From: Selaginella moellendorffii
Lineage: Eukaryota > Plantae > Lycopodiophyta
Assembly: GCF_000143415.4 (NCBI RefSeq)
Contig: NW_003314347.1
Span: forward strand, 271,438 to 335,437
Direction: 5' to 3'
DNA length: 64,000 bases
Below, piece by piece: positions 1 to 64,000 of this stretch. The notes below the pieces were generated by a model. The model saw nothing but the letters and a program-made list of their open reading frames with translations. It did no database searches and was not told the origin of the DNA. The translations under genes and the position numbers were made by a program. Every line of letters starts with the position of its first letter. Position 1 is the first letter of the stretch.

Positions 1-672
1 GGGGTATGGGGGGTTCCAAATGTATAGTAGGGATAGTGGGTAGGTCGAGCATGGTTGACCAATTTGAAGCATAGTCTAGCTCCCGCTTGCGTGCTTGTCC
101 TTGTTTTGCGTCTGGGGCTATGAGGGGTTCCAAATGTATAGTAGGGATAGTGGGTAGGTCGGGCATGGCCGACTAACTTGAGGCATAGTCTAGCTCCCGC
201 TTGTGTGCCTGTTCTTGTTCTACGTCTGGCTTGAGTCTAAGCCCAAATTCCATTCCATGCTAACTAGTGGAGTACACATGTCCTTGCGTTAGGCCACCGG
301 TATGCCGAAATAGCGCCAGACTCCATTTAGCTCCGTTTTGCATGTTAGTCCTGACATTAGGATGTTGGTTGCTCTAAGACTGTTCCAAGTCACTCCAGGC
401 TCCTATCCCTTCGCTCCTTGGGTTGTATGCTTAGGAGTTACTCTATGGTATGGTTCCATCACTCTTTGGCTTCATACCTGGGAGTTTGGCACCATTCCTT
501 CGTTCGGTGGTTCAAGGCCTTGAACCTCGAGTTCCACACCACTGTCCTATGGACACATGGCATGTGACATGTGGCACTAACACATGGCACATAGAGGGTT
601 TAAATTCCGCTTCATGGTGTTATCCTATAGTAAATCACCATAGGATAAAGGGTAAAAACCATGTGCGCTACA
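1..672 (+). mobile_element. Probable distal part of an LTR (3' or solo LTR) related to the chromovirus LTR, with a ~114-bp tandem duplication
   Basis: GGGGTTCCAAATGTATAGTAGGGATAGTG occurs at ~10 and ~124 and nearly matches the reverse complement of ~39529-39557 in the chromovirus LTR. Ends in ...GCGCTACA (672), like the other LTR ends here. No PBS follows. Confidence 0.55.
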
Positions 673-1509
673 CATTTGTGTCAATGATGCAATTTAATGT
701 TCATTTCTAAAGCCTCTTTTTTTGTGCAGAACTAAATATATCGGAGAGGATCAAGTTGGGAATGTTGTGGCTATAACATTATAGCCATCACTGAGACCTC
801 ACAAATAAATAATCATTTTTCAAATACTAATTATTCATACTCAAACTAAAAGAATCACAAAGACTAATAATCACAAGGAATTAAGTCTATCCTTAGTTTG
901 TCATTTGTCACATGCAAGCACCTATCATATAACTCTTGTTAGGCTCTCATCTATTATCCAAGCTTGAACTATACTTGAACTTGATTAGTTAACAGAACTT
1001 GAGCCTAAATCTCTAACACCAACCTGGAGAGTGATCCTAAATGTTTTAGTAAAAGAAATAGGGTATTTTAAAGATCTGAAAATTTAAATGTTTTTTCTTT
1101 AATTTGATGAACATGTACTTATATTTGAACCCATCCTTCAAATTTAACGTGACCACCACTTTCCACGACTCCTTGGGCAATGTTAAATCCTATGTCAGTC
1201 ATCCACTTACGGTATGGCTAAGCACTCAAGCTTCTAAAAGATTTCGCACAAGAAAAAGACAACTTATTTTGTGTCTATAATAGCTAGTTTCAAATCTCCT
1301 TTTTATCTCTTTGCAATTTGAACTTTTTACATCATTGGTTTTAGAGTAATGTCAATATTGTTTGTCACTTTCTAACATGGGACAAGAACTATGTAGAACT
1401 TCTTAGAGTTTATAACAGCTAAAGGTTTTCTTAAAAGCAAACAATATAAAAAACCTTTTTAACACTAATAAAGATTAAAGGCAGTTTATTTATAAACTAT
1501 AGACAAACT

Positions 1510-2021
1510 TTAACAATAATTTACTTTATAACGCAAGCTGTCATATTCAAGCCAAGCTCTAACAACGAACTGTGTAGGTTGTGAAAATTTATAAGGTTCA
1601 TCAGTTTCAGGAGGTGCAATTTCTACCCACTCAACAAACCAAGGTGCCTCACCTCCCCAATTATCATGAGACAATTCCATTTTGCAAATATGATCATATT
1701 CACCCAGGCAAGGAGCTGATAATCCCCCAAAAACATCAGTATGACATCTTTCAAAATCATTATAGTTTTTATGGTCTAAATTGCGAAACATTAATGTTTG
1801 TCCCTGTGAAGTAAAAAATACAGCATTCACATTTGCATCTGTTCCAGCATGGTCAACACATCCAGTCTTGATGGTCACTGTATATTGGCACTGAAAAACT
1901 CAAAACAAATCAGTATACTAGAAATAAATCAACCTGTTACCTGAGCATTAGCATCATATAACAGAAAAATGAGAAGAAAGAAGAGAGGAGGAAGAACAAA
2001 AGACCACAAATCTCTCCCCAT
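1510..2021 (-). CDS. Secreted PLAT/LH2-domain protein (PLAT1/ATS3-like), 2 exons (2021-1941, 1890-1510)
   Basis: Signal-peptide exon MGRDLWSFVLPPLFFLLIFLLYDANAQ and a GT-AG intron, then CQYTVTIKTG..AGTDANV..DFERCHTDVF..HDNWG..PWFVEWVEI, which are PLAT motifs. Confidence 0.85.
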
Positions 2022-2329
2022 TTACTAAGAGATATTTAGCTTGTCTAATCTTGCCCTTTAAAAAGCAGGAATTTTTTTGTCATGACATGCTAAAAGTTTA
2101 CATATATACTTTGAATTATCCATTCATTTCCAATGATAGTAGCAAGTCCACCAAGTTTTGCCCAGTCCAGCAAATGGTTAGATTTACAGTGCCAAATCTC
2201 TCTCCTGCAATATTATGTCTAGATTGCCTATAGAGATGGCAAGTACTTTAGATGTTAAACACTTCCAGTTTTATTTTCAAATTAAGAAAAAAGTATGAGT
2301 AAGATTTAGAAATATTGATATTATTATAC

Positions 2330-4480
2330 TATATGAGGTCCAATCCATGCACTTATAACCCACCTCCACTATAAACATGCATGTACTCCAACCAGTTCCA
2401 GCGTGCCTCATTGTCCAGCTTGTTGTTCTCCGGGTTATCCCCCAGAAATAGAGGATGAAGAGCAAAAGCAACTCCATAAATGATGTTGTGCATTTGATAC
2501 CACCTTGCCTCCTTCAGACCGGCAATGACACAAGGAGCCCAGGTTGCAACACCATCAATGCACCATGCTCTGCCCATCAATGCAAACATCAGGATGTCCA
2601 TGACCCATCTTTGCGTGCATCCAGCAAACACTTATTAGTTAGCAGAAGATTCATGCATACAGTTAACCTTAACCAGATTCTATTTTTTGGAGGACGATTC
2701 GTGTGCTGCATCTTTCTCGACGTATTCGAAGCTCCCATCAGCCTTCCTTACCTTTTCCATGTACTTCGTGGAAGACTCTCAGGCAGCAATCTAAGGCTAG
2801 TTCAGTACAATAACAAAGGAAAGAAGTCTTCCTTACTTGCTCACTCCCTGGCATGATGGATTTGATCCCTGTAAAAACGGCAGACATATGGGGCCTGTCT
2901 TGCAGTTCGTACTTGTCACCACAGGGCTCCGCTTGGTACGCATCCTTGGTCAGCCGCACAGGCTAAATCATCCTTGTGACTGCTCACTTCATCCACGGTT
3001 TGATCTGCTGCTCGAAATCAAACTTGTCATTGGCAGGCATTTTGTGGGTGATCACTCGGATCAGCAGCTGCTGGAAGATGAAAACATCCTGGTCTGCAAA
3101 GCAAGGGCTTGCACGAAGAAGCTTGCATGCTTGTTCTGTTGGGGACAATGAGGAAACTGGAGCCCGGGGAGATGGCTCACCGGCAGGTACCCTCGTTCCT
3201 GATGGGGCAGATGTCGCACATCCCGTATCTGCGTCACCTAATGCATAGAGAGCCCATCTATGATGACCATCTGTTAGGGTGTGGCCACTGAGAGAGTGAG
3301 AGAGAGAGAGGGAATATTTTGGTCCTCAAAATATTCTCTATCTTCCTTGTATAAAACCCTTGTCCCAAAAGGGTAGGGGGCATTTTCCCAAAGAGTATTG
3401 AAGCATTTGAGTGAGCATTGGGGGAGGTGCCCCTCCATCCCCTAACACGTCAAGGTGGGCTTTTTTGACGGACACCAAAGCTTCGAGGTTTACAGAATAA
3501 CTCGTAGCTTGGCAAGCCGCACAGCTGCCGCCACAAAGCCAGTAAATTAGAGCCTACTTGCTGTTGCCTTTCCTCGCTTGCGCTTCGCTGCATGCTGCTC
3601 AACAAACAACCTTTAACCTCGTCCTTTATATGACATCTACTCCATTTCTTAAGAATATTTATGATGCTTGGCAGCATGGCACCAAGCTTTCCCACAAAAC
3701 TATGTCCAGCTCCTCAGCACCACCCTTAGAGACAGCGAACAATTTTTGGGAGTGTGCTTCTCCATCCAGCAGAAGCTCGACAGTGCCAAGAACCTGGCCA
3801 GGCTGCAAGTGGACGTGAATCACGATGCAGGATTCCTTGAGACATCGCCTCAGGAGTCGTGGGCAGTGGAGCTCTTCGTGGTCGAGACTAAGAAGGCCAG
3901 TGAAGTGGAGGTGATTTGCAGACTTGTGCGTTGTGTCAAATCCAACATTGATGCTGCTTGGAGAGCCATCTGACAAGCCATGAATGGGGACATCCATATA
4001 AAACATAAGCTCAACAAAACACCCTTGCAAGTTCTCACTACCACTGTGCCAAATCTTTGGGCTGCCATGACATTCAAATGCTCTTTGGATCACATCGAAT
4101 TGCAATCCTTTCCTCTTCTCAGCATTTTTGGGAAGCAAGCAAGACCTGCACTTTGTTTGTATCAAGCTCCATGAGCTCCAATTCCTCTCGCATGGAGAAG
4201 CGCAAACAACCTGGCTTAAAATCCGGAGAGCCATGCGACGTAGATCAAGCATCTCTAAACCAAAAGAACTCCACCAGGTTACTGAAAACTTTCTGGTCTC
4301 CCGATCCTTGGCAACAGGTAACCTCATTTGCTGTCCAAGCAGTTGCCAAACCTCTCAAACTGTGCCTGCAATCTCAACTGCAAGTCCAGATCGGAGAAGT
4401 TCACGGACAGTCTAGTGGCGTCATTATGGTTGCGTTCCCAGTGCCCAAGGCTTTCCAGCATCGGTGTTTCAAAGCTCGGC
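2330..4480 (-). mobile_element. Degenerate hAT-family transposase remnants (DUF659-type core and C-terminal dimerisation domain)
   Basis: WWSSFGLEMLDLRRMALRILSQVVCASPCERNWSSWSLIQTK at ~4130-4290 (hAT dimerisation domain). TWAPC..RWYQMHNIIYGVAFALHPLF at ~2400-2550. Broken by stops and frameshifts; no TIRs identified. Confidence 0.7.
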
Positions 4481-4674
4481 CAGTGAAGACTTCGTGCAGC
4501 TTCCAAGCGTGGCCGAGTCTCCGACTGTGGTTGTGTGGATACCACCAAAGTCTGTCACACACTACTGGTTGTATTCTGATTCCGTGTCACTATTATCATG
4601 AAATAAATCAGCCAATTTTTTCCATGGTTGGTTAACTACTTTGTTTGATGAATCAGCTAACCTAGCTAGAGGAG

Positions 4675-5814
4675 ATGGGAATGAGATTGAGAATGAGAAC
4701 AAGGAGCTGTTCCTATGGATTTCCCTTGCTTGGTCTGACACTTTGTGCTATCTCACTATTGACAATCAGGTATAAAGCATCAAAAGAAAGACCAATCCTT
4801 GTTAAACTTGGAGAGCCTGTTGGAAACTTCACAGCTATGGTGATATTTATCTTTTGGATATACACACTTCTCTAATTCTTGTTCTTCCAGACAAACAGTG
4901 ATCTCCAGGAATTTCAGAAAGTTCTTGAAGTTGCGGCTCTTGATGACCAGAAGACCGTTTTGATAGGGCTGCTCAACAAGGCGTGGTGTGATCCAGGAGG
5001 AATGTTCGATACGTTCTTGGAGAGCTTTGATCTGGGAGAAGGAATAAGCTATTTGCTCAAGCATATGGTGATTGTGGCTGTGGATAGCTTTGCATACGAG
5101 AAATGCATCCACGCTGGGAAGGTCCATTGCTTCCAGTTTAGATTCAAGCCCGGTGTAAATTTCTCCGCGGAGCAAGTCTCCATGGCTCCAGATTACCTCA
5201 AATTGGTAAATCTCAAGACTTACCTTCTCGGCCTCGTCTTACAGTACGATTTCAACTTCATTTTCACTGTAAGTTGCGTGAATTTTTTTCCTTAGACATG
5301 GTATCTATCAGGTCCCAATTCTGGACAGGATATCGACATTGTTTGGTTCCGGCCTCCATTTCGTCACTTCTCCAAGCACGCAGATTTTGAGTCGGCTTGC
5401 GAAGTCTTCAACAACGACTCGTCAGACATCGCAAACTTGCAAAACACCGGGTTCCTTCACGTTGTCGCAAGCAATCGCACCAGGAGGCTGTTTGATCTGT
5501 GGCTGCAAATGCACCGGTTCCATCCTGGGCTTCACGATCAAGACGTATTTTACGAGCTCAAGAAGACCCAGCAGTTCAAAGACCTTGATCTCAGCCTCAA
5601 CTTCATGCCTACCGTCTATTTCGGTGGCTTCTGCACGGTGAGCTCGGATCTAGAAAAGGTTTGCACCAACCATGCAACTTGCTGCGTCGGACTTACAAAA
5701 AAGTTGGCGGGACAGAAGCAGGTACTTGAAGACTGGAAGCTGTTCAAGTCGATGACACCTCACGAGAGCAGATTGCAAGGCGTGGGATTCAAGCGTCCCA
5801 GCAACTGTCATTAG
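4675..5814 (+). CDS. Nucleotide-diphospho-sugar transferase (GT77-like, type II membrane), 3 exons (~4675-4839, 4891-5268, 5329-5814)
   Basis: N-terminal TM segment, FTDID (DxD) motif across the exon 2/3 junction, NTGF..SN, HDQDV, FGGFC and HATCCVGL motifs; GT-AG introns. Confidence 0.85.
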
Positions 5815-5868
5815 TCAGATCTTGATGTGAAGTATCATCTTTTTCAATTATACAGAAAACAATATATG

Positions 5869-7631
5869 TTATTTTGTGAGCCGAACTTTGTGAACAGCTT
5901 CCCCGTAAATGTTGTAGTAAACAATCTGTAACCACGACTTTGCGACTGAGAAGGACACAAATCCTTGCCCGTCGTAATAGAACTGCAAGCCATTCGAGTT
6001 TTGTGGTGGCGAAATTCCTTTCCAGGCCTTGGAGCCTCCACCGCTGGTTATAAAATGGATTGGACTGTGCAAAATCAAAACCATAGAAAGAGTTAGAGCG
6101 GAATTGTCAGGATGGATGAATCAACTACAAAGACAATCAAATCAAACTTAAGGATACCTGTCATCTCTCTTGACGTGTTCAAGGCAGTGGTCGTGCCCAT
6201 TGACGTAAACGTCCACGTTGTTTCCCTGTTTCAGCGCAGCAATGGGTTAGAACTGATCACAGGCACACGCGGCTTCGTTTTAAAGATTATTGCAGAACAT
6301 GACAAGGTAAAACAAGTCAAGGGAAGAATCTAAATGCACTGTATGATTTGCGACACAAGGCTTAGAAATATATTATTTACCTCGAGAATGGGAAGGAGTT
6401 GCCTCACTAGCTCAACGCTATCCCCGTGGGCTCCATAGCTTCTTATAGTGTGGTGGCCAACCACAATCTTCCAAGACGCGGTGGAAGCATTCAAAGCACT
6501 TGTCAAATTCTGGAAGAACCAATGTGAAATATTGATAGTATTGATTGATATGGAGCGTATATACCTCGAGCTTTTGCTGCAAATGGCGATGGCGAGGAAG
6601 GATATCCCTCCAGTCAAAGTCGTGCTTCTGGTTTGGCGCCCAATACTGGTCAATGAATGGAACTGTGTCAATGAAGAAGAGCTCTACTGTAGAAACGCGC
6701 GAGTCTACATCTCCTGTAGAAGAGTAAACGCGGCGGTTAGAAAGTTCTAGATTTGGAGGCACGCAAAGGTGCGAAAAATCTAGCAAGCTTTCAAAGCACG
6801 AAAACTAAAGAAACCATGTAAAACCATGGTTACCATGTATGGCTATGGCGAAACAAACCTCGGAAAAGAGATGGGCTCATATCAAAGATAAGTTGTGCGT
6901 CTCTCACGCAGTGCCATCTCCAATCGCGTAAACCAAGCCGTGGATCTAGCTGCGAGAACACGTCTCCGTGGTAGTCATGGTTGCCCAAGACTGCCAGCAC
7001 AAGGAAAAGAGATAATTAGATCGATAGTCTTGATCAAAGATTTGTATATCATACCTGCGTGCCATGGTTTCTGGAGCGCTGGAGCAGTATAGATTCGAGA
7101 GAAGGATTCATCAAATGCGATGTCATCCACTCCAGTCAGTCCATTCTTATAGAAATTATCTCCCACCGAGACCACGAAGTTTATCTCGAGCGCATCGCCG
7201 ATCTTTCCCATCTGGAAGAGCAATGCACACGAAAACTTGAGAAAAGGAGAGAAGAGTCACAAAGAACACCGACCTGGGAAGCAACCAAGCTCTGGTTATA
7301 CAATCCATGTCGTCCCCAATCGCCCAGCGCCAGGAAATTCACAGGAGCTCGTCGATCCACCGGCGAGACGATGGGATCCTCTGTTATCTCCACCCATCGA
7401 GCGGCGTCGAATTGGAAGAACCCACCAAGAGCGAGGAACCACACGGTGGCGAGGACGGCAAAAATCCCAAGAGCACACCCAGTAGCAGCGAGCTTGACCC
7501 GAGATTTGAGCTATAACAAAGTGGAGCGAAAGAAAAGGGATGAGATCGAAGCGAGAAAGATAGATCTCTTCCAACCTCACCTTGCTCGAGGCGGTTCTTC
7601 CCAGGAGCGCCACTTCCTCGTCGCGATCCAT
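5869..7631 (-). CDS. Purple acid phosphatase, low-molecular-weight type (PAP3/7/8/17-like), multi-exon
   Basis: GDWG, GDNFY, LGNHDY, VVGHH, GHDH and [11 protein letters not shown] motifs in successive exons separated by short GT-AG introns. First exon [17 protein letters not shown]. Confidence 0.9.
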
Positions 7632-8008
7632 TCTGGAATTCTAACGCTCGAGCTCATTCAATTCGTGATCAAAGCGAGGATTTCTTCGACACCACTCCTT
7701 AAATTCCAGGCGTGCACGGTGGAGACTATTCTCTCCAGGCGCATTGCGTGGAGGTGGGAGAGGTCTCATCTCCATCGCTCTAGAGCTCTACTTTAGCGTG
7801 CCAAGGACAACCAAGCCACGACGAATCTGGGCCGTCCAGCTGGCGTGTAAGGGCCGAGAATGTGAGCATATCCCTCGTAGAATATGTGACAAGGATAAGA
7901 TGCCGGTAAAAATTCCAAAAGATCCCCACTACGTCGTGATCATGCTTGGCGCATTTGCTTGTACGCACGATGTGATCTCCAACAAAAAAGCTCTCTTTTT
8001 TTTTTTAA

Positions 8009-9517
8009 TCAGAAAAAAATTCCAATCCCAGATTCCCGGACCGATTGCTGGAGTTGATCCATGATGCTTGAGCCGGACGTCGAGCAGCTTGATCTGGGAG
8101 GAGCTGCGAACGAAACCATACTGTTACACTGCTCGATCGCTGCTTGTCTCGCGATTTTGACGAGAAGATTGTCTTCTCCGTCGTCGCCCAAGACTGCTGG
8201 AGCAGTGGAGCTGCTGGGATTGTCTTGTCCTGGATCCGGAGAGCTGATGATCTTGGTTGTTTCATCCTCTCTCCCATTTTCCTGGAATGTCGCTGCCTGC
8301 CTCGCTAAGAAACTATCCTCTCTGGGTGGCGACGCGCTATAGCGATTGTTCTTCCACCACTCTCCAGGAGAAGGATCGTAGCTCGCCTCGTCCTTCCGAT
8401 CAATGTGCTCCAGCGCTGCCTGCCTCGCGGCTCGGGAGAGGAAGTTGTCCTCGTCCATCGGCGTCGCGGAGTAATCCTCCCAGTCCGGATCATAGTAGTC
8501 GGGACTGCTGCTCGAGTTCTTGGCTTGTTCTTCGACCATTTCCTCGTCGCCACCATCACCACCACCGAGCTTTTGCTTCTTCTCCTCCAGCTTCTGCTGC
8601 TTCTCCTCCAGCTTTTGCTTCTTCTCGATCTCCAACCGCTGTATGATCTTCTCGCGCTCCTCCTTGCTGACCGGCGCGTGAGAGAACTTACACTTCTCGC
8701 CATCCTTGCAAAAGCCCAGGGAGATGAAGAACTTGCACGGGAACTTGGCCGTGTCGTGAGAGAATGGGCATTCGTCACCCTTGAGGCAGCAGCGCGTGAG
8801 GAAGTACTTGCAGAGGTAGAGCTTCGTGTCGGGGACTTCCTCGTGAGAGAACGTACAGCTCTTGCCTTTGGAGCACCGCCCCTTCATGAAGTATCTGCAC
8901 AACACCGGCGGCTTTGGAGGCCTCTCGACTTGCGTGTAGACTGGCCGCCGCCTCGCCACCCCCATTGCTCGTTCCTTCTCGGCACGCTTGATCTTCCCTC
9001 GGGCTTTCTTCCTTTTCTTGCCTTCGTCGGAAAGACCTCTCTTTTTCTTCTTCTTTTCCTGTTCCTGCTCTTCTAGATCATTCTTTTTCCTCTTTTTGTT
9101 GTGTGCTTCTTCTTCCACTTTTGCTAGCAAAGCTTCCTTTCGATCCATGAGCTCCATCTCTTCTACAGACTTTTGCCGATCCAGATGCTCTGCAGTGAAA
9201 GAATGATAGCCTGCCTTCGCGATGATACCTAGTGGCTGTTCTGGCGGAAGGATTGTCTTCTCGGCCGCTGCTTCTAGCACTACCACAGTACCTGGCTCGT
9301 CGCGAGTGTCTCCAACGTCGCACGGCAGCTCTCCTTCTTCGAGATCGCCGGAATTTTCCTTCTTGTGCTCTTCCTCGATCTTTGGAGAGGCATCGACGAC
9401 GGCGCCCAGATCTTCCTTTAGCCTGCTACTCAGGGATCGAAACCCGGAGAAGCGCTTGCTCGATGTACTCATCGGGATTGCGATCAATGGCGGTGGCGCC
9501 CATGGAGGCTCTTCCAT
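8009..9517 (-). CDS. CCCH zinc-finger protein (three tandem C-x7/8-C-x5-C-x3-H fingers), intronless
   Basis: 502-aa ORF with LEEGEL, a basic NLS-like tract, and CRYFMKGRCSKGKSCTFSH / CKYFLTRCCLKGDECPFSH / CKFFISLGFCKDGEKCKFSH. Confidence 0.9.
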   Translation of the reverse strand: MEEPPWAPPPLIAIPMSTSSKRFSGFRSLSSRLKEDLGAVVDASPKIEEEHKKENSGDLEEGELPCDVGDTRDEPGTVVVLEAAAEKTILPPEQPLGIIAKAGYHSFTAEHLDRQKSVEEMELMDRKEALLAKVEEEAHNKKRKKNDLEEQEQEKKKKKRGLSDEGKKRKKARGKIKRAEKERAMGVARRRPVYTQVERPPKPPVLCRYFMKGRCSKGKSCTFSHEEVPDTKLYLCKYFLTRCCLKGDECPFSHDTAKFPCKFFISLGFCKDGEKCKFSHAPVSKEEREKIIQRLEIEKKQKLEEKQQKLEEKKQKLGGGDGGDEEMVEEQAKNSSSSPDYYDPDWEDYSATPMDEDNFLSRAARQAALEHIDRKDEASYDPSPGEWWKNNRYSASPPREDSFLARQAATFQENGREDETTKIISSPDPGQDNPSSSTAPAVLGDDGEDNLLVKIARQAAIEQCNSMVSFAAPPRSSCSTSGSSIMDQLQQSVRESGIGIFF

Positions 9518-9591
9518 CCCTCCAAAAACCCTAGCAATCTTTAAACTTTTCTTAGGGTTCTTGGCAATTTAAGCCCTGCTAGATTTTGGCT
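9518..9591. promoter_or_regulatory. 74-bp bidirectional intergenic region with telo-box-like motifs
   Basis: Divergent ATGs at 9517 and 9592. AAACCCTAG (~9526) and TTAGGGTT (~9552). Confidence 0.5.
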
Positions 9592-10836
9592 ATGGCTGTC
9601 TCGTGTGGATTCTTCCCTGGAAACGTGCTGTGGTGCGCGTTTGGAGCTTCGAGTGGCCTCAGATCTAGAATGCGGCCGCCAATGCTGTCGCGCTCGATTC
9701 AGTGCTGCGCAGAAGCGGCAATCGATGGTGAGTGTGAAGAAATATTTTGCCACTTCTCTTCTTACCAGAGCTTCTTGAGCTTCCAGAGGCAGCTGCTGTG
9801 GAACTCCCGTGCCTTCCTTTCAAGGCCGCGGAGGTATGCTCTCTAAGTGAGTCCCAATCGAGAACTCACGATTTTCTTTCCAGGTTTTGGTTCCTTCGTC
9901 TACAAAGACTTTGCATTTGTACGAGGCGAGATTTCTAGCGCTTCTGGAAGACGTAAAATGGTTCTCTTCTCGCGATTGTTTCGTTCACTGTTCTATTTCC
10001 TTGCAGGCTTTGCGGAAGTGCCACAATCTTTTCGTCCATGTTGTGATTGAGAGAACTGGACGATCAGCGAACGAGTATGCTTTTAGATATGGTTGCTTGA
10101 GCCACATCCTGCACGTAAGTTGTCGACACTGTAGCTACTAAGTCTTTCATCGTTTGAACACACAGGTGAAGCGCTTGGAAGTTGGAGCTCTAGTCACGAT
10201 ACGGGGAATTGGACGAGTGAGGCTGATCTCTTTGTCCCAGGTAGAGTTTTCGACTGTGATCCTCATTCGACCGATTGGTCTATTTTCCAGCTTGCAGATG
10301 GAACCATTTCTCAAGGGTGTCGTCGTTCCCGTGAAAGATGAGACGCCGAAGGACGCAGACCGGATACAATCCTCGGTTGAGAGCTTGAAGAAAACATTGT
10401 CTGACGTCCAGCAGCTCCAAATCAAGCTCAAGGTAAGCTGTGCTCTTCTTCTCTGTGCTTTTGAGTCTAGAGGCATTTCTTTTGCAGACTTCCAAAGATG
10501 AGCTCTTGCAAACTCCGTTGCAAAGAGCACTGGAGTGGGCTGAGAGGGCCAACTTCGGTGAGAACCTCAGCTATTTCGTTCCAAATCGTGAAGAACGGCT
10601 ATCTTTCGCAGCTTTGCAACCAATTAGTGGTATAGTAGCCTGGTCTTGCACGGGTTCTAACTTTGTGGATCTCTTCAGGTGCAAATGCTGGCGAGTTGAG
10701 GCAGCTGCTGGAACAGAGGCTCGTCGCCATGGATTCCACGGATACGCTTGAAAGATTAACCTCGTCCATGGAGTATGCGCAGCACAGCCGATCATCCGTC
10801 GCAGCAAAGGTAGCAATCCAGTCCTTGCAACTCTAG
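9592..10836 (+). CDS. LON peptidase N-terminal (substrate-binding) domain protein, likely plastid-targeted, multi-exon
   Basis: ELPCLPF, MVPSSTKTLHLYEARFLALLE, RLEVGALVTIRGIGRV, EERLSFAALQP and C-terminal AAKVAIQSLQL*; GT-AG introns. Confidence 0.85.
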
Positions 10837-12788
10837 GCACCCTTTAGAGCCATGTAGTTAGTGTCTTCGTAGAGTGAATTCAAATCACCTTCCAAGTGTT
10901 GTTTCCTGCACGAAGCAGCAAAGCTCATTCGTCCCAGCGCAGTAGGCTCGAATGGCATGCTCTCCATCAACTCCAGAGCCTCCTCCAGCCTTCCAGATCG
11001 ACCGAGAAGATCGACCAGGCAGTCATAGTGCTCTCGGCAGACAGGAAATCCAGGTACTTCTGCGGTCACGAACACGAACAAGCGTCTTCCGAAGTCCAAC
11101 AGACCTCCATGGCTGCACGAAGTGAGAACGTTCACTAGAGTGACCGAGCTTGGATCCAAGCCTTCGAGCAACATACACTGGAAGAGTTGAGCCGATCTCT
11201 CGCCGAGCCCGTTCCAAGCGTATCCAGACACTATGGTGCTCCAAGTTATCAAGTCTCTTCTCCGCATGCTTTGGAACACACCAAGTGCTTCCTCGACTGC
11301 TCCACACCTACTGTAGAAGTTGATCAGTGCGTTACAGATGACAAGGATTCCCGGAAAGTACCCGAGCTGGAGTATCCTTTCGTGGATCGCCCGTCCATCT
11401 CCGAGAGCCGCGGCTTCGGCACACGAATCTATCATGGTGGCGTAAGTCACGTAAGTTGGTCTGGTTCCTTCTAGCTGCATTCTTCTAAACAGCACGAAAC
11501 TTTCCTTCGTTCCAGCTGCAGCGAAGATCATAGCGTTCCAGGAAACGATGTCGTGGAAAGGCATGCTCTCGAACCAGTCCCGAGCAGAGCTATTGTCACC
11601 ACTTCGAGAAATGGCCACCAGCATCGCCGTGGAGCAAGCCAGTGTGTGAAGAGGCATCCGGCGGAAAAATTCTCTGGTACTCGTGACATCACCTCTTCGG
11701 CCGTAACTCGTGATCAAAGTGTTCCAGGAAACCGCGTCCCTTCGTAGATTGGTGTGAAAGATCTTCGCGGTGGAGGGCAAGTCGTCAGCTTCCGAGTAAA
11801 GACGAGCCATGGCATTGCACGAAAAGCCATCCCACTGCGGCATTCTGGAGAAGATACGCTCGGCAGGCTCTAAAGTTTGGAGGTGGTCACTGTTCTTGGA
11901 GAAGGCCGCTAGAACCGACGTCCAGGATGCGATGTTCCTCTCGGGCATGGAATCGAGTAGCTCCATCGCTTGGACACCGTCTGCAGTGGCACCGAGCCTC
12001 AGATTGAAAGAGACCAAGTTCCTCTCGGGCATCTTCTCGAAGATGGTCGCCACGGTTTCTTCGCGGCCCCCGGCTCTGGCGAAGGCTTGCATGGCCGAGT
12101 TGAGAGACACGATGCTACGCTCGGACATCGCCAAGAACAAGCTCCACGAACTCTGGAAGTGCCCGTGCTGGGCATAAGCGCTCACCATCTCCGTCCACGA
12201 GACGATACATCGCTGTGGAAGTTTTTCGAAGAGCTCTTCCAGATCTTCTAGCTGTTGCTGCTCTCCATCGCCAGTAGCGAGCATGGAGTTCCAGGAGAGA
12301 AGGTTTCTCCGCGGCATTGTATCAAACGTGTTCTTCGCGTCAATGTAGTAGCCATTCGAGGCAAGGCCTGCGAGAAGAGTGTTCCACGACACAAGATCTC
12401 TCTCGGGCATTCGCTGGAAGAGATCTCTGGCCTCTGGAATAGCGCAGGATCGAGCATAAGCAGCGAGTACGATATTGTGGCTCACCGTGTCAAATTCGGG
12501 GAGGATCTCCAGCATCGTCCTCGCGAAATCCAGATGCCCTCGCTGCGCAAATGCCGAGAGAAGGATGTTCCAGGAGAAGACATTGCGCGAGGAAATCCTG
12601 GAGAACGCATCGACTGCCTCGTCCAGGCTCCCGCAATCTCCATACATCCTCACGAGCGAATTCTCCAGTACCGTTGAGCGGTAGCCAGCGCCGAGAATCT
12701 GGCTGTGGAGCTGCCTGCCACGAGCTAGATCGCGTGAAATCCCACATTCCCGGAGCAGCACGGCGATCGTCGAGGATCCATTGCTCAT
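10833..12788 (-). CDS. PLS-class pentatricopeptide repeat protein (partial E domain, no DYW), intronless
   Basis: ~650-aa ORF of PPR repeats (MPERDLVSWN.., YSRCGAVEEA.., HYDCLVDLLGRSGRLEEA..MPFEP). First ATG at 12788. Confidence 0.92.
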   Translation of the reverse strand: MSNGSSTIAVLLRECGISRDLARGRQLHSQILGAGYRSTVLENSLVRMYGDCGSLDEAVDAFSRISSRNVFSWNILLSAFAQRGHLDFARTMLEILPEFDTVSHNIVLAAYARSCAIPEARDLFQRMPERDLVSWNTLLAGLASNGYYIDAKNTFDTMPRRNLLSWNSMLATGDGEQQQLEDLEELFEKLPQRCIVSWTEMVSAYAQHGHFQSSWSLFLAMSERSIVSLNSAMQAFARAGGREETVATIFEKMPERNLVSFNLRLGATADGVQAMELLDSMPERNIASWTSVLAAFSKNSDHLQTLEPAERIFSRMPQWDGFSCNAMARLYSEADDLPSTAKIFHTNLRRDAVSWNTLITSYGRRGDVTSTREFFRRMPLHTLACSTAMLVAISRSGDNSSARDWFESMPFHDIVSWNAMIFAAAGTKESFVLFRRMQLEGTRPTYVTYATMIDSCAEAAALGDGRAIHERILQLGYFPGILVICNALINFYSRCGAVEEALGVFQSMRRRDLITWSTIVSGYAWNGLGERSAQLFQCMLLEGLDPSSVTLVNVLTSCSHGGLLDFGRRLFVFVTAEVPGFPVCREHYDCLVDLLGRSGRLEEALELMESMPFEPTALGRMSFAASCRKQHLEGDLNSLYEDTNYMALKGA

Positions 12789-12841
12789 CAATCATCCTTT
12801 CCAAGAGCCCTAAAATCAAGAACCCTAATTTCTCCCTCGCG
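12789..12841. promoter_or_regulatory. 53-bp divergent intergenic region with a telo-box-like motif
   Basis: ATGs at 12788 (-) and 12842 (+). AACCCTAA at ~12821. Confidence 0.5.
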
Positions 12842-14779
12842 ATGGAAGGCCAGTTCTTTGGAGGCGCGGGGATGCAGCAGCAGCAGCAATTCGTGGCACC
12901 GCCGCAGCAATCCCCAGTCGCAGCGCAGCAGCCGTTTGGATCGCTTCCAGCGCCACCGCATTTCCAATACGGGTACGTCTCGCAGCAGCCGTTTCCTCCC
13001 TACATTGCCACCGCCGCGGCGGCGCCTCCTCCTCCGCCGCCTCCTCCTCCTCCGATCGCTCACAACAGCTTCTTCAATCCCTGGGAGATGCCGCCAACGC
13101 CCGTTCCTCCACCGCAGGACTCCGAGCTCCACAAGCGCATCGACAAGCTTGTGGAGTTCTATGTCAAGAACGGTCCCGGCTTTGAGGCACTGATGAAAGA
13201 GAAGCAAAAGGAGAATCCAGACTACGCGTTCTTGTTTGGAGCCGATGGCCATAGCTACTACCAGTACAAGCTCTGGATCACGATCAACCCCCACCTCGTG
13301 GCTTTCAATCCAGCTCTCAACATGGTGAACCAGGCTATAGGAGTTTCTGCTGGGATCACTCCACCGCCTCCGCCACCTCCGCCACCACCATCGGCGGCGG
13401 CGGCTGCGAGTTCCTTCCCAGCGTTTTTTGATCTGGCCGCCGCCGCTGCTGCCGCTTCTGCTCCGCCGGTCATGCATCACCCCCAGCAGCAGTTTTTCGA
13501 TCCAGCATTGGCTACTGCTGCTACGCAGATCATCAGCTCGGAGATGGTGGCGGAGTTGCATGGTTTGCTGGATAACTTGTCCGGGACTAAAGAGGCTATC
13601 AAGAACGCTAGGAACTGGTTTGTGCAAAGGTCGACTTTTGCTCCCACGCTGGTGGAAGTTCTTCGAGATAGAGTGACTAAATCCGATGGTAACGTTGACA
13701 GCCAGATGAACATCTTGTACCTTGTCAACGACATTCTCTTCAGCAGGTACAAAGCTCTCTTTTTTTTTCTTTCCCTTTCTTCTTTTGGTTGATAATCGCG
13801 ATTCTTTTCTCACAGCTTGCAGTCTCGACTCAACACCAAAGAGCTCGACGGCGTAGCACTGGCTTTTCGTCCTGTTTTAAGCTCCATCCTGGTGGCAATC
13901 TACCAAAATCCTCGGGTGAATGACGCCGAACGCGAACAGGTGGAGAAGATGCTACAGTTTTGGCGTACCAAGGAGGTTTACGATCCAGATACTGTTTATT
14001 CTCTCGACAAAGAGATGAGATTTGACTCAAGTAAGTTTGCTGGTTTTTCGTTTTCGTGGAGCTAAAATGTATCTTCGATACTTGCAGCAGCTGGTGGACG
14101 ATACGGAGAGAAAACATTGCCGCCGCCAGAACCAGAGAGGGATGAGGATCATCAGCTACAGTCGAGTGCTGCCAGCTTTCCAGCTCCTCCACAAAGCCCT
14201 TCAGTTGCTTCGCTCTTTCCAGCCTTGGCTCCGTTTCTTGCTGCACAAGCTCCAAGTACACAGACGCAACAGCCAGCAGGCCGGGCAGAGCAAGCTCCGT
14301 ATCCGTTTTTTCCACCGGGACTAATTCCAGGCATGGTCCGAAAGATGCAAATCGGAAGCGGCGTTCCATACTCCCCTCTCAGCCCGCTGGACATCCCGAC
14401 AATCATACCGTCATCCGCGACGTCGGAGTCACACATCATGGACCGAGTTTCGAAGTTTTTCAAGGAGATCGGAGAGCCTGATCCTCTAGCCGGGAAGTAT
14501 AAGCCGTCCGGGGACTCGGACGACGAGGGAGGAGGCAGCGGTGGTGCTCGAATTCCTCCACCGCCTCAGATGCAACAAGTCGATCCACAGACTGGAACTT
14601 TGCCGGATGGAAGTCTGGAACACAGACCGGGAATGACATCCACCGGAAGGTTGGGACTCGGGGCAGCCGCGGATCCAAACGAGGCCACGCAGTATGATGA
14701 TGTCTACACGTCGTACAGGAAGCAGCGGAGCACAAACTACCATACCTCTCTGAGTGCGAGAGCAGCGGCAGCACGATAA
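12842..14779 (+). CDS. SURP/SWAP- and CID-domain protein (CHERP-like RNA-processing factor), 3 exons
   Basis: SURP: [47 protein letters not shown]: [26 protein letters not shown]-terminal [17 protein letters not shown]. Confidence 0.88.
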
Positions 14780-15345
14780 AGATATTTGCAAGCTCTCACC
14801 GGTATGTGGCTTGCTTGTACTTTATCGTTCTTTTTTTTTCCTTCTTTCGTTTGTTTGCCTCTTTCTGGTTTCATTCTCTGGCTTTTCACAATGAGCGTCT
14901 AATGAGTGAACTGTACAGAGCTCTTGCGTGCTTTAGGTGTTGCGAGTGATCATGCCACCACGTTGACGGGTATGTTAGCCATAACCATGAGTTTTGTATC
15001 TTGTTTTAGTCTTATCATGAATCAGATATCTTGCGTGATATGGCTTTATCGATTGCTGTGAGCCTAGCGTGGTTTGGTTTACAGGAGACAATGCTATCTT
15101 GGAGCTAGCGTTTGTATTGCTCCTCTGTCCCGCAGAGAGATTTATCGGTGGCAATCGACACTCGCAAGCCAAAAAAAGGTGAAAATACATTAACTGGGAC
15201 TTAAGCTTAACATCTACTTAGCAGAGCCTCTTGCTTTTTTCTTTGCTAATCAAGGAATATCCGCTTTTGTACAGGAGCTACAGAATCGGCGCCGGCGAAA
15301 ACAAAACAAGAAAAAGGGGGGAAAGCTCAAGAAAATTCTGGAGAG

Positions 15346-17419
15346 CTAGCACCTTAGCAGCAGCAGCTCTTGTGGTGGCGGAGCTTCCGAATGCTCTGCC
15401 AAGTGGTACCCGGGCCTTCCAAGTGTGAACTCCAGGCTGGGGACCTTGGGAATCATGTGGCTCATGCGAGAGGACATGAGCTGGGAAAGCGTCGTTGCAC
15501 TAAACTGTCGCTGCTGGAGGCCGTCCTCAATCTTCATCGCACCCTGAGAAAGAGAAAAGTGAAGCCGTCATCAAAAAGATGTCAAGCCCGAAGAGACAGC
15601 AACAACGTACATGAGACGTCTGCTTCATATGTTGCTGCCACAGACCATCGCTGAAGCTCGGCCGCGGTACGACTTCCTGCGATCTGTGAGCAGCAAAGCG
15701 GCATCAGTATGTTTCTCGGTCACTTGCGAGCTCAAAAGACCGCTTTTTACCTTGGACATCGACTTTGAAGAGCCGGCTCGTCACTGTATCTGGGTTGGAC
15801 AGCCTCCGGCTTCCACTGCATGAGCTTGGGATCATCCATCTTTCTCATCTCCGCAGACGACACATGATCTGAGAGACATGGAAAGACACAGTGAGACAGA
15901 CTGCAGCAAACAATCTGGAGGCTTCTACATATTTTCTTTCGAGGGCTTCGCTTCTTCTCTTTCTGGAGGATTGGCGGACTACTCACCCGTGGAAGCTGAT
16001 TTATCAGTGGTCTTCACCGTGCGGTACATCTGCATTCCGGGATTTCGTAAACTAATCAGCATATGGCTTTTCACTGTAGGACAGTAATGCTTCACATGGG
16101 GCAGGATATGCAGTGGGATAGTCTCAGCAAGACAAGAAATGATAGCTACTACGTGACATGAAATCGAGACGACAGTCGGTGTTCTTGGATGGAGCTGTCA
16201 AACAAATTCAAGAGCTCGGGAGGAGGAACGAGCCAAGAAAATCCCAAGTTCGGAGTTTCTACATGGATTTCGAGGTGGAAATTTCAACTGGTGGCTGTGA
16301 TGATCCAACCACGCACAGTGCCGTGAGGAAAGGGGGAGCGACTCACCTGTAGATGGCTCTTGACGTGTGCCAAGGTGAGATCTTTGACGTTCATAAGCTC
16401 CAAGACTGATTTGGGAGTTGCTCCTGCAGGATAGACAAACAAAACATGAGCCTTTTATCATCACCCAGGCAGTGAATGACTAGACTCCAGAATTGAGACC
16501 AGGAAACTCAGACAAAAAACAAAAGTGACCGGCAATCGATCGAAACTGAAAACTTACTCTCATGTCCCCCGAGAAGCTCCACCGCGTGAACGAAATGCGC
16601 ATGGAGGGTGCTCGTCCATCGCATCCGGGGAGCTCGGACATTCCTTTTGACTGGAAACTTGGAGATATATCTGGATCGGAGGCTGGAAGTCGCTGCATTG
16701 CCAGCCATCAAAGGGGTCGGGACGCTGCTACCGCAAGAGGAAGAGCTTGCATCAAACAAGGCACTCAAGCTGCCATCTCTCGTCGTCGTCGTCGTCGCCG
16801 GCGGCGGCGCCACCGCACCATTGCTCATCCTGACGCTGGAGAAGCCGCTCTGATACAAGTTCATCATTGCCGGGGACGAGTATCTTTGGAGCACTTGCTG
16901 CAGCTGCTGCTGCCGATGGTGGTGGCTTGTTGAACAAGACGAAGAAAACTGGACAAAGCTCGCCTTGTGCTGCTCGGCCTTGGAGTCCGTCGAGTCGAGG
17001 CGGCTGGAAAACGAGCGATCTTCTCCGAAAAGCGGCACCTTGGAAGGCTTCCTTTCGGTGTCATCAGCCCCTACTGATCTATTCTTGTCAGCTCCTCCCA
17101 AGGCGTCGAAGTAGCGACTTCCCAACGATAGCTGGATGGAAGTCTCTCCCCCGGAAGAATTGCTGGAGGAGTTGTCACTGGCGAGGCTGCTGCTAGCTGC
17201 ACTGTTGATGCTGCTCCTCGGTGGACTACTCTTGCTGAGCTCTACAGTTCCGGAGGAGGAAGACAAAGGTCTGGTGGTGGTCCAGAGCTGGTGGTCCGTG
17301 AGGCCACTGGAAGCCGCTGGGCTCGGTGCTGCTTTGCTTGTGGAACACGGCGGACTGATCTGCAAAGACAAGTCAGGGAGCAAGAGCGTTGGTGTTGCTG
17401 CCGCATTGGAAATCTCCAT
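15346..17419 (-). CDS. KAN: KANADI-type GARP (G2-like Myb) transcription factor, ~6 exons
   Basis: [11 protein letters not shown]-terminus. [26 protein letters not shown]|[26 protein letters not shown]|[11 protein letters not shown]-terminal [10 protein letters not shown]. Confidence 0.92.
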
Positions 17420-20400
17420 GGCAACGAGTATGAATGGTGTTGCTTCTCTGGACGTGGAAGCAGTGAACTAGAATTCGCAGGATCTAGACGACCGACGTCG
17501 CTGGTGGTGATTGAGCCGCGAGAAGAGCATCAACAGTAGTGGTGGTGATCCATACACAAGATCGAGAAGCTGAGAAGAATGGTGGACGAGTCAGCAATGG
17601 GGGAAGTAAGTTGTCTCTATACGGATCATCTAGAAATGACGGCAGGCTTGTTATGTTCTACACAGGAGTTTGTGCGCCCTGGTACACCTGGACACCCGCT
17701 CCAAGAACTCGGCCTGGTCAATAAGTTGCCTTGTGACACACGATCTCGGGGAAACCAGCTATCTAGCTAGGCTTTCTGCGCTGGGTGATGATGATGATCT
17801 TATCAAAGCTCTCCCGGAGACAATAGAGGTAAGTAACACAGGCGCATTTCCTTTCGGTCCTTCCTCCTTCACAGGAAGACGTTTTCCTTCTCTCCTTTCC
17901 TCGCCAGGCTCTCTCACTCACTTCCCTCGCTCGCTTTCGCTTTTGCAGTAGATCGCGGGCCGCGCGCTCAGGAGAAACAACGAGAAAACAAGGCAAAGAA
18001 CTGGAAGAACAGCAACATATGCACGAGTGTATATATATCAAAGCGGAGTCGATCTCCTCCGTCAGGCAAGCGGATATTCCGTGTGGCGAGCACCCGTGTG
18101 AAATCACCCAGCGTGAAATTCCCTCGCCGCGGCACTGTAACCCCTTTAAGCGCGAGGCTTAAAACATGCTTTGCTTTTTCTCGGTGGTTCTTTTGCTGGG
18201 GAAGTGACCTACCCTTAAGAACTTATCTCTTACTTGGCTTGAGAGGCCATTCAACTGGAGATGCCATATACTTTTCTTCGCAAGGAGAATATCAACCTCG
18301 TCTCCTCACGCACACATGTATATAAAATTTGTGAGGAAAGAAGCCCAGCCTAGGAGAATTTTTATCATGAGATGCGACCGACCACTATACACCCAACAGA
18401 GAAAGAGGGAAGTTCCTTCTTAAGCAAAGCAGTATAAACGGACCCCACAACCATGGTACGCAGAAGAAATAGAAATATAAAGGCGTGGTTTTGGTTTATA
18501 ATCGTGTTTGATTGAATGCCAAAGCTTTGTTTTTCTCATTTTTATTTTGCCTTTTGTTAGCATGCCAGCCCAGAGGGACACAACAGTGTGGTCCAGAATC
18601 TTTTGCAAGAACACTTGTGGCAGGCGGAATGGAAGAGGAGAGAATGTTGACAGCTTTGGTTATATATAACAAAAGATCAAGTTTTTATTAAAAAGCTTGA
18701 TTTTGGCAATATTTGTAAATAATATAATTTATAAATTAAAAAGGATTCACCTCTGGACCTTTGGTGGCTGGATTCCACATGGAATGACTTTTGTTCAATG
18801 GAGAGGTTTTGTTTTTTTACTATCAGGTTCTACCACTCGTGGAGTGGACTGGTATGACTTTCACCGACACTCTACTTTGCTCTTTATATAAAAAAAGTTT
18901 TTGCACTGTGGTCAAAAAGTCAATGTGTGGGATTTCAACCAAAGGTCAAGCCAATGTAGGGTCGATTTTCCAATATCAAACCCACAGCCACCATAATATT
19001 CTTTCGCGTACAAACTAACCAAATTAGCGGGTCTCTAGATAAATAATATCTCAAATCTGAGATATTTCATCTCTCCATCAACTACACATTTAGATGCAAA
19101 CTCTTGGTGTTGGCATCTGTGTCGACACCACAGCTCTAAACCATAGTATGAACAGGGTTCTTAAATTTTTTTATAGTTGTATGTACGTAGGAGATTGTCA
19201 ACCTGCTCACGATAGCCTTGGGTGGCTTAAACAACGTATGTTGACACTAAACTAGTGTCATTATCACTGCATCACGGTCAAAATACAAGCATTTGATTGA
19301 TATTCCTCTTAAATTCTATTAAAGCAACCAGAGAGTGACAAAATTAAAAAGAACAAAAAGCCAGATGCTGGCTTGTTTATGCATTTTTGCAGCGCATACA
19401 GTTGGAACAATGACAATCATACCGACAGGCCATGGTTTTAGTCGGTGCAATACTTTTGTAGTAGCAAGGCAACCCAGGAAGTTGCATGGAAGAAAGAACG
19501 AGTGGACACTCACTTTGAATGAAAACAACATCATTGCTGCCATGTCTTTAGGGTTTCTCAAGGTGGTGGTGGTGGTGCTGCCCAGGGAGGTCCCCTCCTC
19601 TCTCATCTATCTCGTCTTCCATGCTATTGACAAGCCAACTAAAGACACTTTGCAAAACCATGCAACTCTGCAAATGGAAAGATCCGTGGATTTTCCCTTC
19701 CTGGCAATTGGAGATGAATGTGGCAGCACACTTGTGGTCCTATGTTCCAGCACCACAACTTTGCTTTGCTTGGCATTGACAAGAGAAAGTTGATATTGAA
19801 TGCATGCAGCTTCTTCATCTTTTTGATGCATATACAAACGAGGAGGTTCGCACTGGACCACCAGTTTTCTTCTTCTTCTTCTTCTTCTTCTGCTTCTCTC
19901 TCAATCAACGACCGGAACTATCCCAGCAGCCACTTAAATTCTATACCTGTCAATCAGAGACAAGACCCAAAACTTTCCGGAGAGACAGACAGAGGCATGT
20001 CTACAATTTATATGATCCATCGCAGCTCTGCACAGGTTGTCAAGATGGAGGGGCCTGTGTTCCTTCGCTCCGATTTCGCAACTTGCAAGCGACCAAGAAA
20101 TTCCAAACTTGATAATAAACCTCTAAGCACGCAAGATTCAACCTCTCCAAATTCCCACGTAAAACAATCCAATTCCTCCCTTTACAAGGTGGACAATCCA
20201 GTACTTGAAAGCCAAGTGACGCTCGCTAGGACGAGGTATACAAACTGCCCAGCAACACGAGACAAGGAGTACAGCAAATTACTAAAAGCCTCCCTTTGAA
20301 TTGAAGCAGATTTACGTGCTAAAGTATTTTGGGTGGTGGCAGCTGTCGAATCTACATTACATTTTGTATTGGATACGACCCAGAAGTAGATAAATGAAAA

Positions 20401-22205
20401 TACAACAGGGGATATATATATATATATGTATATGTGCCCAGAAGAGGCATCTGGGTAAATACAATCTTAATTGCCCGCGAGAAAAGCGAGAGAAAAAAAG
20501 TATACAAAAGCAGTCGTAGTAGATATGGGAGTCCTATCATACCATTTACGAGCACCGCCATATTCTGAACCAGTACTTACTTCAACCTCTGAATTCGACG
20601 GCCTGCCTTGCTGCATTATGAGACAAACGAGTACTCAGTTCTCGACTAGGTAGAAACTTTTGTCATCTTTTAATATATATATTTTCTACATTTTAAAATA
20701 TATATTTTTCTTTCCTGTAATGTTCCTCTTTGCGTTTTTTGTAGCTAGCAGCCAATTCTATTGGCATTTATGCGTCCAAATACCTACAAGGAAGACAGGG
20801 CTACGCGCATCGTGCGGAAGAGTGAACGACCGCCACCCTTGGGCAATTCCATTTCGGTAGATTTCGGGAGCCTCGTGTGCATGCATGCTTCACTGACGTG
20901 CTGAGTCACGCGCCACGTCAAACGCCCACGTAGCAAGATGGCTTTCTCCACACATTCTGTTCTATGTTCTTTTGGCCGTATATTCCCGATCCATAATAAT
21001 TCTTGATACTTGTCGCCTGCGTAACAAAGGCAATGGAAGGAATATATGAATCCATATAAATATGATCTATTCAGCGACACTGCTTTTGTATCTTGGGAAG
21101 AGGAGAATATATAATAATTGCGTTGCACACCATGGAGCAATTTGGTTTTCCTTTTTCTTGTTGTATCAAAGACCCGTGAGACCGGAGAGACGAACACTTG
21201 CAAAAGAGACACGCCACAAGACGCAACTTGTGTGGTCGCTTTGGAATGTAACAACGTAAAAAGCTGGCCTTGGCAACTTGTGCCGCCATATAATGTTTGG
21301 AGGAGAAACGTTTGATATCGGGATATCATATTAGCCATGCATCCAATCTTTTCTTTATTTGAAACACTTGTGTGTTATAAACTACGAGCGAGCTCATGCT
21401 CAAGGACTGATTTTGCATTTCGCTATCACAACTTTTGAATGGACCACCAGGTGCAAAAGGAGAAGTTTAACTCCATGTCTCTTTTCTACGACTTTTTTCT
21501 CTCTTCTTGTTTGTCACCATGCAGCAGCCCAGACTTTGACCGCGCATGAAATGAAAAAGCTCTCGCGACTTGTAAACGAATTTCACTATCTTGGATTTTG
21601 ATGCGCTTGAAATTGCGCGGGCTGGTTTGAGGGTACTTTTCATCGCAATGTCTGGGCCAAGTGTCATCGTCGCTAAACCGTGGACCATAAGAAATCTTTT
21701 GGTTGACAGCAAGTAGAGTTTTCGCATCCAGACGATCCAGCCAGCTGCTTGTCTCGATCAAAACGTGATGCTTACTTGTGTGTTGCTGCAAACTTGGCCA
21801 TGGCTGGCACAGCCCAGCCCAATCAAGACTTGTAGTATTCCAATCTCGAGTAAAAGAATGAGATCCTGTTTTGTCGTGTAAAGTATAAGAAACTGAGGGG
21901 CCCTCGTGAGTCAAGCTTGGAAGCTTGGGTAAAAGTCAATCACTTCGACCCAGCAATCATAGATATATTATACGTGTATGTATGTTTATGTATACATGGG
22001 CATATGTTTGCAAGGATCTTGTCTTGATTTTAAGCCTTTGCAATGTTGCCATGTGCCAGTGTCATTTTCCTAGCAGGAACCTTAACCTCTCCAGATTTGC
22101 AAGCCTTGAAAGTTCTTGAATGCCCTTCTGACTCATAGGAAGTGTAACCTTGTCACATGGAAGAAACAGATCGAGTGATATATATTCCCACCAATGCATA
22201 TCAGT

Positions 22206-22213
22206 CACACACA

Positions 22214-22249
<36 letters not shown>
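22206..22249. repeat. (CA)n(GA)n microsatellite
   Basis: Read directly from the sequence. Confidence 0.9.
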
Positions 22250-22251
<2 letters not shown>

Positions 22252-25200
22252 AGCTTACATTATTTTGTGCCAAATCTTCTGCCAGTTTCAAATACTTTAG
22301 TGAGAACGGCCGTACATATTCCTATTTTGCACGTTGGTACTGTCATGCAAGGAAGAAATGTACCCTTGTCTTCTCTAGCTGCTGCTGGTTGTTGAAAATG
22401 GAAACTGTTAATTTGTCTTCCGCAGCAAAAGAAAGGGAATTTTCTGAAGAAAAAAACTCAAAATCTCCCAACAATAAAAAAGAAAACGAAAAAAGAAAAT
22501 GTCAACAAATCCATCAATCAAAAAGCTGTTACCATCTTCGCACACTGCACAGAGCTTCTATATATACGGCCACTGGAGCTGCTGAAAGCGCTCCCGAACG
22601 TACGGTTTTAGCTTTAAGGAGGAGGCAAGTAATTTCAATGCAAATGTGCCAATGCACAAAGAGGGTCCTAAATCACAGTCTGCCTCCACCCCTGCAAAAT
22701 GCCAATTAAGGGCATTTTGCCCCATTTGTTGTTGCAAAGACAAGCTTTTGACTGGTTAAAAAAGAAAAGGAAGAAAAGTACTATAAAAGACAAGCCTGCA
22801 ATACAAAGACAATTATTCTTCCACTAGCCCTTGTTGCTTTCATCCCCTTGAATACAGAATTGGATACCCAGCAGAAGTGAAGTGCAGGTAACTCCATGCT
22901 GCTGCTGTTAGTGTCAGCCTCAAGTGCCTAATTGTGGCATTCTTGCAGGTAAGAAAAACAAATGCATGCATTGTCACAATTATCAATATAAATATACCAT
23001 GACTTGAATGCTCATATCCAAAAGTGCTAGGAACTCTGCCCCATGAATCAGCCCAGGTGGAAACCCTCTTGTACCATTCTTGTCACTAGCTAGCCATAAC
23101 TGCATTATGTTTTACATGTAGAGGTGAATATAAGAGAGACTCCCTTTCAGTGCTGCAACTTTTGTGTGTGTTGTTAATAAGCATTAGAAAAGAAAAAAAA
23201 ACACACAAAGACCGTGCAATATAACCTCGCTGCATCAGAAACTTGCATACCTATATCATATCTCACCTCTTTGTTTCCATTCAATCCAGCAGCAACAAAG
23301 GAATCTCCCTGTACTCTTTAATGCTCTTGCTTCTCTCTGAGCAAGGAAAGAACAAGAGGGCAGAGCAAACACCTACGTAGTCTAGACTGCAGGGCTAACA
23401 CCAATTCCAAGCTCCTGCTGAATGATAAGTTTCCATGGAAATTTTAGCTCCATTTTCCTTCTTTTCTATATACAAAAGAACTAACTATTTACTGTCCTGA
23501 ATTATCAAATCTCTCATGTCAATCCAACAGTGTCTGGAGAGATGAATCGATGGAATGGGCATTTATCATCATTAACTCAATCATTAACTGCCTCCAGGTT
23601 CTTCACACCTCCCAAGAAGTTCTCAAGCTTTTTAATATACTAAATTTTCTATGTCTTTCTTTTTCATTTTTTATATGCCAATACTAATGCCACCATTCAT
23701 AAGACCTGGACCAACTGAGAGCTACTGCTGCCCCCTGGGGAAGAAGATACCTGTATCCACACAAAACTATGGATGCTGACTCCTGGCCCTGCTTGAGTCC
23801 GTCCCATAGCATCAAAGCATATATCCATGAATCTTTCTAAACATTCCACCTCCTCTTATTCTGTACCCCCAACCCCAAGGGCGCCAAAACTTCTATGAAA
23901 AATTGTTATTTCTTTTTATTTCCAAAATCAACAAGAATGATTGATTGCACGGATTGCAAAAGATATATTTCGCACAACTTCATTTCTTTGAAAATGAAAC
24001 ACAAACAAAATAGCAGTGATCTTTTTGCTAAGCAACAGAAAGAGACAAGCTTCACCACATGGTAAGCCATTTGTATGCTCTTTGGGATCCTCGAGGAAAA
24101 TTCATAATAATAATGCACGTTTTTGGGGTCTGTTCTGGTGTTTCCACATAGAAAAATTGCAAAAAAACTTGGACAAGAACCAGAAGAATAAGAAGAAAAC
24201 CAATTTAAAGCCGACGAAGGAGGCACAGCTTTATGCTTGAATGGAAGTACCAACCAAATGGTTTCATACATTGTTCCAACTTCTGCAAAAAGAAATGGTG
24301 GTTCATAGTGCAGGATTTTCAAGTCAGCCTTAAATCTTTTCTTTGACAGCAGATCCCAAAATCTCAGTGAGTATTTTCCAAGGCTTCTGAATGCCTGTTG
24401 GGCAACTTGATTCTTACATCAGCTTTGGCAGCACGCGATGTCTACTCTTTCCTTTCTCATAATAATATTATTGTGTTATTTATCATTGGATCATCTTGCT
24501 GGAATGAACATCTCGCTTTGACTGAAAAATGTATGTTCAACATACACATACACCACACCAAAGAGAAAAAACATGATCCAAAACATTCTTTACGTGCAGC
24601 ACGTCACAAGCGAGTTCCTTTCCTTCATGCCCAAAGCGGAAGAATCAACCTTAACAAGAGCAGAAGAGCTTTGTATAAAATACCACGAGAAAAAAAAAAA
24701 GGTAGATCCAAAGATATGGATCTTGCAAGATTGACTTCTGCAATTCCCATCAGTGTCACCGACGATGGCGAACGAGCGATGGCTGGATGGATGAGCTCGC
24801 AGGAGGAGGTTCCCGCCACCCTCGACGACTACGCGAGCTATACACCGACTTCTTCGTGCTCCTCGAGCTGTGCATGGGGATGGAGTTCCACCACGATGAT
24901 CTCTCAGGCTCTTTGAAGCTCCTCTGCGAGTCCCTGTTTATCGCCATGATCTCCAGATTTCGCGAGACTCGTACGAGCTGTGGAAGAAGATGCCGCGAAT
25001 AATCACTGGACCCAGCTGCTCAAGTACGTACGAGCGCTTCGCTACGTTCTCTAGGACTGGCACCATGTCTCTGGAAGATATCACAGCTTATAAGATTCAA
25101 ACAAAGAGAAGAAAAATCACACCACGGTTGCCAAGAGAGAAATCGAGATACCAATAACAGCTGCCGGGAGTGTCAAACGTGGCTTGCAAAAAATTCCAGC

Positions 25201-25415
25201 ACTCCGAGGATCGAAGACTTATGATGATGGAAATCATAACACTGGCACTCTAGATATATCTTCCTCCCACCACCACCACCACACCACCACCGTAACCATG
25301 CTCTAGCAAAAGGCCTCCTCATTTTTTTTGGTTCCCGATTTTCTGTGCTCGATCGATCTGTGCTTATTGTTGAGAAACCGTGTAGCAAGCGTAGAAGAAA
25401 ACCCAAAGCCACTAC

Positions 25416-25942
25416 CTAGTGCTCGTCCACCACGTTTACCAGCTCGTACTCCACCAGGGAGAGATTGTTGTCCTCCTTGACCACAAAGTCCGCCGGATCC
25501 GTCACCTCTATCCTCCCCCACTTGTCCACCGCCAAGCGCATCGATCCCTTGAACATGTCGATCTTCGCGTTGCGGATGATAATCGTCGTGCCTTCTTTCA
25601 CTTGATCCACTGGAGAAGAACACAAGCAAAAAAGTTCTCAGTAAGATCACAGCCAAAATCCATCCAAACCACAAAAGATCTCAGTCAAGCAAAGAATCCG
25701 AAAGAGAGGAGATCCAAAAGGGTCTTACCTTGCTCGTTTCTTGCGGCGAAAACGATCACTCCGGTCTCGTCCCCGACGATACACTCGGCGATTCGCATTT
25801 GGCGGACCTGGCTACCATCGGGGCGAGGCTTCTGGAGGACGAGCTTGGAGCTCAAGACCTTGACGACGAGGGTATGGCCGTTGGTGCCGGGCCGCAGCTG
25901 ATCTACCTTGCCAAACACCGGCTTGCGCAGCGGCTCCGCCAT
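25416..25942 (-). CDS. Small OB-fold nucleic-acid-binding protein (At4g28440-like), 2 exons
   Basis: LRKPVFGKVDQLRPGTNGH..IAECIVGDETG..RNEQ|VDQVKEGTTIIIRNAKIDMFKGSMRLAVDKWGRIE..NNLSLVEYELV. Confidence 0.92.
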
Positions 25943-26147
25943 CGCCTCTCGCGCCTCCGATCCAAGGATCAAGATCACAAAACCAAAAAGGAGAGACGAT
26001 CGAACCTCTCACGACACCGCCCTTCTCGCTCGAAAGAGGAAAAAAAAAAACAACCACGAAAACCTAGCGCCCGGGAATATTCCTTCCAAAAAACGTCCTT
26101 GTGAGGGATATTCTGCTGGCGTAACGCCCCCGGCGGGATATTCCGCC

Positions 26148-27926
26148 ATGCTGGACGCCGTGTATGACCGCAACCGGTTGATCCGGGCGCTGGGAATCGG
26201 CGGCCGCGTCGACCATGCGCGCCACGTGTTCGATGGGATCGCGCGCAAGGACGCGTACTCGTGGGTGAATATGCTCTGCGCATATGCCCAGAATGGGTAT
26301 CTGGAGGAGTCCAAGAGGCTCTTTGATTCCATGCCGGAGCACAATGTGGTGACGTGGACGGCAATGGTGTCGGCGTACGGCAGGCACGGAAATGTGGTCC
26401 AAGCCAAAGACGTGTTTGATTCCATGCCGGAGAGGAATCTTCTCTCGTGGACGGCCATGGTGGTGGCATATGCCCAGAGCGGGCATATTCCCGCAGCACA
26501 ACTCGTGTTTGATTCCATGCCCGAGCGGAATTTGGTATCTTGGTCTGCCATGTTGGATGCATATTCGCAGGCAGGAGACTGCGTTCGGGCAAAGATCCTC
26601 TTTGATAGAATGAAGGAGAGGAATCTCTATGGATGGACTTCCCTTGTGTCGGCATATGCCAAGGCCGGACGTACGGAAGAGGCACTACGAATATTCCTGA
26701 AGATGCCGGAGTGGAGCCCTGTCTCATGCAATGCTATGATCGCTGCCTTCTCCGTGAACGGCCAGTTAAGCCAAGCAAAGGATCTCTTTGATAGAATGGC
26801 AGAATGGGACGTTTCATCGCTAAACGTTATGCTTTCGGCATATGCCCAAAGTAGTCATCTGGAAGATGCTCTGGTATTTTACGAGAAAATGCCATTGCGC
26901 AACAATGTTGCAGACACCGCAATGTTGGGAGTCTACGGAAAAGTAGGAAAGATTGAGGAGGCCGAAAGGATATTTTACGCAATGGAGCGTCACGATGTAA
27001 TCGCGTGGACGGCCATGATAACAGCATATGCCGAGAACGAGCATCTTGTTATGGCGAAGAAAGTATTTGATTCCATGAAAGAGAGAAACTTGATTTCTTG
27101 GAATGCTATCCTCGCTGCGTTTGTTCACTCCAAAGACATTGATCAAGCCAAATATTTGTTTGATCAAATGCAAGAATGGGACATAGTATCGTATACTCTG
27201 ATGCTCCACGCATATGCCCAACTTGGGCATCTTGACTTCGCCCAGGAGATCTTCCACTCGATGCCTCACCGCGACATCGTCTCCACCTCGGCCATGATCC
27301 ACGCTCTCTCTCGCAATGGCGAGCTCCAAAAAGCTCGCTCCATGTTTGATTCAATGCCTGACAAGAGCTACGTCGCATGGAGCTCGATCCTCTCCGCCTA
27401 CGCTCAAAACGGCCACACCCGCGAAGCCAAGCTCCTCTTCGACCGGATGTTCCACAGGGACGCGCTGGCCGCGAACTCAATCCTCGCGGCACTCGCCCAA
27501 AACGCCGATCCCGAGCTCGCGATCCAGTTCTTCCAGATCGCCATCGCCTGCGACGAGATCCTGCCGAGCCCGGTATCCTTTTGCTCCATCCTCGTCGCGC
27601 TTAGCCATGCCGGCGACGTCGATCGCGGGGTTGCGTGCTTCGCGTCCATGGTCGTGGATTTTGGCTTGGCAGCGATCAAGCAGCACTACAGCGCCATGAT
27701 CGATCTGCTGGGACGAGCGGGATACTTGGTCGAGGCGGAGGAGCTCATCACCTCCATGCCATTCGTCGGCGATGCTAGCGATTGGAAATCCTTGCTGGGA
27801 GCTTGCTCCAGCTTCACGGATCCTCGCCGGGGGGCTGTGGCGACGAGGCGCGCAGTTGGATTGGAACCCACAAGCGCGGCACCTTACGTTGTTCTTGCCA
27901 ATATAACCAGCACACGAAGAGCTTAG
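26148..27926 (+). CDS. PLS-class PPR protein (E domain, no DYW), intronless
   Basis: Tandem S-type repeats (FDSMPERNLLSWTAMVVAYAQSG..) and HYSAMIDLLGRAGYL..WKSLLGAC..EP..AAPYVVLANI. First ATG at 26148. Confidence 0.92.
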   Translation: MLDAVYDRNRLIRALGIGGRVDHARHVFDGIARKDAYSWVNMLCAYAQNGYLEESKRLFDSMPEHNVVTWTAMVSAYGRHGNVVQAKDVFDSMPERNLLSWTAMVVAYAQSGHIPAAQLVFDSMPERNLVSWSAMLDAYSQAGDCVRAKILFDRMKERNLYGWTSLVSAYAKAGRTEEALRIFLKMPEWSPVSCNAMIAAFSVNGQLSQAKDLFDRMAEWDVSSLNVMLSAYAQSSHLEDALVFYEKMPLRNNVADTAMLGVYGKVGKIEEAERIFYAMERHDVIAWTAMITAYAENEHLVMAKKVFDSMKERNLISWNAILAAFVHSKDIDQAKYLFDQMQEWDIVSYTLMLHAYAQLGHLDFAQEIFHSMPHRDIVSTSAMIHALSRNGELQKARSMFDSMPDKSYVAWSSILSAYAQNGHTREAKLLFDRMFHRDALAANSILAALAQNADPELAIQFFQIAIACDEILPSPVSFCSILVALSHAGDVDRGVACFASMVVDFGLAAIKQHYSAMIDLLGRAGYLVEAEELITSMPFVGDASDWKSLLGACSSFTDPRRGAVATRRAVGLEPTSAAPYVVLANITSTRRA

Positions 27927-27939
27927 CAAAGTTCTCCAG

Positions 27940-29129
27940 CTAGAGCTCGCCATCCCATAGCTCTTGTGGAGATTTGTATGGACTGGTTGTGGAGTTACAC
28001 AGCATTTCCCACTTCGCCAGCCTCTCCTGCGGAGCGATGCTTTCGATCTTTGCCAGATCTTGCTCGCTCAGAGAGAAGTCGAAGCTCTGGAGGTTTTGCG
28101 CGAGTCGATCGGGGTTGTAGCTCTTGACGATGGCACCGAGTCCGCGCGTGGTGATCCAGCGAAGAATTATCTGGAAAACAAGATGAAAACACTTTTCCAG
28201 GAACTTTTCCTTTGCTACACACCTGAGCTGGAGTTTTCTGGTACTTGGATGCGAGCTCTTGAACGACTGGATTGTCTAAAACGCTGCGAGAGCCCCATGG
28301 TTTTCCAAGACCACCCAGTGGAGACCATGCCACGACTTGGATCCCCACGCTGCTGCAAAAGTCTCGAAGCTTTCGCTGCTGCCACACTGGATGAAGCTCA
28401 ACCTTTTGGAAACACACAAGCAAATGTTATGGTGATCTTTGCTATAGAGGAGTGAAAGATGTGGCTACCTGGTTAACTGCTGGGATGACTTTGGCATGCT
28501 CCATCAAGTCCTGGAGCTTTTTCACGCTAAAGTTACTCACTCCAATCGCTCGAGCAAGACCCTGCTGCAAGCACTCCTCCATTCCCTGCCAAGTGCCTCT
28601 TAAATCTAATGGCAAGAAGTCTTCCTCGGCTGGAAAGGATGCGTAGTTCGTTCTTCTTATCTTAAGTGGAGCATGGATCAGATATAGATCCAAGTAGTCC
28701 AGCTTGAGATTGCTTTGGAGAAACACAGGAAAGAAAAAACTAGAATGAGCTGAAAAGAGAGAAAGAGATGAATACCTGAGGCTTGATTTCACAGCTCCAA
28801 GAACGTCGTCGTGCATGTCGCTATGGAGCTTGGAAGTGACAAAAAGCTGGGGTCTTGTAACGAGGCCGGCATCCATAGCCTGTGCGAGGCCGGCTCCAAT
28901 CGCAGCCTCGGTTCCATAGACACTGGCCGTGTCGAAGTGTCGATATCCAAGCTGGAGGAACAAAGTTCTAGCATTCCATTGTAGCAGAGGGGGAAAAAGA
29001 TACCTTGATCGCGCAAACAACAGCGTCGCTGATCTCCTGGGAGTCACTTCGGGTTCCACTGCCGAACCCAAGAGCCGGCATGGCGATGTGCGAAGGACTC
29101 TTGAGCGTCAACGAGGGAACCTCCGCCAT
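27940..29129 (-). CDS. Aldo-keto reductase (AKR4-like), multi-exon
   Basis: MPALGFGS, GYRHFDTASVYGTE, LFVTSKL, LDLYLIHAP, AIGVSNFS, PAVNQVELHP; C-terminus ELWDGEL*. Confidence 0.92.
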
Positions 29130-29216
29130 AGCCGAAAGTCCACGAAGTGAAAACGACGCGTATCAAAGACTTGGAAAACTTTCCACGATCAAAAGAAAGT
29201 TTTGTCTTGATCAGAT

Positions 29217-30414
29217 TCACGAGAAGTAGAGCTTGACAAGCTTCTTCAGGGTGTCAAAGATGCTCGTGAATGGATTGAACTCCACCGCTTTGGTGAGGCC
29301 CAGTGGAGGAGGATAGAAAGTGTTGCTCATCATCGCTTCCATCCCGGGAGCTGCCATCATCGCCGACAAATCGCCCATGGACATCTCCTGGCAGTCTTGA
29401 GGCGTGTCTTTGATCGCAGCGTCGTCATATCCCAGCTCTCCAAGGAATGCCTTGTACTTGTCGATGAACTCTCGCCCCGGGTTTGGAGTCCGCGAGTAGA
29501 TCTAGTTGGATCATCGAAAAAATGGAGGAGATCTTCGAAAAGCTTCGAGAAAAGCAACCAACCTGGACGAAGCTCGTGTCTTTCGCTCCCGAGACAAGAG
29601 CGTACGAGTCGTAGTCCGTGGAGATCACGTCGTATGGCTCCCTTGGGATGAATGGCAGCGTTGGGAAGCGAAGGTAGCATCTCTCGGAGACGCCACCTTC
29701 GATTTGCAGCGCCGCCACCTCGCGCTTGAGGCTGGTGTCCGCGGTACACTGGACTTTACCTCTGATCCCCGTCACGTATCCGTCGGGGGAGCCATGCACG
29801 CAAAATGTGTCCACTTGGAGCGCTCGGTTGGCCTCGTCGAACCGATACACTCCCTGTTACAGGATCCCAGACGAAAAGCCCATGAAGAAGAAGAGAGTTT
29901 CAAAGCGAGAATGAGAGAACTTGGAACTTACTTGTGTGCAATGGCAATCTTCCTGGCCTTGTCCGGCAAATCCTCGCTTGAGAGACGCGACTTCAAACCA
30001 TCGACCGGCATACCTGGCGGGATCAAAGTTCTTGGCGGTCATCCCGGCCATCATAAATGGCGGCGGCTTTTCTTCTTCGCTCGAACTGATCGTGGACGTC
30101 AAGGATTGATCAACATTGGTCGTCTGCTCCATGGCCTGTTCGAGAACTCCAGATTCTCAAAACTTTTGTGCGTGATCTTTAAAGAAGTGTTTCTTACCTC
30201 GCTCGTGTTCGTGCACAGGACTAGAACAGCCGCCGCCACTGCAGCGCGCTGAGCAACCTTTGCCGCGACATGATCCCCTTGGCTGCAAAACCGATCATAA
30301 AAAAGAAAACGCCTGGATTTTTATCTGTCACCTGTGACGAGAAGGTGATGGAGATGGAACTTCCGGACGAGCCCAAGCTACCGGATGGATCGCTCTTGAC
30401 GCTGAGCAAGCCAT
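29217..30414 (-). CDS. CHL: Chloroplastic lipocalin, multi-exon
   Basis: GMTAKNFDPARYAGRWFEVASLKRGFAGQGQEDCHCTQ|..VDTFCVHGSPDGYVTGIRGKVQC..CYLRFPTLPFIPREPYDVISTDYD..; C-terminus FDTLKKLVKLYFS*. Confidence 0.92.
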
Positions 30415-30442
30415 AGCCGGATAATGGATTTGCCAGATCATC

Positions 30443-30460
30443 TGACGTGGATACCACGTG
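30443..30460. promoter_or_regulatory. Paired ACGT elements (TGACGTGG and CCACGTG G-box/ABRE) in the CHL / phosphoesterase divergent promoter
   Basis: Motifs lie within the 160-bp region between the ATGs at 30414 and 30575. Confidence 0.45.
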
Positions 30461-30574
30461 ACCAAGTACGGAGTGATTATTCTAAGAGAATATACCATGG
30501 AAACACTCCTTCAGATTTTAACTTTTCTTATGATAAATGGTATATGCGTCATAGTATATGCTGCTCCTTGTTAG

Positions 30575-31998
30575 ATGGGTGGTGTGGTGATCTCCGTCGC
30601 GCTCATCATCTCTTTCTTGCTCCGTGCCACATTCCAGGATTCGCCCAAAAGTTCGCTGCGCTTTGATGGAGCCACAGGCAAGTTTAAGATCGTCGCTTTC
30701 GCAGACTTGCACTTTGGAGAGAATGCCTGGGAGAATTGGGGGCCGGAGCAGGACCGAAAATCCGACCGAGTCATGTCCTACATTCTCGATGCTGAAAAGC
30801 CAGGTGAGAAACACTGGGGAAAAACTCGCCAAGATCTATCTTTCATTTAGTTTGATTGAGAGCTGGGTTGTTTTGCAGACTTGGTGGTCTTCTTGGGTGA
30901 TGTTTTGACGGCCAACAATCTTCCTGTGAAGAATGCTACAAAGTACTGGAAGCAGGCAACCGAGGCCACCGCAAAGAGAAGCATTCCATGGGCGGCTGTT
31001 TTTGGGAACCACGATGACATGCCATTCGAATGGCCGGCACAGTGGTTTGGACCTTCCGGAGTTCCTGGAGCATCACCAGGTAAAAGCAATCTCTCAAGTA
31101 GACTTTAGATCATCATCAAGTTGAACTATCGGAAAAACTTTCTTTTTTCTCTTGTCCAGGACATTATGCCTACTTCCAAGGCACGAGTCGTGCAGAACTC
31201 ATGGAAGAAGATCTCAAGAGTGCATTTTCCGTTTCCGTGCAAGGCCCGCCATCGCTCTGGCCCAGCGTCTCCAACTTTGCTCTTCCAATTGCGTCACACA
31301 GGAAACCGGGATCCACAGCAGCACTTCTCTACTTGATGGACTCGGGTGGCGGTTCTTACCCCCAAGTCATCTCCGCGAAACAAGCATCTTGGTTCCGAGA
31401 TGTTTCGGCAGCTCTCAACCCCGACAACCAGTTAAGCTTTCATGCTCGATCCAAGTCTTCCAACTTTCCTGGTAGAATAACGCTTTGGAACTTTGTCAAG
31501 GACGCAAGAGCTCGTCTTCTGGCACATTCCAAGCAAGGCCTACGAATCCGTGGCTCCAAAGCCAAGCTCGCCCATAGCGGCTCCATGCATCGGATCCCTC
31601 AACGAGGAAAACGTCGCGAGCCAGTCGGCCGAGTGGGGAATCATGGGCATTCTCGCGAAGAGACCATCGGCAAAGGTAAGTGATCACTCGCTACAAAACT
31701 TCTCGATCGACTCTAACAGTTCTATGAATCTTATCACACAGGCAGTGGTGGTCGGGCATAACCACGGCCTGGATTGGTGCTGCCCAGCGGCAGTGGCGGC
31801 CTCTGGCTGTGTTTTGCTCGGCACAGTGGCTATGGAGGCTATGGAAGCTGGACGAGAGGCGCGAGAGTGATAGAACTGTCCGAGAACTCCGGCGAGAAAC
31901 CGAGAACTTGGATCAGGCTCGAGGATGGCCGAGTGGTGGGAGAGCTTGAGCTGGACAAGTCTGCCACGCGGCATCCACGTCACGATGCTGACTCATAG
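30575..31998 (+). CDS. Calcineurin-like metallophosphoesterase (PAP16/DCR2-like), multi-exon
   Basis: [69 protein letters not shown]. Confidence 0.9.
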
Positions 31999-33181
31999 CC
32001 CACATTGTTTTGCCCTAACGGACGGTGGAATGTTCCATCGTGCTTGACGCGTTTTCTTGTTAACTTCCATAGTCAACATTGGCTTTGTTAGTTAAGTGCT
32101 CGCCAGATCAGCTCGCGTGACGTGGCGCAATGGGAGGAATGATCATATATATGATTGAAAAGATTCCTTCTGGAAAGATAAAGATAAAAATGCTTTTCCC
32201 ATTTAGTGAGATTTTTACCTTTACCACCACGAAGTTACGTGGCTCGTCTCCTTGGCCATGAAGCATGTGATATTTTTTCCACACAAAAGGGGATGATATC
32301 TACGTAGCCTTTGCGGGAGTGCCTACACATGAAACCTCAGCTTTACCAGCCATTCAAGACAAAGGAATCTCCTGGGATGCGATAGAATATGCCATGGAAT
32401 CTTTTCGCAAGTGGTGTTTTGTCACGTTGCAAGTACGAGAAGAGCCGCGACTAAAATAACAAACGCCGGAGTTTTTTCTTTGATCGATCCAAAGTTTGCG
32501 CCCAGTGTTCTTTTGTTTGGAGTAATCAAATGGAGATTTTGGATATGATCGCCCACTCTGGGGATCTGTAAAATATTCTAGAATCTCCAATTTGTCCATG
32601 TGAATGCATTGGTAGCTTAACTAGTTGGGCATGCGGCCAATCAACGGTAGTGGGTATATGTTATGCTTTTGCCACTGGGCCGATGGATGACACCTGTCAC
32701 CAGTCCTTGCAGTGTAAACGTGAGCTGCGCAAGGACACTGTGCTTTTGGGGGCCTAAGCCCACTTAAAAGGAACCCCTGTTCGTTACCCGCCGGGGCAAA
32801 GGAAGGCGGCGACGAGCGCGTCCGTGAGAGGTGCGTTGTGATTCTACCCCAAGATTTCGAGCGATCGATGGATGCCGATCGATCGCCGCTTGGAATCCGT
32901 GCAATGGCACTGAAATGCGGTGTTTTGCAGCTCACGACGAGGCGATTTCCCGGAAATTTGGAGCTCCGCTTCGCAAGAGGTAGGGTGTCGAGGCACTGAT
33001 TCGCTCCTCTCTCGTCCTCGCTTGACGGCGAAGAGCACTAGTCCTCCCTCGCCACTGTAGCTTGGACTTTTTCCCTTGTCTTTCTCTTCCTTTCGTTTTC
33101 TCGATTCTATTGATTCGTGAAGCGTGGCTGTGCTTGTGTTGCTCGATCGCCAGATTGGAGAAGAAAGGGCGCTGGCACCGG

Positions 33182-34570
33182 ATGGAGGTTCTACGCTCGC
33201 CAGCCACTTGCCCAGTGCAGTGGCTCTCGGAAATGGTCTGGAGTTCTTTCGTTTTCTCTTCCTTGCTCACGGATCTCTTTGTTTTACTGCAGGGCATGGA
33301 AGATCCTAACCTTGTGACTCTCTCGGCTCCAGCCTCGGAGCATCTGGCCGCTCTCATGGGATGGCAAAGTGGTGGTGGCAACAACGAGGTTGGAGGAATC
33401 GAGTACAAAGTTGGGGAGTCTCTCGCTCGAGCCCAGCTGGGTGTTCGCCAGAGGTCCGATATCACTGTGGACGACTACCTTTGCTACGAGCGACCAGCCA
33501 AGATGCCAAAGTCGAATGCTTGGGAACAGCAGCAACAGTACCAAGGCTTCTCACACGGCGGTCCTCTCTATTTGCAAGACTCGAAGAACATGAAGACTGG
33601 CGGCCGGTTCCAGTATCAGCACAAGAAGTTTCCAGGTCTGGGATCTTATCTCCCAATGCTACAAGACGAGGGCTACGAGACGGTGGCACCACAGACTCCC
33701 ACGATCCAGGTCGAGGTCGGCGGCTCGCCAGGCTCAGTGGTTCAGGAGAACTCTTTCCTGGACTACAACCGAGTCATGGACACGCTGTCCTCGGCGGCAT
33801 CCGTGGAGAAGCTCTCCAGTCCCATGGCGATCAAGCAGGAAGCTCCAAGTGCCGCCAAGATGTCGTCCCCACAGGGAAAGACATCCGGGCACACGCTGGA
33901 TCACATCATGGCCGAACGGAAGCGGAGAGAGAAGCTCAGTCAACGTTTCATCGCACTCTCCGCCATTGTTCCGGGATTGAAAAAGGTACGCTATCACTTG
34001 CTCTGTGTTTTAAAATGGATCGTGCTTTTTTGACGTGATGGAATATGTTTCCTCTAGATGGACAAGGCCTCGGTTCTTGGCGACGCGATCAAGTATGTCA
34101 AGCAACTGCAAGAAAGGCTGAAGTCTCTTGAGGAGCACGTCTCCAGGAAAGGCGTCCAGTCCGTTGCCTACTGCAAGAAGTCTGTTCCAATGCACGGCGG
34201 CAGTAAGCAGGAGGACAAATACGGGAGCGTGTCGGACGACGACTTTTGTCCTCCGGAGATCGAAGCCCGCTACATGGGGAAGAACGTCCTGGTGAGAGTT
34301 CACTGCGAGAAGCGCAAGGGCCTCTTGGTCAAGTGCCTGGGAGAGCTGGAGAAGCTAAACTTGCTGGTGATCAACGCCAGCGCGCTGTCCTTCTCGGACA
34401 CTGTTCACGACTTCACTTTCACCGCACAGGTACCTTCTCGTTTTGTTTTCCTCGTATCGATCCAAAGCTTTTGGTTATTTTTTTATGCACAGATGGAAGA
34501 GGAGTTTCATCTGGCACCTGAGGAACTGGTGCGAGCCCTTCGGGATTTTCTCAAGACGGTCACCTTTTAA
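33182..34570 (+). CDS. bHLH transcription factor, subgroup IVa (bHLH18/19/20/25-like), exons 33182-33235, 33293-33985, 34058-34429, 34493-34570
   Basis: QWLSEM|GMED N-terminus; DHIMAERKRREKLSQRFIALSAIVPGLKK|MDKASVLGDAIKYVKQLQER; C-terminal ACT-like domain. Confidence 0.92.
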
Positions 34571-35296
34571 GCACCGGTTTGGAGGCGGCTAAGGAATAAT
34601 CTGGCCACGGTCGGCCTCAAGACACCATGACGCTGGTCAGTTCCTCTCCTTTTGGTTTGTTTTTTAGGGGGCGTGCGAGCTTCTTCTTCTTTTTCTAGCT
34701 CTTCAGGCTTGGTGGTTCCATCCAAGTGTACCAGTTTTTGTAGCTAGATGCTGTTGCTCCGGGGATTTTTTTTCTTGCAAATCTTGGTAGCACTGCTGCT
34801 GCTAAGTTTGCATTCCACCCTCTGCGAGCAGCCTTCTATGCTATTCTCTGGGCTTTTTCGTGGGCATTCTCGTGAGAGATCGCCTTCACTCTTTTACAAG
34901 CCTGAGAGGGACTGAGCTGGTTAGCTAAAAGCAAGCAAGCAAGCACTCTTTGTTTTTTTTCCTCTTTTTATTTCTTACTCTTTCTTTCTAGTTTCTGTAG
35001 AGAAGATGTACTCTGTCTAAAAACTGTTTGTTTTGTGTTAACTTAAAAAATTTAACTTGAATAATGTAAGAAAGTTTTGATAGTCTTCTCTGCCTAAACT
35101 TTTCTTGAAGTTTGAAACTTTTTATAATGATAAATTCAAAAGTAACATACATAAAAATTAAAAGATAAAAAATAGTTAAAGTTTGTATACAATCTTTTTA
35201 AATTAAACATAGTTTATAAGTTACATATAGTATTTTACCTCAAACTTGTTATAAACATTATCCATATTAATAAAATAAAATTTAATAATTTGGTAT

Positions 35297-35470
35297 TGTG
35301 AGTGCATGAAATATGGAAAGGGAATATGAAAATGTGCATATCAATTAACCCAAAAACCTAGCTTATATATAGGAGCAAGTGGTCCGGATTGAAATCAATC
35401 TGACGGCTACCAAAATCCCACTACGCTAATATTAGTATACAGCATCGTAGCCGTACACTTAGCCCTCACA
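35297..35470 (-). repeat. 3' LTR of outer Gypsy element
   Basis: TGTGAG..CTCACA, direct repeat of 47611-47785, adjacent to the PPT. Confidence 0.93.
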
Positions 35471-35499
35471 TCATCCCCTCCTCTCGGAATAATGGAAGG

Positions 35500-38400
35500 C
35501 TATTAGGGTTCTTTTGTAGATGGGCCGGGATTTGGAGGAATGTTAGAAGGAGGCATCGGCGGATCTGTAGACAGTATTAACTACTCTTGATCCCTTTGTA
35601 TGAAGTGTTTCAACCGTTACACATGCACAATCTCCGGAGGATCGGCCTGTTGAACGTCATGCTAAACCTCATAAACTTGCGGTCCAACTTGCCGCAACAC
35701 CCAATATGGTCCTTTCCACTGCGCAAGGAGCCCCTTAGATAAACCACATACCGTAAGATGGGGAAAACGGACTAATACCAAATCATCCACTTTATACTTT
35801 GCAGGTGGACGATGATAGGAGTTGTAGCACCGTTGTTGTCCCATTTGTATGCGGCCTAAGTGTTCGGCAGACTCTGCTCGGACAAGTGGAAGAATGCTCG
35901 TCAAATATTGATCCCATGACCTAACTTCAGGAGCTCGTGGCAATCGCAAAGGTAAACTGGTAATATTGGATCATGACCATATAAAAGTTTATATAGTGAA
36001 GCACCAACAGAACTCTGCACCCCTGTGACATAGGCATACCGAAGAGACGGCAAATAACCATCCCAATTCGAATTCTGAAAGTTCACATACTTCGCAATCA
36101 TCCCTTTGAATGTCTGAATGAGCCGTTCCACCAGACCCTTTGATTGTGGATGATAAGCACTCGTAAAAGTGTGGCGTATCCCCAACCGAGACATCAAAAC
36201 ATGAAATATCTTAGCCATAAATGCAGGACCATTATCCAAAAGAATCCGCTCTGGACAAGAATGCTGGAACACCACTCGATTGAGGAGGAAGTATTCAACA
36301 TCAGTTGCAGAGGCGCTAGCAAGAGCACCAACTTCCACCCAACGAGTCAAGTAGTCAGAAGCAATAATAACATACTCATTGTCAGCAGTCGACCGTGGAA
36401 AAGGTCCCATAAGATCAAACACCACCAACTCAAACGGATGGGAAATTGCAATTGATTCCAACCATCCTTCTGCAGCACAAGGGGGAGTATTACGAGCTTG
36501 GCACCAAACGCAGCTACACACATACCGGATAACATCACGTCGCATCTCCGGCCAATAGAAAGACCTGCGCAGCTTCTTGGTCACACGACGATGTCCCATA
36601 TGCCCATCTAGAATAGGAGAATCATGGTAGGCATGGAAAAACCGTGGAATAAAAATAGAAGGCACCACCAGCCATAAAGGATCATCAAGATCTGTCCCCA
36701 CAAAATAAAGGAGGCCATCTTCAAGATGATATTGAGAATGTAAATGCCGAAAAAGCAAGTTATCAGCAAGTGATGCAGGATTCTCAAATGCATCTCAAAG
36801 CCTTCGAATCCACGGCTCAATCTTTTGAGCCTCACGAACTTCATCAAGAGAAGGTAGATCTTGCTCTGCACCTTGTGGACACTGAACATCAAGTACAGCA
36901 ACCGCCGATGGCACAGAATCCTCGTCTAGAAAATCCACAGATGCTGGAACAATAGGCTTATCAGAAACATGAGAAGAGAGCAGAGAAGGAAGAGGAGCTC
37001 AATAAAGGGCATCAGCATCAACCATAGAACTCCCTGGGCGATGAACAACATCAAAATTATATATCTAAAACTTCAAAGCCCACCGAGCAGTACGACCAAC
37101 CAGGTTCTTCCGCTTCAATAATGAAGTAACGGCAGCATGGTCACCTTCAAGTAACATCCGAGAACCATGTAGATATGCATGAAGTTTCTCGAAACCCCAA
37201 ACTGCCACTAAACATTCCTTCTCTGTCGTGGAGTAGTTCACTTCTGCTGGTTGTAACGTACAGCTTATATATGCAATGGGATGACGTTGACCAGGCACAC
37301 TCAGGCTTTCTTGCATCAACACACCTCCGAGACCAATATTAGAAGCATCTACGTGCAAAATAAAAGGTCGAGTGTAGTCCAAAACCGGAAGAGTTGTTAA
37401 TAGCTCTTTGAGATTCACAAACGCTTGCTCACAATCTGAAGACCAGATGAAAAATGACGTTGATGACTTTAGCAACGCTCGCAATGGTGCAATGCGATTA
37501 GAAAGATGATCCACAAAACGACCAAGATACTGCACCTTGCCCAAGAAGCACTACACATCATTCACACACTTCGGAGTAGGGAACTTTAAAATGGCTATAA
37601 GTTTGTCAGGATCAACTTGCAAACCTTCACGAGAAATACGGTACCCAAGATAAGTTGTGTCCTTGGATCCAAACACGCACTTCGACCACTTCAGCTTTAA
37701 AACAACGTCCTGTAGCCAATCCAACACTTTACACACATCACGAATGTGCTCCTCCCACGTCCCCTCCGAGTGAATCAAGACATCATCAATGAAGTCAGTA
37801 GTCACCTCTGGCATATCACAAAGAACCTCGTCCATCATCCGCTGGAAAGTTGCTAGAGCATTGTTCAAACCAAACGGCATAACTAAGAACTCGTACAAAC
37901 CAAATGGTGTACGAAAAGCAGTCTTAGGAATATCTTCTTCGGCCATCAATACTTGCCAGTACCCAAAAGCAAGATTAAGCTTGGTGAACCAATGACTTCG
38001 CCCTAGACGATCTAAGAGATCAGCCGTGTGAGGAAGAGGGTACACATCCGGGATCGTCACTTCATTTAACGGACGATAGTCAATGCAAAAACGAATACTC
38101 CCATCAGGCTTCGTCACAAGATGAGGTTCACATGCCCAAGGACTCTGCGACTTTTGAATAACACCCTTCTCCAACATTTCCATGACGTTTGCACGTAAAA
38201 TTTTGATCTCCTTGGGTGATCGACGACGAACAGGAACCTTGATTGGACGAGCATCCCTGGTTGGAATCAGATGACGTGTGGCAATCTTGGCCCCAGAAGA
38301 TAGGTCAAATTCAAAGAGATCAAAATACTCCTTCATGAGCCGATCAACAGCTGCAACACAAAGATCTTCGGAGGGATCGGAAAAGGGAAGAGCAAAACAA

Positions 38401-38823
38401 GATGGAAACATAGGAGGAAATAGTGGGGAAACAAAAGTAATAGAAGCAGAGGTAGAAGTAAAGGGACGAAGAGGTACGGAAGTGAGAGGAATGGATGAAA
38501 CATAAGGAAGTATGAGACAAGGGGGAGAAACCTCAAAGTCACACTTGGCATGATTGTGCTGCAACCAATTCATACTAAGAATGAGGTCAAAAGCTTGACT
38601 TGGCACCACCCGCAACGACTGCAACTCAAGCTCGAGATCGCCCACACGCACAACCAGGTCCGCCTCATCTCGTGCATATGCATGTGTACGGCCATTGCCA
38701 TAAAGAATGAAAATTGGATCCGCCGCACGACGCAAGTGTAGACAACAATGTGTGGCAACAGGTCGAGCAATAGAAGATAAACTCGAACTTGTATCAACTA
38801 ACACGGAGAGAAGAATAAAAGAC
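35500..38823 (-). pseudogene. pol (PR-RT-RH-INT) of outer Gypsy element
   Basis: ORFs 37551-38855, 37065-37544, 35901-36758 and 35662-35949, separated by stops or frameshifts. Confidence 0.9.
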
Positions 38824-38828
38824 CTCTT

Positions 38829-39972
38829 TGTAGGCCACAAATTTTTCATTTCCAATTTGCCAGCTTACCTCGTCTATCCGACCAACACTGCCTTGGCTCG
38901 TGCTAAGTTCCCTTACCAAGGTTCTCGCTTATTGTACCAGCTCCTACTTGGTCCTACTTGGTTTCAGCTACTCACTGCACAAGCACCGGAGTGTTAGCCA
39001 TCCATCTACGGATTCCCAAATCTCTCCCAATCCCCCTCCCCGGGTTAGACTAGACTTAAGGTTCGGCTACACTCCCCGCAGGCACAAGCAGCCAAGCACA
39101 CCAATCCTCCAGGTTCCTAACACCCCTTGGTACAACAAGACTTGATCATGGGACCCTCTAAATCCCAAGCCTTGGGTGCAGCACTTGCTTCGGGACGTCA
39201 GGGTGAAACACCGTGGCCTAACGGCCCGGTATGGGTACCTCTACCCCCCCACTTCCATCTCGAAGGAAGGCCCAAGGCTCTAGGAAGGGCGAGGACCAAT
39301 GAGCCGCATGGTACTCAAGTGGGGCATTACTCCACATGAGCCGGGAGCACCGCAATCGATTTCCCTTTCGGGAGTGGGAGCTGCTCTTGAGCACTTCCTT
39401 GGATGGCCCCTCCGGCACCAACCAAGTCCATACTCACTCCCACCCAAGGCCCCTCGGTCCCAATCTCAACCTCAAGTCGGTTTGGAAGCCCCACTAGAGA
39501 GTCCCTTCAAAACTGGTTCCTGGACCTCACTATCCCTACTATACTTTTGGAACCCCCTGCAGCCCCCCCCCTGGGAGACACATGCTTTGGGCTTTCACCC
39601 CTTGACCCGTATTAGTATTTGGACTTAGTCTCTGGCTCGATCTCGGACTCGATTTCGGATCCGACTTTGGATTCGGTCTCGGACTCGATCTCGGACTCGA
39701 TCTTGGACACGATCTCGGACCCAACCTCGGACTCGGTCTCGGACTCGGTCTCAAACCCGATTTCAGATCTCGGACTCGGTCTCGAACTCGGTCTCGAACT
39801 CGGTCCCCGAGTCGGCCTCGGACTCGATTCCGGACTCTATCTCAAACTCGGTCTCCGAGTTGGTCTTGGACTCGATCTTCGACTTGGTCCCATCCGATGA
39901 ACTCTTTGTCATTTTGGTCATGCTTTCGGGGTTCCTTTAGCCTACGACACCTCGGCGAGTTGGTTCCTTACA
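38829..39972 (-). repeat. 3' LTR of nested chromovirus (1144 bp)
   Basis: TGTAGG..CTTACA, direct repeat of 45181-46312. Confidence 0.95.
39630..39895. repeat. Degenerate 6/12-bp tandem array (TCGGAC/TCGATC/TCGGTC) inside LTR; second copy ~45985-46235
   Basis: Read directly. The two LTRs differ in length by 12 bp. Confidence 0.9.
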
Positions 39973-40758
39973 ACTCCACCACCCATAGAAGAAGTTCGAT
40001 GCCTATATCGAACGTCTCTCTTTTGATCCTACGATTTGCTGACCATGTCTCTGGGGGCATCCCCCCACTTAGCGGTATGCCTAAGTTAGTCTCCCCGGCC
40101 AAGAGCCCATGACAACGGAATATAGGTGGCCCTATACTCCTCACCTCACCATGCCCTAGTATAGGGTCGGGACTTGAACCCAGCCTTGCTTTACTAGGGG
40201 GTTGGGACTCGAACCCAACCTCCGTAGAATACGTCTACGGATTCGACATCCCCGCAGGGAGTCGGGCGTAGCTCCCTATGCCTAGTCGACCTAGCTAACC
40301 CATGCTAATTAGCTTACCTTTGGCGTGCCTTCGGGTCCCAACATATGCCATTGCTCAACTTCACAAATTGATACTTTAATTGAACTTTGCATAAGTACAT
40401 AGAGTTCTGCTTTGTAGAAATGCCTCCACTAGATCTCGCGCGTTCACTAAGTTCTCCTTCGGTTCCCATGTTGCTTCGCAGTGTGGAAATCCTTTTCACT
40501 TCACATGGAACTCTCTCACCTCGTGTTCTTGTCGCTTGCTCTTGCGCGCATTGAGGATGGCCTCGACTTTGTATTCCTTTTCCCCTTGGATAACCTCAGG
40601 TAAAGGTCTTACTTGGTCCTTGCGAAGCGGATCCTCAAAATACGGCTTGAAGTAAGTTCACGTGGAACATGGGATGCATCTTCCCCATCTCTCGAGGAAG
40701 TTGGAGTCGGTAAGCCACTTTACCGATTCGAGCCTCAATCTCGTAAGGCCCCGCAAAC

Positions 40759-40810
40759 CTGCTTAAGGAACTCAAGATCAATTCATTTACAGGAATACAT
40801 GCATTTTTAC
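40759..40810 (-). other. Putative 52-nt spliceosomal intron 2 in the integrase GPY/F region
   Basis: CCCAAAG|GTAAAA..TTCCTTAAGCAG|GTTTGCGGGGCCTTAC. Removal gives KLTQ-R-FAGPYEIEARIGKVAYRLQLP. Confidence 0.85.
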
Positions 40811-41228
40811 CTTTGGGTCAACTTCCAACTGATCCCACTTGGTAGCCTAAGGTTCTTGGTGTTTAGCCACACCTTCTCCCCAGCTTGGAACTCTACGTCC
40901 CGGTGCTTCTGGTTCGCATACTTTGTTTGCCTTTGTTGAGCTCGTTCCAAGGAATCCCTCACTAGATTCCAAATGTTGAGTCTTTCCGCCATGAATGCCT
41001 CCACTGCGGGTAACTCTCCATGATACTCGGTCACGCCGAGTTCCACAGGACTTTCAATAACTCGCCCATTGATGACTTCCCATGGACTCACCCCGATACT
41101 CGAATGTGGTGAGTTGTTATAACACATTTCCGCAAGTCCCAAATGACTTACCCAATCGGTCTGGTCTCCCGTGACATAGCATCGCAAATAATCCTCCAAC
41201 TACCTATTCACCCTTTCCGTTTGTCCGT

Positions 41229-41275
41229 CTGTCAAGAAGTGTTAGTGCCACCAAACTTGACTTAATACCCCATAC
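41229..41275 (-). other. Putative 47-nt spliceosomal intron 1 in the integrase catalytic core
   Basis: CAAACAG|GTATGG..CACTAAC..TTCTTGACAG|ACGGACAAACGGAA. Removal gives HPQT-D-GQTERVN. Confidence 0.85.
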
Positions 41276-44200
41276 CTGTTTGTGGGTGATAAGCTGTGCT
41301 GAATTTCAACTTGGTGCGATACTGTTTCAGGAGAGTCCTCCAAAACCTACTAGTGAAGATCTTATTTCGATCTGAGATGATCTCCTCCGGCCTTCCCTGT
41401 ACTCGAACCACTTGTTCGAAAAACAGCTTCGCCACACCTTCCATATCCATTTCCATTGTGGTGGGTATGAAATGTGCCATTTTCGAAAATCGGTCCACCA
41501 CCACGAATATCGCATCAAACCCCTCACTTGGGGGAAGTCCCGTGATGAAGTTCATCGTAAGACATTTCTACGGACGATCGGGAATTGGGATGCTTTGCAA
41601 CAAGCCCCCACTAGCCTTAGTCACGGCTTTGACCTGCTGACATGTTGGACATGTCTTTAGTCTTGGACGTCCTTAGCCATATCTAGCTAATGGTACTTCC
41701 TCTTGAGTAAACCCATCGTCTTGGGCACTCCGCCGTGTCCTGCAAGAGGTCCGTCATGACACTCTTCTAAGGCTACCTTCCTTAGTTCCCCTTCTGGAAC
41801 ATACACCCTCGTTTGCTATAATAGATGAGTCCGTTGCATTTCGCATAGCCCGTTTTTTCTTCCGTTGGCAGCTCACCTCTCTAGTGAGCTTCCCGTGCCT
41901 CTAGATTCTTCAGTAACACTTCTTGTGCTAGACCATCGTTCTCATATGCTATCCGCACATCGTCCCAGAAGGTTGCTGTTGCGCTGGATATCGCCAACCT
42001 CAAGCTCGCTTTTCGACTTAGCGCATCCGCCACGATGTTGCTCTTCCCAGGCTTGTACAGAATTTCGCAATCAAACTCGGCCAAGGCATTGGCCCACCAA
42101 CTTTGTTTCCCTCTCAGGTCGGGTTGTGACAAGAAGTGTTTCATTGCCACATTGTCTGTGTAAACCTTGAAGTGTCTCCTAAGGTAGTGTCGCCATTCCT
42201 TGAGCGCCTTGACCACCGTAAACAATTCCTTCTCGTGGGCAGGCCACTTCCATTGAGCCTTGTCCAACTTCTTCGAGAAGAATGTTACTGGGTGATTGTC
42301 TTGCTTCAAAATTGCGCCCAACGCAAAGTTTGAAGCATCTGTTTCTACTTCAAAGTCCTTACCAAAGTTTGGTAATGCCAACACAGGAGCCTTCCTCAAC
42401 TTCCCTTTGAGGTGGACGAATGCCACCTCGCATTCCGTTGTCCATACCATCTTCCCTTTTCCTGTTTGGTCCGTTAAAGGCAAGGCTACTCTCGAATAGT
42501 GTCTGATAAACTTTCGGTAGTAGTTGCATAGCCCCAAGAACGCCCTCAACTCATGTACATTCGATGGTCACTCCCATTCCTAGATCGCTTAGACCTTCTC
42601 CGAGTCCACCTTGAGCCCGTCCTAGCCCACCACATACCCGAGAAACTTTACCTCTTATTGAGCAAAGTCACATTTGCTCTCTTTAGCATACAGTTTTTGT
42701 TCCCTTAGTTTCTCAAACACCTTCCCCAAGTGTTCGGCATGCTCCTCTAGCGTCTCGTTATAGATCAGGATGTCATCAATATAGATGACCACGAAGTGAT
42801 CCAGATAGGGTACAAAGATGTGGTTCATCAACGCCGAAAACGTTGCCGACGCATTGCACAGCCCAAAAGGCATCACCAGAAACTCAAAGCTCCCATACCT
42901 CGTTCGACAGGTTGTCTTCTCAACATCTTCCTCAGCTACCCTGATCTGGTAGTATCCTAACCTTAGGTCAATCCTTGAGAAGTATTTTGCCTTTCCCAAC
43001 CTATCGAACAGGTCCTCAATCCTTGGCAAAGGGTATTTGTTCTTCTTGGTATACTTGTTGAGCAACCGGTAGTCTATGCACATGCGTATAGATCCATCTT
43101 TCTTTTTCACAAATAGCACTGGCGCCCCATATAGCGACTTGCTCAACCTAACATACCCTTTGTCCACCAACTCCTTTAGTTGGCGCTTGAGCTCTGCAAG
43201 TTCTTTTTCGTTCAATCGATAGGGTGGACGAACCACCGCCTCAGCTCGATCTTATGTTCTATCGGTCGTGCGGGGGGCAACCCCGTCGGTAGCTCCTCCG
43301 GCATGGTATCCTGGAATTGGTCCAACACTCGCTGGATCATTAAAGGTACTTCTTCCGTTCCAGTCTTTTTGTCACTTCTCACCAAGAGTAAGCACAAAAA
43401 TGCAGCCTTGGTCCCTTTAGTGAGTTGTCCTCTTGTGGACACCAGGTTCAGGCACGAATCTTTGGCCTTGCATTGCCCTACCTTTAGATCTTGGGCCTCC
43501 ACCCTGGATTTTCTTCCTTGGGCATTTGTCAATACCACAAGGTTCCTACCTTGTCCATGTAGGGCTACCACGAACCAATTGAACTAATCCATCCCGAAGA
43601 TCACGTCAAATCCCGCCATGTCCAACACGGTGAAGTCCATGTCTACTTTCCAAGTTCCTACTTCGACTCTCGCTTGTCAAAGTACCTCATTGGTGCTTTG
43701 GCTACCTTGAACAAACTCTATAGTCCTTGGTTCGCTTAGCCGCTGCACCGTTAGTCCGGCTTGCCGGATTATGTCTGCAGCCACAAAATTATTCGAAGCA
43801 CCCTTATCAATAAGGATCTTAACAAAGCTACCTCCGAGCTTCCCTCGGAGGGCTAGTAGATGTCGCGAATGACTCTTTACCAAAGTTACTCGTGTAATGA
43901 GTAACTTTGAGTTAGGGACTGGATCATATACCTCAGTTTGGACTTCACCCGACTTGATGGCCATATTGGCTCTGGCCTTCTTCGGGTAGGGACATTCCCT
44001 CGAAAAGTGTCCCGCTTCACCGCAGTTGTAGCATACGTTGTTTCCCATGCTGCTATATGACTTGACCTTCTTATCCGTGGGTTTGTCTCTTTTCGCTTGA
44101 CTCCCCCACGTACTCGCTCGCTGGCCACCGGATTTGCCTTTTCGGAACCCCAAGGACTCATTCTTAGAGAAACTCTTCTTGAATTTCCCCCTGCTATACG

Positions 44201-45180
44201 TTCCCCTTAGTTTGGCCCCTTTGCTAAATGTGAATCCCGACCCCGTTGTGTTCCCCTTTCGTAGGTTATCGTTGAAATGCACCTTGATGGCCGCATCCAA
44301 TGCTTCCTTGTAGTTGGTCGGGTTCCACTGCATCACCTCACCGCGAGCCCAGGTTTGCAAACCTGATATGAAGGCATGGAACGCATCCATATCCCCCATG
44401 TTCGTGACCAGTATCATCTTTGCCATGAACCCATTCACATATTCTTGGATGGTTCCAATCTGTTTCAGCCTACTCAGCTCATCTCTCAGATGCAGAGTGG
44501 CATTCAAAGGAACGTATGTTGTGCGGATCCTCGCCTTCATCATGTCCCAAGTGGCCACCGGTCCTTCGTTGGCCTCTGTTGTTCTCCACCAAGACTTGGC
44601 ATTATCTGCCAAGTATGGTTTTGCACATGGGACCTTCTCCGAGCTCAGTAATCGCAACACTCAGAAATAGTCCTCCATATCGTAAAACCAATCCTCCACC
44701 ACCTTATAGTCATTCACTCCCTTGAAGACCGGTGGGGGCTTTGGTTTGTACTTGGGAACTGCCTGAGGGACTGATTCTACTTCAGTCTGTTTGGTTCTAC
44801 CTCAATCCCTGCCGAAGGGTCTGCACCTTCTACGCTACTAGCATCCGCAGTCTTTCTCTTTTTCTTCCGCTTCTCGTCACGCTTTAGCTTGCGTATGAGA
44901 GTCTCCAGTAGGGCATTGGTCTGTGCCAACTGTCCTTCTAGCACGTCCAATCGAGCCTTGGACGACCGAACCTTGCCACCGGACTCCTGTTTGGAAGTTT
45001 CCTCACTAGAGACCTCCTCATGCAAGGATTCCTCATCCATAGCCTCTCGTTCAACTGGAGGCTCCAGCTCTGGAGGAGGTTCCGTCTCCGCCTTGGTTCG
45101 CTTTCGCCCTACCTTTGCCATCTCCCAGCAATCCGCCTCTATCCTTCGCTAAAACTGAGGAAAAGGCTCTGATAACAAAT

Positions 45181-46312
45181 TGTAAGCCACAAATTTTTCC
45201 TTTCCAATTTGCCAGCTTACCTCGTCTATCCGACCAACACTGCCTTGGCTCGTGCTAAGTTCCCTTACCAAGGTTCTCGCCTATTGTACCAGCTCCTACT
45301 TGGTCCTACTTGGTTTTAGTTACTCACTACACGAGCACCGGAGTGTTAGCCATCCATCTACGGATTCCCAAATCTCTCCCAATCCCCCTCCCTAGGTTAA
45401 ACTGGACTTAAGGTTCGGCTACACTCCCCACAGGCACAAGCAGCTAAGCACACCAATCCTCCAGGTTTCTAACACCCCTTGGTACAACAAGACTTGATCA
45501 TGGGACCCTCTAAATCCCAAGCCTTGGGTGCAGCACTTGCTTCGAGATGTTAGGGTGAAACACCGTGGCCTAACGGCCCGGTATGGGTACCTCTACCCCC
45601 CCACTTCCATCCCGAAGGAAGGCCCAAGCCCTTAGGAAGGGTGAGGACCAATGAGCCGCATGGTACTCAAGTGGGGCACCACTCCACATGAGCCGGGAGC
45701 ACCGCAATTGGTTTCCCTTTCGGGAGTGGGAGCTGCTCTTGAGCACTTCCTTGGATGGCCCCTCCGGCACCAACCAAGTCCATACTCACTCCCACCCAAG
45801 GCCCCTCGGTCCCAGTCTCAACCTCAAGTCGGTTTGGAAGCCCCACTGGAGAGTCCCTTCAAAACTGGTTCCTAGACCTCACTATCCCTACTATACTTTT
45901 GGAACCCCTTGCAGCCCCCGCCCTGGGAGATGCACGCTTTGGGCTTTCACCCCTTGACCCGTATTAGTATTTGGACTTAGTCTCTGGCTCGATCTCGGAC
46001 TCGATTTCGGATCCGACTTCGGATTCGGTCTCAGACTCGATCTCGGACTCGATCTTGGACCCGATCTCGGACCCGACCTCGGACTTGACCTCGGACTCGG
46101 TCTCAGACCCGATTTCGGATCTCGGACTCCGTCTCGAACTCGGTCCCCGAGTCGGCCTCGGACTCGATTCCGGACTCTATTTCGAACTCGGTCTTCGAGT
46201 CGGTCTTGGACTCGATTTTCGACTTGGTCCCATCCGATGAACTCTTTGTCATTTTGGTCATGCTTTCGGGGTTCCTTTAGCCTACAACACCTCGGCGAGT
46301 TGGTTCCTTACA
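45181..46312 (-). repeat. 5' LTR of nested chromovirus (1132 bp)
   Basis: TGTAAG..CTTACA, adjacent to the PBS on the minus strand. Confidence 0.95.
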
Positions 46313-46317
46313 CTCTT

Positions 46318-47294
46318 GTTATAAAAACGAGCTTGGAAAGTAAACACTGGATGAACCGGTGCCGAGTGAACCCCTTGATGATACTCTTGAAAGAAAGATG
46401 GAGGGATCACTAACTTATTCGCGCAAGGTCCCTCTGTTACTTGCGCGACTCCTCGTTTCCCAGATGCACCTTGGTGTCCAAACCTTCCACCGCAGCAGCA
46501 CCAACAGGACATTATTGACGCCAAGGTCTCCATCCAGGAAATGGAGGTCGCCAATCCGGAAAGCGTCGACAACACCGATAAGTATGACCAACTTCATCAC
46601 ATGCCCAGCAATGAACATCACAGCCACGACCACGTCCGCGCCCTTGTCCGTGGACTCGAGTAGCAACAGCATCAACCTCTATTGGAACAAGACCATCACT
46701 CATAGGAAGTGGAGCTGAAGGACGTGCAGCAAGAAGTGGAAGAAGCGACGTCTCATAACATTATGCCAAGCGAAGAGCATCGTCAAGGGTGGCAGGAGCA
46801 AGTGCATGCACAAGGCTGACAAGATCTTGACAAAGTGCTGGCCACAACATTCCTAACTTGATCCGCTCTGACATATTAGGCTCCATATAAAGCAAAAGAC
46901 TTCGGAAACAAATGCCAAATTGCATCACCGACTCAGATGGCCCTTGGCTAAGACGATGCAATTGTTGGAAGGCATCGTCACAATCGTTGGTATGTCCGAA
47001 GGCGTGTTTGAAGACGTCCGGAAGAACACTACAATCCCCACGAGTGGCCGCACTCAATCCATTGTACCACTGCAATGCCGTCCCTTGAAGACACGTGGGA
47101 AACTCATGCAAACATGGAGCATCATCCCAAGAATGATATGTGGGAATCACCGTGAAGTGATCGAACCAATGGTACACATCATCCCTAAGATTCCCACGAA
47201 AGAACTCTGGCCGAACGCGAAAATCGGCACCAAGAGCAGGAGGAGTTGGACCATGTGCTGTGAATGCCGCCATCAATTGAGTTTGGTTGTTCAA
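46318..47294 (-). pseudogene. gag of outer Gypsy element
   Basis: PEFFRG..DVYHWFDHF..CLQGTALQWY..LSQGPSESVMQF; zinc knuckle CWACDEVGHTYRCC. Confidence 0.85.
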
Positions 47295-47610
47295 TTGTTC
47301 AATTGCAAGCGCATAGCATCAAGCAATTGAACCAACTGATGCTCTAGAGTCAAAGGAGGAGATTGCGGATTGGCCATGAAGATGAACGAAAAAGAAAGAG
47401 CAAAAAAAGAGAAATGACAAAAAGCTAGAAAGAAATGGTAAATCTAAACAATGCAAAAAGCTGGATCTAAACCAAAATCCTGAAAGGAAAGAATAAAAGA
47501 AAGGAAATAGAAAAAGCTAGATCTAGATGATGCAAAAGCTAGATCTAAACCGAAATCCCAAATCCAAGCACTCCCCAAGGACAATCAAAAGTGCCCCTCA
47601 CCTCCACCAA

Positions 47611-47785
47611 TGTGAGTGCATGGAATATGGAAAGGGAATACAGAAATATGCATATCAATTAGCTTAAAAACCCTAGCTTATATACAGGAGCGAGTGGTCC
47701 GGATTGAAACTAATCCAACGGCTACTAAAATCCCACTACGCTAATATTAGTATACGGCATCGTAGCCATACACTTGGCCTTCACA
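47611..47785 (-). repeat. 5' LTR of outer Gypsy element
   Basis: Direct repeat of 35297-35470, adjacent to PBS TGGTGGAGGTGAGGGG. Confidence 0.93.
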
Positions 47786-50700
47786 GGATATAGATTTCAT
47801 ATGGCATTTTTAGTAAAATTTTAAAATATTCTAGAATAAATTATATCATAGTTAAGAGCAAAAAATTTAAAAATTGTATTAAAATTAAAAAGCTATAGTA
47901 AAAAAATAAATATACTAAACTTAGATATAGTTTATTTATGTAATATTTTTATAATTTTTTTTGTTATTTTAGCAAAATGGTCATCTTTTTAGAAAGTTAT
48001 AAAAGCTTTTTAAGGAACAATATTAGTGTGGATGTTAACATTCAAAACAACAAAACTTTACTTAAGACTGCAAAAAACTTGAAAAAAAATTTAATATAAT
48101 ATTTATATTAACACCTAGAAATATTGTATAGTTTCCCACAAATAAATATCTTATGAAGGTTTATATCAATTTGTGCAACGCTCTCTTTTAACATTTCAAC
48201 TACATCTATCATACTATGTTGCAACATGTTAAAATTTAAATATTTCCTGTGTAATCATAATTTTTCCATAAAGTTAAAATATAAAAAATTAGTAAAAAAA
48301 GAATATACATTTTTCTTACAACTTCTGTTTTTGTCCTTTTATGTTTAATGTTGTTATTTTTTATTATGAAAGTCTTGAAATTATCATTTTGATATTTTCT
48401 TTAAACAAAATTTAACAAATTGATCCACCATTGTTGATATATGTATAAGTTTGTTTTGATACCCACTATAATTATATTTTTGTAATATTTTATTTTATTT
48501 TTAGTTTTTTATAATAAATTTATTAGGATGTGTTATTAGAAATCCAACATTCTTTGCCATCAACGAAAAATTCAAAAACAAATTAAAAATTTAAATTAAT
48601 ATTATGAAAATTTAAAAAATCCTTAATGTATTATATATAATGGGAATATATAATATATGTTAATTTTATTTCTAGTTATTCTTTATAACAAAATTTTTTT
48701 ATATGTGTATGGAAGTATAACATTTCTTGCTATTAATGAAAAGTTCAAAAATAAAAAACAACAAAGGTAAAATAAACATATGATGTTAAAATTTAAAATT
48801 TTAATAATGTAATATATATAGTAAAAAATTGTAATATATGTTGATTTTATTTTTATTTCTTATTTATAAGAAATTTGTTATAATGTGTTGTAGGAAATAC
48901 AACATTATTTGTTATAAAAAAAAACTTCAAGTATAAAACATAACAAAGCAAGAAGATATATGATATTAAAATTGAAAAATTTAATAATGCAACTAACGGC
49001 ATATACTGACACTCAGGTTGGTTAGTAATGTCTTGTTGCCTACTGAATTAATGACTTTCTCTAAGATAACACAATAGAGTTGCTAATAACAGAAGCTTGA
49101 AAAAGCCTTGCAAAAGTAAGATAAAATGAAAACATGTGTAACTCTCTTAACTTGTTTACTATGTAGAAATGTGGTGCTAACAAAATCTTTAAAGAAGAAA
49201 CCCCAAGAAGAAAATACGAAATAGGAAGATTGTAAGCTTCTAAATTTAAACTTTTTTGGCACCCTACCCCTTGAGTCGAGCCTAGCGGGAGCAAATTAGA
49301 TCTGCTACTTGTCAATCAATATACAATGTGATTCCTATAATCAACCAATAGAGTCAGACCAAAGACTTCTCTAATACTAAATGTAAACTCCTAAATTTGA
49401 AATTTCCAGAACAAAGGGGGTGCACTCTCGCTCATAGTTACTTTCCTTTTATATTTGAACCCTTATGGATCATCTTTTGAGTTGTTCATTTTGGTTGCTT
49501 ATAAAGATGGAAAGCATAGAGAGGCAGAAGCTCTAGAACAAAAACTTGGAAAACTTATATTAAAGAATGATGAAAACAAAAGGCCGAAAAAGGACAAAAG
49601 CATATAAATTTGTAAACTATATACTATCACTCAGGTTGGTTGCCAATATCTTGTTGCTTTCTTCACTAATAACTTTCTCTAGGATGAGGGAATAGTGCTG
49701 CAAAAAATAGAAGAATACAAAATAAAGTTGGAAGAAGGTTTGTGAAAGTAAAATGAAATGAAAATATGTGTAGACCTCTTAATTTTTTTTGCTATGTAGA
49801 AATGTGACACTAATAAAATCTTTGGAGAAGAAACTCTAAGAGGAAAAAAAGAAATAAGAAGATGCAAAATGTAAAGAGATAAAGGCCTTGGAACAAAAAA
49901 TTAAAGAACTTACGCTGGCAATCAATAAGGAAAAAAACTTCTCCGTTTACCTCAAAAAGGTTTATAAGAGTGATTGAAAAACATTGTTAACTTTGGAATT
50001 TACAAAAGTTAAAGTTAATACGTCAAAAAATTAATGAAATACTCAATTCTCAAAGCCAAACAAAGAACCATGGCACTTTAAAGTTTAATTCTTTTTTTCA
50101 TTCCATATTATTTTCTAATAACGCCATCACGTTACAAGCCCAAGATCTTTGCAGAGCCTAGCAGATTCACCAGAGAAGATTTTTTTGGTGTACCAACGTT
50201 AGTGTTTACAATGTAAAATTTAAAAAGGTGAAGGCTCAGTTCGAATACGATATAAATATAATTCTTAAAGTTCTTGTTAGTTTATAAAACTCTCTTTAAA
50301 TAAACACAAACAATTTTAGCATTACATTTATCAAACTAGGCTTTTTTGGTCTACTGATACTAATTGAAGGAAATGATTTAAAAGTGAGTTGGTAAATACT
50401 ATTTCATTTTGTGGTTTTTCACTGATTTTTTTCATAATTGTTTTCTACATCAAGTTTAGTAGGCTGTGTTGTGGGAGACACAATATTACTTATTGCAGAC
50501 CAAAAATTCACAATCGAAAACAACAAAAACAAGATCTATAGAGATTAGAAAAATCAACGGTGCTAAATATTTAGTAGGAACAAGTTATAAATGCATGTTT
50601 AAAATGTTTTATAAACTTTGTTTTTCTATAGGAAATATCAAAAAAATTTAGTGCATTTATAACAAAATGCAAAAAGCAAACTTTTAAAATATTTTCGACA

Positions 50701-51360
50701 TTGTTATCTTGGCAAAAGACATAATAACAAATAATGGTTTGATATAAATATAGTTCTCATAAATTATTATGGTAAACCTTTTTATTGTGTTTTATTTTAT
50801 CATTGTTAATATTTCTTTTGACATCTTTTTAACCTGCAAGAAAAATCCATAGTTGTACCTTATAAAAGAAGATAAAATAAAGGCATAACAAGTATCAAAA
50901 CAAACTTATAGGCAATGATAAATAAGTTTATTAGAATTTGTTTAGAAAAAAAATTGATATAGTAGCTTCAAGACTTCCAACAACAACCAAAGGACAGAAA
51001 AAAAAGTTGTAAAAAAAGTGTGTGTCTGACAGGTAAAAATTTCAAAGTTGTTCTTTTTTACTAATTTTACATTTTTGCTTTGTGAAAAAACTATACTTGT
51101 TTGGGAAATATCAAGTTTTTAATATCTTTCAACAAGCTATGATAGGTGTGGTTGAAGTGAAAATATCAATTTTTTAACATCCTCCAACAAGCTACAATAG
51201 GTGAAATTAAAGCATTAAAGGGGAATGGAGGGAAAATCAATATATGAATTTTTTAACCTTCATAAAATAAGTGTTTGTAGAGAACTATGCCTATTTTGCC
51301 AAGTGCTAATAAATGGTATATTGTTTTTTTGTTTCAATTTCTTCAGTGCTTTTTTACAGG
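47786..51360. repeat. AT-rich degenerate repeat block with internal tandem (~180 bp at 48540-48990), dispersed (49000/49630) and inverted (~48065-48480 vs ~50880-51360) copies
   Basis: For example, ATAAGTTTGTTTTGATAC (~48445) is the exact reverse complement of GTATCAAAACAAACTTAT (~50892), and CACTCAGGTTGGTT occurs twice. Confidence 0.65.
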
Positions 51361-52645
51361 GATCAGATGTACAAGTTCAAAACTTTGTGACAAAGTTGGG
51401 GTACTGGAAAGAGTCAATGAATTCACTAGAACAAACAGTAGCAAGCTTTGGAATGTAGGAGAACTGGACAGTATACAAAGAGGTACCATGCAATCGTATC
51501 CACACCTGAGAACTTTCTCAGTTAGTGCTCACTCTCAAATGATGAGCTTTTACCTCTTCGTAAGGTTGAACATGGTTGAACGCTGAGCTCGTCCAGAAAG
51601 TGGAAAACTGTAAGCAGGATTTTTCCGGCTCAGAGCTTCTGCTTCTTCAAACGTCCATGTTCGAGTTCACCTCCAAGGCCCTCCACCACGTCTGCTTTCC
51701 TCCACAGGCTTCCTCAACGTGGCCTTGCACCAGGTCTGGCGGGATCTCCAAGAATTCCAGCTCCAGCTGTAGCTATGCTCAGAGCATGCTGACTAGACTT
51801 GTTGCTGAACTACCCTCGCAGTATTATCCAGCAGGATTGGTCAGAGTTGCTCCCCGATGCGACTGCCTGCTACAGTGCTATATGGGCGCGGCAGCTGATC
51901 CTGTGGAGCAAAGCACAATTTCCAGCAGATGGGAATCGTGGAGACAGAAGGTCCAGCAGGACGAAAACGTTGGTGGAACCGAGCGCTACACCTCTTTTTT
52001 CTTCCGCTCATTCTTCTTCGACAAGGAGTGACGAGGCAACACCAGGAGTGACAGCAGCTCTCGACACTGGAGCAGGAGGTCCACCACGATCGTCACTGGA
52101 GATGAGGTACAGTGCTGTAATCTAGGTTGGAGCTTATATGTTTCTTGCTTTCCTGCTAGATGCAAGACTAACGATCCAATCCTCATCGTCGAAGCAAGCT
52201 TAAACAAGGGATGGTTCAAAATGGTACTTCAAGCAGGTGATATGCCGACGACGATGGTGCTCTTGCAGCTCAGGTGGCCATCCTTCAACATGGCAGAGAC
52301 ATATCCAAAGGGAATACTCGTGGTATCAAGAATTCGATTCATGGTTTCGAGATAGGTCCTCACGCTGAGATCTACTATGCTAACCATGATGGAAGCTTGT
52401 GCACGGGGGGTTTGAGTCAGCAGGATGAAGTCTACCTTTCACGAATGGCTTAAGGCCGACAAGCTCCAGATTCTCCGGCTCTCAATAATTCACTACAACA
52501 TGTGCTTTTTCCAGAGTCTAGAGTTACTCCAGCCGCGATCGAGGAGAGGGGAGTGCTCGGGGGTTGCCACGATCTTGAGGAATGAAAAGTAATCCAATCT
52601 TGAACAAGTCTAGATCCTTTTTTTTCGAGCATGTAAACGACTTAC

Positions 52646-52808
52646 TGGTTGCTGCCTTTGCAGCGCTGGTTCCATTCGGCTGGATTTCCCAGCATTGCAC
52701 CTGATAGAAAAGCAGGTGACAAAACTTGTAGAGAAAGCAATCTCGCAAGCCTGATTGTCCCAGGATGTGGCGATGAGATGGTTCGCTTTGGTTCGCTAAA
52801 CGAGAGAT
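52646..52808 (-). pseudogene. RAE1: Captured fragment of RAE1 (WD40 mRNA export factor) with intron
   Basis: LSFS..PKANHLIATSWDNQ|intron 52750-52701|VQCWEIQPNGTSAAKAA; frameshifted. Confidence 0.75.
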
Positions 52809-52994
52809 CACACCCGTAAGAGAGATGTTTGCGCGGGAGCGTTCTGTGTGATTCGTCCTCTCTAAATCCACCAGGAGCGCCCAAAAACGCTTTCTCGCCA
52901 ACAACAGATCTTCCACTCCCTTGGACGCACAAGCACAAAAACCAAGAGTTGAATCGATTTCAGACAGATTTTCATTTATTTGTTACATTCAAGA

Positions 52995-53125
52995 TTGTCC
53001 CAGAAGTCTGCTGGGAGCAATAGGGTGGACTGTTCCGATGGAGACGGTGGTGCCAGCATTGGGCCTCTCCAGATCTCCGAGCACTACCATGTCGATGCCT
53101 GGAACCATCCTGGCTATGCTGCCGG
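52995..53125 (+). pseudogene. Fragment of a lysozyme-like (i-type/transglycosylase-like) gene
   Basis: RSLLGAI.. then, in a shifted frame, DCSDGDGGASIGPLQISEHYHVDAW, followed by a GT donor. Confidence 0.45.
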
Positions 53126-53562
53126 TATGGTTCTTCTCTTTCTTCGTTCTCTATTTTCTTCGTTGGTTTTTTACAGTAGTTAGTCCACGCGGAGAACATG
53201 GTGGCCTATTGGATGAGGTACTGCTCGGAAGCTCTAACACAACATGACTGGGAAATTCTAGCTAAGATTCACAATGTTACAAAGTTGTGTGATGGGTGGA
53301 ACGTAGCAGCTTTGCTGATGGTTTGCTTTTCCTCTTTGAGACTGTAGGTGGTCCTCAAGGTCCTCAGAGAAAAAAGACAACGTATTACTGGAGCAAGGTT
53401 TCCAGGTACCTGGAAGACAATCACAAGCACGTCTCTCCCTTTCCGTCGCCTGCGAGACCCAAATGTAAGATCTATCCATCAACTTCCAAGTTTACGAATC
53501 TGGACAAACGAATAGAATGCAAGCTGAAGCACGGTGAGGCTCCCTTTCATCTCTCTTTGCCA

Positions 53563-54085
53563 AGGATTTTCTAAAAGTTTCTCCATCTACAGGTTTGAAA
53601 GTCTTAGCTGCGGAAAGACGATTGCCGATTGTCAAGCACGCCAGGCTTCAAGTACGAAGACTCCCTTTCACAGACATTTCTTCCACAGATTCTTACGGAG
53701 TTGGCTCGGCTACTGCCACTGGACCTGTCGGAGTGTGTCGACCGAAGAAACGATGAACGCTTTTGAGTTCTCTCCAGTTCCAGGGCAGGCTGATTACACC
53801 ACGCCGGTTATGAATCCAGAGAACGTTCCTGAGACTGGTGCTGAGACTGGGATTTCCCCTCCGGTATTTTAGCGAATGCCAGCCTGGGAAAACTGGACCG
53901 CAGGCAGAAAGAATTTCGCCATTAGTTAGAAAGTTTTGTTAGTGGAACTTCGATATTGGTTTACCATTGAGCAAACGTTTAGTGCTGTGGAAGAAATGTC
54001 TGTGAAAGGGAGTTGAAGCCTGGAGTGCTTGTTAACAATTGGCATTTGTCTACGACTGTAGATGGAGGAACTGTTAGAAAATCCT
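53563..54085. repeat. Long imperfect inverted repeat (foldback), arms ~100-125 bp, loop ~295 bp
   Basis: 53660-53688 is the exact reverse complement of 53985-54013. The outer arm segments also pair. Confidence 0.85.
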
Positions 54086-54249
54086 CACCGCCAAGCTTAC
54101 CGCCATGTCCTCGCTCAATCTAAGAACTTGAAAGAACTTGAAGTAAACACCCTGCTGCAATGGCGAGGAAGAAGGAGAAGAAGCATTCTCCCTGGGATCC
54201 TGCCGCCAAAACGAACAAATTCCACAGGGATTACTTGATTACAGACATT

Positions 54250-54603
54250 CTACTGATACAGGTGTGCTGGGAGCACCCCTTTCTTGATCATCCTCTCTCT
54301 CACGTCGTAGATCCTAATCGGCTCCACAAGATCATCCTCGGCGACATTGGCAACCCCATAATCCGTGATCATTCTCCGCTGCACTGCCTCCTCGATCACG
54401 GCTGGAGTCCACTCGTCCACTTTGGCAGCAGCCTCAAGGAAGCCATCTTCGACGACGTAGAGCGCTTGGAGGATTCGCTTCTGCCCGTTCCAATCCACAG
54501 GTGTAAACGCCTGAATCAGACCATACTCATCCGGTCCCGTGACGCGAGTCGTCTCCTTCGTATCCATCCCTACCTCTATTCCCTTTCTTATACAAGGATT
54601 CAA
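54250..54603 (-). CDS. Hypothetical protein / gene fragment (117 aa), unrecognised
   Basis: Open, protein-like ORF within the fragment mosaic; no family recognised. Confidence 0.3.
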   Translation of the reverse strand: MNPCIRKGIEVGMDTKETTRVTGPDEYGLIQAFTPVDWNGQKRILQALYVVEDGFLEAAAKVDEWTPAVIEEAVQRRMITDYGVANVAEDDLVEPIRIYDVRERMIKKGVLPAHLYQ

Positions 54604-56451
54604 GGGCTCAGATGCGTCCGACAGCCGACGGTGACGATTATTTCCTAGTCTGCCTCTCTAAGCTTTCCCGCTTGCACACTTCCATTGGCAAACAAGTTTG
54701 TTTCCTTGCCACTCGCTCGCTACGTTGCCCAAAAGTACTATGTATAAACAGCGTGTGTTTTCCATATTCACTAGGGAGAGCTTTCCCGACGTGTTGATCC
54801 AGACGTCCAACACTCTACCGCTTGAGCAACACGAAGTTCTGCCTCAGTTCCTGATCGATGCACCTATATCTGCGTTCTTATCTCGCGCTCTGTCGTCCAA
54901 GGAAGGAGGAGTGTTTGATGGTCCCAGGGATCACATGGTGGGCGGCAGCAAGCTGCAGTTTACATCCTCGGGACGGTGACTGGGGCGGACTCCCAGCAGC
55001 GTCTCCGATGCACATGGACAATAGAGCTGCTCAGCATAAGGCGTTCAGGTGGAGGCTGAGTGCCTGGCCAAGCCCGTCATCCACTACGAGGAGATAGTGA
55101 TGGAAACAAAGCAGCTGCTAGCGATGAGAAGCTGTGTGAGCTTCTAGAATGATGCCAGTGCAGTGATCCTATGATCGTAACTGTTGCGAGGACATAGATC
55201 GAAAACATGTTTTGTTCGCAGTATTGTAGGACGAGGCAGCTGAACAGAATTCGGTGGAGCAAAGGGTTCAGTCACGACTAGGGAGGAAGGAGTATGCGCC
55301 TTTTCCATCGAGCAACCAGCAGATGATCATCACTGGAAGGGCGCACATTACAACTTCAAGAAACGCAATTCACGGCGATTGTCCATGATTCTAATCCCGG
55401 GCGGTGGTGGTGGTATTTTGTCGAGCATGATCTCCACAGGGCTGGCGGCCAAGAATCTCTTTTGATCTTTGAACGTGTGATCTAGGGAGCAGGGCTAACT
55501 GAGGTCTTGGTGACGCCTTTGATCCGGAATCTAGACCACACAGGGTACAGTATGTTGGAGCCGAAATCCAAGGTGTGATAGGCATCTTGAATCATGGAGA
55601 TCAAGGGCCACATTCAGCAGCAAATTTTGGGAGAAATTCCTGGACATAACTAGTATATAGCTAGTGTTTCTTCTTCTTTCTACAAGTAGTTGTTTCCAGC
55701 TTCCTTCTGAAAAGATCATGTTTATTCTTTGCTCTCATTCTGGCTCTTTATCATGGTATCAGAGCAGGATCAAAAAAATGGAAATGCTGCCACTTTCTCA
55801 AATGGCCGTTCCATTTTCATTTTTGATGGATCTGGAAACTTCTCGAGCTGGATCAAAGGTGAGGGAGTTTGGGGCATTGTCAATAGTGACAAGCTGAAGC
55901 CAGGAGCTGATGTGGGCTATCAGAAGGCAGATACCTGGAGTCAGCGTGAGAGCAAGGGCATGGCAACAATTGGGCTCACATTGACGGAGTGATAAAAGAG
56001 GTAGCAACTGCTGGATATATGAAGCTATATGTACATGGGCTGTGGCAACTGCCTAATGCCACATCATCCTAATTGCCTAGCTAAGCATCTACCTGAGTAA
56101 CTAATCTCAACACTCCCACTTAGGCGTGTCTACAAACTAAGACAAAGCCTGAACATAAGATGCTCAACATGCATACAACTGATGAGAAAAACTACAAAAG
56201 GAAAAAACTCATCTAAACTGGTGGTACTCCACTGACTCCCACTCAAAGCAACTACATCTAGGGCTTGCTGCCTCTGCCACTCTTGGCTGCTTTGGCTGTT
56301 GTTGCTCCTCTCTTGGAGCTCTTTTGCCACTGCTAGGCTTCTCAACCAACTCTGCTGTTGCTATCTACCGCACTCACTTGGCTGTTGCTGCTCTTCTTTT
56401 CAAGCATATTGTGCTTGTGCTGCCGTTTTGCTTTTTGGCCTGTTGAGTCAA

Positions 56452-56613
56452 TGTAGCGCACTTTGTTTATCTCCCCTTAAGCTAACTGGAAAAGGGGCAA
56501 TTGCTTGATGAGAGAGCCTTTAGTGGCTATTTTATCCTCATTTATCCCCAAAAGTTCTAAGGATTCACGGTAACAATATATCTAAATCTCATCCCATGAT
56601 CACATGCACTACA
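56452..56613 (-). repeat. 162-bp LTR-like element, copy 1
   Basis: TGTAG..CTACA; reverse-complement homolog of 56963-57124 and 59636-59797. Confidence 0.8.
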
Positions 56614-56962
56614 CTCACCCTCCTTTTTAGAGATGTCAATCTCCTTATTGACTATTGACTAACAACCCTTACTGAGCCAAGGGGAACTAACACCTCCATT
56701 TTTGCACTGAATTTATCAATCCTTTTATTGTGTAGACTAGATCTTCCATGTGAGGCAACTAATCATCCACCCATACCGTAGTCCCATGGTGGATACCTTC
56801 GTCTAAGATGCTCCAGAAGGACATACATATGGATGACCAATACATATGATTTCAAATTTAGGGGTAAGAATATAGAAGCTTTGGAGCGGCAAAAGATGCT
56901 GATATGCTCCAAAAGAGGAGTAGTAGAGTAGTTGAGAAGCCCAGGAGCAATAGAGCAATGAT

Positions 56963-57124
56963 TGTAGCACATGTGATCATGAGATGAAATTTGGATATAT
57001 TGTCACCATAGATCTTTAAAACCTTAGGGGATAAATGGGGATAAAATAGCCATTAAGAGCTCTCTCATTAAGCAATTGCCTTTTTTCCAATTGGCTTAAG
57101 AAGAGAGAAATAAAGTGTGCTACA
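56963..57124 (+). repeat. 162-bp LTR, copy 2, followed by tRNA-Met-type PBS (TGGTATCAAAGC)
   Basis: TGTAG..CTACA immediately followed by TGTGGTATCAAAGC. Confidence 0.8.
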
Positions 57125-59635
57125 TGTGGTATCAAAGCAAATGGCACGGGTTCGATTCCCATTAATTAGTGGCTACTTAAAAATATAATATACTCTTGAG
57201 CAAGATTGCCACTCCTAACTGCTGGTATGGCTCTGTATTGATTTGTTATTACTCTATTTCTGCTGTTGGCATCTAGAAGCTTCTTCTTCTTCTTCATCCT
57301 TTAGAAGTCCTCAAGATCTATACTCCATTCCTAAAGTGCTCTGATACCATGATAAAAAAGGCAACAACTACTCATATTGTATATATAAAGCTATATATAC
57401 ATGGGCTGTGGCAACTGCCTAATGCCACATCATCCTAACTACCTAGCTACTCATATTGTATATATAAAGCTATATATATATGGGCTGTGGCAACTGCCTA
57501 ATGCCACATCATCCTAACTACCTAGCTAAGCATGTACCTTAGCATCGAATCTCAACATAGAGAGTGTGCTAGATGATCTTACTCTCAATGAGAATTACAC
57601 CTGTAGTGAGCTATAGAAGAAGTTGTGTGAGAAGCACAAGCAGTAGACATGTCCAAATTGGCCATCTCTACACGGAGATGGTCAACATTTGGTGGAAAGA
57701 GTCAGAAGCTTTGACCAGTTTGTGGATGACATGAAAAATATGTACTAGCAAATTGAGAAATTAGATAAGGAGAACAAACTTCCTCCTTTCTCTTCAAAAC
57801 TATTTTTTTCTTTGTGCTCTTCCTAATTCTTTTCATTCTCTTTGAAGTAACTTGATGCAAGTTGACAAGCTTCAACTTAGTTGTGCCATATTGGCCATCA
57901 AGGAGGAGATCATCATGCAGAAGGATGTTGGAATTCTTTATTTTAAATTTGATTAGGCTTTGTTTGCAAAAAGTTCTTTTAAGCAATTTGTGAAGAAGAA
58001 GAACAACAACGAAGTTTTAAAGGATGAAGGTTTTTCCAAGGCAAAGGAGAGTGATGTGAAATTCAATAAGGACTCCAAGAAGAAATCTTGTGATTATTGC
58101 AACAAGTTTAACCATAAAGAGTCTAAATGCAAGTTGAATATGAAACATCTTCAACAACAGTTGAAGGATTTCAAATTTATGACTCACTATAAATGACTTT
58201 TAGATGAAACTTGTGTTGCAGTTAGAATTAACTTTTACAACCATACTATGGTAACTAACTTTTTTATGATTGATTCTGGAGCTACTACTCACCTATCTTG
58301 GCACAAAGATCATTTTATTAAGTATAGAATTTGTTTTGGCCAGCATATTGTGCAGCTAAGAAACAATAGTGAGCATAGTGTTCATGGCATTGGTGACATC
58401 AATGTCCAAACATCTCATGGGAACTTAATCCTAACTAGGGCAATGATTGCTGATATGGAAAACAATCTATATTCTGATTATCAAGTTTGTATCATTCAAA
58501 ATGCACAAACTCATGATATGGTTGCTATAGCTCCCAAGGAAGGAAATTTATAGCAACTCAAGGATAAAGAATCTACTAGCTTTTTAATTCTTGCCTTTGT
58601 TGGTAAAAGCACTATGATTTATGGCATAAATGATTTGAATATTACTTATTGTTTAGGATTTCCAGTAAATGGTTTGGATATATCTAACAAGTTAACTCTT
58701 GCTCCATCTGAAGCATGTGCATTTGGAAAGCACCATCATCAACTTTTTAAAACAATTGAAAGTCTAGCAAGCAATTTGCTTGAGCTTGTTCATACTAATG
58801 TTTATGGTCTAGTATAAGTTCCATTTTTCAAAAAGGCTAAATATTTCTTGACTTTCACAAATGATTTTAGTCGCAAAACTTTGGGTTTATTTTCTAAAGA
58901 AGAAATTTGAAGTCTTGGATTGTTTGTAAATTGGAAAACTTTGGTCCAAAACCAAATTGATTGTTAAATCAAGAAGTTATGCATGAATAATGGCAATGAA
59001 TTTGTGAATAATGTTTTTAATAACATATATTCCCAAGCTGGAATCTAGTGCCAACTCACTAAACACAACTCAACATAATAGGGTGGTAGAGTGTAAGAAT
59101 TGCACCATTGTGGACACAACAAGATGCCTTCTCACTCAATTTCACGCTCCATAAAAGCTTTGGGTAGAGGCATGTTATTTTTCTCCATAACCATCGACTT
59201 ATTGTGGTAATATTTTATGTAGAATAAACTTAATGTGGCACATGTATAGATATTTGGATGCATGGTATATTAGTATGTTCCACAAGAGGTCCGACTAGGG
59301 AAAAGCTCATATTTGTTGGTATGCCTGATTTTAGTTCTCATACTTATAGATTGATAGATTTTGTGACAAGCACAATTCACATTTATAAGCAAGAAGAAGT
59401 GGTATTTTTTGAGGAAATTCTTTTTTTCTCTCAATCCTCTTTTATTCATAACCTTGACTTTGTGAATTTTCCAAATTCTTGGTTTTGGAATGATGTTATT
59501 TTTAAAGTTGATTTTTGGAATGATGTTCAATATGAAGAAGCATTTGAGCAAAGAAGAGTTGATCCAGGAGTGCTTGAATAAGAAAGATAGCTCAACTTTC
59601 TCCTCCAAGATTTAACATTGTTTTGACTCCAATGG

Positions 59636-59797
59636 TGTAGTGTATGTGATCATGGGATGAGATTTGGATATATTGTCACTGTAGATCCTTGGAACCTTGG
59701 GGGATAAATAAGGATAAAATAACCACTAAAGGCTCTTTTATCAAGCAATTGCCCTTTTTCCAGTTGGCTTAAGGGAAGAGAAATAGGGTGTGCTACA
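59636..59797 (+). repeat. 162-bp solo LTR, copy 3, inserted in the Copia pol
   Basis: Same family; no PBS or PPT flanking it. Confidence 0.8.
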
Positions 59798-61619
59798 GAT
59801 AGCATCTTTAACATTCAATAAGGCTACTTTTGAGAAGGAAAAAGGGTGAAAATTCAAAATAGAAAGGCTCTTAAAATATTAAATGTTTTTATGCTATTGC
59901 CTTTTATTTGTTAGAGTTTTTTGCAACCTTATATACACCCAAGCCTTCCTTATTCATAAAAGCTATAGGTAATCCCAATACAAGCCATTGGAAGTGAGCA
60001 ATGGACCAAGAAATTAAATCTATCACTCATATGCATACTTTTGATGAAATGGTTCTTCTAGTTAGAGCTATAGTTTTTGGTAGTCAATAAGTTTACAAGA
60101 CGAAACTCAACCCTAACAGTTCTATCAATTGTCATAAAGCTTGACTTTTTGCACAAGGCTACAAATAACAATATGGTATGGATTATCTTGAGATATACTT
60201 TCTAGTAGTAAAGATGACAAGTGTTCAAATTTTGCTTGCTTTTATCACTTACTTTGATCTTGAGATTTTAACATCAAAACTGTTTTCTTAAATGGAGGAC
60301 CTTGGAGAAGTTCAATATTTTCTTGGTCTTGAAATTCACTATGACAGGAAAATAAAATCCCTTCATATCTCTCAATAATAATATTTGATAAAAGTTCTTG
60401 AGAGTTATGGATACATTAATTGCAATCCTTTTTATTTGCCCATAAAGCTTTATAACATTAAATTCTTAACAAAAGCTAAGTGTCCTTCTAACAAGGAAGA
60501 GTGTTAAGCTTTGGCAAATGTATCATTTCGAAATTTGCTTGGGAGATTGATGTACACTATGGTGTATAACTATTTAGATTTGGCTTATGTTATCATTGCT
60601 CTTAGCCAATTTTTTTCTAATCTTAGCAAGAAACATTGGGACATGGCTAAATCTATAATGCACCATGTAAAATAAACTCTTGCTTTTTGAGTGTTTTATG
60701 GCTCACATGGTGGCTTTTCTCTTGTTGCTTGCAATGATAGTAGCTTATCAAATGATAAAAATAGCCATAAATTCACAACATGGTTTTGCTTTTAACTTGG
60801 AATAAACCTTGTTCTTTAGGCCAAAAAGAAGCAAGCTTACATTGTTCTTTCCTTCACAAAAGCAAAATATTTTTTTGCCTCAATTTCTTCTAGGGAAATT
60901 CTTTCGTTTCAAGAATTTTTTGGAGCTCTTGAGCAATCCTCCATATTAATTACTCTTTATGTTGGCAACAAAGGAGCTATTGATTGGTGCAATAGTGAAG
61001 TGCAATATTAGAAGTCTTAACATGTTACCAAGCATTATCACTATGTCAGGGAGGTTTACTAATGGTTTAGCATGTTTCTTTTTGATAACAACTTATAAAA
61101 CCTTTGGCTAAAATTTTATTTATAGAACATAGGAATTCCATTATGGGCATAGCAACAATAATCACACCCTTGGCTTTAGAAGGAGTGTCAGAGCCAAAAT
61201 CTAAGGTGTGATAGGCACCTTGAATCATGGAGATCAAAAGCCACATTCAATGGCAAATTTCAAGAGAAATTCCTGGATATAATAATATATAGCTAATGTT
61301 TCTTTCTTCTTTCTATAAATAGTTGTTTCCAATTTCCTTCTGAAAGATCCTGTTCATTCTTTGCTCTCATTCTAGCTCTTTGTCACACCATTGATGCTAA
61401 TGGTGGTGTGCCACTGCCGCCTTCTTTCTCCCTACTCAAGAGAGACAATGCATCTATAATGAATAAATTAGGTGAGTGGAATGTTTCTGATCTGCTCTAT
61501 AAATACCAGCATTCAAAATACCATTGAGAGAGACATTCTTCTAAGTAATTTTGGTCACAATCACCTCTAGCCCATAGGACCAGCTTTGCCACCTTTGCGA
61601 GCTCTGACATGCACTCCTT

Positions 61620-61725
61620 GTGCTGCAGAGCTGCCGCATTTGCCATACATGTCCACAAGGAGATTAGGCTTGTCCAGCGTACCTGAATCCATCCACAGGT
61701 GGATCTTCCAGTGCCTTGGCTCCGT
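61620..61725 (-). pseudogene. PPR gene fragment
   Basis: KIHLWMDSG..NLLVDMYGKCGS, a typical PLS-PPR motif. Confidence 0.55.
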
Positions 61726-62042
61726 GAGCTACTCTAGAACAAGCTGTTGTAGAGCAGGCTTTGGCCACATGAGATGCTGTAGGCTGTCAATCCCTCCAGG
61801 AGAGGTCCCCTTGACGTGGTTGGGAGGAACCGGCTCGGCCATTGGGAAGAGAGGCAGTGCCAAGTTGGTGAACGTCTTGCCTTGGAAAACCTTGTTCCAT
61901 CATCGCGATGGCTGGAATGATCTTCCCGGCTTGTCCACATCGGGGATCTCATACACTCGCATGTCTGAGAGCCCTGCTATCAGCCCTGTAAAAAAAACGA
62001 AAGAGAAAATTCTCACCTTCTCCCGTTGGCAGTGACTTAAAT

Positions 62043-62445
62043 CAGATGTCGGCAGCATTGTCCAAGCTAGAAGCAGTCAGGTTGGTGGCCTTCTCATCAG
62101 TGATAATCTTCACCCCTTGCTTGGGTTTGAACTCTGGGAGCTTGATCTTGTGCTTCGGGTTGAGCACACCCACACGGGCCTACAGATGCTACGGTATTTC
62201 AGCCCTGATGCTACGAAAGATAGAAGCTTGTGGTTGAGTCCCCTGGGAAAGCTGCTTGACTCTGTTCACAAAGTAGTCCTCAAACCAGAAAAGCATGACA
62301 CAAAACAGTAAGGTGGTGTTTATAAACAAAAATAAAACTCCTTTTCCTCACCCAGACGATGCAATCCTCGAACGTTTGGCATTTCTCCATAACAAGGAGC
62401 TCAAGCATCTCTCGAGGTTGCATGTCGCTGTAAACTTTCCACACC
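62043..62445 (-). pseudogene. UBA1: Internally deleted fragment of ubiquitin-activating enzyme E1 with an intron remnant
   Basis: DMQPREMLE..EKCQTFEDCIVWVRK|..FEDYFVNRVKQL..IKLPEFKPKQGVKIITDEKATNLTASSLDNAADI. Confidence 0.78.
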
Positions 62446-62457
62446 CATGACAGCCAG

Positions 62458-63084
62458 ATTTTCTCTTCTTTGCTCATGGATTTCTTGGTTTTGCTATAGG
62501 GCATGGAAAATCCTCACCTTGTGACTCTCTTGGCTCTAGCCTCGGAGCATCTGGCCGCTCTAATGGGATGGCAAAGTGGTGGTGGCAACAACAAGTTTGG
62601 AGGAATCGAGTACAAAGTTGGGGAGTCTCTCGCTCGAGCCCAGGTTGGTGTTCGCCAGAGGTCCAATATCACTGTGGACGACTACCTTTGCTACGAGTGG
62701 CCAGCCAAGGTGCCAAAGTCGAATGCTTGGGAACAGCAGCAACAGTGCCAGGGCTTCTCACGCGGTGGTCCTCCTGTCTATTTGCAAGACTCGAAGAACA
62801 TCAAGGATGGCAGCCGGTTTCAGTATCAGCACAAGAAGTTTCCAGGTCTAGGATCTTATCTCCCAATGCTACAAGACGAGGGCTACAAGACGATGGCACC
62901 ACAGACTCCCACGATCCAGGTCGAGGTCGGCGGCTCCCCAGGCTCAGTCGTGGACTACAACCGAGTCATGGACACACTGTCCTCGGCAGCATCCGTGGAG
63001 AAGCTCTCCAGTCCCATGGCGATCAAGCAGGAAGCTCCAAGTGCTGCCAAGACGTCGTCCCCACAGGGAAAGACATCCCCCTAA
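62458..63084 (+). pseudogene. Truncated duplicate of the bHLH IVa gene (intron 1 3' end plus most of exon 2), lacking the bHLH domain
   Basis: Near-identical to ~33251-33887. ORF 62503-63084 (193 aa) stays open with in-frame indels and ends at GKTSP*. Confidence 0.92.
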
Positions 63085-63153
63085 ATTCACTATTATTGAT
63101 AGTTATAAAACTTTGTTTAAGAGTTTTATAGCTATCAATAATAGTGAATTTAG
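63081..63153. repeat. 32-bp-stem hairpin (one T-G mismatch, 9-nt loop)
   Basis: 63081-63112 is the reverse complement of 63122-63153. Confidence 0.92.
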
Positions 63154-64000
63154 ATTTAAAGTAACATATATAAAAATTAAAAATTAAATAAAGTTATTAT
63201 ATAATCTTTTTATATACAAATTTAAATACTTAAAGAAAGTATTTTCTTACATCAATATTAGTTAATGTTTCATTTGAGGGAGCTCATGCTAGGAATTTAC
63301 ATAATGTATAAAATGTTAGTGAATAAAAATCATTCATCACTGCTGTGAAATTTACTTTTACAGTTATTAAGTTATGCTCATTAACGGGGATTGGGAATCA
63401 TACATCAAGCAATCCCATTTAATTATTTTTGCTAAAACACTTAAACTAATGATAAATAGTTCATATACCCATTAAATTAGTTAGTTTAATTTATTCACAT
63501 TCACACTTAATTCATATTAATTCTCAAACCACATAGATTTTATAAATATCTAATCTTTAAATGAAAAAAATTAACATTTAAAATAATAATAAAATATTTA
63601 CTTCGATTAAAGGTTAGAACAACCATGTTAATCTCAAAACCATCTTTTAATATCATTTCTTTGGCACAAGTAACTATTTTAAATATATTTTTAATGTTTA
63701 ATACCAAAATTAAGTAATATTACATTTTTATAAATTTCCTATAGAATAAAAAACAATTGTTTGGAAAAAATATATATATATATCCATATCTATTCTAACC
63801 ACAAGAAAGTTTAATTTCATTTTGAAAATTTTGAAACCATAGTGATAAATCTCTTTATTTTCCTTTAAAATTCTCAATCAGCATAAAAAAAAATGTATTA
63901 TCTATTGTGTAATGTGATAAAGTTATAGTGAGAAACACTATATAAAAAAAGTAACCATAAATAGTTTTTAAAAAATTAAAATTTAAAAAATGTCTTTTAA

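Follow-up and report, generated by a model that had tools for sequence, protein, structure and literature searches.

An LTR retrotransposon of 7484 bp occupies positions 38829..46312 on the minus strand of the window, the 64-kb stretch of Selaginella moellendorffii DNA analysed here, and all of its features are given on that strand unless stated otherwise. Self-BLAST located the LTR pair, i.e. a 5' LTR of 1132 bp (45181..46312) and a 3' LTR of 1144 bp (38829..39972), both with TG..CA termini, and the sequence AAGAG stands on either side of the element as a perfect target site duplication of 5 bp, at 46313..46317 (upstream copy) and 38824..38828 (downstream copy). Sequence reading also places a 13-nt primer binding site of the tRNA-Met type, TGTTATCAGAGCC, at 45165..45177 and a polypurine tract, GGGTGGTGGAG, at 39974..39984. 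The LTRs, both priming sites and the perfect duplication had been listed in the initial annotation of this locus, and all are present. At 12 of 13 positions the primer binding site agrees with what we take to be the usual plant initiator tRNA-Met site. In both LTRs, about 20 degenerate copies of a 12-nt unit, CTCGATCTCGGA, are repeated in tandem (39636-39878 and 45988-46216), and the 3' LTR additionally holds a run of nine C residues (plus strand, 39563-39571), the counterpart of a variable poly-G tract described in the literature.

Between the LTRs, Pfam profiles follow one another in the order Retrotrans_gag, zf-CCHC, RVT_1, RT_RNaseH, rve, SH3_Tf2-1 and Chromo; a match to the aspartyl protease profile, just downstream of the zinc knuckle, is weak. 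The element is thus a Ty3/gypsy chromovirus, with gag, protease (PR), reverse transcriptase (RT), RNase H and an integrase (IN) that ends in a C-terminal chromodomain. It is nested in a different Ty3/gypsy element, likewise on the minus strand (35901-38828 and 46313-47330), the gag of which lies upstream and the protease, RT and integrase of which lie downstream of the inserted copy. Host-type genes are found near the repeats at 8009-9517 (-), 10833-12791 (-), 12551-13792 (+) and 25908-27926 (+), and their products are a CCCH zinc-finger protein, two PPR proteins with long uninterrupted ORFs, and a protein with Surp and CID domains. A further ORF at 3659-4327 (-) with a hAT-family dimerisation domain is probably the remnant of a hAT DNA transposon, and the region 48001-52000, just past the nested elements, is very AT-rich (GC 0.255 at 48-50 kb).

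The copy is dead, a point absent from the initial annotation: about 14 stops lie in frame, and at least five indels break the frame. Over 1145 columns, the two LTRs share 94.6% identity and differ by 45 transitions and 5 transversions (K2P = 0.046), a divergence corresponding to roughly 2 to 5 million years under generic, i.e. not species-specific, plant substitution rates. A total of 5251 bases of the internal region was compared against four sequencing runs, namely X1 (DNA), X18 and X20 (both labelled 'RNA?', a guess, as they may be DNA) and X21 (raw reads, the sole certain RNA run). Against contigs of other family members, the window copy shows deletions of 13 nt (at 43241) and 10 nt (at 44787), together with further small indels at 41818, 41657 and 40650, and its remaining frame changes are therefore attributed to these indels, not to introns. 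One intron candidate was rejected on this ground, a 24-nt segment at the gag frame change near 44790, where X18 reveals the 10-nt deletion; the frame change near 43241 is likewise explained by the 13-nt deletion. Compared with the family majority in X1, the differences of the window copy are overwhelmingly transitions, and on the plus strand it has T for C at 125 places and A for G at 91 places. Such an excess would be expected if methylated cytosines had been deaminated in a silenced copy.

Two frame interruptions in the integrase are of another kind. Exon 1 (41277..41663), with both catalytic Asp residues, matches Pfam rve (E=1.1e-11), ends in HPQT and is followed by intron I1, 47 nt, phase 1 (41229..41275; CAG/GTATGG...CACTAAC...GACAG/AC). 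Exon 2 (40811..41228; DGQTE...KLTQ), delimited by colinearity with relatives, is followed by intron I2, 52 nt, phase 2 (40759..40810; AAG/GTAAAA...TAAGCAG/GT), and exon 3 (40379..40758) encodes the SH3-like C-terminal domain of the integrase and the chromodomain (SH3_Tf2-1, E=1.3e-14; Chromo, E=3.1e-6). I1 lies four codons ahead of the catalytic Glu, splits an Asp codon (G/AC) and has the branch-point-like motif CACTAAC 12 nt ahead of its acceptor AG, and I2 lies just ahead of the GPY motif and splits an Arg codon (AG/G). Both are non-coding, and the stops inside them truncate the integrase unless they are spliced out. The initial annotation had proposed exactly these two inserts with full splice signals, and the coordinates, the signals and the early stops of the unspliced frames (HPQTGMGY-stop at I1 and KLTQR-stop at I2) were all reproduced on re-examination and frame translation. 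Lesions of the window copy are present in the flanking exons as well: exon 2 has a single copy-specific TAG at 41202..41200, where the majority letter of X1 at 41202 gives CAG, and exon 3 has one frameshift near 40650 and one TGA.

To examine the boundaries, the exon pieces were aligned one by one with 10 related integrases that have no interruption, taken from a representative search, with stops inside single exon pieces read as X. In all 10 relatives, the end of exon 1 (residue n) and the start of exon 2 (n+2) leave room for exactly one residue, that of the split Asp codon, and exon 2 is separated from the start of exon 3 by one residue only (Arg). With I1 removed, the catalytic Glu follows the second catalytic Asp at a distance of 31 + 1 + 3 = 35 residues, i.e. 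that of the DD35E triad. Excision thus restores HPQT-D-GQTE and KLTQ-R-FAGPY, as had been predicted from the sequence, and the exact colinearity together with the regained spacing argues that the inserts are not chance indels.

As for the origin of the two segments, comparison of I1 and I2 with the rest of the 64-kb window returned chance matches of 11 to 13 nt only, and there is therefore no sign that either derives from a repeat or a nearby host intron. We take a fungus-like distribution of intron lengths in S. moellendorffii to mean short introns. The distribution reported for this species clusters with most fungi, unlike other land plants. Searches for counterparts elsewhere were negative within their reach: a word-based protein search with exon 2 gave no candidate, an exhaustive representative search with the same exon gave 6466 relatives, none above 47% identity, and an exact DNA pattern across I1 had 0 matches in metagenome contigs. 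A protein-guided metagenome scan recovered distant relatives only (41 to 59% identity over short segments).

In its overall architecture the element fits SM1-Galahad of S. moellendorffii (Novikov et al. 2012, PMC3350952), an assignment based on the published description of the family, in which membership is defined by at least 50% LTR nucleotide identity to the exemplar, and not on its sequence. SM1-Galahad is described as about 7.5 kb long with LTRs of 1076/1146 bp, TG..CA ends, a 13-bp tRNA-Met primer binding site and an LTR poly-G tract of 11 to 25; the window copy is alike in length (7484 bp), LTRs (1132/1144 bp), TG..CA ends, 13-nt primer binding site and possession of a G-run, although its run of 9 is shorter than the published range. 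The published reconstruction drew on several copies, with 'no intact copy' reported, and comprises a 3885-bp ORF that ends in core integrase, followed by a pair of short ORFs, the second of which holds a group I chromodomain (PMC3350952). Here, the frame that opens with the ATG at 45121 and closes with the stop at 41262, within I1, measures 3860 nt, to which 23 nt lost in the window copy are to be added, a close fit to the published ORF, and exons 2 and 3 with the chromodomain then follow. The introns account for a published puzzle, that of a family which lacks any intact copy and carries its chromodomain on a separate ORF; 'intron' and 'splic' have 0 occurrences in that paper.

Interruption of the integrase appears to be confined to this family. 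The sister family SM2-Galahad, with hundreds of copies in the same genome, has a single Gag-Pol ORF of 4731 bp (PMC3350952), a related pol of 1298 residues at another locus (L012) is uninterrupted at both intron positions, and the gypsy element that hosts the insertion provides a control within the window, as its integrase reads continuously across both positions (YHPQSKGLVER and LLAQWKGPY). Since the ORF or integrase of all three is unbroken, we consider the introns specific to SM1-Galahad.

Direct support for removal of the inserts comes from run X18, where a contig of 2500 nt (record 9) extends over 43023..40429 and is missing exactly 47 nt at I1 and exactly 52 nt at I2. Of the two cuts, that at I2 coincides with the GT..AG cut, with a sliding ambiguity of 2 nt due to GT on both sides. 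That at I1 was aligned 5 nt upstream, a placement equivalent to cutting at GT..AG provided that the contig reads G instead of A at 41280 (CAA to CAG, synonymous). The mapping of splice junctions that the initial annotation had called for thus yielded the exact 47- and 52-nt absences in a presumed RNA assembly, and the raw-read RNA run X21 contributed 11 reads and no joints. So few reads indicate very low expression in that sample and make X21 uninformative either way. Together with the matching ORF breaks in the published family, the X18 contig supports I1 and I2 as real spliceosomal introns of SM1-Galahad and not lesions of the window copy.

The same comparison uncovered two further splices upstream, and the set of introns initially described was therefore incomplete. 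The first is an alternative intron of 157 nt, intron P (43775..43931; GAG/GTATAT...TGCAG/A), supported by X18 record 10, which joins 43774 to 43932. Its donor lies 19 codons past the zinc knuckle, and if retained, it is coding and contains the protease catalytic motif. Removal shifts the frame, which then reads GAG/ACA TAA and stops one codon after Gag, as checked on the window copy. An alternative intron at the end of gag with a stop just past the junction is what characterizes Gag-only splicing of the Copia/BARE1/EVADE type, and the 157-nt splice is of this type. The second, leader intron L (45155..45220; GAG/GTAAGC...CCTCAG/T), is a candidate of 66 nt that begins in the LTR, taking up its final 40 nt, and encloses the entire primer binding site. 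In X18 record 11, the match ends at 45156 and continues into an overhang of 110 nt, the printed 30 nt of which match 45251..45222. On the basis of this one contig, we tentatively propose a leader intron whose excision would take away the end of U5 together with the primer binding site. All four intron segments have AG/GTA...CAG/ ends, as expected of U2-type spliceosomal introns, and their GC content is 0.33 to 0.43 compared with 0.49 for the internal region.

In X18, the integrase cuts and the 157-nt cut sit on separate short contigs (records 9 and 10) and are hence unphased. In X20, a contig of 614 nt (record 13; 40806-41414) retains all of I1 and extends some 5 nt into I2, and another (record 18) ends at 43774 in an unmatched stretch of 30 letters, suggestive of removal of the 157-nt segment. 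Splice combinations thus seem to vary between the two presumed RNA assemblies. A fully spliced RNA would encode Gag only, with the integrase exons in its 3' untranslated part. Because the 157-nt splice ends the frame after Gag, production of a complete integrase requires that the protease segment is kept while I1 and I2 are removed.

This arrangement lends itself to a different explanation, in which SM1-Galahad is non-autonomous for integration, the two inserts are old lesions of a master copy that are spliced by chance, integrase is borrowed from an intact relative such as SM2-Galahad, and the product of the spliced integrase exons would serve no function. The intact single Gag-Pol ORF and the hundreds of copies of SM2-Galahad in the same genome would supply a donor, no intact copy of SM1-Galahad was found by the authors of PMC3350952, and the stop after Gag in fully spliced RNA points in the same direction. 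However, both inserts have complete, matching splice signals and are excised exactly, exons 2 and 3 still clearly score as integrase C-terminal domain and chromodomain despite decay, and it is improbable that two chance lesions would both restore the frame on removal. We therefore regard borrowing of integrase as unlikely, albeit as the strongest of the competing explanations.

A second objection concerns the nature of the runs, as the intron-less contigs may be DNA, i.e. processed genomic copies that record old splicing and not present-day expression. X18 and X20 are indeed labelled as RNA by guess only, and X21, the certain RNA run, shows nearly no expression. Against this stands the DNA run X1, in which the element is represented by 51,486 contig pieces at very high depth: no skip of 47, 52 or 157 nt is present among the 15 best-supported joints listed, depth does not clearly fall in either of the two bins containing the introns, and record 3, among the contigs listed, crosses I1 with the intron kept. 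X18, on the other hand, has all four segments removed, and its size (25.8 million letters, longest record 16 kb) resembles that of a transcript assembly. Genomic copies are thus a still less probable source of these contigs, and such copies could in any case arise only via splicing. Finally, the view that the inserts are indels of the window copy alone, or resemble introns by chance, takes its appeal from the other indels of this copy (13, 10 and 1 nt), but is refuted, since those indels have no splice signals and differ from the family, contigs from other copies carry both inserts, the published family reconstruction (PMC3350952) has the same ORF breaks, and the exons are exactly colinear with 10 relatives.

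We consider it likely that the locus holds a decayed, nested copy of a high-copy chromovirus family with four spliceosomal introns, the spliced RNAs of which serve as messengers, and propose that SM1-Galahad operates as follows. The unspliced RNA would be the only template that can be reverse transcribed, and would itself encode Gag, PR, RT and RNase H along with an integrase that has neither catalytic Glu nor C-terminal domain and chromodomain. One spliced messenger, with the protease segment removed, would yield Gag alone; another, spliced at I1 and I2 but retaining the protease segment, would yield the complete integrase with its chromodomain, which would then act in trans on cDNA copied from the unspliced RNA. 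The persistence of the introns would follow from the role of the unspliced RNA as the replicative template. Leader-spliced RNA, if this splice is real, would have no primer binding site and could not start reverse transcription, and would in this way be filtered from the replication cycle.

We infer from this arrangement that integrase may be gated by splicing, as the initial annotation had suggested. The part of that proposal which concerns real, family-wide introns is upheld by the X18 cuts and the published ORF breaks, and an actual switch for integration, with trans-preference and evasion of NMD, may be envisaged as an extension of it. A stricter version of the model is somewhat less likely than not: by way of four host-type introns, SM1-Galahad RNA would exist in two obligate pools, one unspliced, copyable and unable to encode a complete integrase, the other spliced, devoid of the primer binding site, hence never copied, and the sole source of excess Gag and of complete integrase with its chromodomain, with integration being trans-complemented within the family. 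If true, the intron covering the primer binding site would represent a built-in filter against intron-less copies.

Introns should be purged from LTR retrotransposons, as RNA that has been spliced can be reverse transcribed into a new DNA copy, and the classic demonstration of Ty transposition via RNA is said to have relied on just such intron loss. That a family of hundreds of copies retains four introns, including two within an essential enzyme, raises the question of how a retroelement excludes spliced RNA from its replication cycle. There is also a practical consequence, as annotation pipelines that score LTR elements by uninterrupted ORFs would call such families dead. According to a 2025 review, plant LTR retrotransposons are generally intron-less, with Ogre and EVADE as notable exceptions, and in the literature we found no description of mini-introns that cut the integrase core and the GPY region, of a Gag-only splice in a chromovirus, or of a leader intron over the primer binding site.

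Parts of this arrangement have precedents in known systems. In the legume Ty3/gypsy element Ogre (Steinbauerova et al. 2008, as cited in PMC12786077 and PMC3735527), splicing occurs between ORFs and genomic copies retain the intron. To the extent that these citing texts describe it, Ogre resembles SM1-Galahad in being a plant Ty3/gypsy element with an intron in the coding region, a functional one in the case of Ogre, but has one intron, located between ORFs upstream of RT, compared with two mini-introns in the integrase and two further splices in SM1-Galahad; the lineages also differ, SM1-Galahad being a chromovirus of a lycophyte. The initial annotation held that known plant cases control the balance of Gag and Pol. 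A pol intron that has to be spliced out is already known from Ogre, and the Gag-only splice has counterparts in BARE1 and EVADE.

For the 157-nt splice, the closest parallels are BARE1, EVADE and Drosophila copia, which make a Gag-only subgenomic RNA via splicing (PMC3735527, PMC5580714). As in SM1-Galahad, a small alternative intron begins at the end of gag, protease sequence is removed with it, the frame shifts and an early stop ensues; in BARE1, 104 nt are removed and the stop follows after 3 codons, as compared to 157 nt and 1 codon here. These are, however, Ty1/copia elements without integrase introns, and an Arabidopsis paper treats the strategy as a Ty1/Copia feature, which our data would extend to a Ty3/gypsy chromovirus. 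The division between an unspliced genome and a spliced messenger, with intron-containing RNA being exported and used, would be shared with retroviral splicing and with the env/accessory splicing of the Cer1/gypsy type (PMC10309623). Splicing in those elements opens a downstream gene, whereas in SM1-Galahad it repairs the gene of a truncated enzyme, and loss of the leader intron appears to take the primer binding site with it. The conceptual precedents are thus Ogre for the coding-region intron, and BARE1, EVADE and copia for the Gag-only splice.
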